Assembly: GCA_015062525.1 (NCBI GenBank)
Contig: SUUM01000002.1
Coordinates: 82,964-146,963, forward strand
DNA from: Alphaproteobacteria bacterium
GTDB taxonomy: Bacteria > Pseudomonadota > Alphaproteobacteria > Rs-D84
DNA length: 64,000 nucleotides
Direction: 5' to 3'
Translations under genes and position numbers: made by a program
Notes under the pieces: model-generated
Seen by the model: the letters and a program-made list of their open reading frames with translations, nothing else
Database searches by the model: none
Told to the model about the DNA's origin: nothing
Part shown: positions 1 through 64,000 of the stretch, one piece after another
Layout: every line of letters starts with the position of its first letter
Position numbering within the stretch: position 1 is the first letter of the stretch

Positions 1-6
1 GATAAA

Positions 7-20
7 AAAGTGTATGACAT
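7..20. repeat. 14-bp direct repeat aaagtgtatgacat (left copy). Putative attL core of the 7-kb element; the right copy is at 7019-7032
   Basis: Exact 14-mer repeated at 7019-7032 (18/19 identity including flanks). It sits immediately upstream of the integrase gene. A gtaatac heptamer flanks both copies (24-30 and 7012-7018). Confidence 0.5.
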
Positions 21-1567
21 ATTGTAATACCGATAAATACATCCGGTTGCGAAACAATATTTTTTATTTTACAATGGAATTACCAAGACAAAACGGTAAA
101 AGACGGTTCTTTTGTAAATCGTTACATACCTACAATTATTACGAAGCAAGGGAAAAAGCAAAAATTATGGCGGAAAACGTTGAACATTTTGACACGATAC
201 AATTTATGAATGATTTCAATACGTTATGGAATCAGGTAATATTTGATTATAGTGGCACTGGTGGTAATTTTACCGGGTTTGCAGCCCGCAGGATATCGGA
301 TAAAACAAACCCTATGGTTTTAAAACAATTAAAAAACATGTCCGAAAAGTTAGATTTGATACAACAAAACCAACTTGACCCCGGGGACAAAATTATGTTG
401 GGACAATTAAAATCTGTTATTCCACAAATAAATGCTTTATTGGCCAAAGTGGATAATGTGGAACAATTATTGGCAAGTGCTCAAATTCAACAACCAAAAC
501 AAACCAAAAAATATAAAATTGGTGAAGTTTTGAAATCAATGTTAAAAAAGTCCAATAACCAAAAAGCAGAAACCGACAGAAAAAACAACAGTATTATAAA
601 AATGTTATCTGAAGTGGGTTTGAACCCAGATTGTGATTATGATGATTTTAATAATCCGGAAATAATCCAAAATATAGCAGAAAATATCAAAGGGTATCAA
701 ATTAAGGGTGATGCCAAACGAAAATACGTCAGATATATTCGTGATTTGATAAAACAAGCACATATTTTAGCCCCAGATTCATACCAAGAAAATTTTATAA
801 ATTTGTTGCCTGATTTACCAAAAACACCAAAACACCAACAAAAACCACATTTACCGTATTCCGAAAGTCAATTATTGGAAATGTTTGACCCGAAATACGA
901 CCACTTTAAAACTAACCCGGACGAATTTTGGACGGCTTTGATTGGTTTGTTTACCGGTGCCAGAATAAATGCAGCAACAACCTTGCAATATGGTGACATT
1001 ATTAACCAGGATGGGCTTGATTGTATTTATTTTAGACAAAATCACCCTGTAAAACACCTTAAAACCGAAGCATCCGAACGTATTGTTCCGATACCATCGC
1101 AGTTGTTGAATATGGGTTTTGTTGATTGGGTTAAAGCCAGAAAAGAAAAATTAAATACCACAGATGATGACTTCATTTTTCCAAAATGTAAAACAAAAAC
1201 AGGCAATTTTGAAAATAAATATTGGTCACGTGGTTTGGCGGTATTTTTGAAAGAAATCGGGGTTAAATCAAAAAATGGTGACCAGTTAGATTTTCATTCG
1301 TTCCGCAAAAACGCGAGTTTAAGATTACAAAATGCAGGAATAATCCAATCTTTTATTAACGATATTATCGGTTGGGAAGGCAAAAACACGATGGAACAAT
1401 CGTATTCAAATCACACTTTACCCCAGATAAAAGAACAAATTGATAAGTTGAATTATGACTTTTTACAACCCCATTTTGATAAATGGACGGAAATAATGAA
1501 AAAAGTAAAATGTAGTGAAAAAAGACGTTCGGAAACTGGGAAAAGTGGGAACAAAGGGAACAAATAA
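14..1567 (+). CDS. Tyrosine recombinase / phage-type integrase
   Basis: C-terminal catalytic-domain motifs are present: TGARINAA (box I Arg), HSFRKNASLRL (HxxR) and a downstream Tyr in EQSYSNH. The gene sits at the edge of an AT-rich island. The true start may be the internal Met (MELPRQ..., ~74). Confidence 0.75.
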   Translation: MTYCNTDKYIRLRNNIFYFTMELPRQNGKRRFFCKSLHTYNYYEAREKAKIMAENVEHFDTIQFMNDFNTLWNQVIFDYSGTGGNFTGFAARRISDKTNPMVLKQLKNMSEKLDLIQQNQLDPGDKIMLGQLKSVIPQINALLAKVDNVEQLLASAQIQQPKQTKKYKIGEVLKSMLKKSNNQKAETDRKNNSIIKMLSEVGLNPDCDYDDFNNPEIIQNIAENIKGYQIKGDAKRKYVRYIRDLIKQAHILAPDSYQENFINLLPDLPKTPKHQQKPHLPYSESQLLEMFDPKYDHFKTNPDEFWTALIGLFTGARINAATTLQYGDIINQDGLDCIYFRQNHPVKHLKTEASERIVPIPSQLLNMGFVDWVKARKEKLNTTDDDFIFPKCKTKTGNFENKYWSRGLAVFLKEIGVKSKNGDQLDFHSFRKNASLRLQNAGIIQSFINDIIGWEGKNTMEQSYSNHTLPQIKEQIDKLNYDFLQPHFDKWTEIMKKVKCSEKRRSETGKSGNKGNK

Positions 1568-1735
1568 TTCAGATTTAATTCCAGATTTGTCGAACCATAA
1601 ATAATAATAAATTACCCTTAAAAAAGTGTTCCAGGGTATCCAGTGTCAAATTTTAATGGTTTCTGTATGGTTCTATATGGGTCCGAAACGAAGAATTTAC
1701 GATTTTTTTCTAACAAACCAGCGCAGAATACAAAT

Positions 1736-2377
1736 TTACTTTTTTACATGTTTTTGAAATGATATTTGATGCAGATCAGAAATCAAATTTTTACCTTTAT
1801 AATTTTTTTCAAATTTTTTAAAGATATCAATCTGTTTGATAAAATCATCAGTATCAACATACCAGGTGTAATTATATTTATCAAATGCGTCAAACACAAT
1901 AATATCAATTTCTTTTCTGTGCTTTTTTATCCATTTATATACAGTTTCAAAATCAATATATAAAAACGTATCATTTTTTGCTATTTCGTGTATTTCACGA
2001 ATGGATAAAAATACACTAAAAAACTTGTTATTATCACTCGTTGTAATTTTTGGCACAACATTCACATTTTTCATATACAAATAATCAGTATTTTTGCAAT
2101 CTGGTAATTTTATAATACTTTTGTCGTTTGTTCCAGGGGGATAAATAGCACCAACTGGGATTAACATTTCAGAGTGCACCAACAGGGATAAAAAATACAT
2201 TAAACTTTCTGAATCCTTAAATGTTATAAATTCGGATAATGCACTAGATAACGTTCCACACAAATAATCTGTATGTTTTTCTTTGTGAATAATACAGTAA
2301 TCAAACTCATATTCAAAATCTTTGAAATGATTTTCATCCATTACATACATTGGTAAAGATTTTTTTAAATTTGACAT
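1736..2377 (-). CDS. Hypothetical protein; third gene of the nuclease operon
   Basis: 213-aa ORF lying 3 nt downstream of the GIY-YIG gene on the same strand. No recognisable motif. Confidence 0.5.
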   Translation of the reverse strand: MSNLKKSLPMYVMDENHFKDFEYEFDYCIIHKEKHTDYLCGTLSSALSEFITFKDSESLMYFLSLLVHSEMLIPVGAIYPPGTNDKSIIKLPDCKNTDYLYMKNVNVVPKITTSDNNKFFSVFLSIREIHEIAKNDTFLYIDFETVYKWIKKHRKEIDIIVFDAFDKYNYTWYVDTDDFIKQIDIFKKFEKNYKGKNLISDLHQISFQKHVKK

Positions 2378-2380
2378 ACT

Positions 2381-3370
2381 CTAATTATCATTATAACCAA
2401 AATCCCGAGTTTTTAAAACTTCTTTCCAATAATTTTCACGTTCTAGTGCTTTGGTTTTCCCTAACTCTGTCTTTGGAAATATTTCCATTATACTATATTG
2501 AAAGTTATCCTTAATATATTTAATCCCTTTTGTTTTAACTAATTCTTTTAATTTTTTATTTGGATAATCCTTGTTTGTGTCATCATAACCTTTATTCAGA
2601 TAAACAGACCAACGGCCATAAATTCCATTGTTTCCTGTTGCAGAACCTATGTATTGTTTCCCTGTATTCATATCTGTTAACACATATACACCAAACACAT
2701 TACTTAAATTCTCTTTCCAATCTCTGCTGTCTATCACTCGTTTCAAAGAATTATAATCTTTTCTAACGTTTTCATATCCAGTAAACTTTTCTTCCATATT
2801 TAAATATGGTTCTGGTAAAATTTCTGACACAACAACACTATTTATAACATCATCTGATGTATAATAAAATTGTTGGGGCTTGTTTGTGAAATTAACCACT
2901 AAACGACCATTAAACGATTCAAACTCTTTTAATTTTTTTGCGTTAGCATACCTGAAGTGTTCGTGTTTTACTTCATTAAAACCGTCTGCGTTTAAATCAA
3001 TAATTTGGTAAGCACCTATAAATAACCATTTATGAGTATCTATTTCTATAAATTCAAAAACAACATCTTCTAAACTTAACCGTTTCTTTTTTCCTGAACC
3101 CATAGACAATATAGCTTGGTCAAGAAACTTATCCTTATTCAGATACATTGTTTTAAAATCACGTATCTTTCTTACTTTCTTGCCATGTTCCTGAATTTCA
3201 TCTTGCCAAGATATATTAAACCTTAATTTACGTCGTTTGGTTGGGTAATTATTTTCAAAATTATTCTTATTAAGTCCGAATAAGATGTCAACTAGATGTA
3301 ATTCAGTATTCATATTATACCCTTTAATCGTTTGATTCTGGATATGGATAAGTTTCATCATAAATATCAC
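2381..3370 (-). CDS. GIY-YIG nuclease domain protein with an unknown ~200-aa N-terminal domain
   Basis: The C-terminus reads FGVYVLTDMNTGKQYIGSATGNNGIYGRWSVY...ENYWKEVLKTR, a canonical GIY...YIG...R...E...N arrangement. It overlaps the upstream gene by ~47 nt. Confidence 0.65.
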   Translation of the reverse strand: MIFMMKLIHIQNQTIKGYNMNTELHLVDILFGLNKNNFENNYPTKRRKLRFNISWQDEIQEHGKKVRKIRDFKTMYLNKDKFLDQAILSMGSGKKKRLSLEDVVFEFIEIDTHKWLFIGAYQIIDLNADGFNEVKHEHFRYANAKKLKEFESFNGRLVVNFTNKPQQFYYTSDDVINSVVVSEILPEPYLNMEEKFTGYENVRKDYNSLKRVIDSRDWKENLSNVFGVYVLTDMNTGKQYIGSATGNNGIYGRWSVYLNKGYDDTNKDYPNKKLKELVKTKGIKYIKDNFQYSIMEIFPKTELGKTKALERENYWKEVLKTRDFGYNDN

Positions 3371-3953
3371 GTAAATTTTTATTATTATAAGTCCAGTATT
3401 GACCTGGTTGAACGTAATACGGTAAATCCAATAATTCCTTTGTTAAAGCACTTAATGCGTATTCTTTATCATTATATAATACCTTTTTAGGACCAATAAC
3501 ACTAATTTTAATATCTGGGTCTTTTACATAAAACAATTCTGAACCGACAGGAATTCCCATTTCTTCAAAATTAAATTGCGGTCTGTGGAATTGTTTAGCA
3601 GCAGACTTTTCTGCATCAGATATATTACGAAACAAAGCATCCTGAACAGTATTTGTTATTTCACTTGTTGAAAATTCCTTTAATAAAGGGATAACTTGGT
3701 CGGGTGCAACATTGAAAAATTCACGTTTCGGGTTAACACGTTTATCCCGAAAAGCATTATGAATAATTTGTTCAATTGTTGTGCAATCTTTAACTTCACC
3801 AGCCCATAAACATTGAAAAGGGAACGGAACACCAGTTGAATATAATTCGGACATTCTGGCATTCAAATCTTTACGTTGTGTTTTTCCAATTTTTATTAAA
3901 TTCGGCATACCTTCATTAGCCAACACATAAACAATATTATATTTATCAGTCAT
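3324..3953 (-). CDS. T5orf172 / MUG113-type (GIY-YIG-like) domain protein with a C-terminal extension
   Basis: The N-terminus YNIVYVLANEGMPNLIKIGKT...ELYSTGVPFPF...EVKD...EQIIHNAF...REFF matches the conserved T5orf172 pattern (VYVL..KIG.T, STGVP.PF). Confidence 0.65.
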   Translation of the reverse strand: MTDKYNIVYVLANEGMPNLIKIGKTQRKDLNARMSELYSTGVPFPFQCLWAGEVKDCTTIEQIIHNAFRDKRVNPKREFFNVAPDQVIPLLKEFSTSEITNTVQDALFRNISDAEKSAAKQFHRPQFNFEEMGIPVGSELFYVKDPDIKISVIGPKKVLYNDKEYALSALTKELLDLPYYVQPGQYWTYNNKNLRDIYDETYPYPESND

Positions 3954-4102
3954 AATACATCCCTTTGTTATGATTATATTTTAATATACTTTGGGACTCG
4001 ATTCAATCCCATTTTGCATAAAAATATGATTTTTTACTTATTAGGGTTTACATTTTATTATTCACCCTTTATAATGTATTTTACATAAACAAGGTAAAAC
4101 AA

Positions 4103-4675
4103 ATGAAAAAAATTGTATTTATGGTCTTTTTGGTCTTTAATACCCTGTGTGCAAATGCTCAGGACGGATTTACTTTTTCACAAAATATCAGTAAATTGAA
4201 AAATTTAGATTTACATAATAACGACGCAGAGTTTACCCAAGAACAAAAGGAACAAAAACAAGTCAAAGTTTCTTTTTATAATACACTGTATAAAACCTGT
4301 ATTGATAATGGCAAACAAAGAATTAAACAAAAACAACCACTTGATAACGAAACACTTTATATGCTTGAAAAAGTGTGTGATTGTTATACTTTGACTATGA
4401 TGGACAAAGTTGATTGGAAAAAATTAAAAAATATGACAGGAAACGAAATTGATTCTTACCTGGCGACTTTCCATACAGAAGTAAAAGATGAATGTAGTGA
4501 AAGATTTAAAGATAGACCTGTTTATCAAGATAATAACACAAAAAATACAACACCTGAAAATATAAAAAACAAAGTCGATAACATAACGGGAAAAATTTTA
4601 GCGGGAATAATTTTTTCTTTAATTTTTACCCTGATAGCATGGTTGATAAGTAAAGCCATTAAAACAGATAAATAA
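4103..4675 (+). CDS. Secreted, C-terminally membrane-anchored hypothetical protein
   Basis: Signal peptide MKKIVFMVFLVFNTLCANAQ, scattered Cys residues, and a C-terminal TM helix ILAGIIFSLIFTLIAWLI. Confidence 0.5.
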   Translation: MKKIVFMVFLVFNTLCANAQDGFTFSQNISKLKNLDLHNNDAEFTQEQKEQKQVKVSFYNTLYKTCIDNGKQRIKQKQPLDNETLYMLEKVCDCYTLTMMDKVDWKKLKNMTGNEIDSYLATFHTEVKDECSERFKDRPVYQDNNTKNTTPENIKNKVDNITGKILAGIIFSLIFTLIAWLISKAIKTDK

Positions 4676-4843
4676 AATTGTAATAAATTTCATTTTTTAG
4701 TATGCGACAGGGTATTTTTGTATTATAATAGTAATAATAATGGGGTGTTGTGTAAATTTTCAGACACCCCATTTTTTTATTAAATACCCGTTTACGAATG
4801 GTCGTTTTTTTATTATAATCTTTTCGCAGACACAGAAAGATAG

Positions 4844-5050
4844 TTGACGAAAATGAAAAAAATAATGTATGCAAAACAAAGTGGTAATCAGGTCAGTTTA
4901 TACGACAGTTCAAACCGTGAATATTGTCGTGTTAATGGACAATTGGTATCATATACATCAGATTTTGTTATAACAAGTGGTGGAATATTTAGCACCCATA
5001 ACCACGTATATGATTCAAATGGTAAATGGGTTCGTGACGTGCAAAAATAA
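4844..5050 (+). CDS. Small hypothetical protein (68 aa)
   Basis: ORF only, in an AT-rich island. Confidence 0.25.
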   Translation: MTKMKKIMYAKQSGNQVSLYDSSNREYCRVNGQLVSYTSDFVITSGGIFSTHNHVYDSNGKWVRDVQK

Positions 5051-5057
5051 CAATTTA

Positions 5058-5579
5058 TTATTGTTTTGGTCTTTTATACGGAATATTAAATAATTGTTCA
5101 GATGTGAATAACCTAATTGAGTCAAAATGTTGATGGTTATCAGTTAAAATTTCTTTGCTGTTATACCCAGCAAGATTTTCAGGTGTTCGGTTTATGTTTT
5201 GCACGTCTATTGCCCTGGACGGCATTTTGTGTAAGTGCATAATAATTTCACAAGCACGTTGTATTTGTTCCAATGTATGATTGGGTGCTGTTAAATGAAT
5301 ATGAAAATGACACACGTGTTTTTTACCCAGTTCGATTACACCACGAAAACGTAAGTGGTGTCTGTTCCAATGTAGCCCACCTAATATACGTTCAAGGTCC
5401 AATAAAATGGGGTGCAATATATCAAGTGCTTTATACATATCAGATGTTTCAGAAAAAAGTGGTAAACGAATACACAAATAATGTGTGGGGTTATTTTCGT
5501 TTAAGAAGTCAATAAGTTGTGGAAGTATTTTAAGATATTGTTGTTTTGTATAAAAAGTGTCTGTTATGAATTTTTTCAT
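5058..5579 (-). CDS. Hypothetical protein with HUH-endonuclease-like motifs; possible rolling-circle Rep
   Basis: Three motifs in the canonical Rep order and spacing: YLCIRLP (motif 1-like), CHFHIHLT (HuHuuu), and AGYNSKE (YxxK). Confidence 0.4.
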   Translation of the reverse strand: MKKFITDTFYTKQQYLKILPQLIDFLNENNPTHYLCIRLPLFSETSDMYKALDILHPILLDLERILGGLHWNRHHLRFRGVIELGKKHVCHFHIHLTAPNHTLEQIQRACEIIMHLHKMPSRAIDVQNINRTPENLAGYNSKEILTDNHQHFDSIRLFTSEQLFNIPYKRPKQ

Positions 5580-6033
5580 TTTATTATTCCTGTATGTTGT
5601 GCCCCATAAAGTAATGTGTGTATTATTAAATTATGGGGTGTGTTAATTGTTATAATGTATTGTTTTTATTATATTTTTTATTTGTTGTTTTAATTATAGG
5701 TGTATTTGTCACTTGGGGTTCGTGCCCTTAAAAAAATATACCGATAATGCCCGACATTATTTTTCAAGACGTCTATTCATTAAGTCCATAATGTCCAATA
5801 ATGTCGTTTACACACACCATCAAATACTTATCAGGTGTGATATTTATACGCACCGTAACGTAAAGGCGTTTTTTCACCATACCCGGGGTCAGATACCCCA
5901 AAAATAATCACTCCATAGGTTGATAAGACACAAAACGGTTAAAATGTGTCTTTTAATAAATTGGGTAAAATAGTATCTGTTTGGGGGCTGTAAATTATAA
6001 ACCGACCATTACAAGCCCCCAACCTGTTATAAA

Positions 6034-6594
6034 TTAGACAAGATTGGTACGTAAACCATAATCCGTATTTAATCTTAGTTCTTTATAAAGGTCTATGCCA
6101 TCACGAATACTTTTCATTCGTTTGGGGTTTGTGTGGGTATATTTTGACCACAGATTCAATTCACATTGTTTGTGTGTGTCTATCAAAGCCACGTTTTCTT
6201 TGACCAAATGTATTTCAATTGTGGTCGTATCCAGCATAAAATCCAATATAACTATTTTACCAAAATCATGTGTTGGTAACTGTTCAGCACTATCAAATAC
6301 AACTGCAACGGATTGATGTAAACTGTTTATATAATTTATCATGTGATAGAATGTTTTATCATCATCCAATGGATTGCATTCTAAAAATGTTTTTATAATT
6401 ACCAGATCTTTATCAAAACAATATTTTGCAGTTCTAAATAATTGAGGTGTTAACGTATCGTTTTCATCCCCAGGGAAACAGGGATTTTGACTTGCAAATA
6501 TAATTGCATCAAAATAATTACTCATGTTTAATACCTTTGACTTAAATTCGGTCGTTTTGTTGTTTTCTGACCGAAAATGTTGATTGGAATCCAA
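6034..6594 (-). CDS. Hypothetical protein
   Basis: 186-aa ORF in the AT-rich island; no motif recognised. Confidence 0.4.
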   Translation of the reverse strand: MDSNQHFRSENNKTTEFKSKVLNMSNYFDAIIFASQNPCFPGDENDTLTPQLFRTAKYCFDKDLVIIKTFLECNPLDDDKTFYHMINYINSLHQSVAVVFDSAEQLPTHDFGKIVILDFMLDTTTIEIHLVKENVALIDTHKQCELNLWSKYTHTNPKRMKSIRDGIDLYKELRLNTDYGLRTNLV

Positions 6595-7018
6595 AGGACA
6601 TCAAAAAGGGACAAATGTTAAAAAACGACAAAAATAATCATACCGATATTTTTTTGATGACAAAGGTATTTGATTTGTTTTTGGATTTTATTTTGATTTG
6701 ACCCCACTTGGTGTCTTTTGGGGTTAATAAAAAATAGGTTCGGTTATGGGACAAAATTTATCACCCCATATATATTAGAACTATTTTTTTTACGTTTTTA
6801 ACGCTTGTTAGACTTTATAAATGTCATTTTTTTGCATTTTTTTTGATTTTTATGGTATTATGATACCAAAATCCCAAATTTTATGACTCCGTTGATAAAA
6901 CATCCTTGAAACAGTGGTCGATTGACCCAAAAAATATAAAAACTGGGTTCACGACCATAAAAACCCGTTTACATTATCAAAAAAATGGTATATAATCCGT
7001 ATCAAGAAAGTGTAATAC

Positions 7019-7032
7019 AAAGTGTATGACAT
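7019..7032. repeat. 14-bp direct repeat aaagtgtatgacat (right copy). Putative attR core
   Basis: Identical to 7-20. It is located where the AT-rich island ends and the core begins. Confidence 0.5.
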
Positions 7033-7097
7033 TTTGACGAATTTAGGTGCTGAAAATTAGCAAAAATGTTAGTTTTCTGGGGCATGACGGAAATATG

Positions 7098-7170
7098 GTA
7101 TGTTCCCCTTTGCTCGCACCAGATATTTTAAACCACCCGAAAGGGTGGTTTTTAAATATCTCGGGCAAAG
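7098..7170. repeat. ~70-nt imperfect palindrome (cccctttgc...agatattttaaaccacccgaaagggtggtttttaaatatct...gcaaagggg)
   Basis: Both arms were read directly from the sequence. Its centre is a stem-loop (accaccc gaaa gggtggt) followed by a T-run. Confidence 0.6.
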
Positions 7171-7227
7171 GGGCGAGTTGCGAGGCGAGGTTATGAAATA
7201 ACCGAAGTACTTTGCGAAGCCCAAAAT

Positions 7228-7262
7228 TTTAAAAACCACCCACTGGGGTGGTTTTTTATTGT
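7228..7262. terminator. Bidirectional intrinsic terminator (aaaaaccaccc actg gggtggtttttt)
   Basis: GC stem flanked by A-run and T-run, directly downstream of zapA (minus strand). Confidence 0.6.
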
Positions 7263-7534
7263 GTAATCTTGTGCTTAATCTCGCGTATTCGGGCCAGGAT
7301 TTCCTTCAAATCGGCATCTGTTGCGACGGCTTCTGGTTTGTTGTTCACCTCGTCAGCAAGGACAATACACAACGTCGCCAACAATGAACTTTCGGGCAGG
7401 GGCCCAATCTTGTCCAGAATCTGGCGCGCGCGCGCGTCAACCATTTTACCCAATTCAATCAGGCGCCCTTCCTGTCCATCTTCGCACCCCATTGGGTAAT
7501 TTTTATTTACAATCGGAATGGAAACAACACTCAT
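7256..7534 (-). CDS. zapA: Cell division protein ZapA
   Basis: N-terminal ...IVNKNYPMGCEDGQEGRLIELGKMVDARARQI resembles alphaproteobacterial ZapA (NYRMGCEDGQE). 92 aa. Confidence 0.7.
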   Translation of the reverse strand: MSVVSIPIVNKNYPMGCEDGQEGRLIELGKMVDARARQILDKIGPLPESSLLATLCIVLADEVNNKPEAVATDADLKEILARIREIKHKITQ

Positions 7535-7743
7535 TTTTTCAATTTCCTTAAAATAGATACAGATTTATCAATCATATCAACCGCGCGTGCATTTTTATCG
7601 CGCAGGCTGCGTACCTGTTCGGTTAATATTGCCACCTCTAAATCAGTTTGTTTGCCCGCGTGAATTGCGGTGCCACGTAATTTTGCGGCCGCTTCTTCCA
7701 GGTGGGCCAGTTCTTGAAAAATTTGCTGTTTTATATCTGCCAT
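7531..7743 (-). CDS. Small coiled-coil protein upstream of zapA (ZauP-like)
   Basis: 70-aa coiled-coil-type sequence, ATGA-overlap with zapA. This matches the zauP-zapA operon arrangement of alphaproteobacteria. Confidence 0.5.
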   Translation of the reverse strand: MADIKQQIFQELAHLEEAAAKLRGTAIHAGKQTDLEVAILTEQVRSLRDKNARAVDMIDKSVSILRKLKK

Positions 7744-7825
7744 ATCTTCAGTTTAAGACATTTTTTATATGCGTTCAACCCTAAAATGTGATATAATACG
7801 ACCATATACTGTGGGGGATGAATTT

Positions 7826-8806
7826 ATGAAGACCAAAATAATCTATATTTCCGGTAATGAAGTGTTTGAAATGTCTGAAATTCGCGCGGCATTTGATTCT
7901 GTGCGGGCCACGTTGGGGCTGGATAACGATACAATTTTATTTGGTGTTCCGGTTGACGCGGACAATGCATTATCAAATGTTGATATTACCACGCCAAGTA
8001 CGGAACCGATTGTTGAAACGGTGGTTATGCCGGCCGCAGAACCGGTTGTTGAATCAATTACAGAACCTGTTATTGAACCTGTTGTTGATGTTCAGTCATT
8101 GACCGCGGTGGACCCCGAACCGATTTCCCCAGATGAAGATATTGCCCCCCAGGAATCAGAACCTGTGATTCCAATTTTATCCATTTTATCTGCCCAGGAA
8201 ACGTCAATCGAACCCGAAATAAAAGCGGTCGCAGAACCTGTCGCAGAACCGATTGTGGAAACGGTTGCAGAACCCGTGGTGGAATCTGTGGAAGCGGCCG
8301 TGGCCCCCGCCACAGAAATTGTTGAAACCGCAATTATTTCGGATATTAACGTTAATGCGGAATTGTCTGCCCCGGTCAATGAAGATGATGCAACGGTTGA
8401 AACAATTACAATTGGCGACATGATTACGGATGATGCACCGGTTCCGCAAATGGAAAAAACGTTGGAAGAATTGTTGGAAACCATGGCACCCCTGCGCGAA
8501 GATGTTCAGCCCGAACCGGCACCTGAAATTTCCACCGATATTTTTGATGGCGACGATACGGATGCTACATTGGCGCAATTGGCAACCGAATTTGCCGACA
8601 CCCAGGATAAAATCCCCGCCACCCCACGTGCGACCGCGACGGGCAAAATTGGTAAATTAAAAAACATTTTACCATTCAAAAAGGCTAAACGCGATGACAA
8701 CGGTTTGATGGGCGATTTGTTTGGTTGGGCGGGTATTGCGGCCAACGATGATGATTTTACCATGCCTGGTTTTTTTACACCTGCGTCGAAAAAGCAGGGC
8801 GCATAA
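7826..8806 (+). CDS. Acidic, repeat-containing hypothetical protein
   Basis: Start chosen at MKTKIIYISG after a GGGGGA RBS. Body has AEPVVE/EPIVETV-type acidic repeats and a basic C-terminus. The ORF itself begins at 7769. Confidence 0.5.
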   Translation: MKTKIIYISGNEVFEMSEIRAAFDSVRATLGLDNDTILFGVPVDADNALSNVDITTPSTEPIVETVVMPAAEPVVESITEPVIEPVVDVQSLTAVDPEPISPDEDIAPQESEPVIPILSILSAQETSIEPEIKAVAEPVAEPIVETVAEPVVESVEAAVAPATEIVETAIISDINVNAELSAPVNEDDATVETITIGDMITDDAPVPQMEKTLEELLETMAPLREDVQPEPAPEISTDIFDGDDTDATLAQLATEFADTQDKIPATPRATATGKIGKLKNILPFKKAKRDDNGLMGDLFGWAGIAANDDDFTMPGFFTPASKKQGA

Positions 8807-8815
8807 TGGGCTGAT

Positions 8816-9337
8816 ATGAACGCGGATACAATTATTCGATTACTAACAAATTCTGGGTTTCACAACGTGCGTGTGGACCCCGATTTTGTATATATGGAAG
8901 ATCCGTCTTGTATCCTGCGCAGTTTTGAAACATTTGCACACTATGCCTGGGTTGCGATTGTTGTGCTGACGGGATTAATGCTGACCGGTTGGGCGATATC
9001 AATGATACGCGGTGCAAAAAATGATTTCTTTACCAATCTGCGCAATTTAATAATTATATTTGGTGTTCTATCAATTGCCAAGCCTATGATGAATATAATC
9101 TATGGCGACGATTTATTTGCGCACGGTTGTCGTACAATTACGGTTCCCATGACGGAAATGAATCGATTGCTGGATGCGCGAAATGCAAAATTAAAATCGC
9201 GTGATGAATATGATTTGTACGAAGATTTTAATATCTATGATTCCGGTGCAACATACAATGACACGCCAATTCATGAAGTTCCATATTCAGATGCGCCATC
9301 AACATCGGCGGGCGAACCCGCAGATTTAAAACTTTAG
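8816..9337 (+). CDS. Membrane protein, hypothetical
   Basis: Two hydrophobic helices (YAWVAIVVLTGLMLTGWAI and LIIIFGVLSIA). Confidence 0.45.
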   Translation: MNADTIIRLLTNSGFHNVRVDPDFVYMEDPSCILRSFETFAHYAWVAIVVLTGLMLTGWAISMIRGAKNDFFTNLRNLIIIFGVLSIAKPMMNIIYGDDLFAHGCRTITVPMTEMNRLLDARNAKLKSRDEYDLYEDFNIYDSGATYNDTPIHEVPYSDAPSTSAGEPADLKL

Positions 9338-9970
9338 TGATTTATTGTGCAACCAAGGCGACGCTTTATACGAATGCATAACACCATTAGATGCCAACAC
9401 CAAATGGTCAACCAGGGTAATATTTAATGGTGCCAAAGCCTGTCTAACATGTTCGGTCAGGTTGCAATCATCAAGTGAAAAACTGTTATCTGATATGGGA
9501 TGATTATGCAACAGCAATACACTTAACGCATTCAGTTCTAAGGCTTTCTTGGTAATTTCGCGTGGATATGCACCCGTTTGATTTATTGTTCCCTTGGTAT
9601 GTTCTTCTGTGTATATCAATCGCATATTGTCGCCCATATACAGTACAAAAAATTTCTCGACAGGTTCTTTTGCGACCAGATTGCGACAAAATTCATACAT
9701 ATATTTTTCATCATGCAAATAGTTGCCCGATTTTGCGTGTTGTTCATACGCCACCAATTCCAGTTCGTGAAACAGTTTAATAAGAATCGCTGTGTTCTTG
9801 CCAATACCTGGTACCATGGTCAATTCTTCGACAGGTGCCCGCAATACAAAATATATTCCCTGAAAGTGGTTAATTAACCTGCGTGCCAATGGCTTAACAT
9901 CGCGACGCGGTATTGCATAGGTCAACAATAATTCCAATTTTTCATAGTCTGCCAATTGGCCGTTCAGCAA
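9326..9970 (-). CDS. radC: RadC-family (JAB/MPN) protein
   Basis: LLLHNHPISD motif (HNHPSG-type) and an N-terminal ELLLTYAIPRRDV...L.NHFQG helix-hairpin region. Confidence 0.8.
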   Translation of the reverse strand: MLNGQLADYEKLELLLTYAIPRRDVKPLARRLINHFQGIYFVLRAPVEELTMVPGIGKNTAILIKLFHELELVAYEQHAKSGNYLHDEKYMYEFCRNLVAKEPVEKFFVLYMGDNMRLIYTEEHTKGTINQTGAYPREITKKALELNALSVLLLHNHPISDNSFSLDDCNLTEHVRQALAPLNITLVDHLVLASNGVMHSYKASPWLHNKSLKF

Positions 9971-10035
9971 CTTTTCTTTTTATCTTTCGCGGTGTCCCGC
10001 ATGAAACAGTTCGTCTGGCTTTGGCATATTGAATA

Positions 10036-10797
10036 TCAGACCATTTTTTCAGTAAAAATAATTGCACCATCTTCGGTAATACCGATTGTGTGTTCCCATT
10101 GTGCGGACAGACCACCATCCACCGTGCGTGCGGTCCAACCGTCCGCATCGATCTTGCATTCGGCAGATCCCGTATTAATCATCGGTTCAATCGTGAATAC
10201 CAAACCCGGGACCATTTTCACCTTGTCCCAGCGTTTATCATAGAAATGATAAATCTGTGGGTCATCATGCATAACTTTGCCAATACCATGCCCAACAAAA
10301 TCGCGCGATATTGAAAATCCGTGTGGTTTGACAACCGCCTCAATCGTCTTGCCGATTTCGGACAACGGCACACCCGGCGCACAGATTGAAATTGCTGCAT
10401 TTAATGCGTCCTGACAAACCTGAACCAGTTTTCGTGCCTGGGGGCTGACGTTGCCAATCATAAACATACGCGACGCGTCGCCATGAAACCCCTTGTACTC
10501 GGCCGTTAAATCAACATTAACAATATCGCCGTCTTTTAATATTACCTCATCACTTGGTATGCCATGTACAATAACATCATTGACAGATGTGCAAATATGC
10601 TTTGGATATCCCTGATACCCCAAATCAGACGAACGCGCCCCATTTTCTTTCAGAAATTGCGCAACCATGCGGTCAATTTCACCGGTTGAAATTCCGGCCC
10701 GAATATATGGTGAAATAAAATCAAAACAGCGTGCCACAACGTCGCCCGCCGCGCGCAGTCTTTTGAAATCCTTGGGTGCGTACACAGATGCCAACAT
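10036..10797 (-). CDS. map: Methionine aminopeptidase type I
   Basis: KVMHDDPQIYHFYD, FTIEPMIN and HGIGK motifs; 253 aa. Confidence 0.9.
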   Translation of the reverse strand: MLASVYAPKDFKRLRAAGDVVARCFDFISPYIRAGISTGEIDRMVAQFLKENGARSSDLGYQGYPKHICTSVNDVIVHGIPSDEVILKDGDIVNVDLTAEYKGFHGDASRMFMIGNVSPQARKLVQVCQDALNAAISICAPGVPLSEIGKTIEAVVKPHGFSISRDFVGHGIGKVMHDDPQIYHFYDKRWDKVKMVPGLVFTIEPMINTGSAECKIDADGWTARTVDGGLSAQWEHTIGITEDGAIIFTEKMV

Positions 10798-10803
10798 AGT
10801 TTA

Positions 10804-11793
10804 TCAGTTCCTTCTTTTTATTGCCAATTTTGCCGCACGCGCACACAGTTTTAATGCAAAGTCGCGCAATAAAACCTCGCCCGGCATGCCGGTTGTGCGC
10901 AGTTGGCGTTCCAATTCATTTAATCGGACCAGAACGGCGGTAATTTCCGCGTCTGGCCATATTTTTATTGCCTGTTTGAATTTATCTTCTACTTTCCAGA
11001 ACAGCCGTGGCAACTGTCCATCCACAACCGCGGTTTGCAGTTTTTTGAAATGCCCATCCAGCATACGGACCAGCATATTGGGTTCCTTGTTGTCGTACAG
11101 CAGTCTGTCCAACGCCTGCATAGTCTGTTGAATATGTCCCGCCGTCAAGGAATACAGAAAATCATCCAAATCCGCCGCCCCTGTATCCGGCAGACATTTT
11201 TCCACATCTGACAATTCTACAATTCGTTTGTCGTCAACATACAGCGCAATCTTGGTCAAAAATCCACGTGTAATCCCGCGGTCCCCCCCAAGGTGCGATG
11301 TCATATACGCCATGGCATCCGGTGTAATTTGTTGAATCCCCGCCGCGGCTGACAGTTCATTGCGAATTAATGTGGCAAGTGTTCGTGCATCATCGGTATA
11401 GCACGCCAATGCCGCCATATCATCCGCACCTTCGAACAGGGAACGCAATCCACCCCCCGCACGCAAATCGCCACCGGCAACAATTACCGTTGCGCACAGC
11501 CCAGAATGACCGACCAAATCTGCAACTTGTTTTGCGCATGCGTCACCTGCGTTGGAAATAATTACCATTTTGCGCCCACCGAACATAGATGGTGTACATG
11601 CCTCGGCAAACAGGGCGTCTTGCTTTTCGCGCAGTTCGTCAGAATCTAATGCAAACAGGTTGTCTTTTTCTATCCCCAGTTTTTTGACCGCTAAATCACA
11701 GTATTCATCAACCTGACCGGCGTCGGGTCCATAAATCAGCACAGCGCGGATTGTATCAATACCATTCTTAAAATCAGCATCCTTCCACTTCAT
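10804..11793 (-). CDS. holA: DNA polymerase III delta subunit
   Basis: N-terminal AVLIYGPDAGQVDEY; ~330 aa; lies immediately downstream of lptE in the conserved lptE-holA arrangement. Confidence 0.75.
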   Translation of the reverse strand: MKWKDADFKNGIDTIRAVLIYGPDAGQVDEYCDLAVKKLGIEKDNLFALDSDELREKQDALFAEACTPSMFGGRKMVIISNAGDACAKQVADLVGHSGLCATVIVAGGDLRAGGGLRSLFEGADDMAALACYTDDARTLATLIRNELSAAAGIQQITPDAMAYMTSHLGGDRGITRGFLTKIALYVDDKRIVELSDVEKCLPDTGAADLDDFLYSLTAGHIQQTMQALDRLLYDNKEPNMLVRMLDGHFKKLQTAVVDGQLPRLFWKVEDKFKQAIKIWPDAEITAVLVRLNELERQLRTTGMPGEVLLRDFALKLCARAAKLAIKRRN

Positions 11794-12281
11794 TATTTTG
11801 CGTCCGTACCCGTGTCAGCGTGTGAATATTTATATGTTTCTGCGATTGTGCGCGTACCAATCTTTTCGGCCAAAACGTTAATAGTATTTTTCACCGCATT
11901 ATTGTACGACGCATTTGACGCAACCAAATATCGCACAAAAGTGTACGATTCCGCCGCGTGTTCTGTACCGGTTGCAATTTGTTCACCGTTATGCGTCAAT
12001 GTGTATGTCGCGGTCAAAGACACCTCTTGCCAGGTTGCATCCCCGGTTTGTTCTAATGCCTTGTATTGAGTGTTCGGTTCGCTTAGTTCAACGGTTAATT
12101 TATATGTTGCATCTGCGCCGTGCTGACCGCCAAATTTTGCCCATAACGCGTTGCGCAGTTCAATGCCGTTAATTCCACTAATGGGTTCCACGTATATATC
12201 CGTATCTTGTCCTGAAAACATAGGCTTGAAACCACATGCCGATACAGCAACCAAAACAACCAGTAATAAAATTTTTTTCAT
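11793..12281 (-). CDS. lptE: LPS-assembly lipoprotein LptE-like
   Basis: Lipoprotein signal with lipobox (LVAVSACG); ~160 aa; stop overlaps the holA start. Confidence 0.55.
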   Translation of the reverse strand: MKKILLLVVLVAVSACGFKPMFSGQDTDIYVEPISGINGIELRNALWAKFGGQHGADATYKLTVELSEPNTQYKALEQTGDATWQEVSLTATYTLTHNGEQIATGTEHAAESYTFVRYLVASNASYNNAVKNTINVLAEKIGTRTIAETYKYSHADTGTDAK

Positions 12282-12348
12282 GACCCAACCATTTCCTGTT
12301 GCAATTTATTTGTATATTACCTAGACTTTTCATAAATCGCAAGGGGGA

Positions 12349-13590
12349 ATGATGAATATTTTTATCATGATTTTGGTGGCGCTGTTTATGGCGGGATACT
12401 ATCTGATGGATTCGCCCAGTCAAACTGTTGCCAAACATGAAACGGAATATGCCGTGTCTCGTTCTGACTTGCGTACTGTGGCCCAGTGTGCAACCGCTTT
12501 ACACAATGCCCAGATTAATGGCACAGAATTTAACGATATTTGTATTGAACAAAATGGTCTGGTCAGTGAATTTATCTGCCTGGACAATAAATTAAAAATC
12601 ACCAACTGTGAAATTGTTAAAAATAAAAAGCCGGCATTTAGTTATATCATTACTGCAACCCATCCAATTGACGTCAACGACCATAATGCAATGATGGAGG
12701 TGCTTGAAACTCATTACGCCGATGCCGGGACATTTGGATTGCTAAATGATGGTATGATAATGTCTGGTGGGACATCCTTGCGTCGTCAAATCCCTGCGGA
12801 AATTGTCAAAAATATGGAATTGGTGGACGGGCAATTGGTGTATTTAACCCAGTATGAAATCCCAGATGCGGGAACTGTTTATGATATTGCACCGACCCCT
12901 GACGTAATTTGTCCCGTTGGCACGGCCAAGGCATATCGTTTCGGTCGCTGGCAATGTGTGGGCTATAACACCAAAACAGATTGTGGTGGTGATATGATAT
13001 GGGATTCTGATTTATACGAATGTGTAGCGGACGAATCTCGCAAACCCCTGTGTGCAGATGCCCAGACGGCGGTTATGGTGGACAGTGTTTGGGAATGTAT
13101 TGACCCATTTCCCGATAAAATTTGTCCGGACAAAATGGTTGCGCGCCTGAATTATAATACGTTGGAATGGGAATGTGTGATGGACCCGTCTGCAACCACA
13201 AATGCTAAAAAGTGTACACATATAACATCCGGTGCGGTCTATGGTGCATTGGGTGCAACGTTGCGTGTTCCGCAAACTTCTTGTACGGACTGTGAACGTA
13301 TGGTTGTTGACAATGACACATGTACAGCAACCTGTGTACCGGACCCGGCGCGCTTGAACGATACGCGTTGTTATCCGGGCGTTGCCACCGAATGCAGCGG
13401 TCCAACACGTGCATTTTATTTTGGATTTCCATCGTCTGGTTACATTGAATCGGTCGAAGCGGTGGCGAATGTTTCGGTTCCATTGGGCAAATCATATGCC
13501 CAGAATCGTCGTTTTAATTGCCTGGATTGTGGTGCGGGCGAAATAGACGCGTCGCGTTCCATGCCACCATACGTTGCTGTGTGTAAATAA
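12349..13590 (+). CDS. Cysteine-rich secreted or membrane-anchored repeat protein
   Basis: N-terminal TM/signal, ~30 Cys, and recurring W(E/Q)C(V/I) motifs (RWQCVG, LYECVAD, VWECIDP, LEWECVMDP). Confidence 0.55.
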   Translation: MMNIFIMILVALFMAGYYLMDSPSQTVAKHETEYAVSRSDLRTVAQCATALHNAQINGTEFNDICIEQNGLVSEFICLDNKLKITNCEIVKNKKPAFSYIITATHPIDVNDHNAMMEVLETHYADAGTFGLLNDGMIMSGGTSLRRQIPAEIVKNMELVDGQLVYLTQYEIPDAGTVYDIAPTPDVICPVGTAKAYRFGRWQCVGYNTKTDCGGDMIWDSDLYECVADESRKPLCADAQTAVMVDSVWECIDPFPDKICPDKMVARLNYNTLEWECVMDPSATTNAKKCTHITSGAVYGALGATLRVPQTSCTDCERMVVDNDTCTATCVPDPARLNDTRCYPGVATECSGPTRAFYFGFPSSGYIESVEAVANVSVPLGKSYAQNRRFNCLDCGAGEIDASRSMPPYVAVCK

Positions 13591-13658
13591 CGCAATAAAG
13601 TCTATTGACAATATTCGGTAAAATTTATTAATCTATGATTAAGCGGGGGAACGTTCAT

Positions 13659-14351
13659 ATGACAAAACACTTTCACGGCGCACTTAATCGCATGACTTTA
13701 TTTACCACAATATTGATTGTGGGTGTGCTGTATTTCTGGGCTGATTTTATGGCGATTTCGATTGCGAATATTTGGTTGAACGGAATAATTATTGGCACGA
13801 CTTTGTTTGGTATTGGACTGTGTTTTGTTTTGATGTTTGGTCTGTTGCCTGAATATAAATGGTTGCATGGGTACACAACTGGTCGTCGCGGATTAAAATT
13901 ACCGCCGGTTTTATTGCGCCCGGTTGCCCAAATGTTGTCATCACGTCCAAAGCGTATATCGGCGACAACCCTGAACGGTTTTATGGAAATGATTTTATTA
14001 AGATTCGAAGATTCGCGTGAATCGGTCCGCTATATCACAAACACATTAATTTTTCTGGGACTGTTGGGAACATTCTGGGGATTGATTTTGACGGTTGGTG
14101 GATTTGCAGAATTAATCGGCAACCTGAATTTTTCTGATGAAACCGTTTTGCAGTCTATGCAGGCGGGGCTGTCCCGTCCATTGGCGGGCATGGCGACCGC
14201 GTTCACCAGTTCTTTGCTTGGCCTGGGGGGCAGTTTGACGGTTGGATTCCTGGGGTTACAGGTTCAGACCGCCCAGAATATGATTTATCACGAACTGGAA
14301 GATTACCTGGCATCACACACACGCATTGCCACCCCGGATTCGGAAAGATAG
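13659..14351 (+). CDS. MotA/TolQ/ExbB-family proton-channel protein
   Basis: LGLLGTFWGLILTVGG core helix and TM topology typical of the family. Start placed after a GGGGGA RBS; the ORF itself begins at 13635. Confidence 0.7.
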   Translation: MTKHFHGALNRMTLFTTILIVGVLYFWADFMAISIANIWLNGIIIGTTLFGIGLCFVLMFGLLPEYKWLHGYTTGRRGLKLPPVLLRPVAQMLSSRPKRISATTLNGFMEMILLRFEDSRESVRYITNTLIFLGLLGTFWGLILTVGGFAELIGNLNFSDETVLQSMQAGLSRPLAGMATAFTSSLLGLGGSLTVGFLGLQVQTAQNMIYHELEDYLASHTRIATPDSER

Positions 14352-14379
14352 AATTACAAGAAAGAGAGAGAGCGTTATC

Positions 14380-15492
14380 ATGATGAACATTCGTTATCGT
14401 ACATCAACAAACCCATGGCCTGGATTCGTAGATTTGTTTTCGAATCTGGTAATCATTCTGATATTTTTAATGATTGTGTTTGTTTTTCTGTGGACAACGA
14501 CCAGTGTGTTTAACAAAACAACGGGTGCCAAAACCGTTGCTGAATTAAAGGCGACAAACGCAGAACAGGCCGAAACAATTGCCCAAATGACCATGGACGA
14601 GGCCGAAGCCAAACGTCTGTTAATTCTTGCACGCAACCAACTGGAAATCCTGGAAAAATCTAATGCGGACCTAAATAATGAATTAAACGAAGTTGATTTA
14701 AGTGTGTCCGAACTTATCACCGCGTACGAGGCCAAGGTACTTGAATTACAGGCCCAGGGCAACGACCTGCAAAAAATGGTGGCGGACCTGAATACGCAAT
14801 TAAATCAGGCGAACCTGGACAAAGAAAAAACTGCGGCCCTGGAACAGGAACGCAAGTTGCTTCAGGACGAAATGGAATCCCAGCGTATAAAGCTGTCTGA
14901 ACAATTGGCGAAATTACAGGCGGCCCTGGATGCGTCCGAAGAAAAATCCCGCGCCCAGGAAATTCAGTATGTTGAAATGTCAACGCGCCTGAATCGCGCC
15001 CTTGCGGACAAGGTTGCAGAATTAAAAGACATGTCCCAGTATCAGTCTGAATTTTACAAGGCTGTAAAAATCGCAATTGGGGACCGCACAACAATTCACA
15101 GCGATGGCGACCGCTTTGTCGTCAACAGCGACATTTTGTTCCCAAGTGGTTCGTATAAATTATCGGCGGACGGCAAACGCCAATTACACCTGATTGCAAA
15201 TGTGATTAAAGATATGGAAGAAAAAATCCCAACCGATGTTAATTGGATTATTCGCGTTGACGGTCATACTGATAAAAAACAGGTTATATCTGGCACGGCG
15301 GGCTATAAAAACAATACTGAATTGTCCCTGTTGCGTGCAACGGCGGTTGCAAATGAATTGGCAAATGCAGGTGTGTCGCCACGTCGCCTGGTCCCCAGTG
15401 GCTTTGGCGATATGCATCCGGTGGAACTGGGCAACGACCCGGCGGCATTACAAAAAAATCGTCGCATAGAATTACAACTAACCAATCAATAA
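14380..15492 (+). CDS. MotB/OmpA-like protein with a long central coiled coil
   Basis: N-terminal TM WPGFVDLFSNLVIILIFLMIVFV. The C-terminal OmpA_C-like domain reads FPSGSYKLS...LLRATAVANEL...NRRIELQL. The ~230 aa between them is heptad-rich. Confidence 0.7.
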   Translation: MMNIRYRTSTNPWPGFVDLFSNLVIILIFLMIVFVFLWTTTSVFNKTTGAKTVAELKATNAEQAETIAQMTMDEAEAKRLLILARNQLEILEKSNADLNNELNEVDLSVSELITAYEAKVLELQAQGNDLQKMVADLNTQLNQANLDKEKTAALEQERKLLQDEMESQRIKLSEQLAKLQAALDASEEKSRAQEIQYVEMSTRLNRALADKVAELKDMSQYQSEFYKAVKIAIGDRTTIHSDGDRFVVNSDILFPSGSYKLSADGKRQLHLIANVIKDMEEKIPTDVNWIIRVDGHTDKKQVISGTAGYKNNTELSLLRATAVANELANAGVSPRRLVPSGFGDMHPVELGNDPAALQKNRRIELQLTNQ

Positions 15493-15516
15493 AAACACCC
15501 GCCACTGGCGGGTTTT
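15490..15516 (+). terminator. Intrinsic terminator (acacccgccactggcgggtttttc)
   Basis: Stem-loop plus T-run 3' of the MotB-like gene. Confidence 0.55.
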
Positions 15517-15527
15517 TCTTTTTTATG

Positions 15528-16025
15528 CTATTCAGTTATTGCATCATTGGTTGCGTCGCCTGATTTCGTCGTGTGGTCGTTAATATTTGTGCCACAGTTT
15601 TTCTGTATCATATCTGCCACATGAATGCTTTGCGCCCAGTCGCGCGCACTTGGCACCGCGCATGGGTCGCAGTCCACGCGAATTTGCCCCACATGGCACG
15701 TAAAGGCAACGTCCTGACATATGCCATATGTACGCGTTGTGATAACCTGGTTTAAATAATTTTCTGCAATTGTCCAGTACTTTTCTGGGACGGCACCCGG
15801 GTCGTATGCCCACATGCGCGCCACCATATCTCGGGTACGCTGAACACATGGGTCGGAATCTTTGACGTGAATCACATTGGTTGATACATTATTTTCCGGA
15901 TTGGGGTTATTATTTTTTATCATTACCCATGCAATTATCGCTATGCTAAATCCGACAACCAGAAACAGTAAAATATAGTGCGCTATACTGAATGCACTGG
16001 TATTTGTTTTGAATTTCTTTGCCAT
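15528..16025 (-). CDS. Membrane-anchored hypothetical protein
   Basis: Start at MAKKFKT after an AGGGG RBS; single TM (ILLFLVVGFSIAIIAWVMI); Cys-containing periplasmic part. Confidence 0.45.
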   Translation of the reverse strand: MAKKFKTNTSAFSIAHYILLFLVVGFSIAIIAWVMIKNNNPNPENNVSTNVIHVKDSDPCVQRTRDMVARMWAYDPGAVPEKYWTIAENYLNQVITTRTYGICQDVAFTCHVGQIRVDCDPCAVPSARDWAQSIHVADMIQKNCGTNINDHTTKSGDATNDAITE

Positions 16026-16165
16026 ATTGTGCCCCTGTCTTTTTTTTAATTTTATCACAGCTGCCCACGGCAAAATACGGATTTATATTCCCAGAATTTA
16101 TTGCAAAAGAAATTTTTTTGCGATAACATAACGCGAGTTTGAATTTCAGCCAAAAGGGGGATGCC

Positions 16166-17050
16166 ATGTTTGTAAGCGAAAAATTAAAAACATTCTCTTG
16201 GATAAATGTTGGCAATCCCGACCACGAAGATTTTGAAAAACTGCAAACCCAGTACAAGATTGACGAAGATACAATATCCGACATTTTGGACCCAGACGAA
16301 CAGCCACGCCTTGAAATCGAAGATGATTACAAGGTTATAATTGTCCGCTTTCCAATTATCAACCGTGAAACCGATACCCTGTGGCATACGGAACCGTTAT
16401 CGATTATTCTGTCGTCAAACCGCGTTATAACGGTCTGTCGCAAACGTTGTGATTTGCTGGATAAAATTAAAAAGTCGGAAAAAACATCGCGCGAAGAATT
16501 TATATTAAACATTTTGTACTATATCGCGGAATCATACCTGCGCATGTTAAAGGAATTAAACAAACGCGTTATCGCGTCCAAGCGTGTATTGCTGGAACGC
16601 ATCCGCAAAAAAGAATTACTTGATTTATTAGAGGTTGAAAACAGTTATACCCTGTACATGGCGGGCATACGTGGTAATGTTGCTGTGCTGGATAAATTGG
16701 AAAAGGTTCGCGGTTTTGTTAAAACAGACGAAGCCCAAGAACTGGCCGAAGATGCCCGCATTGAATTGGCCCAGGCGACCGAGGTTGTTGCATCATACAG
16801 TAAAATGTTAAAATCGATTAAAGAAACATTCGAAAGTGTTATTAACATGGATTCGAATACAAACATTAATCGTTTGACCATATGGAATATTTTATTAGTG
16901 ATACCGACGGTAATTGTTGGCTATTACGGCATGAATGTCCAATTGCCATTTGCCGAACATGATGATATTGCCCTGGCTATATTTATGTTTATTATGGTAT
17001 TACTGTTGGGGTTTGCGATATTCAGCGCAATCCGTCGTCGCATTGTGTAA
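16166..17050 (+). CDS. corA: CorA-family Mg2+/Co2+ transporter
   Basis: YYGMNVQLPF (GMN motif) followed by two C-terminal TM helices. Start placed after a GGGGGA RBS. Confidence 0.75.
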   Translation: MFVSEKLKTFSWINVGNPDHEDFEKLQTQYKIDEDTISDILDPDEQPRLEIEDDYKVIIVRFPIINRETDTLWHTEPLSIILSSNRVITVCRKRCDLLDKIKKSEKTSREEFILNILYYIAESYLRMLKELNKRVIASKRVLLERIRKKELLDLLEVENSYTLYMAGIRGNVAVLDKLEKVRGFVKTDEAQELAEDARIELAQATEVVASYSKMLKSIKETFESVINMDSNTNINRLTIWNILLVIPTVIVGYYGMNVQLPFAEHDDIALAIFMFIMVLLLGFAIFSAIRRRIV

Positions 17051-17254
17051 TTGCTGTGGTTGCGTATTGTGCAGTTCCAACGGACATTCGGTCATGGCAA
17101 TAAACATAATTTTTTGATATGTCGTTAATGACACCCAACCTGTGGTTATTTTATGATATTCTAATTCGGTTTCAATTGCCAAAATGTCGCACATTTTAAA
17201 AACAGGTATCCCCAGTTTTTGCCTGGTTGCCTCTATCTGATGTCCAATTCGCAT
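17000..17254 (-). CDS. Small hypothetical protein
   Basis: ORF only. Confidence 0.25.
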   Translation of the reverse strand: MRIGHQIEATRQKLGIPVFKMCDILAIETELEYHKITTGWVSLTTYQKIMFIAMTECPLELHNTQPQQLHNATTDCAEYRKPQQ

Positions 17255-17500
17255 GCTGTCCCCATTTGTTCACGTAAAACAAAAACCGCGATTGAGAATC
17301 AAAAGCGGTTGGAGTTTAAGCACAATTTAAACGAAATTGCGGGCTTATTCAATATATTCACCACACTCCAACCATCAGTTGGAGGTTTATCGTCTTTTCA
17401 GACGCGTTTAAATGGGTGCTTAATCCCAGTACTGGAAAATCCCCAGTACCCATACATTATACGATATCTAAAACACAATTTCAAATGCTTCGATAAATAA

Positions 17501-17950
17501 AAGTTTAGTTAAGATATTAATTTTTAGAAATTAAGCACCATTACCTGCCCCCGTCGGGCCCCGAAAAATTCAGATGAATTTTTTGGGTGACTTTGTGGGG
17601 CGGGACAGTTTTACTTGACCCGCCATGCGGGTCTTTAGTAAAACTTGGGTGGGGGCAAACATCGCATACGATAACACCAGAACAGAATACATAAAATCCC
17701 AGGGCTATAAACTAATCCGTATTCCCAATACATATTTGACCCGCACAGGAATAGATGAAGTTGTTCATACTTTGCACAGGTGCATACAAGATAATCTGGA
17801 TGTGCATAATTATTTTGTGCCTCGATATAACTAACACCCCCCACCCCGGAATTCCAACGCCAATAAATTGTCGGGAATTCCGCCCGCCCCACACACAGGG
17901 GGCAGGTAATGGTGCTTAATTTCTAAAAATTAATATCTCTGTTAAACTTT
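17501..17950. mobile_element. MITE-like non-autonomous element with 52-bp terminal inverted repeats
   Basis: 17501-17552 equals the reverse complement of 17898-17950 at 48/52 positions. Four mismatches cluster near the outer ends and the inner 39 bp are perfect. The interior contains further hairpins and no transposase-sized ORF. Confidence 0.7.
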
Positions 17951-17959
17951 TGTTTAGCG

Positions 17960-18200
17960 GGGTAAATGGGGGATTTTTAATTAAAGCGCAAAGAGCAATG
18001 AGCAAAGAGCAATTAATATTAAGACTTGTCATTCCTGCGTAGGCAGGAATAGGGTCTAGGAAGTTAATTTGGCGCACGCTGTGCGCGATTTCAAGTCCCT
18101 ATCCCCGCCTGCGCGGGGATGACAAAAATCATAGATTTTTGTAAAAACTAATGACTGATGACCGATGACTAATGACTGATGCCCAATATAAACATTGATT
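17960..18200. repeat. Cluster of short tandem repeats and GC-rich palindromes
   Basis: gcaaagagcaatgagcaaagagcaa; hairpins cattcctgcgtaggcaggaatag and atccccgcctgcgcggggat; and aatgactgatg-type 11-mers repeated ~4x (18150-18182). Confidence 0.55.
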
Positions 18201-18209
18201 TATATTGGA

Positions 18210-18569
18210 TTACAGTACAATCAAACATATCCACAATACAACGACAGATATTATTGTTAACATAACAACCGCGCTGCCGATATCTTTTACACGTCCCGAC
18301 ATTGGATTATATTCTGCCCCAATTCTATCAATGACGGTTTCTAACGCTGTGTTAATCAATTCAGCCAAGATTATAAAAGTCAGCGAAAACAACATGATAA
18401 TACGGTGTAATGTTGGGACGTCGATAAAAAATTGTAATGCGATACCGCCAACACATAACATTAAATCCTGTCGAAATGCGGCCTCGGTCTTGAAAGTGCT
18501 TACCAACCCATTCCACGAGTATCCAAATGCCCTAAGAATACGTTTGATACCGGTGTGTTCAGATTTCAT
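18210..18569 (-). CDS. dgkA: Diacylglycerol kinase
   Basis: ILRAFGYSWNGL...FRQD... and three TM helices typical of DgkA; 119 aa. Confidence 0.8.
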   Translation of the reverse strand: MKSEHTGIKRILRAFGYSWNGLVSTFKTEAAFRQDLMLCVGGIALQFFIDVPTLHRIIMLFSLTFIILAELINTALETVIDRIGAEYNPMSGRVKDIGSAVVMLTIISVVVLWICLIVL

Positions 18570-19984
18570 CTTCTTGTTCCTGTGTTAAGATAAAAATACA
18601 AGTCGTTTTTTTGTTCCAGCTTTTGTCCCAATTCAATGTCGTCATATCGTTCACGCAATGTCTTGACGTCTTGGCACCTGGTGGCAAGTGATACCCCCAA
18701 CCCTAAACGGCACCCATCTATGACGGCACCCGCAGCCTCTAAAACCGTGGGGAAAAAGTCCAAGGCCGAGACTGGTCTGTTCATATTCGCGCCATCAAAA
18801 ATATGTGTGTTAATGAAAACGTTTGCCAATGGACGATTTGGAATGTGTTGTAATGTTTTCATTAAATCACCTGCGGTTTGATTGTGGTCATTTACCAAAA
18901 TTACAACGGCGTCTGGGTCGACGGTACGAAACCATCGAACAAAGTCACCAATGATACGATCGTCGCATCGGGTGATATCCGCCATGGTTTCCTGGGGAAA
19001 ACCCAGATTGCGACAGTAATCTGTAAAATAACCTTCAAGGTGAGTATTAATGGTCTCCATAAATATAAAATATGGCTTTTCAGATTTTATAATGTCAACA
19101 ATCTTAGGTTTTGCCCAATCAAAGAATGTTCCATCATCAATCCCACCAAATGGTCGTTCTGTGGGTGGATTTTCTAATTCTGCGTATATCTGTGGTCCAT
19201 CTATTACATTATTAAACCCCATACATTTCATAAAGTTAGATTTCAGCGAAAACGAACCGCTTGCGGGGAACATAGACCAAGTTTGATATCCATTATTTGA
19301 CATTATGGTCCCCAACCCGTCGGATACCCCCAACATTTTTTCAATCTTACGAAAACGGGTGTGAAACAACGGCAAGCCTGTTGTAAATCCAGTTATTGCG
19401 GCAATAGTATGCGTTAAACCCGCCACAGAATGATAGTTCAAGAAAGAAGCGTGTGATTGCTCTAGCATGCCTATTTCCGGCGTTAACAGTAATCCATCCC
19501 CCCAATCGACAGAAGGGTTGCTGTAAGCGCGCTCCATGCTTTCCAATGCAATAAACAGTACATTGCGCTTTTTCGACCAAGAGATATTTACGTCTTTGGC
19601 ATCAACATACTCTGATTCATAGAAATTTGATTTTTGGAAATTAATAAAACTGCCAAACTGTACATTGCTGACGCACAGCTCGTATCCCAGCAAACCAATG
19701 CACAAAACATATATGCACGGCATTACGTATTTTCGGTTGCGAAATACATAGCAAACAAATGTCAACCCCACGGCAATCCCAAGTGCCAAGAACACAACAT
19801 CGTTCATAAAAGACCAAAACAACCATGGGTCCGAACCTGCTGCCGTGCCAGAGCTCAAGACAATGGCAATTTCGTCAAAGTTCACACGTTTGAACAATCC
19901 GTAAACCCAGTGTGCTGATCGCGCAAACGCTAACAAGATGAATATGGATAAAAAAACTATAACATATTTCAACAGCGTCTTCAT
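18566..19984 (-). CDS. Membrane-anchored sulfatase / alkaline-phosphatase-superfamily transferase (phosphoglycerol or phosphoethanolamine transferase-like)
   Basis: N-terminal multi-TM region followed by a sulfatase-like domain. Stop overlaps dgkA, and the dgkA pairing is typical of lipid-headgroup transferases. Confidence 0.65.
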   Translation of the reverse strand: MKTLLKYVIVFLSIFILLAFARSAHWVYGLFKRVNFDEIAIVLSSGTAAGSDPWLFWSFMNDVVFLALGIAVGLTFVCYVFRNRKYVMPCIYVLCIGLLGYELCVSNVQFGSFINFQKSNFYESEYVDAKDVNISWSKKRNVLFIALESMERAYSNPSVDWGDGLLLTPEIGMLEQSHASFLNYHSVAGLTHTIAAITGFTTGLPLFHTRFRKIEKMLGVSDGLGTIMSNNGYQTWSMFPASGSFSLKSNFMKCMGFNNVIDGPQIYAELENPPTERPFGGIDDGTFFDWAKPKIVDIIKSEKPYFIFMETINTHLEGYFTDYCRNLGFPQETMADITRCDDRIIGDFVRWFRTVDPDAVVILVNDHNQTAGDLMKTLQHIPNRPLANVFINTHIFDGANMNRPVSALDFFPTVLEAAGAVIDGCRLGLGVSLATRCQDVKTLRERYDDIELGQKLEQKNDLYFYLNTGTRR

Positions 19985-20057
19985 ACGAACAATTCTAAAT
20001 CCGAAACATAATCATGGCAAGGACAAAATTCCGATAAAAAATAGAAATATATACCAA

Positions 20058-20248
20058 AGAAAAACACCGCCGTTGCCGGCGGTATTTCCGAGTGTCCCGA
20101 AAGGAAGGAAAGGAGAAAAAGAAATTGGACACTCTAAACTGTGGTGTGGGCACCAGAGTCCAGAGGAGAGAGAATGTAGGAGGGAGTCTGAACCTCTGGT
20201 CCCCACGTGATGTTTTCACATCTGTCATTGGGTTTTGTCCCTTTGACG
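20058..20248 (-). ncRNA. Candidate sRNA (~190 nt) with consensus promoter and intrinsic terminator
   Basis: On the minus strand: -35 TTGACG (20283-20278), a 17-nt spacer, -10 TATATT (20260-20255). Nested hairpins with CU-rich loops (cuccCUCCUacauucucucuccu, uuucuuuuucuccuuuccuuccuuuc). Terminator ccgccggcaacggcgg + UGUUUUU (20083-20060). Confidence 0.5.
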
Positions 20249-20431
20249 ATTTAGAATATAGTACACTAAAATCGATTCGTCAAGCGTTTTGTCAAAAAAA
20301 ATTTTTGTATTATTAAAATACTTGTATTCCTAGGAAATGGTCCTTGTTGTTTTGCCCGTATTTCTGGAATAAAATCAACATCGTATCAGACGAAAGGTTT
20401 TTTCTGGTGCATAACCAAGAGGGAGAAAAAA

Positions 20432-20677
20432 ATGACACATGAAGATGTCTGGCGTGCCATAGAACGCTTTGCAACAGAACACGGTATGTCATGTTCTGGG
20501 TTGGCAAAATGCAGCGGTCTGGATCCGACAACGTTCAATAAAAGCAAACGTTGGTCCAAAGAAGGACAACCACGATGGCCGTCCACCAACAGCATTTCCA
20601 AGATTTTGTCGTCCACAGGGGCCAAGATTCAAGACTTTACCAAGTTTATTGATCCACCGGAACCTGTGCGCGACTAG
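20432..20677 (+). CDS. Small HTH DNA-binding protein (phage CI-repressor-type HTH); paralog of 49062-49307
   Basis: SGLAKCSGLDPTTFNKSKRWSKEGQPRWPSTNSISKIL, preceded by a GAGGGAG RBS. A terminator follows at 20704-20734. Confidence 0.55.
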   Translation: MTHEDVWRAIERFATEHGMSCSGLAKCSGLDPTTFNKSKRWSKEGQPRWPSTNSISKILSSTGAKIQDFTKFIDPPEPVRD

Positions 20678-20811
20678 ATTTCACCGGTCTTGACACCCCA
20701 AAAACCGCGATGCACCCCACCGCGGTTTTTTATTGCAAAATAAAGAATACTATGCTACTAAAACCGCAAAGGTTTGCACGATGTCGTTAATCTTGACAGA
20801 AGGAGAAAGCC

Positions 20812-21003
20812 ATGCTGAAAAACAAAGTTTTAACAGAAGAGATTATCCAATCAATAGACAATACAATTCGTTTGTTGCGTGAATTAAAGTTAGATAACGA
20901 GCAAGACAGAAAGCATGTAGAGGGCAGAATTGCCGCACTAGAATGGATTAAAACGGGGCAGGGTGGCAAGATTGTTGTTAATGTTCCAAAAGAAATGAAA
21001 TAG
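20812..21003 (+). CDS. Small hypothetical protein (63 aa)
   Basis: Preceded by a GGAG RBS and followed by a terminator (cgcccgattgggcggtttttt, 21016-21036). Confidence 0.4.
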   Translation: MLKNKVLTEEIIQSIDNTIRLLRELKLDNEQDRKHVEGRIAALEWIKTGQGGKIVVNVPKEMK

Positions 21004-21075
21004 TCGTATGTCAAAATCGCCCGATTGGGCGGTTTTTTATTGGACAAGGGAATTTATATATTCTAGAATTAATCC

Positions 21076-21495
21076 ATGTTAAACGGTGTTCGTATTTATG
21101 CATCAGACACAATATGGCGCCAAATCCTGACCGACTTTGGGGCAACTGTTTTGGACGCACCAAATCCCACGGATATAAACTTTGACGATTTGAATGTTTC
21201 TGGGCCATTAACCCCAATGGAATTAAAATCATTGATATTGAACGCTAACGATGATGCGGCTGTTTTGCGTGATGTATTTGGGGCGGATGTGTCCTTGTCG
21301 CGGGTTCCGGCTCAAATCGTGGTTGCCTTGCATAAATCAGGTGGCATGACCGGCAATGAATTAAAGGCGGCATTGGGCTATGCGCCCGATGTTGCAACAC
21401 ACACAATTGATACCGCAATTTATCAGTTGCGTCGTACATATGGACGTGGATTTATCGTTAACACAAATGGGGTATATCGCATTGGCAAACTATAA
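21076..21495 (+). CDS. Hypothetical protein
   Basis: 139-aa ORF; no motif recognised. Confidence 0.4.
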   Translation: MLNGVRIYASDTIWRQILTDFGATVLDAPNPTDINFDDLNVSGPLTPMELKSLILNANDDAAVLRDVFGADVSLSRVPAQIVVALHKSGGMTGNELKAALGYAPDVATHTIDTAIYQLRRTYGRGFIVNTNGVYRIGKL

Positions 21496-22147
21496 ATTAC
21501 TATCTTTTGATAAAATCCCAAGTACCCAGGATTACGCATTGGAATTAATCGCATCTGGTCGTGCAACCGACCATACGGCGGTCCTGGCGGCGGCCCAGTC
21601 TGCGGGGCGCGGTCGCATGCGTCGCACATGGGTGTCCCACCATGGTAATGTGTACATCAGTTTTATTTACGCGTCCCCGGAACGCGATGCACGCCTGTCT
21701 TATGCGGTTGCGGTTGCGATTGCGGAAACAATTGCATCATTTGGTATTCATCCGACGATTAAATGGCCAAACGATATTTTGGTTAATGGTAAAAAAATTG
21801 CGGGCACATTAATTGAATATTCTGGCAATTTTGTGGTTGTTGGAATTGGCATAAATGTAAATTCAAATCCAACGGTTGACCGATACAAAACAACCAAAAT
21901 GGACAATTTTGCCGAAATTCCTATGAATGAATTATTAAATCGTCTGATGCGCAACATGGATAAATGGCGTCGTGCGGATTTTCGTGCGGTGCGCGCCCGT
22001 TGGACGGAATTAGCGGCGTGTATTAATTGCCCGGTAAAATACCAGGGCGAATCGGCGGAACTGATTGGAATAAACGAAAATGGCGCATTGGTTTTGCGTC
22101 GTGGTTCGCGCTATTTGTTGGTATATGGTGATGAAATAAGCGTATAA
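21467..22147 (+). CDS. birA: Biotin--[acetyl-CoA-carboxylase] ligase
   Basis: ASGRATDHTAVLAAAQSAGRGRMRRTWVSHHGNVYISF (GRGRxGRxW motif). Start placed at the internal Met; the ORF is open from 21380. Confidence 0.75.
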   Translation: MGYIALANYKLLSFDKIPSTQDYALELIASGRATDHTAVLAAAQSAGRGRMRRTWVSHHGNVYISFIYASPERDARLSYAVAVAIAETIASFGIHPTIKWPNDILVNGKKIAGTLIEYSGNFVVVGIGINVNSNPTVDRYKTTKMDNFAEIPMNELLNRLMRNMDKWRRADFRAVRARWTELAACINCPVKYQGESAELIGINENGALVLRRGSRYLLVYGDEISV

Positions 22148-22316
22148 ATCCCTGGATTTCAGCGGGTTTGAAAATATTATCTTGACTTTTATCTGAATTT
22201 GTGATATTATATAACACATAAACAGCACAAATTCTGTCCACAACACGCGTTGTGGTTTTTTTATTCCCCATGTATTTTCTGCATGGGTTTTTATTTTTTA
22301 ACAATAGGGCCATCAA

Positions 22317-22733
22317 ATGCAAATGACATTAATAAAAAATCCAGACACGTCTGGGACTTCAAACATGGCATATAAAATCGCGCGGGTTGTCTATGCGCAA
22401 ACGGGTGGGGCATCGTTGCCATTGGTATGTGCATTTACATCAATGATAAAAAATTTATCAGACGCATCGGGCGTTGCGATATCTGATTTGATTGGCGATA
22501 AAACAATATTTCCGGCCCTGGGGGATTCGGATATAAATCATGTACGTCTGCATGTGCCGGCACAAAATCGTGCATTTCAAATGTGCGTACGTACGGCGTA
22601 TCGGATGCTGATGGGGCAACTGCCGGACAGTTGTTATGGCGCCACGCGTTTTCATTACTCGGATGAAATACCCGCATGGGCAACATCGCGTGGATACATT
22701 GCAGATATAGATGGCATATTATTTTATTTGTAA
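22317..22733 (+). CDS. SleB/Hydrolase_2-type cell-wall hydrolase (phage endolysin-like)
   Basis: IARVVYAQTGGASL... and ...GATRFHYSDEIPAWA resemble the conserved Hydrolase_2 ends. First gene of the phage-like cluster. Confidence 0.45.
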   Translation: MQMTLIKNPDTSGTSNMAYKIARVVYAQTGGASLPLVCAFTSMIKNLSDASGVAISDLIGDKTIFPALGDSDINHVRLHVPAQNRAFQMCVRTAYRMLMGQLPDSCYGATRFHYSDEIPAWATSRGYIADIDGILFYL

Positions 22734-22744
22734 TGGTCATATTC

Positions 22745-22942
22745 ATGAAACGAATAATACGCGGTGGATACCTGTCTGGGTATCGTACATACATAATTTC
22801 TGCAACGGGTATTTTGTCAGCCATTGGTGCATACCTGGTTGGCGATACAGATTTGTTCACAATGTTGCAGGCAATATTTACATTGGCTGGAATATATTTT
22901 CTGCGCCGTTCAAACGAAACCAAAGGAAAAAATAATGGATAA
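22745..22942 (+). CDS. Small two-TM membrane protein (holin-like)
   Basis: Two hydrophobic helices and a charged C-terminus, immediately after the putative endolysin. Confidence 0.35.
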   Translation: MKRIIRGGYLSGYRTYIISATGILSAIGAYLVGDTDLFTMLQAIFTLAGIYFLRRSNETKGKNNG

Positions 22943-23591
22943 CATCCCAGAAAAATTTCGCAACAATGATGGAACATTGAATACAGATGCGTTAATGCGA
23001 TCTTATAATGAATTGGAAAAAAAGATTGGCACAATGGTATCGATTCCAAATGAAAATTCAGATGATGCTGCGCGCCAAAAATTTAATCGTGCAATTGGTG
23101 TTCCGGACAGTGCATCTGAATATCCGACCAATGAATTATATGATGATGAAAATCTGCGTCAAAAATTTTTTGAAATAGGTTTAACAAAACACCAGGTGGA
23201 AAAAATTTATGATATAGCGAACGATTTTTTATCACCAGTAATTTCAGAATTGTTTGCCGCGCGTGATGATGTATCTGCGATGAATGAATTAAAAAATTTC
23301 TTTGGTGGCGATGAAAAAATGCTAGATGCATTGCGTGCGATAAACACATTTGGTGAACGTTTTTTACCACAAGATGCATTTGAATCATTGTGCGCCACAC
23401 CCCAGGGAATTCAAAGCGTGTACAAGATGATGCAATCAATGGAACCAAATATTAAAACAGACAAAAACGAAAATGAAAATTTATCAGATTCTGATTTGCG
23501 TCGCATGATGCGTGATCCAAAATATTGGCGTGATGGTGATACAGAATACATTCGAAAAATAGAAAACGGTTTCAAAAAATTGTATTCATAA
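22935..23591 (+). CDS. Putative phage head scaffolding protein
   Basis: N-terminal MDNIPEKFRNNDGTLNTDALMRSYNELEKKIG matches the IPEKF..DG..D.DAL.KSY.ELEKK scaffold signature of podovirus-like phages. Acidic and helical. Confidence 0.5.
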   Translation: MDNIPEKFRNNDGTLNTDALMRSYNELEKKIGTMVSIPNENSDDAARQKFNRAIGVPDSASEYPTNELYDDENLRQKFFEIGLTKHQVEKIYDIANDFLSPVISELFAARDDVSAMNELKNFFGGDEKMLDALRAINTFGERFLPQDAFESLCATPQGIQSVYKMMQSMEPNIKTDKNENENLSDSDLRRMMRDPKYWRDGDTEYIRKIENGFKKLYS

Positions 23592-23703
23592 TTTACAATA
23601 ATGCACTTTCTGCTTTACTAAGTTTTGTAATTACGATAAAATGTAATCAAGAACAAAACAGATTTGTTCTGTCCAAAACTTTTTATATTGAAGGAGAGAA
23701 AGA

Positions 23704-24165
23704 ATGGCATTCTTGTTTAAAAGAAAAACAGCAAAGAAAGTAGTTGCTGAAAAACCAGCGGCAAAACCAGCAGCAAAGAAAGCACCTGCAAAAAAAGTAG
23801 CTGCAAAACCAGTTGCGAAAAAAGCACCTGCTAAAAAAGTGGCTGCAAAACCAGTTGCGAAAAAAGCACCTGCAAAGAAAGTAGCGGCAAAACCAGTTGC
23901 AAAGAAAGCGCCTGCAAAAAAGGTAGCGGCAAAACCAGTTGCAAAGAAAGCACCTGCAAAAAAAGTAGCGGCAAAACCAGTTGCAAAGAAAGCACCTGCT
24001 AAAAAAGTAGCTGCAAAACCAGTTGCGAAGAAAGCACCCGCTAAAAAAGCAGCGGCAAAACCAGTTGCGAAAAAAGCACCTGCAAAAAAAGTAGCGGCAA
24101 AACCAGCTGTTAAAAAAGCATGTGCAAAAAAAACATGTGCAAAAAAAGTTTGCAAGAAAAAATAA
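23704..24165 (+). CDS. Lys/Ala-rich tandem-repeat basic protein (histone H1-like)
   Basis: ~9 copies of the 14-aa unit [14 protein letters not shown] (42-nt DNA repeats at 23790-24110); Cys-containing basic C-terminus; terminator at 24179-24200. Confidence 0.65.
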
Positions 24166-24380
24166 TATCAATTATTAACCCCGCATCTGCGGGGTTTTTT
24201 AATAAAAGTATCAGTCAGATATTTGCGCAGGTCTGACTGATATTTTTTATGGATAATCCGCACCTGCGGACCCTAAAACTTTTTGTCTGATGGCGCATTT
24301 TATGCACAACCAAAATACAAAATATTTTGCGGTGCCGTACATTGGCACCTGTGTTTAATTTTATACCAAAGGATTTTTTT

Positions 24381-25202
24381 ATGTCTGTTTCCATCGATAA
24401 TGTATTTGTGAAACAATTCGAGGCTGATGTTCATTTAGCGTACCAGCAAATGGGCACAAAACTGCGTTCCACGGTTCGCAGTAAATCGGGTGTCGTCGGT
24501 GCATCCACTACATTTCAAAAGGTTGGTCGTGGCACGGCCAGCACCAAATCACGTCATGGTATTGTGCCTGTGATGAATCTGAATCACGAACCGGTTGAAT
24601 GTATGTTGGCTGATTATTACGCGGGCGATTGGGTTGACGCATTGGATGAATTAAAGGTAAATATTGATGAACGTCGTGTTGTTGCATCTGCGGGCGCATA
24701 TGCCCTGGGGCGCAAGACCGATGAATTAATCGTGTCGGCCATGAACAATGCAACGGCAAATGTTGGAGATTATTCAACTGGTCTGACCAAAGATTTGATT
24801 TTATCGGCGGTCGAAGTCTTGAACACTAACGACGTCCCAGATGATGGTCGTCGTTTTGCGGTTGTTGGCGTACGCCAATGGAATGAACTGTTGTCAATGG
24901 ATGAATTCGTATCTGCCGATTACGTAGGTGATGCGTTGCCATTGTTGAACGGGGGCGTCGCACGCAAATGGTTGGGCATTACATGGGTTCTGTATAACGG
25001 TCTGCCGGGCACAGATACAAATCGCGATTGCTTTATCTATCACGCATCCAGCATCGGTCATGCCTGTGGCCAGGAAGTCAAAACGGATATCTCGTGGCAT
25101 GGTGAACGCGCTGCACACTTTATCAGCAACAGCATGTCCCAGGGTGCGGTCTTGATTGACGGCGATGGCATTGTCCGCGTTAAATGTTCGGATGCTGAAT
25201 AA
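24381..25202 (+). CDS. Putative phage major capsid protein
   Basis: The only call basis is its position immediately after the scaffold gene and its size (274 aa). Start at MSVSIDN after AAAGGA. Confidence 0.45.
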   Translation: MSVSIDNVFVKQFEADVHLAYQQMGTKLRSTVRSKSGVVGASTTFQKVGRGTASTKSRHGIVPVMNLNHEPVECMLADYYAGDWVDALDELKVNIDERRVVASAGAYALGRKTDELIVSAMNNATANVGDYSTGLTKDLILSAVEVLNTNDVPDDGRRFAVVGVRQWNELLSMDEFVSADYVGDALPLLNGGVARKWLGITWVLYNGLPGTDTNRDCFIYHASSIGHACGQEVKTDISWHGERAAHFISNSMSQGAVLIDGDGIVRVKCSDAE

Positions 25203-25242
25203 CACACTTTGAAATTCAACTTTTAACCAAAAGGAAACACAT

Positions 25243-25476
25243 ATGGCTTTTCAGAACAAGAATTTATCTGTCATCGCGTATGCAAATGGATTTACATTGT
25301 GGCATTATTGCGGCACATCTGAAACATTGGCAACAATTAGTGCCAACGGATATTTCAATGCGGTCAAAACATTGATGAACATTGGTGATATTATCATCAT
25401 CAACGCATCAGATAACACCGCGATTAAGAAAATTAATATCACAGACCTGAATGTGACAACGGTTGCATTGGCATAA
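25243..25476 (+). CDS. Small phage-cluster protein
   Basis: ORF with RBS; context only. Confidence 0.3.
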   Translation: MAFQNKNLSVIAYANGFTLWHYCGTSETLATISANGYFNAVKTLMNIGDIIIINASDNTAIKKINITDLNVTTVALA

Positions 25477-25557
25477 CATACTTTTTTTTCTCCTTTCCTT
25501 TAGGGGTCGGCAAAAATTTGCCGACCTTAAAACATTTATAAAACCAAAGGTGCAAAA

Positions 25558-26076
25558 ATGCTTACTAAAATAGACTTATGCTCTATGGCGTTATTAAAAA
25601 TTGGCGAAAGCCCAATTCAATCATTAACCGATGACAGCGCACCTGCGAAACTGGCACGTACATTGTTTGATACTGTGATGGATTCACTTATTTCCGCCCA
25701 CCCATGGCGTTTTGCAACCCAAGTTCTGGATTTAACCAAGAACACAGACGGCGATTTTTTAATTCCGACCAACGTTTTGCGCGTGTTAAAAACATCTGGA
25801 CGCATCAACGGAAACCGGGTTGTCTGCGATGGTGACACAACAACAATAACAGCCGTTGTAAAAACGTCCCCAGAATCATATCCGGGATATTTTGTATCCC
25901 TGGCGGCGACACGCCTGGCGATGGAATTTTGTATTCCGTTAATGGGGGATCAAACAGTATTTCGCATGTTGGCGGCATTGTATGAAACAGAATTACAAAC
26001 CGCAAAGTTCATAGACAGTACAACTGCCACATCTGATGGTATATCTGATTTTTCATTAATTAACGCACGCTTTTAA
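25558..26076 (+). CDS. Phage structural protein, hypothetical
   Basis: Context only. Confidence 0.35.
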   Translation: MLTKIDLCSMALLKIGESPIQSLTDDSAPAKLARTLFDTVMDSLISAHPWRFATQVLDLTKNTDGDFLIPTNVLRVLKTSGRINGNRVVCDGDTTTITAVVKTSPESYPGYFVSLAATRLAMEFCIPLMGDQTVFRMLAALYETELQTAKFIDSTTATSDGISDFSLINARF

Positions 26077-26093
26077 TTTGGGGGATTTATCAC

Positions 26094-27809
26094 ATGGCAG
26101 ATTTTATTAAAACACAAAATTCATTTGCAAATGGTGCGGTTGCGCCCGAATTCTATGCGCGCGATAATATCAACGGCCTGTCCAGATTGGAAAATATGGA
26201 TGTTTTGGCGGGTGGCGGTCTGTCGCGTCGGTGCGGATTGCGTGATATAATTTCGTTGCGGGGACCGGCACGTTTAATACCTTTTTCCGTGTCAGATGGC
26301 GAAGAGTATATTCTTGCAATAACTGATTTTTATATTGGTATATACCAAGACGGCATACGCACTCAATCGCTAAAGACCCCATGGTCATATAATGATGCCA
26401 TGCATCTGCAATATGCCCAGCGTTTTGGAACAATGATATTTGTACATCCTGATTATCAGCCACAAACATTGTATAAATCAGGCGACACATTTTGTTTTCG
26501 TGAATTTGAATTTTCGCGCAACGATGCGGATATGACGGTTAATATGCCATTTGTAAAGTTTGATGATGCATCCGACATAAAAATAACGGTCAGCGCCCAT
26601 TCATCTGGCAATAACTATGCAACGTTCACCACAAACGCAGATTTTTGGACGCCTGAAAATGTTGGCGGTCGTCTGCATTTATTGACACGTCAATGGCAAA
26701 TCACAGAATACATCAGTCCGACACAGGTCGTTGTTCATACAAATGGCACCTATACTTTGCCGAACGCGGCTGTATCTGATTGGCGCGAGTGTGCATTCAG
26801 CACGCGTCGCGGTTGGCCACGCAGTATTACATTTCACCAAGATAGATTGGTGTTTGGTGGTTCGCGTTCATGGCCGGCGGGAATATGGCTGTCGCGTGTT
26901 GGACAACATAATAACTTTGACACTGGTACTGGTCTGGATGACGAAGCGATATTTATATCTTTATTATCGGCACAACGTCAACAAATTTGCACCGTCGTCA
27001 GCAGTGATTCATTACAAATCCTGACCAATGTCGGTGAATGGGCTATTTCCAGCAAGCCTTTAACCCCATCTGTTGTTGATATTAAACAACACACATCAGT
27101 CGGTTCGTATGTTGCGCGTTATCTGCCACCCCAGAAAATCGAAGGCGCAACCGTATTTGTATCTACATCCGGTCATGATATACGCGAATTGGCATTGGAT
27201 GAACTGGGTGAAAAATATAACGCAAATGATTTATGTGCATTTTCCAAGCATTTGCTAAATAATCCGATTGATATGGCATATAATGATTCCACGCGCCAAT
27301 TGTTTGTTGTATTGGCGGATGGCACAATGTCTGTTTTGAACCAGAATGCGGCCCTGGGGATTTCTGCATGGGGCGCGTATAAAACCCGTGGTGAATTTTT
27401 ATCGGTTGCGGTTTGTGATGGGCATACGTATGTTGCAACACACCGTGAAGATGGTGTGCATTTGGAAAGATTTGATGCAGATACAATGACGGACGCAGGC
27501 AAGTACAGTTTTTCTTTTTATGCATCTGGTCTGCCTTTGCGCGCGTCCGGGCATAATGCCACGCGTCTGCGCCTGCGCAAGATAGTGGCGCGTGTTCTAA
27601 ACACTAAATCCATATCAATAAACAATCATCAAATAACCCTGCCAAATGAAATATATGCCCCCAACCATCCTGGATTCAGCGGCGATGTTTCCGTTGGTCT
27701 GTTGGGAACCAAGAACGATTGTATGACGCCAACATGGACAATTCATGGCAACGAAGATTATCCAATAACGGTACTTTCTGTCAGTTTGCACGGTTGGTAC
27801 TCGGTTTAA
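26094..27809 (+). CDS. Large phage structural protein (tail/tubular-type?), hypothetical
   Basis: 571-aa ORF downstream of the capsid gene; context only. Confidence 0.4.
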   Translation: MADFIKTQNSFANGAVAPEFYARDNINGLSRLENMDVLAGGGLSRRCGLRDIISLRGPARLIPFSVSDGEEYILAITDFYIGIYQDGIRTQSLKTPWSYNDAMHLQYAQRFGTMIFVHPDYQPQTLYKSGDTFCFREFEFSRNDADMTVNMPFVKFDDASDIKITVSAHSSGNNYATFTTNADFWTPENVGGRLHLLTRQWQITEYISPTQVVVHTNGTYTLPNAAVSDWRECAFSTRRGWPRSITFHQDRLVFGGSRSWPAGIWLSRVGQHNNFDTGTGLDDEAIFISLLSAQRQQICTVVSSDSLQILTNVGEWAISSKPLTPSVVDIKQHTSVGSYVARYLPPQKIEGATVFVSTSGHDIRELALDELGEKYNANDLCAFSKHLLNNPIDMAYNDSTRQLFVVLADGTMSVLNQNAALGISAWGAYKTRGEFLSVAVCDGHTYVATHREDGVHLERFDADTMTDAGKYSFSFYASGLPLRASGHNATRLRLRKIVARVLNTKSISINNHQITLPNEIYAPNHPGFSGDVSVGLLGTKNDCMTPTWTIHGNEDYPITVLSVSLHGWYSV

Positions 27810-27836
27810 CACACTATAAAATACAAGGACATAAAC

Positions 27837-28184
27837 ATGGGACAAGTTGTATCAGATATAACAGAAATCTTGGATTACAAAGACGCTAAAAAGGCGGCAA
27901 AAAACCAACGCCAGGAAATTATTGCACAAATGGCGGCGGATGAAGCGGAAAAAACAAATCTGGTGAAAAAGGCATTGGCAACCCAGCGTGCAAAATACGG
28001 TGCATCTGGCATGCGCACCGCCGGGATAACCGAAGGTGCGGTGTTGCGACGCTTGAAATCGGAAACCGCCGCCCCGTACGAAGAAAAACGTCGCAACAAT
28101 ATGACAAAATTAAAAAACGCGCGTGCTAAAAAGCCAAATTTATTGAAATCTTTACTATCCAGATTTGATGATTTGGTTGGTTAA
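27837..28184 (+). CDS. Basic hypothetical phage protein
   Basis: Context only. Confidence 0.3.
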   Translation: MGQVVSDITEILDYKDAKKAAKNQRQEIIAQMAADEAEKTNLVKKALATQRAKYGASGMRTAGITEGAVLRRLKSETAAPYEEKRRNNMTKLKNARAKKPNLLKSLLSRFDDLVG

Positions 28185-28203
28185 TATGTGATGGGGGTAT
28201 ACT

Positions 28204-28755
28204 ATGTATAAAATATCTTATATCACAGACGGCTTGACAACGGAATTTGCATTCTCTTTTCCTTTTTTCCAGGTCGCAGATGTTCGCATTGCAATAAATG
28301 ATTCTGTTGGGGATGGTGCTTTTAATTACACTATTATGCCAAATGAAGATTTTTCTGGCGGAAATGTTGTTTTTGATATTGCGCCCCCCGCGGATACAAA
28401 ATTAGATATCTTTCGTCAAATATCGTTATCGCGCACAATTGATTACCAACCCACCCACAGAATAGACCCCGAAGATTTGAATACAGACTTTAACTTTCTG
28501 TTATCCGCGTTTCGGGATTTACATTCTGTGAACGTTGACCTGGTTGAATGGGCGAACATCCATGATGATATTAAATCGTTAATAAATTACACACACGATG
28601 TCATCAACGATAAATTGGGTGGTGGTGCAGTATTGGGGTTGTATCGGAATCTGGTTGGTGTATTGGAAAATGCGCTGCCTAAACTGATTAACGATTACGG
28701 TTCAATCACAGAACCCGCCCCGAATGAAAACCGCGATGATTACGGAATTTTATAG
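28204..28755 (+). CDS. Hypothetical phage protein upstream of terminase
   Basis: Context only. Confidence 0.35.
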   Translation: MYKISYITDGLTTEFAFSFPFFQVADVRIAINDSVGDGAFNYTIMPNEDFSGGNVVFDIAPPADTKLDIFRQISLSRTIDYQPTHRIDPEDLNTDFNFLLSAFRDLHSVNVDLVEWANIHDDIKSLINYTHDVINDKLGGGAVLGLYRNLVGVLENALPKLINDYGSITEPAPNENRDDYGIL

Positions 28756-29341
28756 TTTTTTAGATGAATGGAATCGTGTTCTGGGGTTGCAGACACCCGC
28801 GCATCACCGTCAAATTATGGAATTTTTATACGGTGTTTTGTGTGAAGCGCCACATCGTGGATTGTTGATGGCGTTTCGTCATTCGGGCAAATCAACGGTT
28901 GTTGGTGTGTTTGTGGCGTGTGTATTATACCTGCGTCCACAAACCAGAATTTTGATACTGTCTGCGGAATCGGGACTGGCATCGCGTATGGTATCGCACA
29001 TTCGGCATATATTGGAAAATCATCCGTGGTGTGCACATTTGGTACCACAAAATAAGAAAGAATGGGCATCCACCCGTATAACGGTTAATCGCCCAATCGG
29101 TATTCGCGAACCATCTGTTATTTGCCAGGGATTACATGGCAACATAACCGGTCTGCGTGCAGATATTATCATATGCGATGATGTGGAAGTTCCAAACACA
29201 TCCAACACCCCCCAGAAACGCGAACAAATGCGTGAACGTTTGCGGGAATTGGATTTCATCTTGTCCCCAAATGGGGCGATGATTTATATCGGCACGCCAC
29301 ACACGCACGATACAATATATCGAACCGCGGACGACGATTAA
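28724..29341 (+). CDS. Terminase large subunit, N-terminal ATPase fragment
   Basis: Walker A AFRHSGKST and Walker B IIICDDVE. Ends ...IYIGTPHT (motif III region), then a stop. Confidence 0.7.
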   Translation: MKTAMITEFYSFLDEWNRVLGLQTPAHHRQIMEFLYGVLCEAPHRGLLMAFRHSGKSTVVGVFVACVLYLRPQTRILILSAESGLASRMVSHIRHILENHPWCAHLVPQNKKEWASTRITVNRPIGIREPSVICQGLHGNITGLRADIIICDDVEVPNTSNTPQKREQMRERLRELDFILSPNGAMIYIGTPHTHDTIYRTADDD

Positions 29342-29979
29342 TTCATACTGCTGATAAATGTGCGCAGTTTTGCCAACAATTCCGCACCCGCATCACCAAA
29401 CATAGGCAAATAAGTTTCATATTCTGGCATATCGGCTTGCACTTGGGCACGCACACGTTCTGAAATCGGATTAGCAATAATTTCATTCGCCACATCCCAC
29501 AGTCTATAGGCATTATAGGTTTGTTTAACAATGTTCCATTTGTCTAATAGATTGGGTCGCGCATTTAATATTGCCCGAATGGAATTCTGCCATTCTTCGC
29601 CAAAGTTGCGTACCAGTTCCAATGACATAAACCTGTCCAGGCCTGCCTGATCTGGTGTAAATTCTTGCAGGGCATTTTCCAGTTCGCGCCATTGATTTGG
29701 GTTCAGTTTAATTGTTGCAACATCTTCGGCGGTCATCATTCCACCATATGGTAAAAGTTCTGAATCTATTGAATCCATAGCAGTTTTGCCACTGCGCAGG
29801 TTTTCAATATGTTGTACCAATAATTTACCCGTTGGCATGTCGCGCAGTTCCTTGATTACATCATCGGTTGCATCATTCACAAAAATTGGATTAACTGTTG
29901 CCCAACCGCCAATAATAACATGTTCTTGGCGATACAGGTTTAATAATCTTAATGCGATTGCGCTGGTTTTAACGTTCAT
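29338..29979 (-). CDS. Hypothetical protein (part of the opposite-strand insert module)
   Basis: 213-aa ORF; no motif recognised. Confidence 0.4.
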   Translation of the reverse strand: MNVKTSAIALRLLNLYRQEHVIIGGWATVNPIFVNDATDDVIKELRDMPTGKLLVQHIENLRSGKTAMDSIDSELLPYGGMMTAEDVATIKLNPNQWRELENALQEFTPDQAGLDRFMSLELVRNFGEEWQNSIRAILNARPNLLDKWNIVKQTYNAYRLWDVANEIIANPISERVRAQVQADMPEYETYLPMFGDAGAELLAKLRTFISSMN

Positions 29980-30003
29980 AGGTTCTCTCTCCGTCTGTGT
30001 GTG

Positions 30004-31017
30004 TTATTCCATAACAATCATAACAACCTTGTGCATGGTCTGGGCTGTGATTTTTTCATCAGGTGATGACATCTGACCATAAACTTTGCCCTTGGAATCC
30101 TGGCGTACACTGACGATTTGTGCGTTGATTGTTGTTTCATCATCCAATGCGTCAAAGTCTGTATCAATCGCCACCGCCAAATCACCAGGCTGTGCCGGGG
30201 TTGCAGAATCTGCAAACACATACGATTTTTCTGGTATAAAACCGCCCAAACGCTTGGAATTTGGTATAACCGCATAGATACCCGCGCGCCCCTCTAATGT
30301 CATGGGGGCGACAATCATAGTTTTGTCAGATTTTTTGAATGCGATTACTTTGCCCGCGGGTGTACCGAACACAGGCACCAGTTTTTTGCGTGCGCTGTCA
30401 TACAATTTTGCGCCATACAATCCGCCATGCATATCCATGCCCGACATTGGATTACCCGGCACCAGTACAGACTTAACACGTTCTTTGACCTTGCTGATAT
30501 GCTTGTTCAATTCGCCGGATTTATACAGGTTCGCGATTTTATCGAACAATTCTTCGGCACCCATTGCAAATGATTTTGCCAATGGTTCAATTTCATTTTG
30601 ATAAATTTCGCGTTGTCCAACCTCAATCTTATGATAAACGGACAGCGTCATACCGGCATCTTTGGCGGCCTGGGCGATTGTTTTGCCGGTTTGCTGACGA
30701 ATTTTACGCAGACCGCTGCCAAATACCTTCAGACCGCTGTTTTCATTGTCTGACATACGGCGTTTAATTTCGCTTTGCCATTGGTCTGCAACATCATCGG
30801 ATTCCTTGATGAAAATATCAGACAGTTTGCACCCCAGAATATTACAAATATTCAGCAACTGCTTCTGATTCAGGCGGCGCACACCCTTTTCAATCTTGGA
30901 AACAGCGGACAAAGACAACCCAGCACGACGTGCCAATTCGGTCATCTTCATACCATTCGCCAAACGAATGTTGCGTATATTATTTGGAAATATAATTTCT
31001 TCTTGGGCCATGGGCAA
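30004..31017 (-). CDS. CI/LexA-like repressor with two XRE-type HTH domains and an S24 peptidase-like C-terminus
   Basis: Two HTH_3-like segments (IRLANGMKMTELARRAGLSLSAVSKIEKG and LRKIRQQTGKTIAQAAKDAGMTLSVYHKIEVG). The C-terminal VPGNPMSGMD motif is GDSM-like, with downstream Lys residues. Confidence 0.6.
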   Translation of the reverse strand: MPMAQEEIIFPNNIRNIRLANGMKMTELARRAGLSLSAVSKIEKGVRRLNQKQLLNICNILGCKLSDIFIKESDDVADQWQSEIKRRMSDNENSGLKVFGSGLRKIRQQTGKTIAQAAKDAGMTLSVYHKIEVGQREIYQNEIEPLAKSFAMGAEELFDKIANLYKSGELNKHISKVKERVKSVLVPGNPMSGMDMHGGLYGAKLYDSARKKLVPVFGTPAGKVIAFKKSDKTMIVAPMTLEGRAGIYAVIPNSKRLGGFIPEKSYVFADSATPAQPGDLAVAIDTDFDALDDETTINAQIVSVRQDSKGKVYGQMSSPDEKITAQTMHKVVMIVME

Positions 31018-31088
31018 ACTCCTAAATGACTAATACTTGACAAAATAATAGTCAATTTAAGTCCCCCGCGCAAGCAAATAATTATAAA

Positions 31089-32654
31089 TTACAATGGCAT
31101 ATCATCTGGGATTGCGTCTGGGTCAATTGCGGTCGGCATAGAATCCGTATCATTTGCCAATTGCGCCGCCGTAATTGTTGGGGCGGGCTGTGCAAATTCA
31201 TTTTCGCCACGTGCCTCGAATTCATCCAGATTGTCGAACAAACTGTAATCGCCAAAGAATGCAGTACGCACGGTTTCGGGTCGTCCATGACGGTTTTTCC
31301 CGATAATGATATCGGCCTTGCCACGTGCGCGTTCCATTCTGCTTTGCCAAGATTCGCGCATTTTCTCGTTAACGTTATTTGATATGCGTTCGGACGGGTC
31401 GCGATTCTGCAAATAGTACTCTTCGCGGTACGTGAACATAACAATGTCCGCGTCCTGTTCAATGGAACCAGATTCACGCAAATCAGACAGCATTGGTCGC
31501 TTATCATCACGCGATTCCACGCTGCGCGACAACTGGGACAGGGCGATAACCGGCACATCCAATTCCTTGGCCAGCATTTTTAACCCTCGTGTAATTTCGG
31601 AAATTTCCTGAACACGGTTGTCATTGTGTTTTCCACCGGGCGACGTCATCAATTGCAAATAGTCGATAACAATCAACGCAATTCCACCATGTTTGCGCGC
31701 CAAACGTCGCGCACGCGTACGCATCATGGGTACCGACATACCCGGTGTATCATCAATAAACAACGGCACCTGACCAATTGCGGCGGAATACTGTGACATC
31801 TTCAAGAAATCTTCATCGGTCAGCGTCCCTTCGCGCATGGCGGTTGCGGGAATTTTTGATTGCGACGACAGTACACGCGCCGCCAATTGGGATGCCGACA
31901 TTTCAAGGCTAAAAAACACCACCGCGCCCTTGTAATTTTTATTTGCGCGACCAAAGGCGATTGCCTGGGCTGCATTGAATGCGATATTCATAGCCAACGT
32001 GGTTTTACCCATTGCCGGTCGTCCCGCGATAATAATCAGGTCCGAATGGTGTAATCCGCTGATTGATTTGTCCAACGCATTCAGCCCCGTTGTCAGACCG
32101 GACAATTGTCCATCTGCCTTGTATGCAATTTCCGCCTCGGCCAGGGCGCTTTGCAATGCATTTGAAATAGATGTAATTTCGCGTTCAGATGTTCCCGTTG
32201 TTGCCATATCGAACAACTTTTGTTCTGCGACCTCAATCTGACGCGCCACGGGGTTGTCTAAATCTTCTACAAATGCCTTGTCCGATATATCTTGGGCCAG
32301 GGCGATTAAATCACGGCGCAGTGCATGTTCATATACAATGCGTCCATATTGTTCAACATTAACAACGGTTGCGCCGGCGCTGGTCAATTGGCTTAAATAG
32401 TCCACGCCACCAACGGATTCCAGAACACCCTGTTGGTCCAGATAATTTTTCGCGGTAATAATATCAAACGGAATACCGGCGGCAAATTGTTTTTCCGCCA
32501 ACTTATAGATTTCCTGATGCGCAGGATGTGAAAAATGTTTGTAATTCAGGAATTCGCCAACCCGTTCCAACGCACGATTATTCATCAGCACTGCGGCCAA
32601 AACCGCCTGTTCTGCTTCCAGATTTGTTGGTAATGTTTTGGGGGTAAAATCCAT
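31089..32654 (-). CDS. DnaB-family replicative helicase
   Basis: N-terminal LEAEQAVLAAVLMN, Walker A GRPAMGKTTLAMNIA, DYLQLM, and a C-terminal acidic extension. Start placed at MDFTPKT; the ORF is open to 32864. Confidence 0.8.
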   Translation of the reverse strand: MDFTPKTLPTNLEAEQAVLAAVLMNNRALERVGEFLNYKHFSHPAHQEIYKLAEKQFAAGIPFDIITAKNYLDQQGVLESVGGVDYLSQLTSAGATVVNVEQYGRIVYEHALRRDLIALAQDISDKAFVEDLDNPVARQIEVAEQKLFDMATTGTSEREITSISNALQSALAEAEIAYKADGQLSGLTTGLNALDKSISGLHHSDLIIIAGRPAMGKTTLAMNIAFNAAQAIAFGRANKNYKGAVVFFSLEMSASQLAARVLSSQSKIPATAMREGTLTDEDFLKMSQYSAAIGQVPLFIDDTPGMSVPMMRTRARRLARKHGGIALIVIDYLQLMTSPGGKHNDNRVQEISEITRGLKMLAKELDVPVIALSQLSRSVESRDDKRPMLSDLRESGSIEQDADIVMFTYREEYYLQNRDPSERISNNVNEKMRESWQSRMERARGKADIIIGKNRHGRPETVRTAFFGDYSLFDNLDEFEARGENEFAQPAPTITAAQLANDTDSMPTAIDPDAIPDDMPL

Positions 32655-33522
32655 GTCAAATTCCTTTACTTCTATGCCAATGGTATATGAAAAAAATGCT
32701 TTTTCAACGCCTTTTTTGCGTGGGTATAAATTGCTGAAAATTCCGATAGTTAATGCAGCGGGCACCCCTGCGTGGCCCGAAGTTTTTCCCATTGCGCGCA
32801 TTGACCAATTGCGTGAAACGGTTGGCGCGCGCCACTTTTCATCGCAAATGATGTTGGAATGCACACCACTTGAACGTGCACGCCTGGACCCAGGTGGGGT
32901 TAAATTTTATGATGCCGAATTCGACACGCGCACCGCACATATTGGTGAATTTCACATAACGGGTATGACCCTGTATTGGGACCCTGCAACCGGTCGTCGC
33001 CATCGCGACGGCAGTGCCTGTGTATTATTATATCGTGATGATAAAAACCGCCATATTTTCATTCATGATATTTTATACCTGACCGTATCAGATGACGAAA
33101 TGTTCCCATTGTCGCGCCAGTGCGATATGGTCCTGGATTTTATGTGCGCGCGTTCTTTACATCGCATAACACTAGAAACTAATGGCCTGGGAATCGGGGT
33201 GCCTGAAATTATGCATGATTGTGCGACAAAACGTGGTGCAAACATTTATGTGAACAGAATCCAAAATCACAAATCAAAATCAGATCGTATTTTGAATGCA
33301 ATTGAACCGGCGCTATCAACGGGGCGGCTGCACGCGCACACGCGCGTACAAAACACACCCCTGATGGCGGAAATGTTGGGCTGGTCGCCGATTGGCGCGC
33401 CGGGCATTCACGATGACGGTCTGGACGCAGTCGCCGGCGCGATTGCAGACACGCCAACCCCCGTTCGCGCAATCGGCACCCAAATTCAAACATTCACCGC
33501 CAATACAAATTTCAAGATATAA
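32638..33522 (+). CDS. Terminase large subunit, C-terminal fragment (post-motif-III linker plus RNase-H-like nuclease)
   Basis: TPAWPEVFPIARIDQLRETVGARHFSSQMMLE matches the WPE.FP...L..R..(I/V)G...F..QY.Q.P element. Nuclease motifs YWDPATG...DGSA and GIHDDGLDA are present. Confidence 0.7.
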   Translation: MGVKSMSNSFTSMPMVYEKNAFSTPFLRGYKLLKIPIVNAAGTPAWPEVFPIARIDQLRETVGARHFSSQMMLECTPLERARLDPGGVKFYDAEFDTRTAHIGEFHITGMTLYWDPATGRRHRDGSACVLLYRDDKNRHIFIHDILYLTVSDDEMFPLSRQCDMVLDFMCARSLHRITLETNGLGIGVPEIMHDCATKRGANIYVNRIQNHKSKSDRILNAIEPALSTGRLHAHTRVQNTPLMAEMLGWSPIGAPGIHDDGLDAVAGAIADTPTPVRAIGTQIQTFTANTNFKI

Positions 33523-33539
33523 AACCAAAAGGAACCAAA

Positions 33540-34775
33540 ATGTATCAAAATTTACAAAATATGTATAAACGTGCATTGGATATGCGAGCACCATGGATTT
33601 CTCGCTGGGATGCGGCGCGCCGCTATGCCATGCCGTCGGCCGATGATGATGCGGCAACATTATTTGACGCAACCGCCATGGATGCATCGGATAATCTGGC
33701 GGCATCGATTTATACATTGCTGACACCGCCCGAATCAATGTGGTTGCAATTGGTGGGCGAAAGCGACTTGTCCCAGAACGCAGATTATGCCACATCTGTC
33801 TTGCGTGCGAATTTGAACGACTCAAATTTTTATACGACAATTCACCAATGTTATATGGATTTGGTCGTGTTGGGGACAGCGTGCCTGTTTATGTCAGAAA
33901 GCCCAATTGGCGCATCATCTGCATTTACATTCACGGCAATCCCAATGAACGATATTGCGATATTACCCAACGCGGTATTCCACACAACATCCATGTCCGC
34001 CCGTGAAGTCATGGAAAAATATCCCACATGGACACCACCGGCAAACCTGCGCGACACAATAAATCGCGACCCCGAAACCCCATTAAAATTGGTGCAAAGC
34101 CTGGTTGGCACAGATTTTGTAGCATGGTTGGACGTTGGTGGCGATATTGAAAATAATATTGTATCCACAGGCACATTTGAAACGAACCCATACATTATAT
34201 TCCGCTGGGCTGTGTCATCTGGTGAATTATATGGACGCGGTCCGGTCTTGCGCGCATTGCCAGACATTAAAACAGCGAACAAAGTCGTTGAACTGGTATT
34301 AAAGAACGCAACAATCGCGGTATCTGGCATCTGGATGGCGGACGATGATGGTGTTATAAATTTGCAGAACATAAACCTGACACCTGGCGCGATTATTCCC
34401 AAGGCTGTGGGTTCATCGGGCCTGACGCCGTTAACCAGTGGTGCGAACTTTGATGTGTCCCAGTTGATATTGCGCGACCTGCGCGAACGCATCCGCCATG
34501 CATTATTGGCGGACCGATTGGGACTGCTAAGTGAAAAAGAAATGACCGCCACAGAAATCATGGCGCGCAACGCCGACATGATGCGAATCTTGGGGGCGAC
34601 ATACGGTCGCCTGATGCATGAATTCATCCGTCCCCTGTGCGACCGCGGACTTCAGATACTTGCACGTCGCGGAATAATTGAACCAATCCGCCTGAACGGT
34701 GATGCAGAACTAAAATACATCGCGCCAATCGCACAAATGACGGCATTGGAAACTGTTATCGGGGGTAATTTATGA
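33540..34775 (+). CDS. Putative phage portal protein
   Basis: 411 aa; position immediately 3' of the terminase is the only call basis. Confidence 0.45.
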   Translation: MYQNLQNMYKRALDMRAPWISRWDAARRYAMPSADDDAATLFDATAMDASDNLAASIYTLLTPPESMWLQLVGESDLSQNADYATSVLRANLNDSNFYTTIHQCYMDLVVLGTACLFMSESPIGASSAFTFTAIPMNDIAILPNAVFHTTSMSAREVMEKYPTWTPPANLRDTINRDPETPLKLVQSLVGTDFVAWLDVGGDIENNIVSTGTFETNPYIIFRWAVSSGELYGRGPVLRALPDIKTANKVVELVLKNATIAVSGIWMADDDGVINLQNINLTPGAIIPKAVGSSGLTPLTSGANFDVSQLILRDLRERIRHALLADRLGLLSEKEMTATEIMARNADMMRILGATYGRLMHEFIRPLCDRGLQILARRGIIEPIRLNGDAELKYIAPIAQMTALETVIGGNL

Positions 34776-34975
34776 CAGATATATCATTAAACTACGCGCG
34801 TTGCTTTGGCGCGCCATCGGGTCGTGCGGTCTTGGAACACCTGCGCAAAATAACGATTGAACGCACATTGGGTCCCAACACATCGGACAACGAATTGCGC
34901 TGGGCCGAATCCCAGCGCGCCTTGGTTCGCCAAATCGAAGCACTTATTGCGCGGGGCAGGGGGGACAAATCATGA
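34772..34975 (+). CDS. Small hypothetical protein
   Basis: ATGA overlap with the portal gene. Confidence 0.3.
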   Translation: MTDISLNYARCFGAPSGRAVLEHLRKITIERTLGPNTSDNELRWAESQRALVRQIEALIARGRGDKS

Positions 34976-35208
34976 TAACATTGGACTTTCTGCGCAACAG
35001 TTGGTTTTTGATAGTGTTCATTGGTGGGTTGGTCTATTGGGCCGCCCGCCAAGATTTATCGGTTGCCGAACACGAAACATTTGACAGTCGCATAACATCA
35101 CTTGAAAATCGCACGACGATATTGGAAACAGGTATCGGCCAAATTCAGATAAAAATCGACGATATCAAAGAAGACCTGACACTAATCAAAGGCGCAGTTA
35201 TTAAATAA
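34972..35208 (+). CDS. Small membrane protein with a coiled-coil tail
   Basis: N-terminal TM (WFLIVFIGGLVYWAA). Confidence 0.35.
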   Translation: MITLDFLRNSWFLIVFIGGLVYWAARQDLSVAEHETFDSRITSLENRTTILETGIGQIQIKIDDIKEDLTLIKGAVIK

Positions 35209-35269
35209 TCCCCAAAATTCCCCTCCTGTGGAGGGGTGGCAATCTCGGCGTAGCGTAGCGAAGACGGAT

Positions 35270-35475
35270 GGCGGGGAGGATTCTTTATTTTTCTCAACAC
35301 AACGAAATTTTTCGTCGGAACTTTTCAAGCAATCAATCCCCTTCGCTGGCGAAGGGGTGCCCACAGGGCGGGGTAGTGGTAATATATTGCTATTAATACT
35401 CACCGCCCTTGGCGGGGAGGATTCTTTATTTTTCTCAACACAACGAAATTTTTCGTCGGAACTTTCAGACAATCA
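35270..35475. repeat. Two ~60-65-bp direct repeats (141-bp period) with intervening GC hairpins
   Basis: ggcggggaggattctttatttttctcaacacaacgaaatttttcgtcggaacttt occurs at 35270 and at 35411. The palindromes cccctcctgtggagggg and ccccttcgctggcgaagggg lie nearby. Confidence 0.7.
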
Positions 35476-35501
35476 GAAAACCGGCAAAAGGAATAATAAA
35501 C

Positions 35502-35978
35502 ATGCCTATTCAGATTCAGTTCCGACGCGGCTCATCCGCCGAACACGAAACATTTACCGGTGCGCCCGGCGAAATCACGGTTGACACCACAAATAACACG
35601 CTGCGCGTTCATGATGGCGAAACGCCCGGTGGCACCACACTTGCGAAACGCAGCGAAATCCCCGACCTGACGCCACTTGATTATATTGTAGAATCTGGTC
35701 GCACAGACACCATGTGGTGGCGCAAATACAAAAGTGGCGCTGTTGATATGGGCGGTCATTACACAGGTAATGCAACCACAATCACATTACCCGTAAAACT
35801 GGCAAATACGAATTATGAAGTCCTGATAACCAAGAACAGCGCCCCATCTTATTGGGCGACAACGCATATAACCCTTGGTTCGCGCAGTGCAGATAAATTT
35901 GTTGTTGCCGCATATGGCGACAGTGCCAGCATACGCATAGCATGGCAAATAACGAATGCCATTGCCGCCAGCGAATAA
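35502..35978 (+). CDS. Phage tail-fibre-like protein (conserved N-terminal IQ(F/L)RRG...GE...DT..L..GDG module)
   Basis: MPIQIQFRRGSSAEHETFTGAPGEITVDTTNNTLRVHDGETPGG; terminator at 35978-36004. Confidence 0.55.
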   Translation: MPIQIQFRRGSSAEHETFTGAPGEITVDTTNNTLRVHDGETPGGTTLAKRSEIPDLTPLDYIVESGRTDTMWWRKYKSGAVDMGGHYTGNATTITLPVKLANTNYEVLITKNSAPSYWATTHITLGSRSADKFVVAAYGDSASIRIAWQITNAIAASE

Positions 35979-36003
35979 AAAAACCGGGTCCCCCCGGTTT
36001 TTA

Positions 36004-37143
36004 TTAGAATTTAAGATGCTTCAGATGTCGGAACAACCGTTGAAAACTAGATTCATGTTTCTTTGATTTATAGTTATACAAGTCATTAACATGTTGTGCG
36101 GAATAATTTATAACAAATTCGCAATAATCAAACATCAGGCGGTTTGAATTTTCTTCTGAGACATGTTTTACAGGTGTCATATTATCCAGAATATTCAAAA
36201 CTTCATTTATCTTTGTGGATAATTTATATCGTTGTTCTGCAATACGCTTTAATTCATCAGATTGTTCTAATGTCGTATTGTATTGCGACACAATTTCATC
36301 CGCAATTTGTTCTGCTGTTTTCTTGGTAAAGAAATTTCGGCCCGAAAAATTTGCACTTTCTTCAACTAAGACATTTTCAGGTGTGATATATCCGCTACCA
36401 CCAAATCGGTCATAATTATATACGGGGATTCCCATTGCCATGGCGTACTGTACTGTTTTACCAATAGACACAACCACATCGTGTCTTGCAAGTACATCTG
36501 GCACAATATCAACTGGATTTTTACCACCATAAACAATAGTATCGTAACCCTGATTTTCCAGTATTTGTAATGCGGCACTTAATTCACAAGGAATATGGTT
36601 TGATATAACAGCGATACTTTTTAGCGGGCGCGAATAATCATGTTTATAATCAAAAAAATAATCTGGCGCAGTATTTGGCAACACATGAATAATATCACCA
36701 TCAATATCATATTCGTTTATGAACATGTTTTTAGTTTTTGGGGTTAAAGTTAAAAATAAATCCACAGACTTTGTAAAGAACAACGGTTTGTCAATTGGTA
36801 AAATTTTACTGATACAAGAGTTTATCAATCTGTCATATTGCAAACCTCTGCGAATCAAGTATGGCAATATGGGCCAATGGTGTGCCCAAACAATGTCGAT
36901 ATGTATATCTGTTGGAAAATCAAAAACGTTGAATAATTTTACATTATTTCTGGCAAAGAATTGTTTTGTTGATTCATTGGTAAGTGCGCCAACACAAAAC
37001 ACATTATACCCCAAAGAGTGTAAATAGTTCCCGATTTCTGCCGTATATTTTACACCCCCATGCAAACCATCGGCATAGAAAATAGTAATCAGAACGTTTT
37101 TCACGATTTTATCCTCTTTTGGTATTGTATAAATTTTGTACAA
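36004..37143 (-). CDS. Putative glycosyltransferase (GT-B-like), hypothetical
   Basis: 379-aa ORF in an operon with GT4 and GT2 genes; weak GT-B-like C-terminal pattern. Confidence 0.4.
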   Translation of the reverse strand: MYKIYTIPKEDKIVKNVLITIFYADGLHGGVKYTAEIGNYLHSLGYNVFCVGALTNESTKQFFARNNVKLFNVFDFPTDIHIDIVWAHHWPILPYLIRRGLQYDRLINSCISKILPIDKPLFFTKSVDLFLTLTPKTKNMFINEYDIDGDIIHVLPNTAPDYFFDYKHDYSRPLKSIAVISNHIPCELSAALQILENQGYDTIVYGGKNPVDIVPDVLARHDVVVSIGKTVQYAMAMGIPVYNYDRFGGSGYITPENVLVEESANFSGRNFFTKKTAEQIADEIVSQYNTTLEQSDELKRIAEQRYKLSTKINEVLNILDNMTPVKHVSEENSNRLMFDYCEFVINYSAQHVNDLYNYKSKKHESSFQRLFRHLKHLKF

Positions 37144-38254
37144 GTGCTGTTATCTGATCTAATACAACATAGGGGTTAAACCTATCTAAGTTCTGAAGCG
37201 CTATCGATTTCATTTTGTCAATGTTGATCTGATTGTGATAGACCTGAGACATTTTTACTGCTAAATCATTTGGGTTTTGTGGTTTAAATAATAAGCCTGC
37301 TTCTCCGTTCATTAAAATCTCTGCCACACCAGACTTTACATTTGAAGCTATATTCAATGTATTCAAGGCTTGTGCCTCTATCAACACGGTTGGCAATACC
37401 TCTCCAAAAGATGATAGGATATGGGCTAAAGCCCCCTTAACGTATCCGAAAGGATTGGGGACATTCCCCAAAAACACAACATGATTGTCTAGATGTAGCT
37501 GGTCAGTCAATTCTTCCCATTGTTGACGTAATGGACCATCGCCACACATGTACAACTTCACGTCAGGATAATTTTCTTGCTCTAGAAAAAGTTTAAAGCC
37601 CTTAATCAATGTTTCGTGGTCTTTATCTGTGTGCAATCTGGCAACTGATACAAAATATTTATGTGGTAATTCTGACATTTGTCCTTGTTCTACACGATTT
37701 TGTATAGATATAACATCAACAGGATTATAAATACATTCTATTTTATGTGCTAATTCAGGATGTTTAATAACAAAGTCGTTATAGAATGATTGGGATATGG
37801 CAACAATTTTGTGATAGGATTCTATATTTTTCATGTATTCAGGATTAGAAAAATATGCAGATATAGAACAATGTAAAAAAGCGATTTTGGGTCTGTTGAC
37901 TTTTTTTATCTGATTACAAAAACATCCATTAAAATAATCGATAACAATATCATATTGCCTTAACTGTCTGCAAAAACGAATTTTTTCTATACGTTTCCTC
38001 AGCCGCCAAATTTTTTTTTGTAAATATTTAGTTGGTCTGGGTTGCATGTGATAAAAAAAGCCATTGTCAAACAAATTTATATTGTTGTTTTGAAAGAAGT
38101 GTAAAAAACGTTTTTCTGTGACCTTGACGCGTGATATAACGCTAACTTCATACTTGTCATTATCTTTTAATAGTTCCAAGATTTGTAATAAACAAGTCTC
38201 TATCCCACCCGTTATTAGGTGGTGCATTAAGAAAACTACTTTTACTTTTGGCAT
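37109..38254 (-). CDS. Glycosyltransferase family 4 (GT-B)
   Basis: N-terminal HHLITGGIETCLLQ and C-terminal ...SFGEVLPTVLIEAQALNT...; 381 aa. Confidence 0.65.
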   Translation of the reverse strand: MPKVKVVFLMHHLITGGIETCLLQILELLKDNDKYEVSVISRVKVTEKRFLHFFQNNNINLFDNGFFYHMQPRPTKYLQKKIWRLRKRIEKIRFCRQLRQYDIVIDYFNGCFCNQIKKVNRPKIAFLHCSISAYFSNPEYMKNIESYHKIVAISQSFYNDFVIKHPELAHKIECIYNPVDVISIQNRVEQGQMSELPHKYFVSVARLHTDKDHETLIKGFKLFLEQENYPDVKLYMCGDGPLRQQWEELTDQLHLDNHVVFLGNVPNPFGYVKGALAHILSSFGEVLPTVLIEAQALNTLNIASNVKSGVAEILMNGEAGLLFKPQNPNDLAVKMSQVYHNQINIDKMKSIALQNLDRFNPYVVLDQITALVQNLYNTKRG

Positions 38255-40209
38255 TTTTCTACCTCTTTACCAATACAAATAGCGTAATACAGTTTGCCAA
38301 TCTTTATTTCCAATGTGCCAAGATTATCGTGTAGTTTCGGAAATATCAAAACCTTCATGGTCTTAATGCCTCTAATACGTATCTTGATTGGGTCAAACAC
38401 ACAAACCGAAAAAGTTTGCAAAGTAGTGCGCCATATAGATTTTTTTGCAATTTTAAGTGATTTTAATGGATGCTTTATTACCGTCCCCATAGGAATTTTG
38501 GAACCAAATAAAGACATATAAATATCATTTTGAGGATTGCTGGATGTCTTGATATTGAACATATGTTTCTTATCTTGTTTGCTTGGCTCCTCAACAAAGC
38601 AGTTTATCCAGGCTACAATGGTTTCGTATTCAAGATAAATATCTGCCCCAGCAAATAATTTCTTTATATCATTTGCAAATTGTTCCGCAGCATTTGAAAT
38701 ATCGGGATACACTGTTCGAATTATCTTTTCCGCCTCGGATATATTTTTTTTATATATAGGTTGTCCTTGTTCTGTTATGCCTTCAATAGGATATTCGGGT
38801 GATGTCATCAAAAATTCCATCAAAGCCCAATGTGAAATATAACTGATTTTTGGATGTTTTTTAGATGTTAAAGCCCACGAGGAATATGTGTTTCTGGGTA
38901 ATATTTCTGTTTTATTTATAGTATGCCAATACATGGCATAGCTATTAACAGATTTTTTTAACGCAGATTCAATTAATTGCTGTGCTGAAAAGTTTTCAGT
39001 TATTGTATCTACTATACCAACGTTCTTGCTGTTCGCGGTACATGAATAAATGTAATCTGAATATGTGGTAAAATTTTTATTTGCCAAAGGTTGCAAATAT
39101 TGTTTGTTAGATTCTAAAAAATCTAGCATAGAGATTTTTGTAAAATCGGCTTCACTAACTTTTTTAGCAAAAGAATCATCATTGTTTGCAAAATACTGAA
39201 TCACAGCACGTTGTTGAGTATCAGCAACAGCAGATTTGTCAGACCTGTAATCCAATCGACAAATCAGGTTCAAGAACCGTGGTGCATAAACATATGAATT
39301 CTTGATTGTGTTATTAAATGTGTTAAAAACACGCTGCAAACTGTATCCATCGCGTGCCACAAACATAAGGTGGTCAATCCCCTGATTCTGTGCCGTCTGT
39401 TCAATCCATCGTGTATAACCATAAATTACTGGACCCCCATATTCGTATCCCAATTTTTCCCAGTAATTTTTGGCAACTGCCATACCCATACGTTCGACCT
39501 GGTCACGCATTGCCATAATCGCCACCAGAATACTTGCCCCCAGGTTGTCGTCCTGCTTGCGATAAAATTTGGACATGCGAACATTATTTTTCAGAAAGGT
39601 TTTCACCAGGTGTGGATACAAATATGCCCGCAATCCATGTTCGCGTGGTCTTTTATAGTCTGATTTTTTGTTGTCCCCAATATGCAATATTTTGTTTGCC
39701 GGCACCCCCATATCGCGAATTATTGTATCAAACAGTATCCCGCGCGCCTTGGTCTGGTTAATGTCGCCCGACACATACAGCCTGTCATAACCACCAAACC
39801 CATTCTTATCCAATACATCTGCAATAAATTCTGTTGGCAGATACATATCAGATGCAACAACGATTTTTTTGCCATTTTCACGTGCGAAATCCCAAATTTC
39901 TTTCATTTCTGGGTTTTGGCGCAACACCATACGTTCCCAATCCAGCTCTATCGACTTCAGATGTTTAAAGCATCCATCGATTTCCTCGTAAATTTCATCA
40001 AATGTAATATCTTGCTTGGCCGGGTTTTTCTGACGTACATTCCATTCTGCTGCCACACGGCATGTCATAAAGAACGGTGCATTATAATGCTTTTCGATAT
40101 GTAAAAACAAATCAATGGGTCGCACATATGGTCGAAATAACAACGTATCAAATATGTCAAATGACACAATATCAACATTTTTTATCAACTTTTGTATTTT
40201 TTTATTCAT
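38242..40209 (-). CDS. HAD-superfamily hydrolase domain protein with a large C-terminal unknown domain
   Basis: N-terminal VSFDIFDTLL (DxDx(T/V) motif I) and ...HIGDNKKSD (motif IV-like). The C-terminal ~450 aa is unassigned. Confidence 0.5.
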   Translation of the reverse strand: MNKKIQKLIKNVDIVSFDIFDTLLFRPYVRPIDLFLHIEKHYNAPFFMTCRVAAEWNVRQKNPAKQDITFDEIYEEIDGCFKHLKSIELDWERMVLRQNPEMKEIWDFARENGKKIVVASDMYLPTEFIADVLDKNGFGGYDRLYVSGDINQTKARGILFDTIIRDMGVPANKILHIGDNKKSDYKRPREHGLRAYLYPHLVKTFLKNNVRMSKFYRKQDDNLGASILVAIMAMRDQVERMGMAVAKNYWEKLGYEYGGPVIYGYTRWIEQTAQNQGIDHLMFVARDGYSLQRVFNTFNNTIKNSYVYAPRFLNLICRLDYRSDKSAVADTQQRAVIQYFANNDDSFAKKVSEADFTKISMLDFLESNKQYLQPLANKNFTTYSDYIYSCTANSKNVGIVDTITENFSAQQLIESALKKSVNSYAMYWHTINKTEILPRNTYSSWALTSKKHPKISYISHWALMEFLMTSPEYPIEGITEQGQPIYKKNISEAEKIIRTVYPDISNAAEQFANDIKKLFAGADIYLEYETIVAWINCFVEEPSKQDKKHMFNIKTSSNPQNDIYMSLFGSKIPMGTVIKHPLKSLKIAKKSIWRTTLQTFSVCVFDPIKIRIRGIKTMKVLIFPKLHDNLGTLEIKIGKLYYAICIGKEVEKCQK

Positions 40210-40227
40210 GATAAACGCTCTCCAGGC

Positions 40228-41133
40228 TCAGGCAATTCGACCTATTTTTATAAATTCAAACAGATATATTTCTCCGTCCTGCACCTTTAACAATGGTATT
40301 TTTTCAAACAGGTAATATTTTGTTTTTGTGATACCGTACTGTTTTTTTCGAATAATTGGCAAGAACCCGAATAAACGCACGTGTTTGTTGGTTTCGCCCG
40401 CTAACGCCATCAGGTGCTCTTTTAGCCTATTATCATCTGTAATATATTCTATAATATTTGCCTTTACTCGTTCTGCGCTTTCGCGTTGTATTTTCTGTGA
40501 TACAACGGACACGTTCATATTGTGCCAACGGTATCTTAACAATTTTTCCGGGACATTGTGTATAGGTGCAACCTTGATAATCTGCGACCAAATTTCATAG
40601 TCCTCGGCGTGTGGAAAATCTGGATTATAGTATATTTTGTTATCTCGCAATACTGATGTTCGGATGGTTGTCGTGGGGTGCGATAAGGGTGTTCCAACAA
40701 TCAACATATCTAAAATTTTTGCGCGTTCAGGATATTGGCGAACAGATGGATTAATATTTTCACCGAACTTTTCATGCCACCCACCAACCGCACCAACATG
40801 TGGGTTTTCATCCAGATATGCAACTTGTTTTTCCAATCTCTCGGGCATGGCTATATCATCACTATCCATGCGGGCGATGTATTCACCACGTGCTAAATCC
40901 AGTCCCTGGTTCAGAACGGCAATTAAACCCTGATTTTTCTTGTTGTCAATAAATCTTATGCGTTTGTCGGTCTTGGCATATTGGGCGATGATATCTGCGG
41001 TTTTATCTGTGCTGCCATCATTAATGATTAAAAATTCAAAATCGGAAAAAGTCTGATTCAGGATACTTTCAATTGCCTCTGCAATATATCTCTCAGAATT
41101 ATATGCAGTCATTAAAACAGAAACTTTTGGCAT
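40228..41133 (-). CDS. Glycosyltransferase family 2
   Basis: VSVLMTAYNSERYIAEAIESILNQTFSDFEFLIINDGSTD and DSDD motifs. Confidence 0.8.
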   Translation of the reverse strand: MPKVSVLMTAYNSERYIAEAIESILNQTFSDFEFLIINDGSTDKTADIIAQYAKTDKRIRFIDNKKNQGLIAVLNQGLDLARGEYIARMDSDDIAMPERLEKQVAYLDENPHVGAVGGWHEKFGENINPSVRQYPERAKILDMLIVGTPLSHPTTTIRTSVLRDNKIYYNPDFPHAEDYEIWSQIIKVAPIHNVPEKLLRYRWHNMNVSVVSQKIQRESAERVKANIIEYITDDNRLKEHLMALAGETNKHVRLFGFLPIIRKKQYGITKTKYYLFEKIPLLKVQDGEIYLFEFIKIGRIA

Positions 41134-41280
41134 GGGCGTCCTTTACGTTAAAAAAACAGGGGATGGACGTTCAAACAATCAGAAAACAAGTTAAACTTTT
41201 TTTCTAACTTCGCGCGTTTTCAATATATGGCGCACGCGTCCACCCCACATGGGAATGAGATCCGGTTGCCCCAGATATGT

Positions 41281-41499
41281 AAAAACCGCCATAATTCAGG
41301 CGGCCGGGAAGTTAGAAACCTCATGGTAATTAGATGAGCCCGTGGGTTTTTGGGCGTGCACCCTGTTATATGACCCGCGGCTTCCCGAACCACGCCGGGA
41401 AGCGATGCGTATGCACCGCATTTTTAACGATGCACAACGCACCGAATTACCAAGAGGGGAGTTTCTAAGTCCCCGGATTTCCACACTCACGGGAAAACC
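41281..41499 (-). ncRNA. Candidate structured RNA (~220 nt) between rpmG and the glycosyltransferase operon
   Basis: Perfect minus-strand promoter: TTGACA (41534-41529), 17-nt spacer, TATGAT (41511-41506). Multiple hairpins, loop-loop complementarity (cuuagaaac / guuucuaa), and terminator gccgccugaauuauggcggUUUUU (41305-41281). No protein-like ORF. Confidence 0.45.
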
Positions 41500-41597
41500 A
41501 AACCAATCATAGGAATAAATGCTATAATTGTCAAGCCACATATATACAAAAAAATCCCCCGCGATTGCGGGGAACTGAACCAAACTGAATATGGGTA

Positions 41598-41776
41598 CTA
41601 GTGTGAAACCTTTGCTTCGGTCATAACGACATGCTTGCGCAATTTTTTGTCGTATTTACGGAACTTCATTTTGCCCTGTGTATTTTCAGACTTAGTATTT
41701 TTAGTTGTAATATAGAAGACGCCAGTTTCATTATTTCTTAACTGTACAACTTCTTTGCTACCTTTTTTAGATGCCA
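41598..41776 (-). CDS. rpmG: 50S ribosomal protein L33
   Basis: Manual translation gives MASKKGSKEVVQLRNNETGVFYITTKNTKSENTQGKMKFRKYDKKLRKHVVMTEAKVSH (58 aa). It matches the L33 pattern TG.FYTTTKN...KKFD...R.HV..EAK. The ORF is below the track cutoff. Confidence 0.75.
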
Positions 41777-41918
41777 TTTTATTCGCCCTTTATTTCATTC
41801 TGGGTCGGATTGTATGTTATATTTTACTGGAAATCAAGTAATTTTTATCATAAAATAAAAATCTATATAAAAAAAGCGCGGGTATGGCGACTATGGAATG
41901 CCGCCATACCCGTGGAAT

Positions 41919-42003
41919 GCGGGTATGGCGAAACTGGTAGACGCACTGGATTTAGGTTCCAGCGGGGCAACCCATAGGAGTTCGACTCTCCTTACCCGCA
42001 CCA
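41919..42003 (+). tRNA. tRNA-Leu (anticodon UAG) with long variable arm
   Basis: 7-bp acceptor stem gcgggta/tacccgc, anticodon loop tuUAGgu, long variable arm, T-loop ttcgact, 3' CCA encoded. Confidence 0.8.
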
Positions 42004-42090
42004 ATCTTATTATGTATTCATTAATTGTTTTTTGCGCTTTTTGAAGTTTGTTTGTTGAAAAAAATCCCGCAATCGCGGGATTTTTAATCT

Positions 42091-42585
42091 TTATTCTGCC
42101 ATTTCTGGTGCAGGTGTTTCCGGCGCCGGCATTTCTGGGCGTGTATTGCGTTTCATATGTTTGCGCGCTGCTTTGAATTCTTCGCGTGAAACACAGCCGT
42201 TCGCATCTGTGTCCATCATTGGAACCATTTCCGCCAATTTTGGACATTTTACAACCAAGCAACCATTTTCAAATTCTGGACGCGGACACATTTTGCCACG
42301 TTTGTCACAGCAAGACATTTTTGCCGTCGCAAAACCCAATGCGAAAATGATTAAAACCAAAACCAGTTTTTTCAGGAAACGACCAAATGTGCATTTCTTT
42401 TTCGCGCACATGCATTCGCCACCACATGCACATCCCTTGTCGCAACCGCATGGGAATTTTTCAACGACTGGTGCCGCCACTACCTTTTTTGCGACTGTTT
42501 TTTTTGCTGTCGCTGGTTTAGAAACTGTTTTTTTTGCAACTGTTTTTTTTGTTGTTGTTGCTTTTTTAGTTGTTTTTTCTGCCAT
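42091..42585 (-). CDS. Lys-rich / Cys-cluster / single-TM protein with a C-terminal EF-hand-like loop
   Basis: N-terminal KKxxAKK repeats; Cys-rich PCGCDKGCACGGECMC; TM LVLVLIIFALGFA; DTDANGCVSREEF fits the EF-hand consensus DxDxNGxVSxxE. Confidence 0.5.
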   Translation of the reverse strand: MAEKTTKKATTTKKTVAKKTVSKPATAKKTVAKKVVAAPVVEKFPCGCDKGCACGGECMCAKKKCTFGRFLKKLVLVLIIFALGFATAKMSCCDKRGKMCPRPEFENGCLVVKCPKLAEMVPMMDTDANGCVSREEFKAARKHMKRNTRPEMPAPETPAPEMAE

Positions 42586-42685
42586 TTGTCCTTCCTTTAT
42601 TTGTTCGACATTTTGATTGTATTCAAATTAAAAAACGTTGTAAAGAAAAAATTTCTAATATAAACCCCGCAATTGCGGGGTGAAA

Positions 42686-42916
42686 TTACTTTTTCTTGGC
42701 TGCAGTTTTCTTGGTGCTTGGTGCTTTTTTTGTTGGCAAAGCCTTGTATTCTTTGTGCAGCACTACAATGCAAGTATATGCCAACAGCGCAGAAATCGCG
42801 GTAATCAACCCTGGAATTAATCCATCAGAAAATACCGCAAACAGCAAAATTGCCACCACCAGCACGATGGTATAACCCAAATTTTTGGATAACACAGTCA
42901 ACAGTTTATCAAACAT
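42686..42916 (-). CDS. Small membrane protein with a basic tail
   Basis: Two TM helices plus KKAPSTKKTAAKKK. Shares the MFDKL N-terminus with the next gene. Confidence 0.4.
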   Translation of the reverse strand: MFDKLLTVLSKNLGYTIVLVVAILLFAVFSDGLIPGLITAISALLAYTCIVVLHKEYKALPTKKAPSTKKTAAKKK

Positions 42917-43054
42917 TGATTTCCCCCTTGTGATTTTGTTTGGACAATAACACTATACAAATGTTTTTATTATTTTTCCACGAAAAAATACCACCCATTT
43001 CTGGGTGGCATTAAACAAGGGAGATATGAACAAACTAACATTGTAATTTATGGC

Positions 43055-43816
43055 TTACAAAACCACATGCCCGCCCAGACGTGCCGTCTTTGGAATTGGC
43101 CCAAATGATGAACGTGGACTGACATAAATGTTGCCTGTGATGACAAAGTCGCCACAGAACTGCAACATATTCACATCGCGCAGGAACAGGTTCCCATTGA
43201 TACGAATATCACATGGCAACGTGTATTTGCGCATATTCTGCAAATACAAATTACCGTCAACTTGTGCGCCATTTTGCAACATTGCGCCGGCGCCACGACT
43301 GTCAATAACAATATCGCCCATAAATTTATTGTTGCGGTGTGCTATTTGTTGTTTTGCAATCTGTACCTCAACGCGTTTTACAGGAACAACATTAATGGCG
43401 GGTTGTTCTTTTTTATATGTCTGCGCATTGACCTTGATTGGCAAAACGGGACGAGGTCTAACGTTGCGTGGGGCGGCGGCTTCTGAAACCACTATTTGTT
43501 CCGCATGCTGTGGCTTTGCGACAACTACAACCTGCTTGCGACAGCCAACTACATCAATAATCAGCATAGAAAACAAAACGATGATTGCAACCAGTAATGC
43601 CAAATTTACCATCGCGACCAAATTAATGCCACACAGCCAGTTCCAAAAGCGTCTGCACAGTTTTGCAATCATACGGAATGGCCAACAGATAACATTCCAC
43701 ACACGTGCCCAGAACCCCTTACGCTTGGTATTTTTGCGTGTGGTCTTTGTTTTTGTATTTTTCTTGTTTGCCTTAACACGATGTGCGGCGAATTTCATTT
43801 TTAGTTTATCAAACAT
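43055..43816 (-). CDS. Membrane-anchored protein with a bactofilin-like beta-helical repeat region
   Basis: Basic N-terminus, TM, and a C-terminal G/N-periodic region (IDSRGAGAMLQNGAQVDGNLYL...RINGNLFL...VITGNIYV). Confidence 0.4.
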   Translation of the reverse strand: MFDKLKMKFAAHRVKANKKNTKTKTTRKNTKRKGFWARVWNVICWPFRMIAKLCRRFWNWLCGINLVAMVNLALLVAIIVLFSMLIIDVVGCRKQVVVVAKPQHAEQIVVSEAAAPRNVRPRPVLPIKVNAQTYKKEQPAINVVPVKRVEVQIAKQQIAHRNNKFMGDIVIDSRGAGAMLQNGAQVDGNLYLQNMRKYTLPCDIRINGNLFLRDVNMLQFCGDFVITGNIYVSPRSSFGPIPKTARLGGHVVL

Positions 43817-43946
43817 TTATTGCCCCTTTGGCTGTCTGTAATTTCTTTAGCCTAAAAATAGTATTTGTCAATACGTTTGTCAAGTCTTTTTGTCAAATTT
43901 TTATCTTTTGACCTTTTTTGCGATATAGGTTAAGATATACATCTAG

Positions 43947-44669
43947 ATGAAAACGAATATATTACTGTCTTTATTAATGGCTGGATGCGCGGCCACGTGG
44001 CATGCCCCGTCTGATTTTACATATACGCCAATTAGTGCGGGTAAATATACACTTGCCACGTACCAGCATTTATCTGACACCACATCCCCAATTCATATTT
44101 ATATCGAAGGCGACGGCAATTCATTCAATGCGCGTGGCGTTCCAACATCTGACCCGACCCCGCATGGCACATTTGTTCGTGACATGGCAACGCGTGACAC
44201 ATCACCAAACGTTGTGTATCTGGCGCGTCCGTGTCAATATATTATGTCGCCCGCATGCACTCGGTCTGATTGGACCGACGGTCGTTTTTCACCCGATATT
44301 ATTGATTCTATGACCCAGGCTATCAAGACCCTGGCACAAAATCGCCCAATTGTTTTGATTGGCTATTCAGGTGGTGCGATGGTATCTGGGATGGTCATAA
44401 ATCAAAACCCAAAAATGAATATTGTGCATTGGATAACGGTGGCGGGTGTTCTAAATCATTCCGACTGGACGGCCCATTTTGGCGACAAACCACTGACAAA
44501 ATCGCTTAATATGACCGCGTTGCCACGCGTGCCCCAGACACACTATATCGTATCAGGCGACCGCGTCGTTCCGAACCACCTGTCGCATAAATGGGTTGGG
44601 GCGGAAAAATTGATAGAAATTACGAACGCAACACATGATAGAATACCCGAATTACAATTAAGTTTCTAA
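43947..44669 (+). CDS. Lipoprotein, alpha/beta-hydrolase-like
   Basis: Lipobox LLMAGCA; nucleophile-elbow-like LIGYSGGAMVSG. Confidence 0.5.
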   Translation: MKTNILLSLLMAGCAATWHAPSDFTYTPISAGKYTLATYQHLSDTTSPIHIYIEGDGNSFNARGVPTSDPTPHGTFVRDMATRDTSPNVVYLARPCQYIMSPACTRSDWTDGRFSPDIIDSMTQAIKTLAQNRPIVLIGYSGGAMVSGMVINQNPKMNIVHWITVAGVLNHSDWTAHFGDKPLTKSLNMTALPRVPQTHYIVSGDRVVPNHLSHKWVGAEKLIEITNATHDRIPELQLSF

Positions 44670-44755
44670 TATTTTTGTTGACAGAAGTATATTTTGTGTT
44701 GTATGCTTGTTTGCATAAAACAATCAAGTATATCTCGTGTTACTAAGGGGCAGTC

Positions 44756-45361
44756 ATGGCATACTCGTACGCAGAAAAAATAGCAATTTTAGAATTCGCA
44801 CGCAACCGTGGTACTATCGCGGCCGCAGAACATTTTGGCGTTTCGTCATCAACGGTTGTGCGCTGGAACAAAAAATACCAAATTTATGAAACCTTGATTA
44901 TGCGTACATTTTCAATTGAGCAGAAGATTGAAATGTTGCAATACGCAAACGAACATGGGTTGTCTAATGCCATGAATCACTATGATGTGGACGTTGCTAC
45001 ACTGCAGGCATGGAATAAAAAATTAAATGTCTACAAACGGCGCGGTACAAAGCGTTTTTCTACAACTAACAAATTATCTGTGCGTGGGTCACTTGCAACC
45101 AAGATGCGTGTATTAGAATATGCGCGCGACCATGGGCCTGCTGCGGCGGCACGTGTGTTTAATATTGCCGCGTCAACCATTCGTTTTTGGAACCAAGAAC
45201 TGAATGTATATCCTACACGAAAATATCGCATATTTTCAGCGGAATTACAGTCTGAAATAATTGCATACGCAAACCAGCACGGTATCACTGACGCGGCGCG
45301 ACATTTTAAAGTTCGTGTTTTCCAGATTCAGGATTGGATTACCAAACAAAATCAAAAATAA
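44756..45361 (+). CDS. Protein built from four tandem ~50-aa HTH repeats
   Basis: Four repeats of (E/Q)KI..LE(F/Y)A...G...AA..F.V..ST...WN..LNVY, resembling transposase-OrfA/HTH_Tnp-type helix-turn-helix units. Confidence 0.55.
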   Translation: MAYSYAEKIAILEFARNRGTIAAAEHFGVSSSTVVRWNKKYQIYETLIMRTFSIEQKIEMLQYANEHGLSNAMNHYDVDVATLQAWNKKLNVYKRRGTKRFSTTNKLSVRGSLATKMRVLEYARDHGPAAAARVFNIAASTIRFWNQELNVYPTRKYRIFSAELQSEIIAYANQHGITDAARHFKVRVFQIQDWITKQNQK

Positions 45362-45363
45362 TC

Positions 45364-46920
45364 TTATAACTTAACACCATATTTGCCACGGTTTATCGGG
45401 CGATATGACAAAGCCTCGGCTAAATCGGTCATTTCTATGTCGTCGCCCCCGCGCAAATCGGCGATTGTGCGCGCCAATCGTTTAATACGGTTATACCCAC
45501 GTGCCGACATCCCCATTTTTTCCGCGGCAGTATTCAAAAATGTCGTTAATTCTGGTGATAGGGCGGCAAATTGTTCCAGCGCGGGTCCGTCCAGCATCGC
45601 GTTAACGCACCCTTGGCGCGATATTTGTCGGTCGCGTGCCGCAACAACGCGTGCGCGGATTGTTGCGCTGGATTCGCGCGGGGTTGTATCGGTTGTCATT
45701 TCCCAAGGTTTTACCGCGTCCACATCAACATGTAAATCAATACGGTCCAATAATGGTCCTGAAATCTTGTTCTGATATGCCTCGGCACATCGTGGTGCGC
45801 GCGAACAAGACAACGCTGCATTCCCCAAATGTCCGCACGGACATGGATTCATCGCGGCGATTAATTGAAAACGTGCGGGATATGTTGCGTTTCTTTTTGC
45901 GCGTGAAATCAAAATGCGTCCCGATTCCATTGGCTGGCGCAGGATTTCCAACGTTGCGCGATTAAATTCTGGCAATTCGTCCAAGAACAGTACCCCATTG
46001 TGCGCCAATGATATTTCACCCGGTCTTGCATCTGACCCACCACCCGCCAACGCGACGGGGCTGGACGTATGGTGCACGCTACGGAATGGGCGGGTTGCTA
46101 ACAAACCGCGCGTTCCCAATTCCCCCGCAATGGAATATATAGTTGATGTTTCCAGTATTTCATGCGCGGTCATTTCGGGCATAATTGTTGGCAATCGCGA
46201 TGCCAGCATTGTTTTCCCAGACCCCGGTGGCCCGACCATTAACATTGCATGCCCACCGGCCGCCGCAATTTCCAGCGCACGTTTTGCCGCCGCCTGGCCA
46301 TGAACATCCGCCATATCCAGCGCGGATTCAGGCGCGCCCGCAGGTGCCGTTAATTCCGGTACTGGCAAAATCTGGGTGCCTTTGAAATGGTTAATCAGTT
46401 GTACAACATGAAACGGTGCCAGAATATTTTCATGCCCCGCCCATCGTGCCTGGGCGCCTTGGTCGCCGGGACAGATTATCCCCAGTCCCCGTGAATTTGC
46501 CCAAACGGATGCAGGTAATACTGCATCTGTCTTTACAATTGCGCCGTTTAATCCAACTTCGCCCAGAATGACATATTTTTCCAATTCGTTTTCGGGCAAC
46601 ACCCCAATTGCACATAAAATTCCGCATAAAATAGGCAAATCAAAGTGCGATCCACTTTTTTCAACGTCCGCCGGCGATAAATTGACCGTCAACCGCTTTG
46701 GCGGTAATGATAAATTCATCGACGCCAACACATTACGAATACGTTCCGCAGATTCCTTGACCGCGCGGTCCGCCAGTCCAATGATGTTAAATTCAGGCTT
46801 AGACAGCCCCGACGACAATTGCACCTGGACATCAATCTGTGTCGCTTCCATTCCATTAAATATGATTGAATTCAAAGATATCATAAGTTTCATATTATAA
46901 CTTGAATTAACTTTGTGCAA
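45364..46920 (-). CDS. comM: YifB/ComM-family Mg-chelatase-like AAA+ ATPase
   Basis: N-terminal Lon-protease-like domain followed by an AAA+ core (Walker A LMVGPPGSGKTM, Walker B LFLDELPEF); ~515 aa. Confidence 0.85.
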   Translation of the reverse strand: MHKVNSSYNMKLMISLNSIIFNGMEATQIDVQVQLSSGLSKPEFNIIGLADRAVKESAERIRNVLASMNLSLPPKRLTVNLSPADVEKSGSHFDLPILCGILCAIGVLPENELEKYVILGEVGLNGAIVKTDAVLPASVWANSRGLGIICPGDQGAQARWAGHENILAPFHVVQLINHFKGTQILPVPELTAPAGAPESALDMADVHGQAAAKRALEIAAAGGHAMLMVGPPGSGKTMLASRLPTIMPEMTAHEILETSTIYSIAGELGTRGLLATRPFRSVHHTSSPVALAGGGSDARPGEISLAHNGVLFLDELPEFNRATLEILRQPMESGRILISRAKRNATYPARFQLIAAMNPCPCGHLGNAALSCSRAPRCAEAYQNKISGPLLDRIDLHVDVDAVKPWEMTTDTTPRESSATIRARVVAARDRQISRQGCVNAMLDGPALEQFAALSPELTTFLNTAAEKMGMSARGYNRIKRLARTIADLRGGDDIEMTDLAEALSYRPINRGKYGVKL

Positions 46921-46956
46921 GTTTTATTATACCACATAACAACAAAAGGATTTTAT

Positions 46957-47835
46957 ATGCCCGCCAAGAATAAAAATGTCGCCCGTGAATGGTTTAACAC
47001 AATATTTTATGGGGCTCTGATTGCCATTGTTTTTCGCAGTTTTCTGCTGGAACCATTTAATATTCCATCCGGATCAATGATACCAACACTACACGTTGGC
47101 GATCACATATTTGTAGAAAAATGGGCATATGGCTATTCGCGTTATTCGTTCCCATTTGGTTCTTGGAAAATGTGGAATGGTCGTTTCTGGGCGACGGAAC
47201 CGGAAATAGGCGACGTTATTGTGTTCCGCAATCCAATCAATGAACACCAGGATTATGTTAAACGTTTAATTGGCAAACCGGGCGACAAGATTCAGATGAT
47301 AGACGGCCGCCTGCATATCAATGGCACGATGGTGCCGCGCGAAAATCCGCGTCCATACATTGTTGCGATGTTGCCTAAATCGATGCGTTCGGTCGGCTAT
47401 TATCGTGATAATATGTCGATTAAGGGCAACAAAATCTGGATTGATAATAAGCCCGCCGATTTTAATTACACAATTGAATACAAGCCTGATGATTTTTGCC
47501 ATATGTACAACGGTGCATGCGGTGTGTTCAGTGCGACGGAATATAGCGAAACATTACCAAACGGCGTATCGCACAGCATAATTGAAATGGCGGATAATGC
47601 GCACTTTGATAACACAGAATTATTTACTGTACCTGAAAATCATTATTTCTTTATGGGCGACAATCGCGACAACAGTGGCGACAGCCGTGGCGACGTTGGC
47701 TTTGTCCCACGCGATAATGTACTGGGTAATGTATGGTTTATATGGTATTCACATAATTACTATGCGCCAATGCTGGCCATTTGGAATTGGGGCAATAAAA
47801 TGCGTTGGGACAGATTTGGCATGGGGATAGATTAA
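46957..47835 (+). CDS. lepB: Signal peptidase I
   Basis: TM, then IPSGSMIPTL (Ser nucleophile) and later GDNRDNSGDSR (catalytic Lys region). Start placed after AAAAGGA; ORF open from 46915. Confidence 0.85.
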   Translation: MPAKNKNVAREWFNTIFYGALIAIVFRSFLLEPFNIPSGSMIPTLHVGDHIFVEKWAYGYSRYSFPFGSWKMWNGRFWATEPEIGDVIVFRNPINEHQDYVKRLIGKPGDKIQMIDGRLHINGTMVPRENPRPYIVAMLPKSMRSVGYYRDNMSIKGNKIWIDNKPADFNYTIEYKPDDFCHMYNGACGVFSATEYSETLPNGVSHSIIEMADNAHFDNTELFTVPENHYFFMGDNRDNSGDSRGDVGFVPRDNVLGNVWFIWYSHNYYAPMLAIWNWGNKMRWDRFGMGID

Positions 47836-47836
47836 A

Positions 47837-48484
47837 ATGAAAGAACTTGGATACGAATTTAAGAATAAATCATTACTGGACCTTGCGCTGACACAAAGCG
47901 GTGTAAATTCCATACATAACAACGAACGATTGGAATTTATTGGTGATCGTGTGCTGGGGTTATCTGTGGCAGATTTGTTAATGGATATGTACCCGTGCGA
48001 GACCGAGGGCGAACTTGCCCGTCGTCATGCCCAGTTGGTATCGACCGACACATTGGGACAAATGGCGCGTGAATTGGGTCTGCACCAGCGGGTGCGTCAT
48101 GGGCACATGACGGCGGGGCGCACAAAACACATGCTGGCAAACAGTATGGAGGCTATATTCGGCGCCATATATATTGACGGGGGATTCGAAGCCGCACGTG
48201 ATGTCATTGTTAAATTATGGCGCGATTTGGCGGCGCGTGATGTTGTCGCCCCAAAGGATCCAAAAACAGCACTACAAGAATTGGTCCAGCAAACCGCCAA
48301 GGGGCAATTGCCAGTATATGAATACGGCACCGGTCGTGGCGAATCCCATAATCCGGTATTTCATGTGCGTGTTACGGCGCTGGGGAAATTTGCAATCGCA
48401 TCTGGTGATTCTAAAAAGGCGGCCAGCACAGCCGCCGCGGCAGAATTACTGAAAGTGCTTGCAAATTCAGGGCAGGGGAATTAA
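47837..48484 (+). CDS. rnc: Ribonuclease III
   Basis: ERLEFIGDRVLGLSVADLLM signature and C-terminal dsRBD; lepB-rnc synteny. Confidence 0.9.
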   Translation: MKELGYEFKNKSLLDLALTQSGVNSIHNNERLEFIGDRVLGLSVADLLMDMYPCETEGELARRHAQLVSTDTLGQMARELGLHQRVRHGHMTAGRTKHMLANSMEAIFGAIYIDGGFEAARDVIVKLWRDLAARDVVAPKDPKTALQELVQQTAKGQLPVYEYGTGRGESHNPVFHVRVTALGKFAIASGDSKKAASTAAAAELLKVLANSGQGN

Positions 48485-48519
48485 AATCAACACAAACAAC
48501 AAACAAGTAAGGGTAAAAA

Positions 48520-48849
48520 ATGTTTTCAATTTTATTGGTTTTATTAATTATCGTCGCAGTTATGATGATTGGTCTAATTTTATTACAAAAGTCCGAAGGT
48601 TCGGGCATGTCTGGTTCATCTGCGGCATCTATGTTTGGTGGCGCTTTAACTGGTGCTGCGGCGGGTAATTTTTTGACGCGTGCAACGGCATGGTTGGCGA
48701 CAATTTTCTTTATTTTATGTGCTGCATTGGCTCTTGTGGCATCTAAATCCGATATGGCTGCGCCACAAAGTGATTTGCGCAATGAAATCATACACCAGGA
48801 AAGCGCACCAACCCCACAACAACCTGCGCCCGCCCCAATTACAGAATAA
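48520..48849 (+). CDS. secG: Preprotein translocase subunit SecG
   Basis: MFSILLVLLIIVAVMMIGLILLQKSEGSG...FGG; terminator at 48853-48876. Confidence 0.8.
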   Translation: MFSILLVLLIIVAVMMIGLILLQKSEGSGMSGSSAASMFGGALTGAAAGNFLTRATAWLATIFFILCAALALVASKSDMAAPQSDLRNEIIHQESAPTPQQPAPAPITE

Positions 48850-49061
48850 AACACCGCCCAATCGGGCGGTTGTTTTTTATTATTTTGAACTAATATGATT
48901 GTTTGGTATCGCGCATCCGATTCATTTGCCTAAACGCAAATTTGGGATATCTTTTGTTATATCGGGGTTCAAAACAACTGGTGGTTGTATGACTCGATAT
49001 TCTGTTGTGTTTGTGCCAAAATACACATCATACATATTTTTATTTACAAGGGAATAAAATA

Positions 49062-49307
49062 ATGAAATATCATCACGCTATTTGGCAATCGATATGCTAT
49101 ATTGCCCAAATTAATAATACAACATGTTCCGGACTTGCCAAAATGTGTGGTCTGGACGCGACAATTTTTAACCCCAGCAAGCGCAAAACAGTCTATGGTC
49201 AGCCCCGCTGGATAAGCACCGCCACCCTGGCCAAAGTCTTAACCACAACAAACATCAGCCCCATTCAATTCGCAGAAATTGTGCAAATGTTTCTGGATGA
49301 AAAATAG
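49062..49307 (+). CDS. Small HTH protein, paralog of 20432-20677
   Basis: CSGLAKMCGLDATIFNPSKRKTVYGQPRWISTATLAKVL aligns with SGLAKCSGLDPTTFNKSKRWSKEGQPRWPSTNSISKIL. Confidence 0.5.
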   Translation: MKYHHAIWQSICYIAQINNTTCSGLAKMCGLDATIFNPSKRKTVYGQPRWISTATLAKVLTTTNISPIQFAEIVQMFLDEK

Positions 49308-49464
49308 GAACGCTCACCTCAGAAATATTATTATGTCGCCGTTTAAAAGCCTGCATTATTCAGGCGTTTAGAACAACCCGCCAAGTAAATTTCTGAAAAA
49401 ACATAATTTAATGAAAAAAACACTTGAAATAGGATTTAATAAGGTATATTATTAGCAACGCTAT

Positions 49465-49502
49465 TCGGGCATAGTTCAGTCGGTAGAACAACGGACTGTT
49501 AA
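49465..49502 (+). pseudogene. Truncated tRNA-Asn, 5' half only (through the anticodon loop)
   Basis: 49444-49502 matches 58942-59000 (promoter region plus tRNA positions 1-38, 2 mismatches) and then diverges. A shared terminator-like hairpin cccagatttctggg+T-run lies at 49538-49556 and 59045-59066. Confidence 0.7.
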
Positions 49503-49625
49503 GCATGAGAGTAAGCCCAACAACAAATTCGAGTTTTGCCCAGATTTCTGGGTTTTTTTGTTGCTTTTTTTCAGTTCTGACGACTTATCACATTACGCTT
49601 AAAACCTGTTAAAACCTGTATGGAT

Positions 49626-49740
49626 ACCGTTTGAAAAACATACATTTTCATACCGCAAACCGATTTGAACCAAATTTTGTGTTCCACGATTTCAATACTG
49701 ATTTCTAGTTGATTTCAATGATGATTTCAACCAGAAAAAT
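49626..49740. repeat. Iteron-like short repeats (gatttcaa x4-5) plus a shared ttgaaaaacatacattt...accgcaaaccgatttgaa motif
   Basis: cgatttgaacc, cgatttcaatactgatttctagttgatttcaatgatgatttcaacc. The ~45-bp motif recurs at 59136-59180, and its first half also at 58818-58836. Confidence 0.55.
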
Positions 49741-49995
49741 TATACACACTTTTCCCCACCCCAGCACAACGGAATATCAATCTCTATCATTTTGCCCTCA
49801 CAATGCATAGAATAGCAAAAAAGGAGTCGCCAAACGGCTAACCCCTTTCCTATTCTGCTTTGGTTTTACACTACAATTATATGGATTTCAACAGGAAAGA
49901 TTTCATACTGCTGTAGCTATATGTGCATTTTCTTTATTGAATATACTTGCATATTGCTTTTTTGTGGATAAAATGTGTAAAAGTCGCTAAATAAA

Positions 49996-50595
49996 ATGTT
50001 AGATAAAGCCAAACAGATTGTCCAGTTTATGGATACTGTTGAAAAACTTTGTTATATAAAACGGTTTGCTACCTTAAAAGACAATAACAGGGAACGTGAT
50101 AGTGACCACATAATGAAATTGTCTTTCTTGGTTTTGTTGGTAGCCGATTTTCTTAGTGATAGATTAAATAAAACAAAACTTTTTGAACTTGCTCTTGTTC
50201 ATGATTTAGCTGAAGCGGATGCTGGTGATGTCTCTTATATAGAACAATTTGAGAATAATGAAGCCGTTGAACATAAAAGAGTTAAAGAATTAAATGTTAT
50301 TAAATCGTATCAAAAGCTTTTACCGTCACCACTTAATGATAAAATATATGAATTATTCATGGAGTATGAAACAGGCTGTACCATAGAATCCAAAATTATA
50401 CATAGTTTGGACAAGTTAGAGGGTGACTTGCAGTGTTGTAAGGACCTAAACCTATCGACTTATTGCAATCACAATGCTTTTATATCCCGTATATCCGCAC
50501 TCCAAAAGCATAAATATAGCACCATGACGAATGAGCCGATTATAGAAGCACTGGAAAGATTGATTCTTGAAAAGTCAAAGGATACTTCGAATTAG
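49996..50595 (+). CDS. HD-domain phosphohydrolase (YfbR-like)
   Basis: RDSDHIMKLSFLVLLVADFL ... LVHDLAEADAGDV (H...HD...D metal-ligand pattern). Confidence 0.6.
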   Translation: MLDKAKQIVQFMDTVEKLCYIKRFATLKDNNRERDSDHIMKLSFLVLLVADFLSDRLNKTKLFELALVHDLAEADAGDVSYIEQFENNEAVEHKRVKELNVIKSYQKLLPSPLNDKIYELFMEYETGCTIESKIIHSLDKLEGDLQCCKDLNLSTYCNHNAFISRISALQKHKYSTMTNEPIIEALERLILEKSKDTSN

Positions 50596-50618
50596 TAGAA
50601 ACGAGGAGCTAAACAAGT

Positions 50619-52229
50619 ATGACAAGGTTTACCAATAATTTGACAGGCGATATGGGTATTTCAAAGGAAAGCTATTCTAAATTATTTGGATACTTATCTG
50701 AAGTTTTTGCTCAAAAATTAAAAAAAACAATCCTAAATGAAATCAACAAATTAAGAGAGACAAACAAAGATTATAGACTTCTTGAGGTTTCTGATACACT
50801 TATTGTATCCATCTTTAAGTCCACAAAAAGAGAAGCTGTACGCTTGTGTGTTGGCTATCCTTTTCCGTTAGCTAGCAAGCAGTCTAGAATCTTCTTTTCA
50901 GGATATAAAGTTTCTGTTTTTATCCGTGATGAGCCCGTTAGAAAATTGCAACGGGAATATTTATTCAATTATTTGCAAAAAAACTATTCTGCAAAGCTGA
51001 ACATCATACATTCTACTGGTGATTTCAGAAAAAATTTATCTGGAACAAATAGAAAATTTAATAACAGGTGTTTTTATGTTGATTTGTATGACTTTATTGG
51101 AGACAGTATTATCGGCTTAAAATTTCTAGAGTCACTCAGGAAAACGCTTAGAATTCCAAAGACACGGTGCACTGTATTTTCTAAACATAGCAAACACATC
51201 CCGACTCAATACGCTATCTTTAACTCAACCAAATTTGCCAATTTAGTCAATAATTATGAGTATTCTACAATTATTGTTCCTGCATTGATTGACAATCAGT
51301 TTGATGCGTTTCTTAAAATTTTAAAATCAATTACACTCAAGAATTTCCGAATTATTGTTCCCAGCCGGAATCTATTTCTGACATTTTCTGAGAATAACAG
51401 TGAGATATTCTGGTGTAAATCACGAGACGTTCTTTTCAAGACAAATTCCATAGATAACTACATGGACATAGCATTAAATACTTTTACTGGAGAGCCTATT
51501 TCTGTGCTACCAAAAACAATAAAGGTTAGAAAAATTACAAAAAATGTATTTATAAATCCATTTAGCTCTTTAGAGGGGAAATCTATTTCTGTTGATGATT
51601 GTTCTAAAATTTGTGAACATTTACTATACAATGGCTTTAATGTCTTTGTTTCTGCAGGCTTTCACCAAGAGGAGTACATACAAAAATTAAAAGTTAAGAA
51701 TATAACTTTACTATATGATTCTGGATTTAAGGACCTTTCAGAAAAACTAACAGCACATAACATTGGATTGGTGATTAGCACAGATTCTGGTATTGCTCAT
51801 ATGACAGCGACCCTAGGCATTGCAACAATTGTGATTTATCATAGTTTCTTTTGGGACAGCTGTAGCAAACAATCAATTAGCAACGATGCCCTTGGCGGTT
51901 TTTGTCGAGCGCATTTACCAATGATACCAGTTGTAAATTCCGGGATACTGGATGCAGTAGAAAATATTTACCATCCTGCCATGACGTATAAACAGAAAAA
52001 ATGTATTAGGAGAACATTAAAACGAATGCAGGGAGCTTCAAATAAAACTGTCTTTTCTTTACATAAAGATCTTGTTTCTAAATTCCCGCATTTACATACG
52101 TTCTATTGCCCGGACATGTTACTTAAAAACGTTATAAACAATTCTAACAAAACAGACTCTTGGTCCTTGGTTAGTAATGTATGGCAAAATCTACCTGCTT
52201 ATAAAGTATCCAATTTTACTTTTGTTTAG
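50619..52229 (+). CDS. GT9-family (heptosyltransferase-like) glycosyltransferase with a ~150-aa N-terminal extension
   Basis: CFYVDLYDFIGDSIIGLKFLESLRK (GT9 N-terminal motif) and ISTDSGIAHMTATLGIATIVIY (GT9 C-terminal NDSGPMHLAAALG-like motif). Confidence 0.55.
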   Translation: MTRFTNNLTGDMGISKESYSKLFGYLSEVFAQKLKKTILNEINKLRETNKDYRLLEVSDTLIVSIFKSTKREAVRLCVGYPFPLASKQSRIFFSGYKVSVFIRDEPVRKLQREYLFNYLQKNYSAKLNIIHSTGDFRKNLSGTNRKFNNRCFYVDLYDFIGDSIIGLKFLESLRKTLRIPKTRCTVFSKHSKHIPTQYAIFNSTKFANLVNNYEYSTIIVPALIDNQFDAFLKILKSITLKNFRIIVPSRNLFLTFSENNSEIFWCKSRDVLFKTNSIDNYMDIALNTFTGEPISVLPKTIKVRKITKNVFINPFSSLEGKSISVDDCSKICEHLLYNGFNVFVSAGFHQEEYIQKLKVKNITLLYDSGFKDLSEKLTAHNIGLVISTDSGIAHMTATLGIATIVIYHSFFWDSCSKQSISNDALGGFCRAHLPMIPVVNSGILDAVENIYHPAMTYKQKKCIRRTLKRMQGASNKTVFSLHKDLVSKFPHLHTFYCPDMLLKNVINNSNKTDSWSLVSNVWQNLPAYKVSNFTFV

Positions 52230-53130
52230 ACTGTTTATGGCTTAACATTGGATAAAAACAGCACTCTGTACAGCAGGGACATTTCTCTTTTGTGCCAAGA
52301 TCCTTGATAACCATGGGCTTACTTATAACCCTACCACTATTTATACAAGGTGTCATTGTTCCATCTGGGCGCACGAATACAAATTCGCTACCTGCAAGGC
52401 AATTATCCATTATGTCTATCTGCCCAGTCTTAAAGAAATTGTGTTGAGCTGCAATAAACTTATCATCAGCCTTGAACTTACGAGAGAAGTCCATTATTGT
52501 TGTCACGTCTTCTTCTGGGATACACAAATTAACATCTGAGTTATGATAAAAGTCATCGTTATTATTAGCAAATCTAAAGGTATATGTGCATCCATATTTA
52601 CTTGCTAGTTCCGCAACATGTTCCAAGTTCGCAATGTTGCTATTGTGAGGTGTTATTGTTGTAGAAAACACAACGTTTATCTTCGGCAGCTGTTCTCTGA
52701 TTAGTTTCGCTGTTTGTATAACTGAATCATAGCAATTTATTCCACGTACTTTATGCATATCCTCTGGTCGCCCCTCTATTGATAGACATAAATATTCATT
52801 CTCTATCTTACCGTATACACTTTCCAGCAATGCCAAAACTCTTTTAGGATACGTTCCATTTGAGTTTACCCATAAATGCTTTAAGGCAGGCAGGTTGTCT
52901 ATTATAGACTTTACAACGTCTATTGCATCTTTTCTTAAAACGGGTTCGCCTCCTGATATACTCGCATCAATTATATCCTTGAAATAATCCTGTTTAAACA
53001 AATCGCCAAACTGTTCTGCATTTATTTCTGTTGGGGTAATCCCGGTCTTCCATATGTTGCACATAGTACAACGACTATTACATTTGTTGGTTATGGCAAT
53101 TGTTGCATATTTTACCATTTTACTTCCCAT
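52216..53130 (-). CDS. Radical SAM enzyme with C-terminal SPASM/twitch Cys cluster
   Basis: CNSRCTMCNIW (CxxxCxxC), SGGEP glycine-rich motif, and C-terminal C...C...CPCCTECC. Confidence 0.75.
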   Translation of the reverse strand: MGSKMVKYATIAITNKCNSRCTMCNIWKTGITPTEINAEQFGDLFKQDYFKDIIDASISGGEPVLRKDAIDVVKSIIDNLPALKHLWVNSNGTYPKRVLALLESVYGKIENEYLCLSIEGRPEDMHKVRGINCYDSVIQTAKLIREQLPKINVVFSTTITPHNSNIANLEHVAELASKYGCTYTFRFANNNDDFYHNSDVNLCIPEEDVTTIMDFSRKFKADDKFIAAQHNFFKTGQIDIMDNCLAGSEFVFVRPDGTMTPCINSGRVISKPMVIKDLGTKEKCPCCTECCFYPMLSHKQSKQK

Positions 53131-54181
53131 TTCTTTGTTTTTGCAATTGATGATCGTACATTAGTTTATTCAGTCTTTTTCTGAACTCTATTTCTGGTAG
53201 ATTGATATCCAGATTTATCTTGAAGTTTTCTTTTTCTTCAAGTTCGGATATTTCCTGAGAGTGATAATTTCTTTCTACTTCCTTGCTTATTACATCGTAT
53301 GTATCCTGTTCAGAATGAATAAATTGAATTCCTGTTGACAGCCAATATTCATATGAAATTTTAACAAGCAACCTCAGATCTACCTTATTCTGATTCAATA
53401 GCGGCATTAGTTTCTTTAGCAGCATACGCATTTTGGAGCCTTGCCCCTTATACTTTGGAACAATACCAGAAGCCGCCATCAATACTGACGTATGAACACA
53501 ATCCAATAGTGCGGTCATATTATCTTTATCTAATTTACTATCTGTATAAAATTCTTTGAATACGGGCAAATACAAGCCATTTTTATTAAGTAACCAATTC
53601 AGACGTTCTAACCCCATACCAACCTCAATAATATTATAAGTTTTGGACATGTATGGGAAATCATGCATAAATATTACTTCAGAAATTTGATCTTCGCCCA
53701 GATATAAGGCTAAAAAGGATTCACTGAATTTTTTATTACCCCATTGCGCTTGGTATGTAGAAGTTCTGACATCGACCCTGTCTGGGGTAGCACCATAATT
53801 AACCATCGTTTTTATCAAGTTATTTGCGGACGAGATAAATTGTTCTTCCGTTCCATTGATTGTAACAGCAGCAAAATTTATAAATGAAGTACCAGTCCCC
53901 TGTTTCACATCATTAACATATTGCATCCTGATAACTGGTTGATACACCATGAAATTAGGGACCGTTGATAGGTCCACTCCCTTTGACTCCATACTTTCTA
54001 AACGCTGAATTGCAGAAGTTGTAAACAGTGTTGTTTCCCTTTTATCATCTCTAACAACACTTTCTGGTTTCATTAGATTGTATTCTGGGAAGAATTTGTG
54101 GGGTTCTCCCCCCTTGGCCGAAATGATCGTATTTGGCCATGAAACACTTTTTTCAATCTTTTGCAAATCCAGGTTTATCAT
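53120..54181 (-). CDS. Class II aminoacyl-tRNA-synthetase catalytic-core-like protein (AlaRS/GlyQ-type)
   Basis: IIEVGMGLERLNWLL matches the (D/E)(T/V)GMGLERL element of AlaRS/GlyQ. TLFTTSAIQ resembles the AlaRS FTNAGMNQF region and EVIFMHDF resembles E(I/V)WNLVFMQ. 353 aa, with no tRNA-binding or editing domains. Confidence 0.45.
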   Translation of the reverse strand: MINLDLQKIEKSVSWPNTIISAKGGEPHKFFPEYNLMKPESVVRDDKRETTLFTTSAIQRLESMESKGVDLSTVPNFMVYQPVIRMQYVNDVKQGTGTSFINFAAVTINGTEEQFISSANNLIKTMVNYGATPDRVDVRTSTYQAQWGNKKFSESFLALYLGEDQISEVIFMHDFPYMSKTYNIIEVGMGLERLNWLLNKNGLYLPVFKEFYTDSKLDKDNMTALLDCVHTSVLMAASGIVPKYKGQGSKMRMLLKKLMPLLNQNKVDLRLLVKISYEYWLSTGIQFIHSEQDTYDVISKEVERNYHSQEISELEEKENFKINLDINLPEIEFRKRLNKLMYDHQLQKQRNGK

Positions 54182-55500
54182 TTCATGTGTTCCTTAAAGC
54201 TTGTATATTTTTGCATTTTTATTCGTTCTCTAAGGTCATCAAACGTGTTCTCTATACGAACTTTATTTCTTGTATGCGGAATTATAACATCTTGCCCACC
54301 CATGTAAGGTTGCAGGGCTTTTGGTATTCTTATGTACCCATCTTTTGTCTGATGATTTTCCATCAGTGCAATTACAGCACGTTCAGTTATTGCGGTAGAT
54401 GATATTGTATGTGCAAATGACCTCGTGCCTTTATCCTTTATTTTAATGTTAGCCCGACGAGCTTGGAAATCTGACAAATTTGAATTAGAGTGTGTTTCTT
54501 TATATGTTTGTTGAGAAGGGAACCATGCCTCAGTATCATACTTTTTATATCCAGGTGCCGCTATATCGCCAACACAAACGTTAACCACTCTAAACGGAAT
54601 TTCCAAGGATTTCATTATATCTTCTATGTTTCGTTGACAGAACAACTGCATCATTTCAGAGTCTTCTGGACGACAAAATATAATCTGTTCTTGTTTGTAA
54701 AATTGATGAACTCTGAATATCCCTCGATTAGCTTTTCCCGCAGCCCCAGATTCACTCCTAAAACAAGGAGTCTGTGCAGTATATAACAATGGCAACTTGT
54801 CTGCATCTAGAGTTTCGCCTGAATGATAGGGTACAATTGTTTGTTCAGATGTGCCTATCATGGTCAAATCCCAATCTTTTACATTATACTCTTGGTCCAT
54901 AATAAACGGGTGATACCCTGTAATATATAAGGCCTGTTCTTTTGTTAATAATGGCGTTCCCATTATTTCAAAACCTCGTTTTTCTAACAGATCTTCTGTG
55001 AAAGCAAAGACAGCATTCCTTAATCTAAGGCCATCATTTAGCCAGTAGAAAAATCCTCTGCCAGATATTTTTGTGCCTTTTTCAATATCTAAAATACCTA
55101 ATCTTGTCCCCAATTCATCATGCGACAACACCTTAAATCCTTTTGGAGTTGTATCACCGAATTTATATATTTCTACATTTTCAGTATCATCTTGACCAAC
55201 GGGTACATCTTCTGAGAGGTCGTTTGGGATCATTGCTGACAGAGCTCTCAACTCCTGACTTTTTTGAGCTATTTTGGTTTCTAACTGGGCCAATTTTGGT
55301 TTTTGTTGTTTTGCGGCCTCAATGTTTCTTTCAGCAGCATATTTATTTGCTAACGCACGCTCTTGTTCCACACAAGCTAACAGCTGACGATATTCTTCAT
55401 CTGCTTTGAGCAATGCATCAACATCTAATTTTACTTTTCGTAAAGCAACAAGTTTTCTAAAATAATCAGGATTTTGTCTAATAGCTTTCATGTCTAACAT
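54178..55500 (-). CDS. serS: Seryl-tRNA synthetase (full-length paralog or acquired copy)
   Basis: N-terminal MLDMKAIRQNPDYFRKLVALRKVKLDVDALLKADEEYRQLL (coiled-coil arm), TPCFRSESGAAGKANRGIFRVHQFYKQEQIIF (motif 2/3 region), AT-rich codon usage. ORF open to 55539. Confidence 0.8.
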   Translation of the reverse strand: MLDMKAIRQNPDYFRKLVALRKVKLDVDALLKADEEYRQLLACVEQERALANKYAAERNIEAAKQQKPKLAQLETKIAQKSQELRALSAMIPNDLSEDVPVGQDDTENVEIYKFGDTTPKGFKVLSHDELGTRLGILDIEKGTKISGRGFFYWLNDGLRLRNAVFAFTEDLLEKRGFEIMGTPLLTKEQALYITGYHPFIMDQEYNVKDWDLTMIGTSEQTIVPYHSGETLDADKLPLLYTAQTPCFRSESGAAGKANRGIFRVHQFYKQEQIIFCRPEDSEMMQLFCQRNIEDIMKSLEIPFRVVNVCVGDIAAPGYKKYDTEAWFPSQQTYKETHSNSNLSDFQARRANIKIKDKGTRSFAHTISSTAITERAVIALMENHQTKDGYIRIPKALQPYMGGQDVIIPHTRNKVRIENTFDDLRERIKMQKYTSFKEHMK

Positions 55501-55601
55501 GTATAAACCCCTTGTTAATTGTGGATATTTGTAGCACAAAATTGACAGATGTCAATATATTTGTTTGACAACACGCCTTTTTTTGTATAAATTTATCTCA
55601 A

Positions 55602-56543
55602 ATGGAACAGAAAAATACATTTTTTGCAAATCTGAAAACAAAAATTAAGCTTGCATCTTGGTGGCGACATTTTGTTCACCCACACCAACTATGGACTGCC
55701 ATAAAGTTCGCAGGACACTTTTATACAAAATTTTCTCAGGAAGAAAAAACACAATTTCAAGATGAACTGTCTGTTGTTTTAATTATTAAGGATGAGGCAA
55801 GCTACTTAGCTGAATGGATTGAATATCATAAAATAGTTGGGGTTACTAAGTTTTATATATATGACAATGAGTCTACAGATAATATAAAAGAAATTCTTAA
55901 AAATTACAGGGAGGACGTTGTCTATAAATATTGGCCTGGTAGAGGCCAGCAAATTTCTGCCTATAACGATGCTCTTAAGAATTATAAATTAAAAACTAAA
56001 TGGATGGCATTCATTGATACTGACGAATTCTTGGTACCTGTCCAACATAAAACTATTATTGATGTCATAAATGATATAAAACCAAAATATGGCCTGGGGG
56101 CGAGTTGGGTTAATTATGGTGACAGCGGACATGCGAAGCGAACCCCGGGGTTAACCATAGAACGGTTTACAAAAAGAGCACCATTGGAACATCCTAAAAA
56201 TCTCATGGTGAAATCGATTATCAACCCAAGGGCTGCTTTTATGTTTGCTGTCCATAATGGTTGTTTTCTTGGTTTCAGAAGCGGAATTGATGAAAATGGT
56301 AGAAAAATCGCAGGTTTTAATCTAAAACCCAGCATAAAGAAAATTCGTGTTAATCACTATTTTACAAAAAGTTATGAGGAATTTTTGAATAAAACAAAAC
56401 GTGGCGATGCAGAAACGCCAGACGGTCGTTTCAATAAATCCTTTGATGAGGGGAACACAAATGACATATATGATGATATTATGTTAAAATATGTTCCCGA
56501 AATCAAGGCTAGGCTAGAGAAGAAGGGATTGCTTACTCGATAA
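55602..56543 (+). CDS. GT92/GT2-like glycosyltransferase
   Basis: VVLIIKDEASYLAEWIEYHKIVGVTKFYIYDNESTDN signature. Confidence 0.5.
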   Translation: MEQKNTFFANLKTKIKLASWWRHFVHPHQLWTAIKFAGHFYTKFSQEEKTQFQDELSVVLIIKDEASYLAEWIEYHKIVGVTKFYIYDNESTDNIKEILKNYREDVVYKYWPGRGQQISAYNDALKNYKLKTKWMAFIDTDEFLVPVQHKTIIDVINDIKPKYGLGASWVNYGDSGHAKRTPGLTIERFTKRAPLEHPKNLMVKSIINPRAAFMFAVHNGCFLGFRSGIDENGRKIAGFNLKPSIKKIRVNHYFTKSYEEFLNKTKRGDAETPDGRFNKSFDEGNTNDIYDDIMLKYVPEIKARLEKKGLLTR

Positions 56544-57174
56544 TCTCTACTCCCTCACCAACAGTTTCTAATACATTTCCATCTACATCGAATATCAAGC
56601 CACAATTTTCTGGTATACAATAAACCTTAAACTTGTTTTCTTTTGCCACTTTTTTGACATGCTCAGAAGTTTCAGGCCAATGACACGCAACACATGCACC
56701 TTGTAATAAATTTAGCCCATCTTCTTGTTTATAATCGCCACGTTCATCCATTGCAGCAGCGGTCTTTATTGAACGCCCCATAATGATTGCACCGGCACTG
56801 CCACCATAAACTGGCTTACCCGATTTCATAAACATTATTAACTTTTTATCAAGTCCGTACTTTAATACATTATCTAGAAGTTTAAATGTATTTCCACCGC
56901 CAATATATACAGCATCATAATCATCTAAAATAATATTTTTTCCTGTCTGATCGTTTAGCATTTCTATAGCGATCGTATCACTGTATAACCTAACAACACT
57001 TGTAAACCATTCAAGCCCACCAGTATAATTTCCAGAATCCATCGCCAATGGCACATATAGGATTCTTCCTGTTGCTGGTAACGTATTGAAAAATATCGTA
57101 TCCAAGCGAGCACTATCCTCTGCACCACCGCCACCACCTAGATACAAAGTTGCTTTTTTATTTTCTATCGACAT
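56533..57174 (-). CDS. Peptidase S51 (dipeptidase E / cyanophycinase-like)
   Basis: LYLGGGGG..., VYGGSAGAIIMG (Ser nucleophile GxSAG), later His/Glu. Confidence 0.65.
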   Translation of the reverse strand: MSIENKKATLYLGGGGGAEDSARLDTIFFNTLPATGRILYVPLAMDSGNYTGGLEWFTSVVRLYSDTIAIEMLNDQTGKNIILDDYDAVYIGGGNTFKLLDNVLKYGLDKKLIMFMKSGKPVYGGSAGAIIMGRSIKTAAAMDERGDYKQEDGLNLLQGACVACHWPETSEHVKKVAKENKFKVYCIPENCGLIFDVDGNVLETVGEGVEIIE

Positions 57175-57799
57175 TGTTTTCTCCTTTGTTTTGGTATAAT
57201 TGTGGATTCAAATCTGGATCATTATACATCTTAAATTGATAATACGATGCAATTCTTTTTTTCCCAGACAGATATTCTTTTATTAAGTGTTTTACTGCTT
57301 TGACGAGAGATTTTTTTTGTTCCAACAAAACATCCAGCTTTTCAGAAGCTTGTTTCACTTTTTCAAAGCTGGTGTCGGTTCTTTGTGTTTGTTCGTTCAT
57401 GTGAAAAATTTTAAGGGATAAAATTGATAATCTATCTATCGTCATACCAAGTGTTTCTGTGTTTTGTATATCTTCACATACATCGGGTAATTCTGGGAGT
57501 AATAATTTAGTTATTGCGGTATCTATATTTTCATAGAAATTAGTTCGCATTTGATTAAGCTTATCAATTTTATATTTACAATCTGCAATTACAACAGGAG
57601 GAACATCTTTACGTCTGGCTATGTCTTCTGTATGCCATAACTTAAAGTTCATCAAATGATTTGCTTTAACATAGTTATATAATGTTTCTATCGGAGAACT
57701 GGATACCTCAAACTCCTCAGCCAAATCTTCCTCGTTTACATGCCATAATTCTGTATATTTTTCTTGGGCTTTAGCGATAGTATCTATTATTTCATCCAT
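57158..57799 (-). CDS. Hypothetical protein
   Basis: 213-aa ORF overlapping the S51 gene start; no motif recognised. Confidence 0.4.
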   Translation of the reverse strand: MDEIIDTIAKAQEKYTELWHVNEEDLAEEFEVSSSPIETLYNYVKANHLMNFKLWHTEDIARRKDVPPVVIADCKYKIDKLNQMRTNFYENIDTAITKLLLPELPDVCEDIQNTETLGMTIDRLSILSLKIFHMNEQTQRTDTSFEKVKQASEKLDVLLEQKKSLVKAVKHLIKEYLSGKKRIASYYQFKMYNDPDLNPQLYQNKGENNVDRK

Positions 57800-58135
57800 T
57801 ATATACCTCTCTTATAATTTCATTAACTAGCATATTTTTCTTCATTAGACAATATTTTTATCATTATATGATTTACATTCTGAATATATTTCGCCTTTGG
57901 CCAATCCAGCCAATGATATACGTGTGGTTGAAACAACGTTCTTTAGATTTGCAACCTCATCCAATGTAAAGTATTGCATATCTGCACACTTGTCCCCCTC
58001 GCAGTTGCGAATTGTGCCGGTATATTTTGATACCTCGAAAAAGAAATCAAAAGATTCTGTTCGACTGGCCAGATTGCTGGTGACATGAACACATTTGATA
58101 TCGCAAGTGGCTATTTAGCAAATTATAATAGATTA

Positions 58136-58729
58136 TTATTTTGTGCCATTCTCTGCTTCAATCAACTCATCAATGGCCATTAGCTTATCCTCCTGTTTAG
58201 ACAGACTTTTTTTCACAATAGATAAATCCTGAGTTTTGACATATTTTGCAACATCTTTTGGAATATATTTTAGTTTTTGACCTTCTATTTCTAGCGCTTT
58301 GCGCTGTTTTGTTAACGCCATAACTGTCTGTTTCCTTAAATCACGCAAAAACGCTATTCTTTCCGTTTTTTTTAGATGTAAATATTTTTCATTATTTACT
58401 ATTTCTATTTTAAATGGTTCTAGTTTAGATTGTTTAGCTTTTGCTTTCACCGCTCTTATAGTCCAAATTGGTAAAAGGATCAAGAGCCAATACATCAGTA
58501 AAACTATCGCGGTCGCAGCGATACCAATTCCCACTCTATAAATAGCTTTTTCTCGAACCGGGGCAGGAACAAAACAACATACCAACACCATAAGCAACAA
58601 CCAAAAACTAAATTGCATAATTTTTTTATTTGTCTTCGAGGTTTCGCCATATATTTTATATAAACACCAAAACAAAACAACAAAAGCTACCAAACCTATA
58701 AATTTAAATATGGTTACTAAAACATCCAT
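58136..58729 (-). CDS. Membrane protein with a C-terminal coiled coil, hypothetical
   Basis: Three to four TM helices followed by a Lys/Glu-rich helical tail. Confidence 0.45.
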   Translation of the reverse strand: MDVLVTIFKFIGLVAFVVLFWCLYKIYGETSKTNKKIMQFSFWLLLMVLVCCFVPAPVREKAIYRVGIGIAATAIVLLMYWLLILLPIWTIRAVKAKAKQSKLEPFKIEIVNNEKYLHLKKTERIAFLRDLRKQTVMALTKQRKALEIEGQKLKYIPKDVAKYVKTQDLSIVKKSLSKQEDKLMAIDELIEAENGTK

Positions 58730-58962
58730 GGAAAAACCTCTTATTTTTATTCCTATTCTAGCAACAACATTTGAAAATGTAAATTGAATATATTAGCGAT
58801 TAAATTATTGTTAGCACGGTCGTTTGAAAAACATACATTTACATACACTCTGGGACAAAAGTCGCAGGTTTCTGCGGTTTTGCGGGGTGCATAACACACG
58901 ACAAAATTCTTCTAAAAACGCTTGACTTCTGCATTTTTTTAGTATATTATATGCAACGCTAT

Positions 58963-59038
58963 TCGGGCATAGTTCAGTCGGTAGAACAACGGACTGTTAA
59001 TCCGTATGTCGTTGGTTCGAGTCCAACTGCCCGAGCCA
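58963..59038 (+). tRNA. tRNA-Asn (anticodon GUU)
   Basis: Acceptor tcgggca/tgcccga, D-stem gttc/gaac, anticodon loop cuGUUaa, T-arm gttgg ttcgagt ccaac, CCA encoded; 76 nt. Confidence 0.85.
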
Positions 59039-59279
59039 GATTTAGCCCAGATTTCTGGGCTTTTTTCTTTGTTTCCAGATTTCTAACTTGTTATCATTTT
59101 CCTCATTAAATGATTCTTGTTGACCGTATAGTCATTCAAAAAACATACATTTTTACACCGCAAACCGATTTGAAATGGTTTATTGATATACGTTATAAGA
59201 GTTAATATCAACCCTTATTTTAATGCCAGTTTTCTCTGTTTGTCCTTAATAAACTTTGCCCTAGACACTCGAAACCTTT

Positions 59280-60746
59280 TTATGAGATATAGCCCTGCAC
59301 CACCTCTAGCAACCGAACCATTGCGATAGTGTCCTGGCCACAGTATTCATGCAAATTCTTCATCATTTCTTCGGTTTGTGCTGGCGTTTGTTTACCAACC
59401 ATAAAGTCCATAAATTGATCACTGGCCTCGGTTCCGTTGTGTATTCCCAAATTCTCATACGACATTTCCGGTATGAATGCTGGCAATGTTTGTTTAATCG
59501 ATGCGCTGCCGTTCTGACATGGGCGATACAATCCACGTTCACGAAATGGCATCAGCAAGTCCAACATGCGGTCATTTATCGCCAGCAGTTGATCTGAATA
59601 TTCTGGAAAGTCACGGGCCATTTCTGTATTGCGACCTTGTTCAAATCCCTGGTTATAGACAATGACCGATCCGGTGGTACCGATAGTTTCTATCAGTTTC
59701 TTTATCAAACCCGGTCTTGGATCTGTGCTGGATTCATCGTGCAGATATTCGTAGTGTTCCAGTTCGCCCCCTGGGGTCCGTTGCACATGCAGTGAAAACT
59801 GGAAACAAATCTGCTGATATGGCCTTGAGTTATCAAACATCGGTACCGCTGGCATGATGGACTCGTAGTCCAGGAAATACAGTGGCCACTGCAATTGGTC
59901 TGTAAAGTTGTGCAGAATGTCCGGATTGACGACTTCGGTTCCGGTCAGGTATGCCTCTATGTCGCCTGGGTGCATTTGCTTGATACGTTCCTGTTCCGGT
60001 ATGCCGGTCAGGTCCGCACCGTATGCTGCATACATTTCATCTGCCAGCGCACCCTTAAATGCATTGAATACTGAATAGTCCGGTATATTCCGCCAGCAAT
60101 GGTGTTTGTAAGGACAATCATAGAACTTATTGCACTTGCCCTTGGATATTGCAATCCCCAGTTCTGGGCCGTCTAACACCGCACGAATGCGTTTCACATC
60201 TGCTGCGACTTGTTCCATTGGCTGCAGCTCTTCGTTTACGTTATGCAGCACAAACAGTTCCTGGATATCCAGCGCACCGTGTCTGACGTATTCTGGGTTC
60301 AGGGTAAGTATGTAGCAATCACGTATTTTGACACCACATTGTGTGAATACATATTTCTGGAATGACGCATCAAGATAGTGGTATTCGTGGGGGCTTGTGG
60401 TTGACTTAACCTCTATGATGTCCCATGTGCCGTCATTATTATTACGAAGAATGTCCACCGCACAGTATTCGCCTGTCTTGGTGGACAATGTTGCCTCATA
60501 GATATATGGGTCATCAGCCTTTATGGCATCTTGGGTCTGCCATGCTGCCTCATATTCCCATGGTTTAGCTGTGATGTATCTGCCACCTGGGAACTTATCT
60601 ATGGCCAATCTTCCGATTTCGTGTCCACGTTCCAGGATTGCCATGTTCATTTCAGTCTGGATATCCTTGCGCAGTTTCTTGAACCATATTGCGTTTGGAC
60701 ATTTTACCCCTAATACATAATCTGATTTTGATATTTTGAACATCAC
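59280..60746 (-). CDS. PD-(D/E)XK-fold nuclease-like protein (Cas4/RecB-like N-terminus, DUF2779-like)
   Basis: N-terminal ...SDYVLGVKCPNAIWF... then CAVDILRNNNDGTWDIIEVKSTTS (D...D/E.K core). 488 aa; 4-nt overlap with the downstream gene. Confidence 0.5.
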   Translation of the reverse strand: MMFKISKSDYVLGVKCPNAIWFKKLRKDIQTEMNMAILERGHEIGRLAIDKFPGGRYITAKPWEYEAAWQTQDAIKADDPYIYEATLSTKTGEYCAVDILRNNNDGTWDIIEVKSTTSPHEYHYLDASFQKYVFTQCGVKIRDCYILTLNPEYVRHGALDIQELFVLHNVNEELQPMEQVAADVKRIRAVLDGPELGIAISKGKCNKFYDCPYKHHCWRNIPDYSVFNAFKGALADEMYAAYGADLTGIPEQERIKQMHPGDIEAYLTGTEVVNPDILHNFTDQLQWPLYFLDYESIMPAVPMFDNSRPYQQICFQFSLHVQRTPGGELEHYEYLHDESSTDPRPGLIKKLIETIGTTGSVIVYNQGFEQGRNTEMARDFPEYSDQLLAINDRMLDLLMPFRERGLYRPCQNGSASIKQTLPAFIPEMSYENLGIHNGTEASDQFMDFMVGKQTPAQTEEMMKNLHEYCGQDTIAMVRLLEVVQGYIS

Positions 60747-61522
60747 GAAACCTTTATTCTTCCTTTATAATAGTACCAAAGCAAATGATCAAAACCATTT
60801 TTGCTTATCTTGTTACCTGCTTTTTTTATAATTTTCTCTATTGTTTCCGAATATACCGCATAGTCTTCCAGTTCTTGCTTTTTTACTTCAATTCCATAGT
60901 AATCAATATACAGTGGTAATGCGTTTTTTAATATTGAGTCGTATATTGAGTAATTGTCTTGCTCTTTCTTGCCCTCGAACAGATAAAAGCATGCATAGTG
61001 ACAGAACTTGCTTGCAAACGACTTGTTTTCCCTGGGCCTTATGGTTGCACTAGTTTTCCTTGCAATTATTTCTACCAGTTTATATTTCGTGCCATGTGGG
61101 TCTTGTAGATAATGTAGTAGTTTTTCTAGTGGAATCTTGCATATTCTTTCTGTTATTTCATCACGTCCAATACCGTCTGCGTTCAGATGTGTGGAATTAT
61201 CTCGATCTACAGCTATCACAGCATTTGCTATGATGTTCTTGTATGTTTTTCTGTCCGTCATGTTTTTTTTAATGTAATCCCTTAACTGACACATCCAATA
61301 TGCTGTTGAACCACCTTTGCCATTCTTGTCCGGCCCATACTCTTTGTTGCCGGAGTTTAAGTATGCAGCATCATTTTGAATCATAGCCTCAACCCTGGCC
61401 ACATTGTCTTGGGTTATTTCTACGAGTCCCTTAGTTTCTATGGTCGTGAGCATATATTTTTTTGCTATTTCTAGTTCATTTCCGATCTTATTCATTGATT
61501 GCCTTTCCATTGATTGTGCCAA
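60743..61522 (-). CDS. Hypothetical protein co-transcribed with the PD-(D/E)XK gene
   Basis: 259-aa ORF; no motif recognised. Confidence 0.4.
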   Translation of the reverse strand: MAQSMERQSMNKIGNELEIAKKYMLTTIETKGLVEITQDNVARVEAMIQNDAAYLNSGNKEYGPDKNGKGGSTAYWMCQLRDYIKKNMTDRKTYKNIIANAVIAVDRDNSTHLNADGIGRDEITERICKIPLEKLLHYLQDPHGTKYKLVEIIARKTSATIRPRENKSFASKFCHYACFYLFEGKKEQDNYSIYDSILKNALPLYIDYYGIEVKKQELEDYAVYSETIEKIIKKAGNKISKNGFDHLLWYYYKGRIKVS

Positions 61523-61659
61523 TTATAATTCTTCATAGGAATAAAAGCAATCTGTATCAAGATTGTTTTTTGCTAATTTTTCTTATAAAAGTCTGGAATT
61601 TTTTCCATTCAATGGTATAGTAAAAAGGATATTTAATTCTAGACATAAAGGGATATGAT

Positions 61660-64000
61660 ATGGCCGACACTGATTTCCGATTTTTCACGAATACTGATAG
61701 GGATTCTCTGCTTTCTCGATTTCAAACGACATTAAAAGACGCACGGTATTTTGATGTCCTGGTCGGGTATTTGCGTGCCAGTGGTTTTAACAATCTGTAC
61801 AAGGCATTTACTAAAATTGAAAAAATGAGAGTTTTGGTTGGTCTAAGTGCCGACCGTCAGGTTGTTTCCTTAGTTGAAGAATCTAATCCCCAGGGGCAAC
61901 TAAGGTTGTCACGCCATGATCTGAAGCAGAATTGTGCGGAACATGTCAAAAAGGAATTTGAGAATTGCGATGATTCCCCCGACACCGAAGACTCTGTTGC
62001 CTCTTTGCGACAGATGATTAAGGATGGTAAGCTTGAAATTCGTGCGTTCCCAGAACGGAACATTCATGCCAAGGTATATATCACCCGTTTCCCTGATGAC
62101 GATCGTGATTTTGGTAGTGTTATTACTGGATCTAGCAATTTTAGTGAAAACGGCTTAAAGGCAAACCATGAATTCAATGTTGAATTAAAAGATACACCGG
62201 ATGTAAAATTTGCCCTGGAACGCTTTGAGCAACTTTGGGAGCAAAGTGACGATATTACCAGCGAATACATCGATACAATCGATACGCAGACATGGCTAAA
62301 CCCCAATATTACACCTTACGAAATCTATCTGAAGTTCCTGTACGAATATTTCAAGGAGGAAATCAATTTCGATAAGGAAGGTGGCTTTATGTTGCCAGAT
62401 GGCTTTATGGAATTGGAATACCAGAAACAAGCTGTTACAGCGGCTAAAAAGATCCTGAATGCATATAACGGTGTATTCCTTGCTGACGTTGTTGGTTTAG
62501 GAAAAACATATATTACTGCATTATTGCTGCAACAAATGCCTGCCGAACGTAAACTGATTATTTGTCCACCTGTCTTGATGGATGGTTGGAAGGCTGCTAT
62601 TCGGGATTTTCGTGTTGGCGGTGCGGTCGTGGAATCTTTGGGCAAACTGGACAAAATTGAAAAACAGGCTGAAAACTACGATATTATCGTGATTGACGAA
62701 GCCCACCGTTTCCGCAATGAAGTTACATTTGGCTTTGAAAAGCTACAGCAAATCTGTCAGGGCAAAAAGGTTGTTCTGGTTTCTGCTACGCCAATCAACA
62801 ATAAATTTGATGATTTACTGTCCCTGATCAAGTTGTTTCAGCCAGTGAAACGCAGCACCATCCCTGGTGTAGTCAACTTGGAAGAATTCTTTAAGAGACA
62901 GTCTAGAAAACTAAATGGTCTGCAAAAAGGCACGCCTGAATATCGTGCTGCTGTTTCTGCTGCCTCTGCACAAATCAGAAACAAGGTTCTATCTCATCTT
63001 ATGGTTCGCCGCACTAGAACTGAGATCAAAAAATACTTTGATAAAGACATTAAAAATCAGGGACTTCATTTCCCAGAAGCGGCCGATCCACGTCGTATTA
63101 TTTACCAGTTTGATGAGCAGATCGACAATGTCTTTAATCAGACAATCGATTTGTTAAAGGAATTTTCATATTCCCGTTATACGCCACTGCTTTTCTTAAA
63201 GGAAAAACTTAGTGATTTTGCCGCACAACGTCAAAAGAATATTGGTGGCTTTATGAAGGGCATCCTTGTAAAACGTCTGGAAAGCAGTTTCTATGCATTT
63301 AAGCAGTCAACTGACAGGTTTGTCTTATCTTATGAACGCTTTATTGACATGTTCCAAAAAGGAACTGTGTACATCAGCAACAAGGTGAATGTTTATGACC
63401 TGCTGGACAACGACCAGGAAGACAAGCTCTTGAAGCTGGTTGAGGATGAAAAGGCGGAGATGTATTCTTCCGATCAGTTTAATGATGATTTTCTACCGGC
63501 TCTGCGAAGTGATCTGACCATACTGAGACATATCCAAAAGTTATGGAAAGAGATTGATCAAGACCCAAAAGCGGATGAGTTTGTCCGCATGTTGAAAAAG
63601 GACAAGGACCTTGCCGGTAAGAAAGTTATCGTCTTTACGGAATCCAAGGAAACATCCGACATTGTGTACAAACGCCTGGCCAAGGAATTCAAGGGCCGTG
63701 TTATTCGCTATTCTAGTGAGGGTGGCGACTTTGATGGCCGAACGTTATCTACCGAAGATGCACGCCAGCGCATCAATGAAAACTTTGATCCACGTGAAAA
63801 AACACAGTCGGACGACATTGATATTTTGATTACCACTGACGTGTTGGCTGAAGGTGTGAATCTGCATCGTTCAAATATCTTGGTCAATTATGATCTGCCT
63901 TGGAATCCAACCAGAGTTTTACAGCGTGTCGGTCGTGTAAATCGTGTTGGTTCATCGTTTGCTGAATACTTTGTCTATAACTGTTTCCCAACATCGGTAT
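61660..64000 (+). CDS. PLD-family (HKD) nuclease domain fused to an SNF2-family helicase; 3' end beyond the window
   Basis: HKD motif NIHAKVYITRF...GSSNFSENGL; helicase motifs DVVGLGKTYI (I), DEAHRFRN (II), SATPINN (III), QRVGRVNRVGS (VI). No stop codon before 64000. It is absent from the ORF track only because it is incomplete. Confidence 0.75.
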   Translation, partial: MADTDFRFFTNTDRDSLLSRFQTTLKDARYFDVLVGYLRASGFNNLYKAFTKIEKMRVLVGLSADRQVVSLVEESNPQGQLRLSRHDLKQNCAEHVKKEFENCDDSPDTEDSVASLRQMIKDGKLEIRAFPERNIHAKVYITRFPDDDRDFGSVITGSSNFSENGLKANHEFNVELKDTPDVKFALERFEQLWEQSDDITSEYIDTIDTQTWLNPNITPYEIYLKFLYEYFKEEINFDKEGGFMLPDGFMELEYQKQAVTAAKKILNAYNGVFLADVVGLGKTYITALLLQQMPAERKLIICPPVLMDGWKAAIRDFRVGGAVVESLGKLDKIEKQAENYDIIVIDEAHRFRNEVTFGFEKLQQICQGKKVVLVSATPINNKFDDLLSLIKLFQPVKRSTIPGVVNLEEFFKRQSRKLNGLQKGTPEYRAAVSAASAQIRNKVLSHLMVRRTRTEIKKYFDKDIKNQGLHFPEAADPRRIIYQFDEQIDNVFNQTIDLLKEFSYSRYTPLLFLKEKLSDFAAQRQKNIGGFMKGILVKRLESSFYAFKQSTDRFVLSYERFIDMFQKGTVYISNKVNVYDLLDNDQEDKLLKLVEDEKAEMYSSDQFNDDFLPALRSDLTILRHIQKLWKEIDQDPKADEFVRMLKKDKDLAGKKVIVFTESKETSDIVYKRLAKEFKGRVIRYSSEGGDFDGRTLSTEDARQRINENFDPREKTQSDDIDILITTDVLAEGVNLHRSNILVNYDLPWNPTRVLQRVGRVNRVGSSFAEYFVYNCFPTSV

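Follow-up and report, generated by a model that had tools for sequence, protein, structure and literature searches.

Within the window, by which we mean the whole 64,000-nucleotide (64-kb) stretch of DNA analysed here, the minus strand carries at positions 20058 to 20248 a gene for a small RNA (sRNA) of about 190 nucleotides (nt), delineated by its fold, a covariance model and its homologues. On its 3′ side lie a sulfatase-family gene, nearest to phosphoglycerol transferase, and dgkA. On its 5′ side, and divergent from it, lies a plus-strand gene (20432 to 20677) for an 81-residue helix–turn–helix (HTH) protein of the phage-repressor-C or Cro/CI type (hereafter referred to as HTH81). These are the flanks given in a preliminary description of the locus, which had placed a candidate sRNA between a lipid-headgroup transferase operon and a small HTH gene and had read it as an independent gene with its own promoter and terminator. 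The comparative evidence presented below strongly backs that reading.

The gene is preceded by a sigma-70-type promoter (minus strand, 20255 to 20283), composed of a −35 element TTGACG at 20283 to 20278, a 17-nt spacer and a −10 element TATATT at 20260 to 20255. A promoter scan of the minus strand recovered it exactly where the preliminary description had located it, with 10 of 12 matches to the consensus. As promoter-like sites are not more numerous than expected by chance in this A+T-rich region (4 observed, 3.0 expected), the case for the gene rests on comparative data, that is, on its homologues and covarying stems. Across these homologues the promoter is kept as TTTTTTTGACAAAA, followed by CTTGACAAAT-N17-TAT(T/A)ATATT, and a second conserved box, TTTTTTTGACA(AAA) (minus strand, 20290 to 20300), lies directly 5′ of the −35 element in nearly all of them. 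The complement of the TTTTTTTGACA box, TTGTCA, could serve as the −35 element of a divergent promoter for the HTH gene. The 180-bp divergent promoter region between the RNA and the HTH gene also contains a palindrome, TTCCTAGGAA. The position of the −10 element and the onset of conservation at UUCGUCAAAGG point to the probable 5′ end of the RNA, while its 3′ terminus lies in the U-tract of the terminator. Because promoter and terminator are both conserved, the interval between them is probably transcribed.

The 193-nt sequence from 20248 to 20056 has a predicted minimum free energy of −74.3 kcal/mol, compared with −48.8 ± 4.2 kcal/mol for 200 dinucleotide shuffles, none of which is as stable (z = −6.14). 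It folds into four hairpins and an intrinsic terminator, all on the minus strand. Hairpin 1 (20224 to 20247; GUCA..GGG..CCC..UGAC) comprises helices 1 and 2, which stay paired among homologues through double changes. Hairpin 2 (20209 to 20222; GAUGU-GAAA-ACAUC) is variable and missing in some lineages, and the homologous sequences at this site differ yet are self-complementary. Hairpin 3 (20146 to 20206) is a long irregular stem, containing helix 3, that bears loop 1, the invariant 22-mer CUCCCUCCUACAUUCUCUCUCC (20165 to 20186), which occurs once in the window. Hairpin 4 (20090 to 20134), with helix 4, bears loop 2, AAUUUCUUUUUCUCCUUUCCUUCCUUUCG (20098 to 20126), whose core UUCUCCUUUCCUUCC is invariant. 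The terminator (20056 to 20089) has an extended stem, GGAAAUACCGCCGG-CAAC-GGCGGUGUUUUU, formed by the covarying helices 5 and 6 and followed by a U-tract; a terminator scan places it at 20089 to 20060, with a 13-pair extended stem around the core CCGCCGGCAACGGCGG. Thus, the stem–loops with pyrimidine-rich loops that had been described beforehand hold up in the predicted fold, in which both pyrimidine-rich tracts are hairpin loops, as does the terminator with its U-tract. Nowhere else in the 64-kb window is any portion of the element duplicated or present as a direct repeat.

To establish the distribution of the RNA, we searched with a 19-mer from loop 1, which identified at least 120 species-representative assemblies in GTDB, with one match each among the matches listed, as well as six IMG/VR contigs. 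The hosts among the listed matches are nearly all Alphaproteobacteria represented by metagenome-assembled genomes from gut, rumen and termite samples, labelled Candidatus Enterousia, “uncultured Rickettsiales” or RUG proteobacteria. A few homologue contigs are binned as Muribaculaceae or Bacteroides, some of them with the same alphaproteobacterial synteny. One homologue (L037) sits on a closed chromosome of 958,618 bp, and the window itself is matched by a JGI metagenome contig. The architecture of the RNA is shared by nearly all of the listed loci. In the set of at least 120 genome loci, the invariance of the 19 nt used for retrieval arises by construction. Because this loop-based set is biased, we also searched metagenome contigs for the neighbouring HTH protein and so obtained loci independently of the RNA. 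All 11 RNA-bearing loci obtained in this way have loop 1 with no mismatch over its 22 nt and an exact loop-2 core UUCUCCUUUCCUUCC. In two loci (L169 and L171), the loops are exact though the HTH protein is only 68–79% identical and the remaining RNA has diverged. The RNA is absent beside HTH homologues below about 73% identity, which come from soil, marine and other lineages. Judged from these genome sequences, the RNA is a single-copy gene, conserved clade-wide among uncultured Alphaproteobacteria of the gut, the rumen and the termite gut.

We aligned 36 diverse members with MAFFT, and the RNAalifold consensus of this alignment comprises 36 base pairs in six helices. In this consensus, 96.0% of the cells are paired, compared with 33–53% after the 3′ partners are slid by 1–3 columns. 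Double changes occur in 19 of the 36 pairs and in 75 cells (shuffles, 8.6 and 17.8), and none of 500 shuffles attains the observed values. Helix 3 has 13 pairs, of which 4 show double changes, with 96% of cells paired. In helix 4, compensatory double changes affect 7 of the 8 pairs, with 98.6% of cells paired, and the hairpin 4 stem accordingly occurs as GAGUGUCC/GGACACUC, as in the window, GAAUGCCC/GGGCAUUC or GAACGGCU/AGCCGUUC. The invariant columns of the alignment cluster in the two loops, with slight variation at the edges of loop 2 in divergent lineages. A covariance model built from the alignment, with E-values that are rough owing to a shortened calibration, scores 209.5 bits at 20058 to 20250, its sole strong match in the 64 kb, and 47–155 bits for divergent members. 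A further candidate homologue (L177) was rejected; there, the match to the model spans just the terminator and the 5′ hairpin.

An open reading frame of 77 codons (19995 to 20228), with its AUG in hairpin 1, spans the element, so that the transcript could in principle be a messenger for a small protein, either this one or a shorter peptide. Among 36 homologues, however, each of the three possible frames is used through the loops and none is conserved; from one homologue to the next the open reading frames differ in where they start, how long they are and where they stop, and one homologue lacks any. We therefore give this reading practically no credence, in agreement with the preliminary description, which had judged the reading frame implausible.

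The position of the RNA about 70 nt 5′ of the sulfatase-family gene, on the same strand, raises the question of whether it is instead a cis-acting leader, attenuator or riboswitch for the transferase–dgkA operon, with a terminator that could attenuate. A comparison of the downstream sequences argues against this. No other species locus contains the transferase or dgkA, and with the nearest relatives (L132 and L091) as reference, the window from about 17050 to 20050–20060 is an insertion of about 3 kb, located between the corA stop codon and the RNA terminator; in the relatives, corA abuts the terminator. Across 101 loci, the downstream neighbours fall into 52 unrelated clusters; 57 neighbours are convergent and 42 co-directional. 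These varied downstream genes and the strain-specific insertion exclude a cis leader, and Rfam cis-regulatory families gave no match. The assignment to a known leader of the adjacent gene, which the preliminary description had named as one outcome that would speak against an sRNA, was thus not obtained. On the genome comparisons, we regard the cis-leader reading, extremely improbable at best, as effectively refuted.

The same 3′ flank is an insertion hot spot, and this bears on another reading, in which the element has no function as RNA but acts as DNA, for example where recombination or attachment takes place or where a mobile element ends. Four independent MEGAHIT contigs begin exactly at window position 20197, inside the gene; in three different far-side contexts, the 3′ 140 nt of the RNA lead into an identical transferase cassette; and the loop-1 22-mer is present in phage contigs. 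The compensatory changes in every helix and the kept promoter and terminator indicate, however, that selection acts on the RNA. Moreover, the window contains no second copy or direct repeat, and phages share the loop without the stems, so that a crossover at this site would break up the hairpin. A functional RNA gene could in any case also be an insertion site, as tRNA and tmRNA genes are. We consider a purely DNA-level role very unlikely. A prophage attachment-site hybrid was likewise rejected, despite the breaks at 20197: no part of the element is repeated in the window, and the covariation favours an RNA. Collectively, these data establish the existence of the gene, its conserved structure and invariant loops, its non-coding nature and its independence from the flanking genes.

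The divergent neighbour is a conserved companion of the RNA. HTH81 adjoins it in 97 of 135 genome and viral loci searched by tblastn, with amino acid identities of up to 98.8%. The protein has a weak match to Pfam HTH_26, below the gathering score; its homologues are annotated by JGI as phage repressor protein C, and its nearest solved relative is a prophage protein. HTH81 is followed by a small winged-helix-like protein, birA, an unknown 138-residue protein and then T7-type genes in a conserved order (scaffold, capsid, tail tube A/B, fibre-like, terminase-fragment and portal). The same gene order is found on the closed chromosome. A 16-nt stretch resembling loop 2 at 25482 to 25500, after the capsid-region gene, was set aside, as other loci do not conserve it. 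The RNA occurs in about 23 divergent loci with neither the HTH gene nor phage-like genes within about 8 kb, and in some divergent loci it adjoins tRNA genes instead.

Loop 1 also occurs apart from this gene family. In three IMG/VR contigs without host synteny, the identical 22-mer forms the loop of a hairpin whose stem is unrelated. The first, a 231-kb contig (L009), contains two tandem promoter-to-terminator units, one with the exact loop 1 and the other with the loop variant UUCCCUUUCCUACAUUCUCUCUCC and, in addition, the two halves of loop 2. In the second (L010), the loop-1 hairpin lies just 3′ of a GapR-domain gene, beside Gp157-like and Rad52-like genes. The third (L013; 36 kb) has a TTGACA/TATAAT promoter, a loop-1 hairpin and a U-tract, and it encodes a distant match to a tail-tube-B-like protein (24% amino acid identity). 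The identical loop 1 is found on an unrelated stem in a bacterial 5′ untranslated region (UTR; L065) as well. To look for variation in the centre of the loop, we searched viral contigs with the pattern CTCCCTCCNNNNNTCTCTCTCC and the 16-mer CCTACATTCTCTCTCC; both yielded just unrelated sequences that do not form hairpins, which argues that the whole 22-mer is the unit under selection. The recurrence of the identical 22-mer on unrelated stems shows, at the level of sequence, specific selection on loop 1 alone, and the copies on phage stems suggest that phages use a recognition code of the host RNA. For loop 2, an 18-mer search of viral contigs matched mostly the antisense strands of ordinary ribosome-binding sites (RBSs) and contributed no family member beyond L009; the complement of loop 2 thus resembles a natural RBS.

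These neighbours and phage copies could mean that the RNA and HTH81 form a phage-derived module, in which an RNA that was once a phage gene acts in the manner of c4 and, with HTH81, controls the T7-like particle cluster. The RNA abuts HTH81 and then the T7-type genes in their kept order, the 36-kb phage contig has a promoter–hairpin–terminator unit with the same loop, and the GapR-encoding phage and the 231-kb phage contig bear the loop too. This model would leave the roughly 23 divergent genomes without HTH or phage-like genes nearby to be accounted for; in addition, the initiation regions of the structural genes are poorly complementary to the loops, the cluster contains the housekeeping gene birA, immunity RNAs usually diverge among phages whereas these loops never vary, and Rfam gave no c4 match. 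We therefore find a phage module improbable. A related, likewise unlikely possibility is that the RNA–HTH81 pair switches a vertically inherited, domesticated T7-like cluster, which would then amount to a podovirus-type system resembling a gene transfer agent in gut Alphaproteobacteria.

The reading that we favour, with better than even confidence, is that of an ncRNA gene of about 190 nt whose stems are scaffolds and whose loops pair in trans with mRNA initiation regions, with the HTH81 mRNA as the best candidate target. In this mechanism, the helices would keep two long pyrimidine-rich sequences unpaired by placing them in hairpin loops. These loops, as the functional parts of the RNA, would anneal to purine-rich Shine–Dalgarno (SD) and initiation regions of mRNAs, thereby blocking access of the ribosome. 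Pyrimidine loops displayed in this way are typical of sRNAs that cover RBSs, such as the cuckoo/CcsR RNAs and S. aureus RNAIII (PMC4615179). Pairing with the HTH81 mRNA would create a local circuit of sRNA and regulator, and further targets would be expected elsewhere in the genome. The loops probably bind the RBSs of mRNAs, the pairing and the identity of the targets being read from complementarity. We take CCUCCU in loop 1 and CUCCUUUC in loop 2 to resemble the 3′ tail of 16S rRNA. Only parts of the loops look like anti-SD sequences, however, and anti-SD pairing would account for part of their length.

In duplex predictions of the kind proposed in the preliminary description, HTH81 comes out as the best candidate target among the genes examined, on suggestive evidence. 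The initiation region of HTH81 (about 20402 to 20437 in the window) is an unusually long purine tract, and in at least 11 loci it takes the form GGAGAGAGAA-N1–3-AUG, a perfect 10–11-nt complement of the 3′ half of loop 1, UUCUCUCUCC. Over 97 loci, its median predicted duplex energy is −14.4 kcal/mol, compared with −3.7 to −10.3 kcal/mol for seven syntenic genes, and when all 36-nt windows of a locus are ranked, it falls within the top 1% in 55% of the 49 loci compared. Initiation regions of HTH genes that are accompanied by the RNA also pair better than those that are not (median −12.2 versus −7.9 kcal/mol, p = 0.004), a comparison confounded by phylogeny and G+C content. On the other side, in the window itself, the HTH81 initiation region pairs best with loop 2 (−14.4 kcal/mol) and ranks just 4th among 64 initiation regions; complementarity is poor in some loci (for example, L043 and L053); and any strong SD sequence scores well against polypyrimidine loops. 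For these reasons, HTH81 is a weak, suggestive prediction from the duplex calculations. Two other candidates were discarded: for the gene 29979<-29338, complementarity to the loops is not conserved in orthologues, and for the gene 42585<-42091, orthologues are absent from the loci examined.

Two properties of loop 1 sit uneasily with such pairing. Invariance over 22 nt, including the central UACAU, goes beyond generic anti-SD pairing, which needs 6–9 nt, and the pairing model does not explain why phages retain exactly loop 1. These properties leave room for a different explanation, in which the RNA is a decoy or sponge whose loops mimic a conserved RNA, such as the 3′ tail of 16S rRNA, or the binding or cleavage site of a conserved protein. 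Candidate partners are S1, Era or another KH-type pyrimidine binder, Hfq and a UACAU-specific MazF-like endoribonuclease, given that the central UACAU of loop 1 presumably resembles a MazF site; phages would then have copied the loop to exploit or block the same factor. More than 130 sequences share all 22 nt of loop 1 and about 17 nt of loop 2 without change, whereas every stem drifts, a pattern that fits one fixed partner better than many mRNA seeds, as does the identical loop on unrelated stems in three phage contigs and a bacterial 5′ UTR. The RNA also has a housekeeping-like appearance, with its very strong conserved promoter, its single-copy, clade-wide spread that includes a 0.96-Mb genome, and its tRNA-gene neighbours in divergent lineages. 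The partners named, however, are candidates only, the resemblances to the 16S rRNA tail and the MazF site span just 5–8 nt, and no protein-binding RNA family in Rfam was matched. The homologue loci examined contain no rRNA genes. We hold it unlikely that the RNA is a clade-wide housekeeping decoy whose 22-nt loop was copied by jumbo, GapR-encoding and T7-like phages to hijack or neutralize its partner; a fixed protein or rRNA partner is nonetheless a serious rival to mRNA pairing.

Candidatus Enterousia and its relatives are uncultured, small-genome Alphaproteobacteria common in the guts of humans, ruminants, birds and termites, and we know of no work on riboregulation in them. Given its covarying stems, its roughly 40 loop nucleotides that are invariant across at least 120 species and its near-consensus promoter, this RNA is likely to be among the major regulatory RNAs of the Ca. 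Enterousia clade, and it constitutes a ready-made new Rfam family. If the use of the host RNA code by phages were confirmed, phage mimicry of an sRNA seed of the host would be clearly documented. In addition, the conserved T7-like structural cluster and the insertion hot spot at this locus make it a useful landmark for studies of genome plasticity in the clade.

The Rfam scan proposed in the preliminary description assigned the RNA to no known family. At gathering thresholds, Rfam 15 finds just two tRNAs in the window, and at relaxed thresholds nothing meaningful emerges from a 551-nt region around the gene (E ≤ 10) or from eight divergent homologue loci (E ≤ 5). Sub-threshold matches to RNAI and ctRNA cover the terminator only, and recurrent matches to the ylbH leader lie on the antisense strand, at 22–25 bits against a gathering score of 50, and were judged spurious. 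No paper containing the exact loop sequence emerged from a full-text search of the literature.

Among known systems with a phage connection, the c4 immunity antisense RNA of phages P1 and P7 (RF01695) lies beside phage regulatory genes, pairs through its loops with target RBSs in trans and has loops that differ between heteroimmune phages. By contrast, the loops described here are invariant across a clade, and the gene is chromosomal and occurs also without phage-like neighbours. RF01695 was unmatched in the Rfam scans of the window and of the 551-nt region, and among the adjacent initiation regions only that of HTH81 shows a complementarity to the loops, a suggestive one, those of the T7-like genes being poorly complementary.

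The Brt sRNAs of Bartonella resemble this RNA: they too are highly structured alphaproteobacterial RNAs of about 200 nt, each has a promoter and a terminator of its own, and they are linked to a small XRE/Cro-type HTH gene in a phage-rich region. Brt RNAs are found in Bartonella only, in 2–34 copies that precede the HTH gene trp in the same orientation, and one copy resides on a B. grahamii plasmid (PMC5387305). We rejected membership in this family, as the conserved Brt probe sequence (PMC5387305 supplement) has no match in the window at up to three mismatches, the HTH gene here is divergent and not downstream in tandem, and the window contains a single copy of the RNA. Phage and plasmid collections, the latter of which may or may not include the B. 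grahamii plasmid, gave no match in distant-mode blastn.

In Staphylococcus aureus, UCCC loop motifs of RNAIII and the Rsa-type sRNAs make the first contact with target RBSs, including that of the transcription-regulator gene rot (PMC4615179). The loop-displayed C-rich motif and the regulator target parallel the sRNA–HTH circuit proposed here, whereas the phylum is another one, the sequences are unrelated, the motif there is 4 nt long and the target here is a candidate.

The closest parallels are the alphaproteobacterial trans-sRNA candidates known as cuckoo RNAs, CcsR (RSs0680) and αr14 (RF02344), to which the preliminary description had likened the RNA. The comparison is apt as an analogy, in that both consist of adjacent hairpins with variable stems and conserved C/U-rich, anti-SD-like loops, and RBS occlusion is presumed in both; as a statement of membership it fails, and this shared principle is not sufficient for membership. 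Cuckoo RNAs present one 9-nt motif, CCUCCUCCC, in each loop of two to four hairpins and occur in several genomic copies; the CcsR subgroup is defined by Hfq binding and by transcription together with an upstream DUF1127 gene, driven by an RpoHI/HII promoter (PMC4615179). The RNA described here instead has two different and longer invariant loops (22 and about 27 nt) and is single-copy in a different, uncultured gut clade. The cuckoo motif CCUCCUCCC (CCTCCTCCC) is absent from both strands of the window, where the loops read CUCCCUCCUACAUUCUCUCUCC and AAUUUCUUUUUCUCCUUUCCUUCCUUUC, and RF02344 is unmatched at its gathering score, at E ≤ 10 in the 551-nt region and at E ≤ 5 in eight divergent loci. 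The RNA further differs from CcsR in having its own conserved sigma-70-type promoter directly upstream and a divergent 5′ gene. With its own promoter and terminator, its compensatory changes and no conserved reading frame or downstream gene, the RNA has the general properties of a trans-encoded sRNA, and from these comparisons we regard it as a new, previously uncatalogued family of a known general kind of riboregulator.

The invariant 22-nt pyrimidine-rich loop of the sRNA (loop 1; sRNA gene at 20058-20248, minus strand) is not confined to this gene. An identical loop is displayed by hairpins with unrelated stems on phage contigs (L009, a 231-kb IMG/VR contig, 3990-4650; L010, 7890-7940; L013, 11600-11730) and in one bacterial 5′ untranslated region (L065, 2690-2740). 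L009 carries two sRNA-like units in tandem, each with its own promoter and terminator, and both halves of the second pyrimidine-rich loop (loop 2) are also present in one of them. Within the window, 16 nt at 25482-25500 (plus strand) match a portion of loop 2 exactly (UUUUUCUCCUUUCCUU); they stand immediately 3′ of the small gene that follows the capsid gene, and 5′ of a hairpin. This stretch is not conserved at the other loci, and the identity is therefore probably coincidental.

Compared with the nearest species (L132 and L091), the window contains an insertion of about 3 kb (17051-20057), bounded exactly by the corA stop codon and the sRNA terminator. Its cargo comprises a DUF559-like remnant, dgkA and a gene for a 472-residue sulfatase-family, phosphoglycerol-transferase-like protein. 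An identical 472-residue protein is encoded on contigs with three distinct far-side neighbours (corA, cysS with trcR, or DUF559 with an OmpA-like gene), and in all three contexts the 3′ 140 nt of the sRNA lie upstream of its gene. Assemblies of different samples yielded four independent MEGAHIT (k141) contigs (L002, L003, L004 and L006) that all start at exactly the same base within the sRNA gene, window position 20197 (AGAGGTTCAGA...). This shared start likely reflects co-occurring strains that have the 3′ part of the sRNA and the transferase cassette in common and differ upstream.

In the divergent lineages L046 (1845-2240) and L081 (4533-5197), the sRNA gene is an immediate neighbour of tRNA genes of the same orientation, or is flanked by them on both sides, a placement typical of highly expressed stable RNAs. 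The window itself contains plus-strand tRNA genes at 41919-42000 and 58963-59035 (Rfam scores of 54.9 and 74.5 bits, respectively). The G+C content along the window ranges from 0.30 to 0.49, a pattern suggesting that the sequence is a mosaic, part native and part acquired.

Upstream of the divergent HTH gene (20432-20677, plus strand), which encodes an 81-residue repressor-like protein (HTH81), the palindrome TTCCTAGGAA or a CCTAGG-containing variant occurs at about 20343-20352, 70-90 nt 5′ of the start. It recurs at equivalent positions in L165-L176 (including L169 and L171) and L184, and is kept even in distant HTH homologues without the RNA. The palindrome probably serves as the HTH protein's operator. 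One 33-kb contig (Ga0265301_10001307) carries two near-identical HTH81 homologues (L175 and L176) with identical upstream regions, oppositely oriented near its two ends; this pair may represent a terminal inverted duplication.

The segments 20432-29341 and 33540-34775 hold the HTH, winged-helix-like, birA and 138-residue protein genes and, 3′ of these, structural genes of T7-like type for scaffold (PF05396), capsid (PF19821), tail tubes A and B, a fibre-like protein, a 205-residue terminase fragment and portal (PF12236). In the window, a truncated large-terminase ORF (28724-29341) is separated from the portal gene (33540-34775) by three minus-strand genes (29338-32864), which encode a 213-residue protein of unknown function, a 337-residue HTH_3 protein and a DnaB helicase. 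The phage-like region is rearranged here in a manner suggesting that the original phage order has decayed or been reshuffled. The cluster is also found in L008, L011, L012, L037, L038, L044, L111 and other loci, and its order is kept in at least about 100 species-level MAGs, including the closed 958,618-bp chromosome (L037), with 50-95% amino acid identity. The set looks like a podovirus particle cluster passed on vertically, and possibly domesticated in the manner of a GTA.

Follow-up and report, generated by a model that had tools for sequence, protein, structure and literature searches.

The locus examined here raises the question of how a large terminase subunit (TerL) can be retained when its gene is divided into two reading frames by 3.3 kb of opposite-strand genes. 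The window analysed, a stretch of 64,000 nucleotides, is from Candidatus Enterousia (order Rs-D84, genomes below ~1 Mb), a gut bacterium with reduced genomes of 0.75-1.0 Mb (PMC12306168). In the original prediction two options were offered: a replicative, repressor-carrying mobile module inserted into the packaging ATPase gene, or a naturally two-piece terminase.

Results and discussion

The annotated features, numbered by position in the window, are as follows.

21380-22147: lplA/lipB-like host gene, directly 5' of the phage-derived cluster
22317-22733, plus strand: cell-wall hydrolase-like gene, 138 aa, first of the cluster (faint Pfam Hydrolase_2 match in orthologues)
22824-23591, plus strand: scaffolding protein, T7 capsid-assembly type (Pfam Phage_T7_Capsid, 5.9e-8; syntenic in all loci)
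24327-25202, plus strand: major capsid protein (phrog_3437 major head protein, 5e-72)
25558-26076, plus strand: tail tubular protein A (dN/dS 0.17)
26094-27809, plus strand: tail tubular protein B/nozzle (dN/dS 0.17)
27837-28184, plus strand: p115, conserved 115-aa protein, homologous to the gene after tubular B in intact-TerL clusters
28204-28755, plus strand: tail-fibre N-terminal/adaptor protein, 183 aa (phrog_1640 tail protein, 6.5e-10)
28724-29341, plus strand: TerL-N, RecA-like ATPase core, 205 aa (Walker A FRHSGKST, Walker B ICDDVEV, motif III IGTPH)
29338-29979, minus strand: u213, 213-aa protein, all alpha-helical
30004-31011, minus strand: 335-aa regulator, paired XRE-type HTH domains (Pfam HTH_3, 3e-20 over two stretches), beta-rich domain at the C-terminus
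31089-32654, minus strand: dnaB, host-type replicative DNA helicase, 521 aa (Pfam DnaB and DnaB_C, 2e-100)
32652-32655: CATG, overlapping start codons of dnaB and TerL-C (read from the sequence)
32653-33522, plus strand: TerL-C, ATPase lid subdomain and RNase H-like nuclease (WDPA, ETNG, HDDGLDA; own ATG)
32680-32718, minus strand: nucleotide-invariant stretch in TerL-C codons 10-22, putative dnaB promoter/leader
33540-34775, plus strand: portal protein, T7 head-to-tail connector type (Pfam Head-tail_con, 5e-82; dN/dS 0.066)
34772-34975, plus strand: Bbp19-like protein (Pfam Phage_Bbp19, 3e-12)
34972-35208, plus strand: p78, 78-aa membrane/coiled-coil protein
to 35978, plus strand: Mtd_N-type tail fibre gene, cluster end (Pfam Mtd_N, 1e-15)

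The cluster (~22300-36000) lacks an integrase and phage replication genes, and no small terminase (TerS) was recognised in it. The tail tubular genes (25558-27809) matched Pfam Tube (5e-6), phrog_394 (3e-31) and phrog_376 (7e-83), and the hydrolase-like gene, kept in 59 loci with a dN/dS of 0.28, is homologous to the hydrolase 3' of the intact TerL in related clusters. The 3' end of the fibre adaptor gene overlaps the start of TerL-N. A 56-nt perfect direct repeat (35269-35324 and 35410-35465) is present in the spacer before the fibre gene. The distal fibre region differs from strain to strain.

TerL-N and TerL-C were compared with terminase profiles and with intact TerLs. In PHROG 38 (terminase large subunit) they cover positions 270-460 and 472-708 of 760, and in NCBIfam NF033889 (termin_lrg_T7) positions 2-191 (230.9 bits) and 222-500 of 500. 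The two joined end to end give a 494-aa concatenate that is colinear with intact relatives of 481-509 aa, with zero overlap and all motifs present; the halves abut and do not duplicate each other. This confirms that the open reading frames are as originally described and that together they make one normal TerL. The break had been placed at the motif III region, where TerL-N does end, 10-13 residues past the motif; alignment including T7 gp19 (4bij, 8dgc) puts the precise site inside the ATPase domain, between the RecA core and the lid, and not at the ATPase/nuclease hinge. At the junction the concatenate carries ~13 extra residues relative to intact proteins, preceding the lid in TerL-C.

Both start codons facing this junction had to be reassigned. 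TerL-C had been started at TTG 32638 and dnaB at GTG 32864, giving an overlap of ~230 nt; the starts are ATG 32653 and ATG 32654, and the divergent codons overlap by only 2 nt. The shared CATG is kept in nearly all of ~75 loci. In front of the TerL-C ATG is a purine-rich SD-like run; no conserved TerL-C promoter was found inside dnaB. The length of the 3'-side junction varies among lineages from -64 to +10 nt.

Synonymous sites are frozen across TerL-C codons 8-29, the sole such window among 13 well-sampled genes once the low-entropy windows of over-extended scaffold and capsid open reading frames had been set aside as likely non-coding 5' extensions. In the 32680-32718 stretch normalised synonymous-site entropy falls to 0.03-0.06, whereas the gene averages 0.71. 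A promoter-like TTGAAA-16-TACCAT is found on the minus strand (32707-32680); its end lies 25 nt before the dnaB ATG. From its sequence, the dnaB promoter region probably sits within the TerL-C coding sequence, in its first ~30 codons.

The 3.3 kb between the halves consists of three minus-strand genes, encoding the 213-aa protein, the double-HTH regulator and DnaB. The helicase scored 612.6 bits against NF006606, the equivalog for replicative DNA helicase (cutoff 540), and 508 bits against TIGR00665 (cutoff 385), passing both, and failed the phage_DnaB cutoff (403 bits, cutoff 499); its 521 residues are identical to NCBI MBE6460600.1, named replicative DNA helicase. Judged by these family scores it is the chromosomal alphaproteobacterial replicative DnaB, and the scores together with the size of the genomes suggest that it is the sole copy in Enterousia. 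The regulator (dN/dS 0.078) had been called an S24-type, CI-like repressor. Its two HTH domains were borne out; an S24 domain was not detected by sequence, and the weak resemblance of the C-terminal domain to the C-domains of LexA and CI (AF2 and Foldseek, low-confidence model) leaves that label unproven. The 213-aa protein had no match in Pfam, PHROGs, NCBIfam or PADLOC, and its AF2 model (pLDDT 77) had no fold match in the PDB or BFVD. It has 1288 homologues and, among the matches listed, the best 120 are all from the Enterousia lineage; its dN/dS is 0.20. This gene and TerL-N run towards each other, their stop codons overlap, and there is no terminator between them.

The split layout is not peculiar to one genome. 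TerL-N has 828 homologues, the best 120 of which are all 198-221 aa long at 76-96% identity. It is carried by 189 GTDB species genomes, and the best 80 of these 189 are Candidatus Enterousia or gut Alphaproteobacteria MAGs; the same layout at the same chromosomal place was seen in every covered locus of these 80 species-level genomes, and also in ~27 divergent IMG/VR contigs, down to 70% TerL-N and 74% DnaB identity. Wherever contigs reach, the gene order is invariant: lplA; then hydrolase, scaffold, capsid, tubular A, tubular B, p115, fibre adaptor and TerL-N; then u213, regulator and dnaB on the minus strand; then TerL-C, portal, Bbp19 and p78.

Purifying selection acts on both halves: dN/dS is 0.097 for TerL-N and 0.164 for TerL-C, compared with 0.057 for dnaB and 0.145 for lplA as host genes. 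These values are approximate because many pairs are close to saturation in dS. The TerL-N motifs (Walker A, Walker B and motif III) are invariant in 79 sequences and the acidic nuclease motifs of TerL-C are conserved in 70, although TerL-C evolves faster than TerL-N (56-86% vs 76-97% identity). The major capsid protein is 81-97% identical between species (dN/dS 0.064), and pairwise distances of the phage-derived genes are correlated with host-gene distances (r 0.47-0.82). The retention of ~10 kb of phage genes in reduced genomes argues for a function. The split layout, with a host dnaB between strongly conserved halves, thus points to an old, selected arrangement and not to a recent mobile insertion.

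The nearest intact TerLs are ~50% identical and occur in compact chromosomal T7-like clusters of 10-13 kb in which there is no integrase, no replication gene and none of the three module genes. Against any cultured phage TerL the identity is only ~27-28%. T7 gp19 belongs to the same family (NF033889) and has Walker A/B, motif III, lid and RNase H-like nuclease in the same order, but it and all close intact relatives are made as one chain of ~480-590 aa, whereas in Enterousia there are two genes 3.3 kb apart. In an unrelated bacterium the break in TerL falls at the same point, ~12 residues past motif III, and leaves open reading frames of 210 and 271-284 aa (loci L085/L086). Unlike the Enterousia pair these are adjacent, overlapping by 8 nt (ATGGGTGA), with no insert and no structural genes nearby; seen in two near-identical strains only, they may be a frameshifted remnant.

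Because integrase and phage replication genes are missing, the cluster, which we read as domesticated, is a candidate gene transfer agent (GTA, or viriform). It resembles the GTAs RcGTA, BaGTA and FpGTA in being a compact chromosomal structural cluster of this kind, inherited vertically under purifying selection across the clade, and it fits the genomic definition of GTAs in PMC12946183. [quoted passage not shown] We favour, with a probability of about 0.62, a functional two-chain terminase in such a GTA-like element, the insert being a fixed host operon and not mobile. We know of no GTA with a split terminase or with an essential host gene within the cluster.

The mobile-module option of the original prediction gains some plausibility from the pairing of a repressor-like gene with a helicase, which is reminiscent of the replication-lysogeny modules of phages or plasmids, and from the cargo-like look of an ORF-dense opposite-strand insert. 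A recent insertion that left inactivated remnants is nevertheless scarcely credible: the layout is fixed among the species and divergent contigs surveyed, always beside lplA, the DnaB belongs to the host chromosomal type, and no recombinase was found in the module (Pfam, PHROGs, NCBIfam, PADLOC). Short direct repeats, suggested earlier as a check, were looked for at the two TerL junctions and none was found, and dN/dS of 0.10-0.16 contradicts the idea that the TerL pieces are pseudogenes. In locus L021 some of the phage genes have been lost while the module persists with TerL-C codons 1-96, which counts for a host origin and against a mobile module. Excision of the 3.3-kb segment in particle-producing cells, in the manner of the skin element in sigK, would restore a single TerL; the halves are co-directional, a precise deletion fuses them in frame by construction, and loss of dnaB would be tolerable in GTA producer cells, which lyse. 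The lack of recombinase and repeats again speaks against this, as do the TerL-C ATG and TerL-N stop retained in ~75 species, and the variable 3'-side junction is hard to square with a fixed recombination site; we consider such a rearrangement very unlikely.

Joining at the RNA or protein level (group I/II intron, trans-splicing, split intein or translational bypass) has precedents in terminases. Herpesvirus UL15, likewise a terminase ATPase gene interrupted lineage-wide by opposite-strand genes, has two exons rejoined by splicing across ~3.5 kb that contains UL16/UL17 (PMC3079670), and gut Jug jumbo phages carry terL in two or three pieces within one genome, rejoined by group I intron splicing (PMC12880540). 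UL15, however, gives one protein by spliceosomal splicing, and the Jug-type inserts are same-strand group I introns, homing endonucleases or inteins whose removal also gives one protein; the Enterousia insert is an opposite-strand host operon, full of three conserved genes, with no ribozyme or intein signature, and no intron is detectable. Neither strand of 28600-33600 matched any Rfam family, even at E<=1, and the 10-13 residues after motif III and ~13 before the lid are too short for split-intein halves, in line with the earlier view that this is neither intron nor intein. Each half has its own start and stop codon, and the conserved TerL-C ATG and TerL-N stop argue for separate translation; we consider joining highly improbable. 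It is also conceivable that the cluster is kept for something other than a DNA-packaging particle, with a stand-alone ATPase and nuclease or with only one half in particle biology. The lack of a recognised TerS, the faster change of TerL-C and L085/L086, a stand-alone TerL with the same split site, would suit this. We regard it as unlikely, since the two halves are in every case accompanied by the portal, capsid, scaffold and tail genes of a single conserved cluster and have retained the very residues on which packaging ATPase and nuclease chemistry depends, and a lid in TerL-C has no obvious role away from the ATPase core.

Conclusions

The original prediction is partly supported, in that the naturally two-piece terminase is borne out by the invariant split, purifying selection, intact catalytic motifs and conserved TerL-C ATG, while the mobile module does not hold. 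On the two-chain reading, the cluster would derive from a T7/BPP-1-like podovirus and have been inherited vertically. The host operon of dnaB, regulator and 213-aa gene would have become fixed, before the genus radiated, in a surface loop after motif III. TerL-N and TerL-C would be made as separately translated polypeptides and may reassemble non-covalently, the lid packing onto the core, to give a working packaging motor for putative particles. Phage and host systems are now interlocked, through the shared CATG, a probable dnaB promoter within TerL-C and the converging, overlapping stops.

The two TerL genes and their junctions

Large terminases rank among the strongest known molecular motors, and a covalent ATPase-lid-nuclease chain is thought to be necessary to couple ATP hydrolysis to DNA translocation. 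In the window the large terminase (TerL) is encoded in two parts, TerL-N and TerL-C, at positions that ORF calls bore out, and three genes of the opposite strand lie between them:

28724-29341, + strand: TerL-N, 205 aa
29338-29979, - strand: 213-aa protein, no family match
30004-31011, - strand: regulator with two HTH_3 domains
31089-32654, - strand: DnaB
32653-33522, + strand: TerL-C

Both parts matched PHROG 38 ("terminase large subunit"), TerL-N at profile positions 270-460 of 760 and TerL-C at 472-708. Against NCBIfam NF033889 (termin_lrg_T7) TerL-N scored 230.9 bits (cutoff 150; positions 2-191 of 500) and TerL-C 85.7 bits, which for this half alone is below the whole-protein cutoff (positions 222-500 of 500); a weak Pfam match of TerL-C was to Terminase-T7_RNaseH-like. 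The Walker A, Walker B/catalytic Glu and motif III elements of a T7-type ATPase core are present in TerL-N, and the RNase H-like nuclease with its conserved acidic residues in TerL-C. The two halves abut, as had been proposed: their concatenate (494 aa) aligned end to end with intact relatives of 481-509 aa, with all catalytic residues in register and about 13 residues at the junction as the only surplus. A PDB profile search found T7 gp19 (4bij, 8dgc). Mapped onto this protein, the break follows motif III directly (T7 "GTPQTEMTLYKELED", near residue 215) and divides the RecA-like core of the ATPase from its lid subdomain; it does not fall at the ATPase/nuclease hinge. By sequence, therefore, the Enterousia TerL is a member of the T7 type; that type is one continuous polypeptide, whereas here there are two ORFs 3.3 kb apart in all loci, each half having its own stop or start codon.

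Start codons were corrected by direct reading of both junctions. The ORFs of the original prediction stood but two of their starts did not: dnaB begins at ATG 32654, giving a 521-aa protein identical to NCBI MBE6460600.1, and TerL-C begins at ATG 32653. The divergent starts therefore overlap in CATG (32652-32655). The CATG is kept in nearly all loci. Rare exceptions are two loci (L017 and L018) with CATTATG, where the starts are adjacent and not overlapping, and one (L028) with TATG, where no dnaB ATG is at the usual place. At the other junction the stop codons of TerL-N and the 213-aa gene overlap in the window; across loci, the two convergent stops overlap in 51 of 79 and otherwise lie within 10 nt of each other. 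The suggested search for repeats at 29335-29345 and 32640-32700 was run, and neither direct nor inverted repeats beyond chance, nor att sites or target-site duplications, were found there.

Conservation and selection

TerL-N had 828 homologues, and the best 120 are all of 198-221 aa and 76-96% identical. A scan of GTDB, with one genome per species, gave 189 relatives. The best 80 of these (77-97% identity) all come from Candidatus Enterousia or unnamed gut Alphaproteobacteria MAGs; the closest, JBKSMY01 KS320-82 (97%), is an Enterousia of the order Rs-D84 with an 876-kb genome (PMC12306168). Gene order, with lplA at the flank and the three genes of the minus strand included, was identical in the best 80 GTDB loci and in four metagenome contigs wherever the contig reached, and about 27 IMG/VR contigs had the same order down to 70% TerL-N and 74% DnaB identity. 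In two MAGs, RGIG4147 (L014, L018) and T1900045332 (L028, L032), there are two contigs with a split cluster, each with its own dnaB; mixing of strains or species in the bins is the more likely cause, rather than true duplication. Between TerL-C and portal, some lineages have additional cargo of 1.3-2 kb (L101 8584-10644; L138 6383-7704), which in L101 comprises an 80-aa ORF, a 285-aa ORF and, on the opposite strand, a Cys-rich 162-aa ORF.

dN/dS was estimated by the Nei-Gojobori method over pairs with dS of 0.05-1.5, and ranged from 0.06 to 0.28 across the genes analysed.

dN/dS of genes in and around the split TerL
dnaB: 0.057
capsid: 0.064
portal: 0.066
HTH regulator: 0.078
TerL-N: 0.097
lplA: 0.145
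TerL-C: 0.164
tube A / tube B: about 0.17
213-aa gene: 0.20

Stop codons counted in lplA, scaffold and capsid reflect ORF calls extended too far at the 5' end and are no sign of pseudogenes. FRHSGKST (Walker A), ICDDVEV (Walker B) and IGTPH (motif III) are invariant or nearly so in 79 TerL-N orthologues, as are the nuclease motifs WDPA, ETNG and HDDGLDA in 70 TerL-C orthologues. Distances of the phage-derived genes co-vary with those of dnaB and lplA (r 0.47-0.82), as much as those of host genes do among themselves. Taken with the purifying dN/dS and the kept motifs, this means that the halves are functional genes, inherited vertically since before the clade radiated. As the cluster is kept in genomes of 0.75-1.0 Mb, selection for it is implied.

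In one Enterousia species the cluster has decayed (L021, 9626-14339) through two internal deletions, one running from capsid 88-291 through fibre adaptor 1-99 and the other removing TerL-C residues 97-289 and portal. TerL-N, the dnaB module and TerL-C codons 1-96 are kept.

The genes between the halves

The assignment of the helicase to the DnaB family proved sound, since the protein passed two equivalog cutoffs, NF006606 replicative helicase (612.6 bits, cutoff 540) and TIGR00665 (508.4 bits, cutoff 385.25). It failed the phage_DnaB exception model (403 bits, under the cutoff of 498.65). No other gene analysed had a dN/dS as low as that of dnaB; this, together with the reduced genome size, suggests that it is the sole and essential helicase gene of its host.

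The regulator had been called a two-HTH S24-type repressor. Both HTH_3 domains were found by Pfam and are confident, and the N-terminal part gave Foldseek matches to XRE regulators. The S24 part is putative: no Pfam or PDB match to an S24 domain was obtained by sequence, and the C-terminal beta domain, modelled by AF2 at low confidence, gave weak Foldseek matches to the LexA C-domain (6a2s, E 1.6e-3) and lambda CI (2ho0). As these matches are weak and most orthologues have Thr in place of the candidate catalytic Ser, the label is unproven.

The 213-aa protein had 1288 homologues and, among the matches listed, is confined to the Enterousia-type lineage. It had no match in Pfam, PHROGs, NCBIfam or PADLOC, and its AF2 model, all-helical with pLDDT 77, had no Foldseek match in PDB or BFVD. 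Its identification as the missing small terminase (TerS) or as a recombinase is unsupported. Small ORFs located ahead of intact TerL in relatives were used as queries for TerS, and no homologue was found in the window.

The original prediction left two options for this arrangement, a mobile module inserted in the terminase gene or a naturally two-piece terminase. The three genes of the module have no homologue in related clusters with an intact TerL, and PADLOC returned no specific anti-phage defence annotation for them. The insert is present in every covered locus, with no variable presence, no recombinase or transposase domain and no junction repeats. It is thus not a mobile module, and it is the two-piece terminase that fits, with the split in all covered loci and both halves under selection. 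The prediction that no intron or intein is involved also held: no Rfam family was matched at gathering scores or at E<=1 on either strand of the TerL/module region, which excludes recognisable group I and II introns, and the junction peptides are too short for a split intein. It is close to certain that the split is old, under selection and not mobile.

A probable dnaB control region inside TerL-C

Synonymous-site conservation was scanned across 15 genes, 13 of them well sampled. Among these 13, codons 8-29 of TerL-C were the only window with nearly frozen synonymous sites (normalised entropy 0.03-0.06, against about 0.7 elsewhere); low windows in the scaffold and capsid alignments were set aside because they fall in likely non-coding 5' ORF extensions. 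The frozen stretch corresponds to about 32680-32718 of the window, GTATATGAAAAAAATGCTTTTTCAACGCCTTTTTT. Its minus strand carries a promoter-like TTGAAA-16-TACCAT, ending 25 nt upstream of the dnaB ATG and followed by an AAGGA Shine-Dalgarno sequence ahead of dnaB. Promoter and terminator scans gave no enrichment over shuffles, and only the site that coincides with the frozen stretch was used. The pattern suggests that the promoter and leader of dnaB are embedded in the 5' end of TerL-C, which would explain the survival of that end in the decayed cluster of L021.

Neither dnaB nor the other two module genes had a comparable frozen stretch, and therefore no conserved TerL-C promoter was found there. 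It may be, speculatively, that TerL-C and portal are transcribed by read-through from the upstream late genes, antisense across the module; the terminator-less convergent TerL-N/213-aa junction would fit this.

The surrounding cluster and its relatives

The split gene is part of a compact T7/BPP-1-like structural cluster (about 22300-36000), arranged as follows:

5' part: cell-wall hydrolase, scaffold, Lys-rich protein, capsid
middle: tail tube A, tube B, 115-aa protein, fibre N-terminal adaptor, TerL-N, module
3' part: TerL-C, portal, Bbp19-like protein, 78-aa protein, Mtd_N-type fibre

It is bordered by host genes, lplA/lipB-like upstream and glycosyltransferases downstream. Annotation of gene content in 22300-36000 and in the related loci L001-L004 showed structural, terminase and hydrolase genes and the host module only, with no integrase or phage replication gene. 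Megablast of 24000-36000 against GenBank phages gave no match, and the best TerL of a cultured phage was about 28% identical at the protein level.

Several details of the cluster were recorded. The Lys/Ala-rich 153-aa protein between scaffold and capsid (23704-24165), with a weak match to Pfam HC2 (histone H1-like), shows little conservation in other species or is replaced there. Its gene is followed by the region's best terminator-like hairpin (24177-24196). A perfect 56-nt direct repeat (35269-35324 and 35410-35465, 141 nt apart) is in the spacer upstream of the Mtd_N-type fibre gene, and a perfect 18-nt repeat (35065-35082 and 35538-35555, encoding AEHETF) is common to the 78-aa gene and the fibre gene. 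The downstream fibre region differs among strains, with 0, 1 or 2 additional fibre ORFs in L001-L004. Fibre cassettes may be exchanged by recombination at these repeats; no reverse transcriptase or DGR was found near them. Blocks of about 30-35% GC alternate with blocks of 40-50% in the window (1-7000, 36000-39000 and 49000-59000 were noted), the phage-derived cluster and dnaB lying in the higher-GC ones. The block downstream of the cluster opens with a weak glycosyltransferase-like ORF (36004-37143, Pfam E 6e-4), where orthologous loci have clear glycosyltransferases.

The closest intact TerLs have identities of only about 50% and occur in uniform, widespread elements of 10-13 kb (L167 8862-19447, L136, L104, L107, L169 and some 50 further IMG/VR loci). 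Their gene order is either portal-(Bbp19)-scaffold-capsid-tubeA-tubeB-...-fibre-TerL-hydrolase or its circular permutation TerL-hydrolase-portal-.... In long contigs (L167, L169) ordinary host genes lie on either side, without integrase or replication genes; in L167 a divergent 205-aa HTH repressor-like gene adjoins the cluster. These clusters may be a GTA-like family not yet described. By this comparison the Enterousia cluster is a rearranged member of a wider compact, apparently domesticated T7-like family, with the hydrolase at the front, portal and Bbp19 behind TerL-C and a host operon within TerL.

Two loci of an unrelated bacterium (L085 10001-11480 and L086 10001-11441; contig of 1.47 Mb, about 49% GC) have a TerL of this family with its break at the identical position past motif III. 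There the ORFs, of 210 aa and 271-284 aa, are adjacent, with an 8-nt overlap (ATGGGTGA), a variable PKFPE repeat linker at the junction and no insert. No capsid or portal genes were found within 10 kb. This two-ORF TerL is a plausible intermediate on the path to the Enterousia arrangement; as only two near-identical strains have it, it could also be a frameshifted remnant.

Discussion

The locus holds two separately delimited ORFs under selection, a host operon between them, conserved overlapping starts and an embedded conserved element. It is a T7-type terminase and a GTA-like domesticated cluster, in a new form. We propose that TerL-N, the ATPase core, and TerL-C, the lid and nuclease, would be translated separately and would come together without a covalent link, with the lid packed against the core as it is in T7 gp19. 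The two-chain motor would then fill T7-like capsids from the same cluster, which would behave as a GTA-like element. This explanation in full, functional two-chain assembly included, is given a probability of about 0.6.

GTAs are encoded by chromosomal structural clusters without integrase or phage replication genes, and are inherited vertically under purifying selection across a host clade; the Enterousia cluster is such a cluster, and is found at the same site and in the same order in 80 species-level genomes. GTAs package and transfer (quasi-)random host DNA, as predicted particles of the uncultured Enterousia would. The only podovirus-like GTA-like element that we found described is FpGTA of Faecalibacterium (PMC12946183), and literature searches on Enterousia, split terminases and podovirus-like GTAs gave no description of this locus. 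Other terminase genes are interrupted. Herpesvirus UL15 has two exons with UL16/UL17 on the opposite strand between them (PMC3079670) and, unlike the Enterousia TerL, is rejoined by splicing. In gut jumbo phages terL is likewise in pieces, which are joined by splicing of group I introns (PMC12880540).

It is rather unlikely that the interleaving is itself functional, with the dnaB operon and the particle genes wired together by the shared starts, the dnaB promoter in TerL-C and terminator-less convergent/antisense transcription. If it were, activation of the particle operon would drive antisense transcription across dnaB and stop replication of the chromosome in the cells that make particles; continuing transcription of dnaB, for its part, would keep expression of TerL-C and portal low. 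The cluster would also be anchored against deletion, because its sequence would carry the control region of an essential gene. Functional interleaving with a two-chain motor would, if true, give a domesticated virus a regulation and an architecture of a new kind.

A naturally selected two-chain terminase, in at least 80 species, would provide a split site between RecA core and lid that is ready for use in mechanistic studies and engineering. The nesting of an essential housekeeping gene within a viral gene would be a rare case in bacteria, architecturally convergent with the herpesvirus UL15 terminase gene. The wider family of compact T7-like chromosomal clusters has no cultured-phage TerL above about 28% identity, and the locus suggests that a gut lineage which is widespread, uncultured and has genomes below 1 Mb carries a T7-like GTA-type element not described before. 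That some 10 kb of viral genes are kept in genomes of this size implies a real benefit.

Follow-up and report, generated by a model that had tools for sequence, protein, structure and literature searches.

An integrase-less AT-rich island at tRNA-Asn in an Alphaproteobacteria bacterium: a probable remnant of a temperate phage

How does an AT-rich block of genes that carries no integrase come to be bracketed by an intact tRNA gene and a fragment of the same gene? The question is raised by a 64,000-nt stretch of DNA from an Alphaproteobacteria bacterium (GCA_015062525.1 SUUM01000002.1:82964-146963; hereafter the window). Here, the intact tRNA-Asn gene is preceded, at a distance of 9.5 kb, by a 5' fragment of the same gene, and the two, both on the plus strand, bracket an island (Table 1). 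We confirm that this tRNA-Asn-bracketed island is real. Comparison with related contigs and strains (numbered with the prefix L) indicates that it is probably what remains of a temperate phage, stranded after integrating by tyrosine-integrase recombination at the tRNA-Asn anticodon loop.

ARAGORN and Rfam support the intact tRNA-Asn(GUU) that an earlier, sequence-only reading had placed at the right edge. For the left copy, Rfam returns no tRNA match at E<=1 and no cloverleaf forms, ruling it out as a functional tRNA or known RNA family. The left copy had been described as the upstream region plus tRNA nucleotides 1-38, ending in the anticodon loop. We find the same, extending over 49416-49502, which repeats 58914-59000 at 84% identity over 87 nt. 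Within it, 49453-49502 is an exact match that covers the leader and tRNA nucleotides 1-38 (nucleotide 1 lies at 49465) and stops at the anticodon-loop sequence CTGTTAA. The terminator hairpin said to be shared by both copies is indeed identical (GCCCAGATTTCTGGG, at 49538-49552 and 59045-59059; 0.07 matches expected by chance). A repeated ~45-bp motif (hereafter the D motif) is likewise found: 34 of 36 positions agree between 49634-49669 and 59139-59174, ACCGCAAACCGATTTGAA is confined to these two copies (0.18 expected), and the first half, TTGAAAAACATACATTT, recurs exactly 5' of the intact tRNA at 58824-58840.

The sequence that follows the left fragment had been called unrelated. It is degenerate for about 31 nt but not wholly unrelated: in a global alignment, 49503-49533 keeps matches to the tRNA 3' half (GyATG, nGAGT, CCAAC, and CGAG), and the entire left locus (49416-49669) is homologous to 58914-59174. 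The description of a duplicated tRNA-Asn locus holds insofar as there are two copies; we read these not as a simple duplication but as the two junctions of one integration.

The AT-richness of the intervening DNA is borne out by its GC content, 0.347 (49503-58962) versus 0.446 in the syntenic core (42012-48882), and by the GC3 of its genes, 0.26-0.34 versus 0.44-0.48 for comM, lepB, and rnc. Synteny with the related genomes L007-L012 stops at ~48882, and the island region is missing from these genomes and from the same-species strains L186, L187, and L189. As the sequence-only reading had noted, gene and domain annotation detects no integrase gene at 49.5-59.0 kb; domain annotation also detects no phage packaging or structural genes in the island. 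The sole tyrosine recombinase of the window (14-1567) has no similarity to the integrase of the related prophage L178 described below and was ruled out as the missing enzyme. Gene order at the locus is identical on 18 independent contigs, so the arrangement is not an assembly artefact. The suggestion that the island may be fixed holds for the sub-lineage with identical Rnc (18/18 contigs) and fails for the species.

Table 1. Features of the tRNA-Asn island and its flanks (window coordinates; aa, amino acids; nt, nucleotides; AlaRS, alanyl-tRNA synthetase; SerRS, seryl-tRNA synthetase).
Feature	Position	Strand	Remarks
Start of region non-syntenic with related species	48883-49423	+	81-aa ORF and sequence 5' of relic promoter
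81-aa ORF	49062-49307	+	No family match; conserved in strains L087, L186, L189
Predicted attL relic	49424-49502	+	Promoter-like site, leader, and tRNA-Asn nt 1-38 (49465-49502), to CTGTTAA
Promoter-like site TTGAAA-17-TATTAT	49424-49452		In relic
Putative phage left attachment arm	49503-49730	+	94.1% over 322 nt to L191 8413-8095
Decayed tRNA 3'-half-like stretch	49503-49533		In left arm
Terminator hairpin	49538-49553		In left arm; followed by T run
TTAAAACCTG x2	49599-49619		In left arm
D motif	49628-49669		In left arm
Repeat GATTTCAATGAT x3.7	49688-49730		In left arm
Separate GATTTCAA x4 array			In left arm; conserved in L191
Predicted deletion junction	49731-49790		~40 nt unmatched, then first 7 codons of o226
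o226 remnant	49770-49790	-	7 codons left of 226-aa gene
AT-rich cargo cassette	49770-58102		98.96% over 8333 nt to L178-L183
HD_3 phosphohydrolase	49996-50595	+	Domain
GT9-like 536-aa protein	50619-52229	+	Domain
Radical SAM protein	52216-53130	-	Domain
AlaRS-catalytic-fragment-like 353-aa protein	53120-54181	-	AlaRS-like fold
SerRS paralogue	54178-55539	-	Domain
GT92/GT2 glycosyltransferase	55602-56543	+	Domain
Peptidase S51	56533-57174	-	Domain
DUF4254	57158-57799	-	Domain
NUDIX pseudogene	57848-58114	-	C-terminal 89 codons (aa 67-155), no start codon
Right arm, probably of a second, related phage subtype	58115-58962		Not in L178
197-aa membrane protein	58136-58729	-	In right arm
Half-motif D'	58821-58846		In right arm
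Promoter TTGACT-17-TATTAT	58922-58950		Predicted to drive intact tRNA
Functional tRNA-Asn(GUU)	58963-59038	+	ARAGORN, tRNA-Asn(GTT); Rfam tRNA score 74.5 bits; folds as cloverleaf
Region 3' of tRNA	59039-59279	+	Terminator 59044-59061; D motif copy 59133-59174
Defence island 3' of tRNA	59280-64000		Runs past window end
DUF2779/Cas4-like	59280-60743	-
250-aa protein	60743-61495	-
HKD+Snf2	from 61660	+

The sequence-only reading had suggested that the lost integrase be sought elsewhere. In other strains, a version of the element with the same cargo does bear an integrase. In L178-L183, the 8.3-kb cluster lies inside an integrase-bearing prophage, flanked by NUDIX, acetyltransferase, and small ORFs, a 403-aa tyrosine integrase with Arm-DNA-bind_3 (PF13356) and Phage_integrase domains, and an HTH_17 excisionase. 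The integrase and excisionase genes (int and xis) stand about 180-200 nt 5' of an intact tRNA-Asn. To the right, the flank is 97.6% identical to that of the window. These L178-type contigs end before the left end of the full-length prophage. A sister phage (L192/L193) has an integrase 80% identical to that of L178 and a backbone 73-89% identical to L178 that runs on into ParB-methylase and GpA terminase (large subunit) genes. It lacks the ~9.9-kb cargo block. Packaging genes are thus present in L192/L193 and absent from the window island, which argues that the window holds a remnant only. Integrases are present in the homologous elements L178, L192, L194, and L200, which points to the window copy being a degraded derivative. 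The xis-int pair lies on the 5' side of tRNA-Asn, divergent from it, in five independent locus types (L178, L191, L192/193, L194/195, and L200). A further candidate relative, L199, proved to be an unrelated phage with a tRNA array and was ruled out.

Both ends of a short relative are visible in L191, which comes from a different host species (the flanking SNF2 gene is only ~72% identical). Its order is fabI, host promoter, tRNA nucleotides 1-38, left arm (94% identical to that of the window over 322 nt), truncated integrase, xis, and intact tRNA-Asn. The left-arm match is thus joined to a different host promoter, beside fabI. A divergent fabI/tRNA-Asn pair also occurs in L011. Because the L191 relic promoter sits with fabI, and this pair recurs in L011, we take the relic promoter to be host-derived. 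The breakpoint directly after CTGTTAA is the same in three junction types (window, L087, and L191), the L200 contig starts exactly at it, and reciprocal fragments in L158 and L194/195 start with CTGTTAA. These junctions suggest that the pseudo-tRNA is an attL junction, with its predicted crossover in the anticodon loop, a recognised sublocation. The L087 tail past the breakpoint matches just 88 nt 5' of a Type II methylase gene in L005 and is uninformative.

The cargo itself ends inside phage genes on both sides. Homology to L191 stops at 49730, and homology to L178 starts at 49770, 20 nt inside o226, which is cut to seven codons. At the other end, NUDIX is cut at codon 67; the pseudogene is 97% identical to amino acids 67-155 of the L178 NUDIX protein, is preceded by stop codons, and marks the predicted right-hand deletion or recombination endpoint. 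Both edges falling inside phage genes argues that the island is a degraded, integrase-less prophage remnant. To the right of this endpoint, the promoter and the module upstream of it are homologous to the right arms of the L200 phage and the L186 island (68% mean column identity); the L200 phage integrase is 52% identical. The region 3' of the tRNA is 71% identical to the left arm over 143 nt. The terminators in this position appear homologous between the window, L178/L191/L192, and L194; changes in the stem are compensatory, and the right flanks differ. The defence island beyond continues past the window with a Type IIG restriction-modification gene, a resolvase, a Type II methyltransferase, and a PLD protein.

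Same-species strains hold other contents at this site (L186/L187, L189, and L087), including strains with an identical 81-aa ORF. In none of them do ordinary core genes lie between two tRNA-Asn copies, the arrangement that the sequence-only reading had named as evidence against an island. In the L186 island, which has no integrase, the left breakpoint differs: it falls at tRNA nucleotide 5 and is flanked by CGCTATTCGGG. L189 has a single intact tRNA-Asn, with remnants of a related element to its right that rule it out as an empty site. Neither an attP junction from a circular form nor a clean, unoccupied attB was found among the contigs examined. The closest species, from a genome scan with Rnc, are too rearranged for presence/absence comparison: secG directly adjoins ligA in L007 and L008, with no tRNA-Asn there, and L011 and L012 are rearranged. 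A metagenome scan with SecG did not recover the same strain; only L087 (~97% identical) was informative. The junction anatomy, the homologous integrase-bearing elements such as L178, the truncated genes, and the strain polymorphism together sustain the earlier view of a horizontally acquired island at tRNA-Asn, with the pseudo-tRNA as its scar and its integrase lost.

The order of events, and the role of integrase-mediated recombination, we infer as follows. Members of the phage family would lie 5' of the functional tRNA gene and supply its promoter, and the phage attachment region would resemble a whole tRNA-Asn locus, with promoter, 5' half and loop, decayed 3' half, terminator, and repeats. 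After integration at the loop, the distal end would carry the host promoter and tRNA nucleotides 1-38 joined directly to the left arm of the phage; this fusion would be the pseudo-tRNA at 49424-49730. The working tRNA would end beside xis-int, under a phage-supplied promoter, and the AT-rich 8.3-kb cluster would be a cargo insertion near the integrase end of the phage. Deletions would then have removed the phage body between the left arm and codon 7 of o226, as well as the segment from NUDIX codon 66 through int-xis, so that the cargo came to abut the right arm of another, related prophage. That right arm would now give the tRNA its promoter, and the remnant could not excise by itself. The element would thus probably represent two related tandem prophages fused by deletion, the basis for this being the resemblance of the right arm to L200 and L186.

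Other histories might produce a similar locus. The phage might carry a complete replacement tRNA-Asn (promoter, both halves, and terminator) and destroy the host gene, in which case 58963-59038 would be wholly element-borne and the host 3' half deleted or farther out. L194/195 fits this account, having an intact tRNA by xis-int and, 290 nt downstream, foreign sequence, CTGTTAA, and the 3' half of a different allele. It would also explain why the 3' half and terminator beside the integrase are near-identical in L178, L191, and L192 despite different right flanks, why the L178/L192 and L194 alleles show matched compensatory changes across the anticodon-stem halves, and why the window terminator 3' of the tRNA resembles that of the phage left arm. 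However, the displaced 3' half was not found in the window, L005 (to ~70.7 kb in window coordinates), L178, L191 (4.8 kb rightward), or L192, and an attP core more than 350 nt past the tRNA would mean an unusually long arm beside xis. Furthermore, crossover at the loop within a tRNA-like attP predicts just such a decayed 3' half as the left arm has. On balance, we regard a replacement tRNA as rather unlikely.

Incoming DNA with a homologous tRNA-Asn segment could instead have entered by RecA-dependent (Campbell-type) recombination within the 50-60 nt identity block, with no integrase acting on the island. Spanning -22 to +38, the block offers sufficient length for homologous recombination, and the integrase-less L186 island, whose breakpoint differs, is compatible with such a route. 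Yet related elements encode integrase and excisionase right beside the site, and several unrelated arm types break precisely where the 7-nt loop ends on its 3' side, a position consistent with the overlap region of a tyrosine recombinase; RecA-mediated entry is therefore improbable. Least in keeping with the data is an old tandem duplication of the tRNA-Asn locus, in which one copy decayed and foreign DNA was inserted between the two without site-specific recombination. The likeness of the whole ~260-bp locus in both copies, ~80% outside the exact block, would suit it. Nevertheless, the sequence past the loop on the left is 94% identical in L191, behind a different host promoter in a different species; three junction types break at the same nucleotide; and cargo and integrase travel together in L178. 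Duplication is highly improbable and is already contradicted by L191 and L178.

The D motif is not a genome-wide repeat; it is confined to three sites near tRNA-Asn. It was not found in L178, and in the viral collection it occurs on the L191 contig only; the right arm beside the integrase is without it in both L178 and L191. A full copy lies in the left arm and a half-motif in the right arm of the window, and the L178-type integrase carries PF13356. The motif may plausibly be an arm-type integrase-binding site, as had been proposed.

Among known systems, the island belongs to an ordinary type of genomic island, though its orientation is uncommon. Islander (Hudson, Lau and Williams 2015, PMC4383910) accepts two layouts, a 5' fragment preceding the intact gene and a 3' fragment following it, and 159 of 3919 islands leave a 5' tRNA fragment. 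Like these, the window locus has an intact tRNA and a cognate end fragment in direct orientation, an anticodon-loop crossover, foreign base composition, and, in intact relatives, an integrase with an arm-binding domain and an excisionase adjoining the attachment site. It differs in having the 5' end and its promoter as the displaced fragment, the known minority arrangement, and in that the element attachment region keeps a decayed other tRNA half and its terminator. The window copy has lost its integrase, so the Islander integrase filter would reject it. In Klebsiella pneumoniae (Enterobacteriaceae), asparagine tDNAs are described as hotspots where islands integrate in tandem arrays (PMC4891358). 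Compared with that description, the site is likewise a tRNA-Asn hotspot with different islands in different strains, although the hosts belong to a different phylum-level lineage.

The cargo, with its SerRS paralogue and AlaRS-like protein, is the more unusual part of the island. Temperate phages carry lysogenic-conversion cargo (morons) beside int-att; examples are the gtr genes with which P22 and the Shigella Sf phages modify O antigen. The cassette resembles these as a low-GC, glycosyltransferase-rich block near the integrase end of the prophage, missing from sister phages and kept after the rest of the prophage decayed. Its gene content (SerRS paralogue, AlaRS-like protein, radical SAM enzyme, HD hydrolase, S51 peptidase, and DUF4254) is unrelated to gtrABC. 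The cassette occurs on at least two unrelated prophage types, and around it in L167, L171, L174, and L176 we find only short, chance-level att-like direct repeats. Its homologues form only 7 clusters among 5.8 billion proteins. At its core may be two synthetase-like proteins, a complete SerRS paralogue and a highly divergent AlaRS catalytic fragment that stands alone, accompanied by the radical SAM enzyme, both glycosyltransferases, the HD hydrolase, and the S51 peptidase. Enzymes of this kind could serve in aminoacylation of surface glycans or in synthesis of an aminoacyl-nucleotide-type compound. The island SerRS is unlikely to be the only copy in the species, given that the cassette is missing from this site in L186, L187, and L189, all of the same species. 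Because both junctions are kept, the integrase-less island might be mobilised in trans by related prophages. Taken jointly, a lysogenic-conversion cassette around aminoacyl-tRNA-synthetase-like enzymes, a phage family that commandeers the tRNA-Asn promoter, and an island mobilisable in trans make a speculative and, as a whole, quite unlikely reading.

Our comparison provides a worked example of the minority arrangement in which an inserted element supplants the 5' end of a tRNA gene together with its promoter. It also holds a lesson for annotation: comparing strains can link an AT-rich block that has no integrase to one particular prophage. Since the cassette is rare and carried on mobile elements, it is a reasonable target for functional study. 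The results map a tRNA-Asn integration hotspot, and identify a phage family that uses it, in little-known uncultured gut Alphaproteobacteria (Candidatus Enterousia-like) of ruminants and other animals.

We find that the AT-rich stretch between the two tRNA-Asn copies is a tRNA-integrating, tyrosine-integrase genomic island with an anticodon-loop crossover that has been reduced to a remnant. GC content is 0.347 between the copies vs 0.446 in the syntenic core, and third-position GC is likewise lower (0.26-0.34 in island genes vs 0.44-0.48 in core genes), so the AT-richness described in the sequence-only reading holds by measurement. The same reading had noted no integrase, and none was found between the copies. 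Islander-type islands are required to carry an integrase; the window copy has none, which fits a degraded state. A 5' tRNA fragment left behind is uncommon, although documented in 159 of 3919 Islander islands (PMC4383910).

The window holds a single intact tRNA-Asn. The second copy of the locus (84% identity across 87 nt) matches it exactly up to the final base of the anticodon loop, CTGTTAA, and then runs through ~31 nt of differing sequence into a terminator hairpin identical to that of the intact tRNA. The terminator and a ~45-bp motif are thus repeated at both copies, and half of the motif recurs upstream of the intact tRNA, all of which the sequence-only reading had recognized. The sequence beyond the loop had been described as unrelated. 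This is true insofar as the ~31 nt differ, but global alignment reveals scattered residual matches to the tRNA 3' half and shows the entire left locus to be homologous to the right one. Rfam does not recognize the left copy as a tRNA, and it does not fold into a cloverleaf; a terminator and a sequence that matches a promoter well are nevertheless retained. The order of the locus is the same in 18 independent contigs and is therefore not a misassembly.

Coordinates of the features discussed (window positions unless a contig is named)
Feature	Position	Details
Left tRNA-Asn copy	49416-49502	Promoter-like region, leader, tRNA-Asn nucleotides 1-38
Exact match to intact locus	49453-49502	
Homologous loci	49416-49669; 58914-59174	
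Terminator GCCCAGATTTCTGGG	49538-49552; 59045-59059	0.07 matches expected by chance
Motif	49634-49669; 59139-59174	34/36 positions equal
First half of motif	58824-58840	Exact
Left-arm repeats	49599-49730	TTAAAACCTG x2; 12-nt GATTTCAATGAT x3.7
Cargo shared with L178-L183	49770-58102	8333 nt, 98.96% identity
353-aa protein gene	53120-54181	
353-aa protein and SerRS genes	53120-55539	Translationally coupled
Right-hand stretch	58115-58962	197-aa membrane protein, half-motif, promoter of intact tRNA
Intact tRNA-Asn(GTT)	58963-59038	ARAGORN; Rfam tRNA 74.5 bits
Defence island	59280-64000, on into L005 1-10000	DUF2779/Cas4-like; 250-aa protein; HKD+Snf2 (1066 aa); Type IIG restriction-modification (892 aa); 199-aa resolvase; Type II methylase; PLD/DrmC-like protein
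Terminator stem, window	59044-59061	GCCCAG/CTGGGC
Terminator stem, L178 and L192	L178 1478-1500	CCGCAG/CTGCGG
Terminator stem, L194	about 9470-9495	CCCCGG/CGGGG
Cassette, L167-L170	7247-14285	Immediately downstream of tRNA-Ser(GGA), between rpoZ and PBP5 gene; another rumen alphaproteobacterium
Cassette, L171-L173		Near lgt
Cassette, L174-L177		Inside prophage with large serine recombinase, DUF2924, terminase, SIR2 protein
Cassette, L178-L183		Inside integrase-bearing tRNA-Asn element
L186/L187 block	L186 10414-14812	Truncated epimerase, hydrolases (abhydrolase/HAD), His_Phos
L189 CBASS	2158-7627	CD-NTase, Cap15; with CoiA
L194, same hotspot or integrase family	12511-21224	2714-aa two-partner-secretion protein with ShlB
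L087 insertion	452-1815	1.36 kb between secG and 81-aa ORF; glycosyltransferase-like protein
Low-GC tract	14-7000	GC 0.28-0.33
517-aa tyrosine recombinase	14-1567	
GIY-YIG protein	2381-3370	
T5orf172 protein	3324-3953	
Rep-like protein	5058-5579	
Glycosyltransferase block	36000-42003	Low GC; GT4/GT1, 655-aa HAD-like protein, GT2
tRNA-Leu(TAG)	41919-42003	

An integrase, which the sequence-only reading proposed to seek elsewhere, is found beside the same gene cluster in contigs L178-L183. One flank of the cluster encodes a NUDIX protein, an acetyltransferase, small ORFs, a 403-aa tyrosine integrase (Arm-DNA-bind_3 and Phage_integrase domains), and an HTH_17 excisionase; the opposite flank encodes a 226-aa phage protein (o226), a UmuC-like polymerase, DUF6291, and DUF6362. 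The L178 xis-int pair lies ~180 nt upstream of an intact tRNA-Asn, diverging from it, and the 250-aa and Snf2 genes after this tRNA are those of the window (97.6% identity). Contigs L192/L193 carry an integrase 80% identical to the L178 type on a common backbone (73-89% identical) that runs on into a ParB-methylase and a GpA-type terminase. Thus, the element is a temperate phage. Since L192/L193 lack a ~9.9-kb block containing the cargo that L178 carries, the AT-rich cluster is cargo that was inserted into the prophage close to its integrase end.

A viral-collection contig from another host (L191; Snf2 gene only ~72% identical to the window's) carries a related element that is short and has undergone deletion. 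In window orientation, its left end consists of a divergent fabI, the host promoter, tRNA-Asn nucleotides 1-38, and the left arm, while its right end consists of a truncated integrase, xis, a promoter, and the intact tRNA-Asn. The left arm common to L191 and the window (94.1% identity, 322 nt) consists of the 31 degenerate nt, the terminator, the motif, and GATTTCAA repeated four times. In the related species L011, tRNA-Asn adjoins a divergent fabI; because this is the host arrangement, the relic holds the host promoter and 5' half. The left arm itself is element DNA, with the working tRNA at the integrase end, behind an element-supplied promoter.

Homology to the L191 left arm stops at 49730, and homology to L178 begins at 49770, 20 nt into o226, of which seven codons are left. 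On the right side, L178 homology stops within the NUDIX gene; window codons 67-155 are kept at 97% identity, with the start codon missing and stop codons upstream. These truncations show that both cargo boundaries lie within phage genes, at endpoints of deletion or recombination. The stretch between the NUDIX remnant and the intact tRNA was not found in L178; the right arms of phage L200, whose integrase is 52% identical, and of the island in L186, a strain of the same species, have a similar promoter and upstream module. On the simplest reading, two related prophages would have lain in tandem and been fused by a deletion; the integrase and excisionase would have been lost with it, together with the inter-phage junction.

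Divergence starts right after CTGTTAA in three junction types: those of the window, L191, and L087, a ~97% identical strain with a different sequence after the loop. The L200 contig starts exactly at this breakpoint, and L158 and L194/195 contain the reciprocal fragments (foreign sequence, CTGTTAA, tRNA 3' half). The xis-int pair is on the 5' side of tRNA-Asn in five independent locus types that carry an integrase. The breakpoint pattern and the position of xis-int fit a tyrosine-recombinase exchange in which the 7-nt anticodon loop would be the overlap; the anticodon loop is a recognized sublocation for tRNA-targeting integrases (PMC4383910). In a model where crossover in the loop rebuilds the tRNA, attP would read xis, promoter, tRNA nucleotides 1-38, CTGTTAA, GCATGAGAG... 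(left arm).

Alternatively, though less probably, the phage might bring a complete replacement tRNA-Asn gene; the 3' half and terminator of the working tRNA may accordingly be of host or of element origin. The replacement explanation is favored by the terminators after the working tRNA, which look homologous despite differing right flanks, with compensatory stem changes around a conserved T-rich loop, and by the displaced 3' half of host origin that L194/195 carry 290 nt downstream. However, no displaced 3' half was seen in the window, in its rightward extension L005, or in L178, L191, or L192. The motif may be an arm-type site: the integrase has an arm-binding domain, and the motif occurs in the left arm and, as a half-motif, in the window right arm. 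It is absent, however, from the integrase-side right arm of L178 and L191. The GATTTCAATGAT array, kept in L191, with one orientation and a spacing of about one helical turn, is another candidate, and the left-arm repeats may be Int, Xis, or host-factor sites.

What is more unusual about the island is its cargo. Its 353-aa protein has only 7 homologue clusters in 5.8 billion proteins, the contexts of which delineate a core cassette: DUF4254, an S51 peptidase, the 353-aa protein, a radical SAM enzyme, a GT9-like protein, and an HD hydrolase. At least four places besides the window carry this cassette, and its GC is below that of the flanks in every context. No flanking repeats were found around the L167-L170 cassette. 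The L174-L177 cassette lacks SerRS and GT92 and its host prophage is unrelated; the L176 copy adjoins tRNA-Ser(TGA). Sequence searches with the 353-aa protein returned no Pfam match above threshold and no solved-structure match. Its predicted fold (pLDDT 80) matches the catalytic fragment of AlaRS (Foldseek E ~1e-10, TM ~0.6, 13-16% identity). The neighboring gene encodes a full-length SerRS paralogue scoring above the TIGR00414 cut-off. This SerRS is probably an extra copy, since strains L186, L187, and L189 lack the cassette at the tRNA-Asn site.

The 3' side of the intact tRNA-Asn is a defence island, whose DUF2779 gene is mostly deleted in strain L178. Elsewhere in the window, the 7-kb low-GC tract looks like a separate mobile element; the 517-aa recombinase encoded there is not related to the integrase of the tRNA-Asn phage. 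The glycosyltransferase block adjoins rpmG and tRNA-Leu(TAG), and synteny with the related species L007 and L008, which have tRNA-Ser(TGA) there, breaks exactly at this point. The closest genomes are from uncultured gut Alphaproteobacteria of yak cecum and roe deer rectum (one labelled Candidatus Enterousia), and their synteny with the window is limited to 42.0-48.9 kb. ligA directly follows secG in L007 and L008, and in L011 and L012 it is on the opposite side. These differences in secG/ligA/fabI order show that the related genomes are rearranged; taken alone, the island's absence from other species says little.

We compared site states among contigs encoding an identical 81-aa ORF. The window type occurs in 18 contigs. 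In L186/L187, a 4.4-kb block separates a 5-nt relic from an intact tRNA with its own promoter. L189 has one tRNA-Asn, which is intact; after it come APH and PLD genes, L178-type remnants (an acetyltransferase, 89% identical, and 67 nt from the 5' region of the integrase), and a CBASS system. The earlier suggestion that the island may be fixed therefore applies to one sub-lineage but not to L186/L187 or L189. Because its states differ among strains, the tRNA-Asn site is a strain-variable hotspot.
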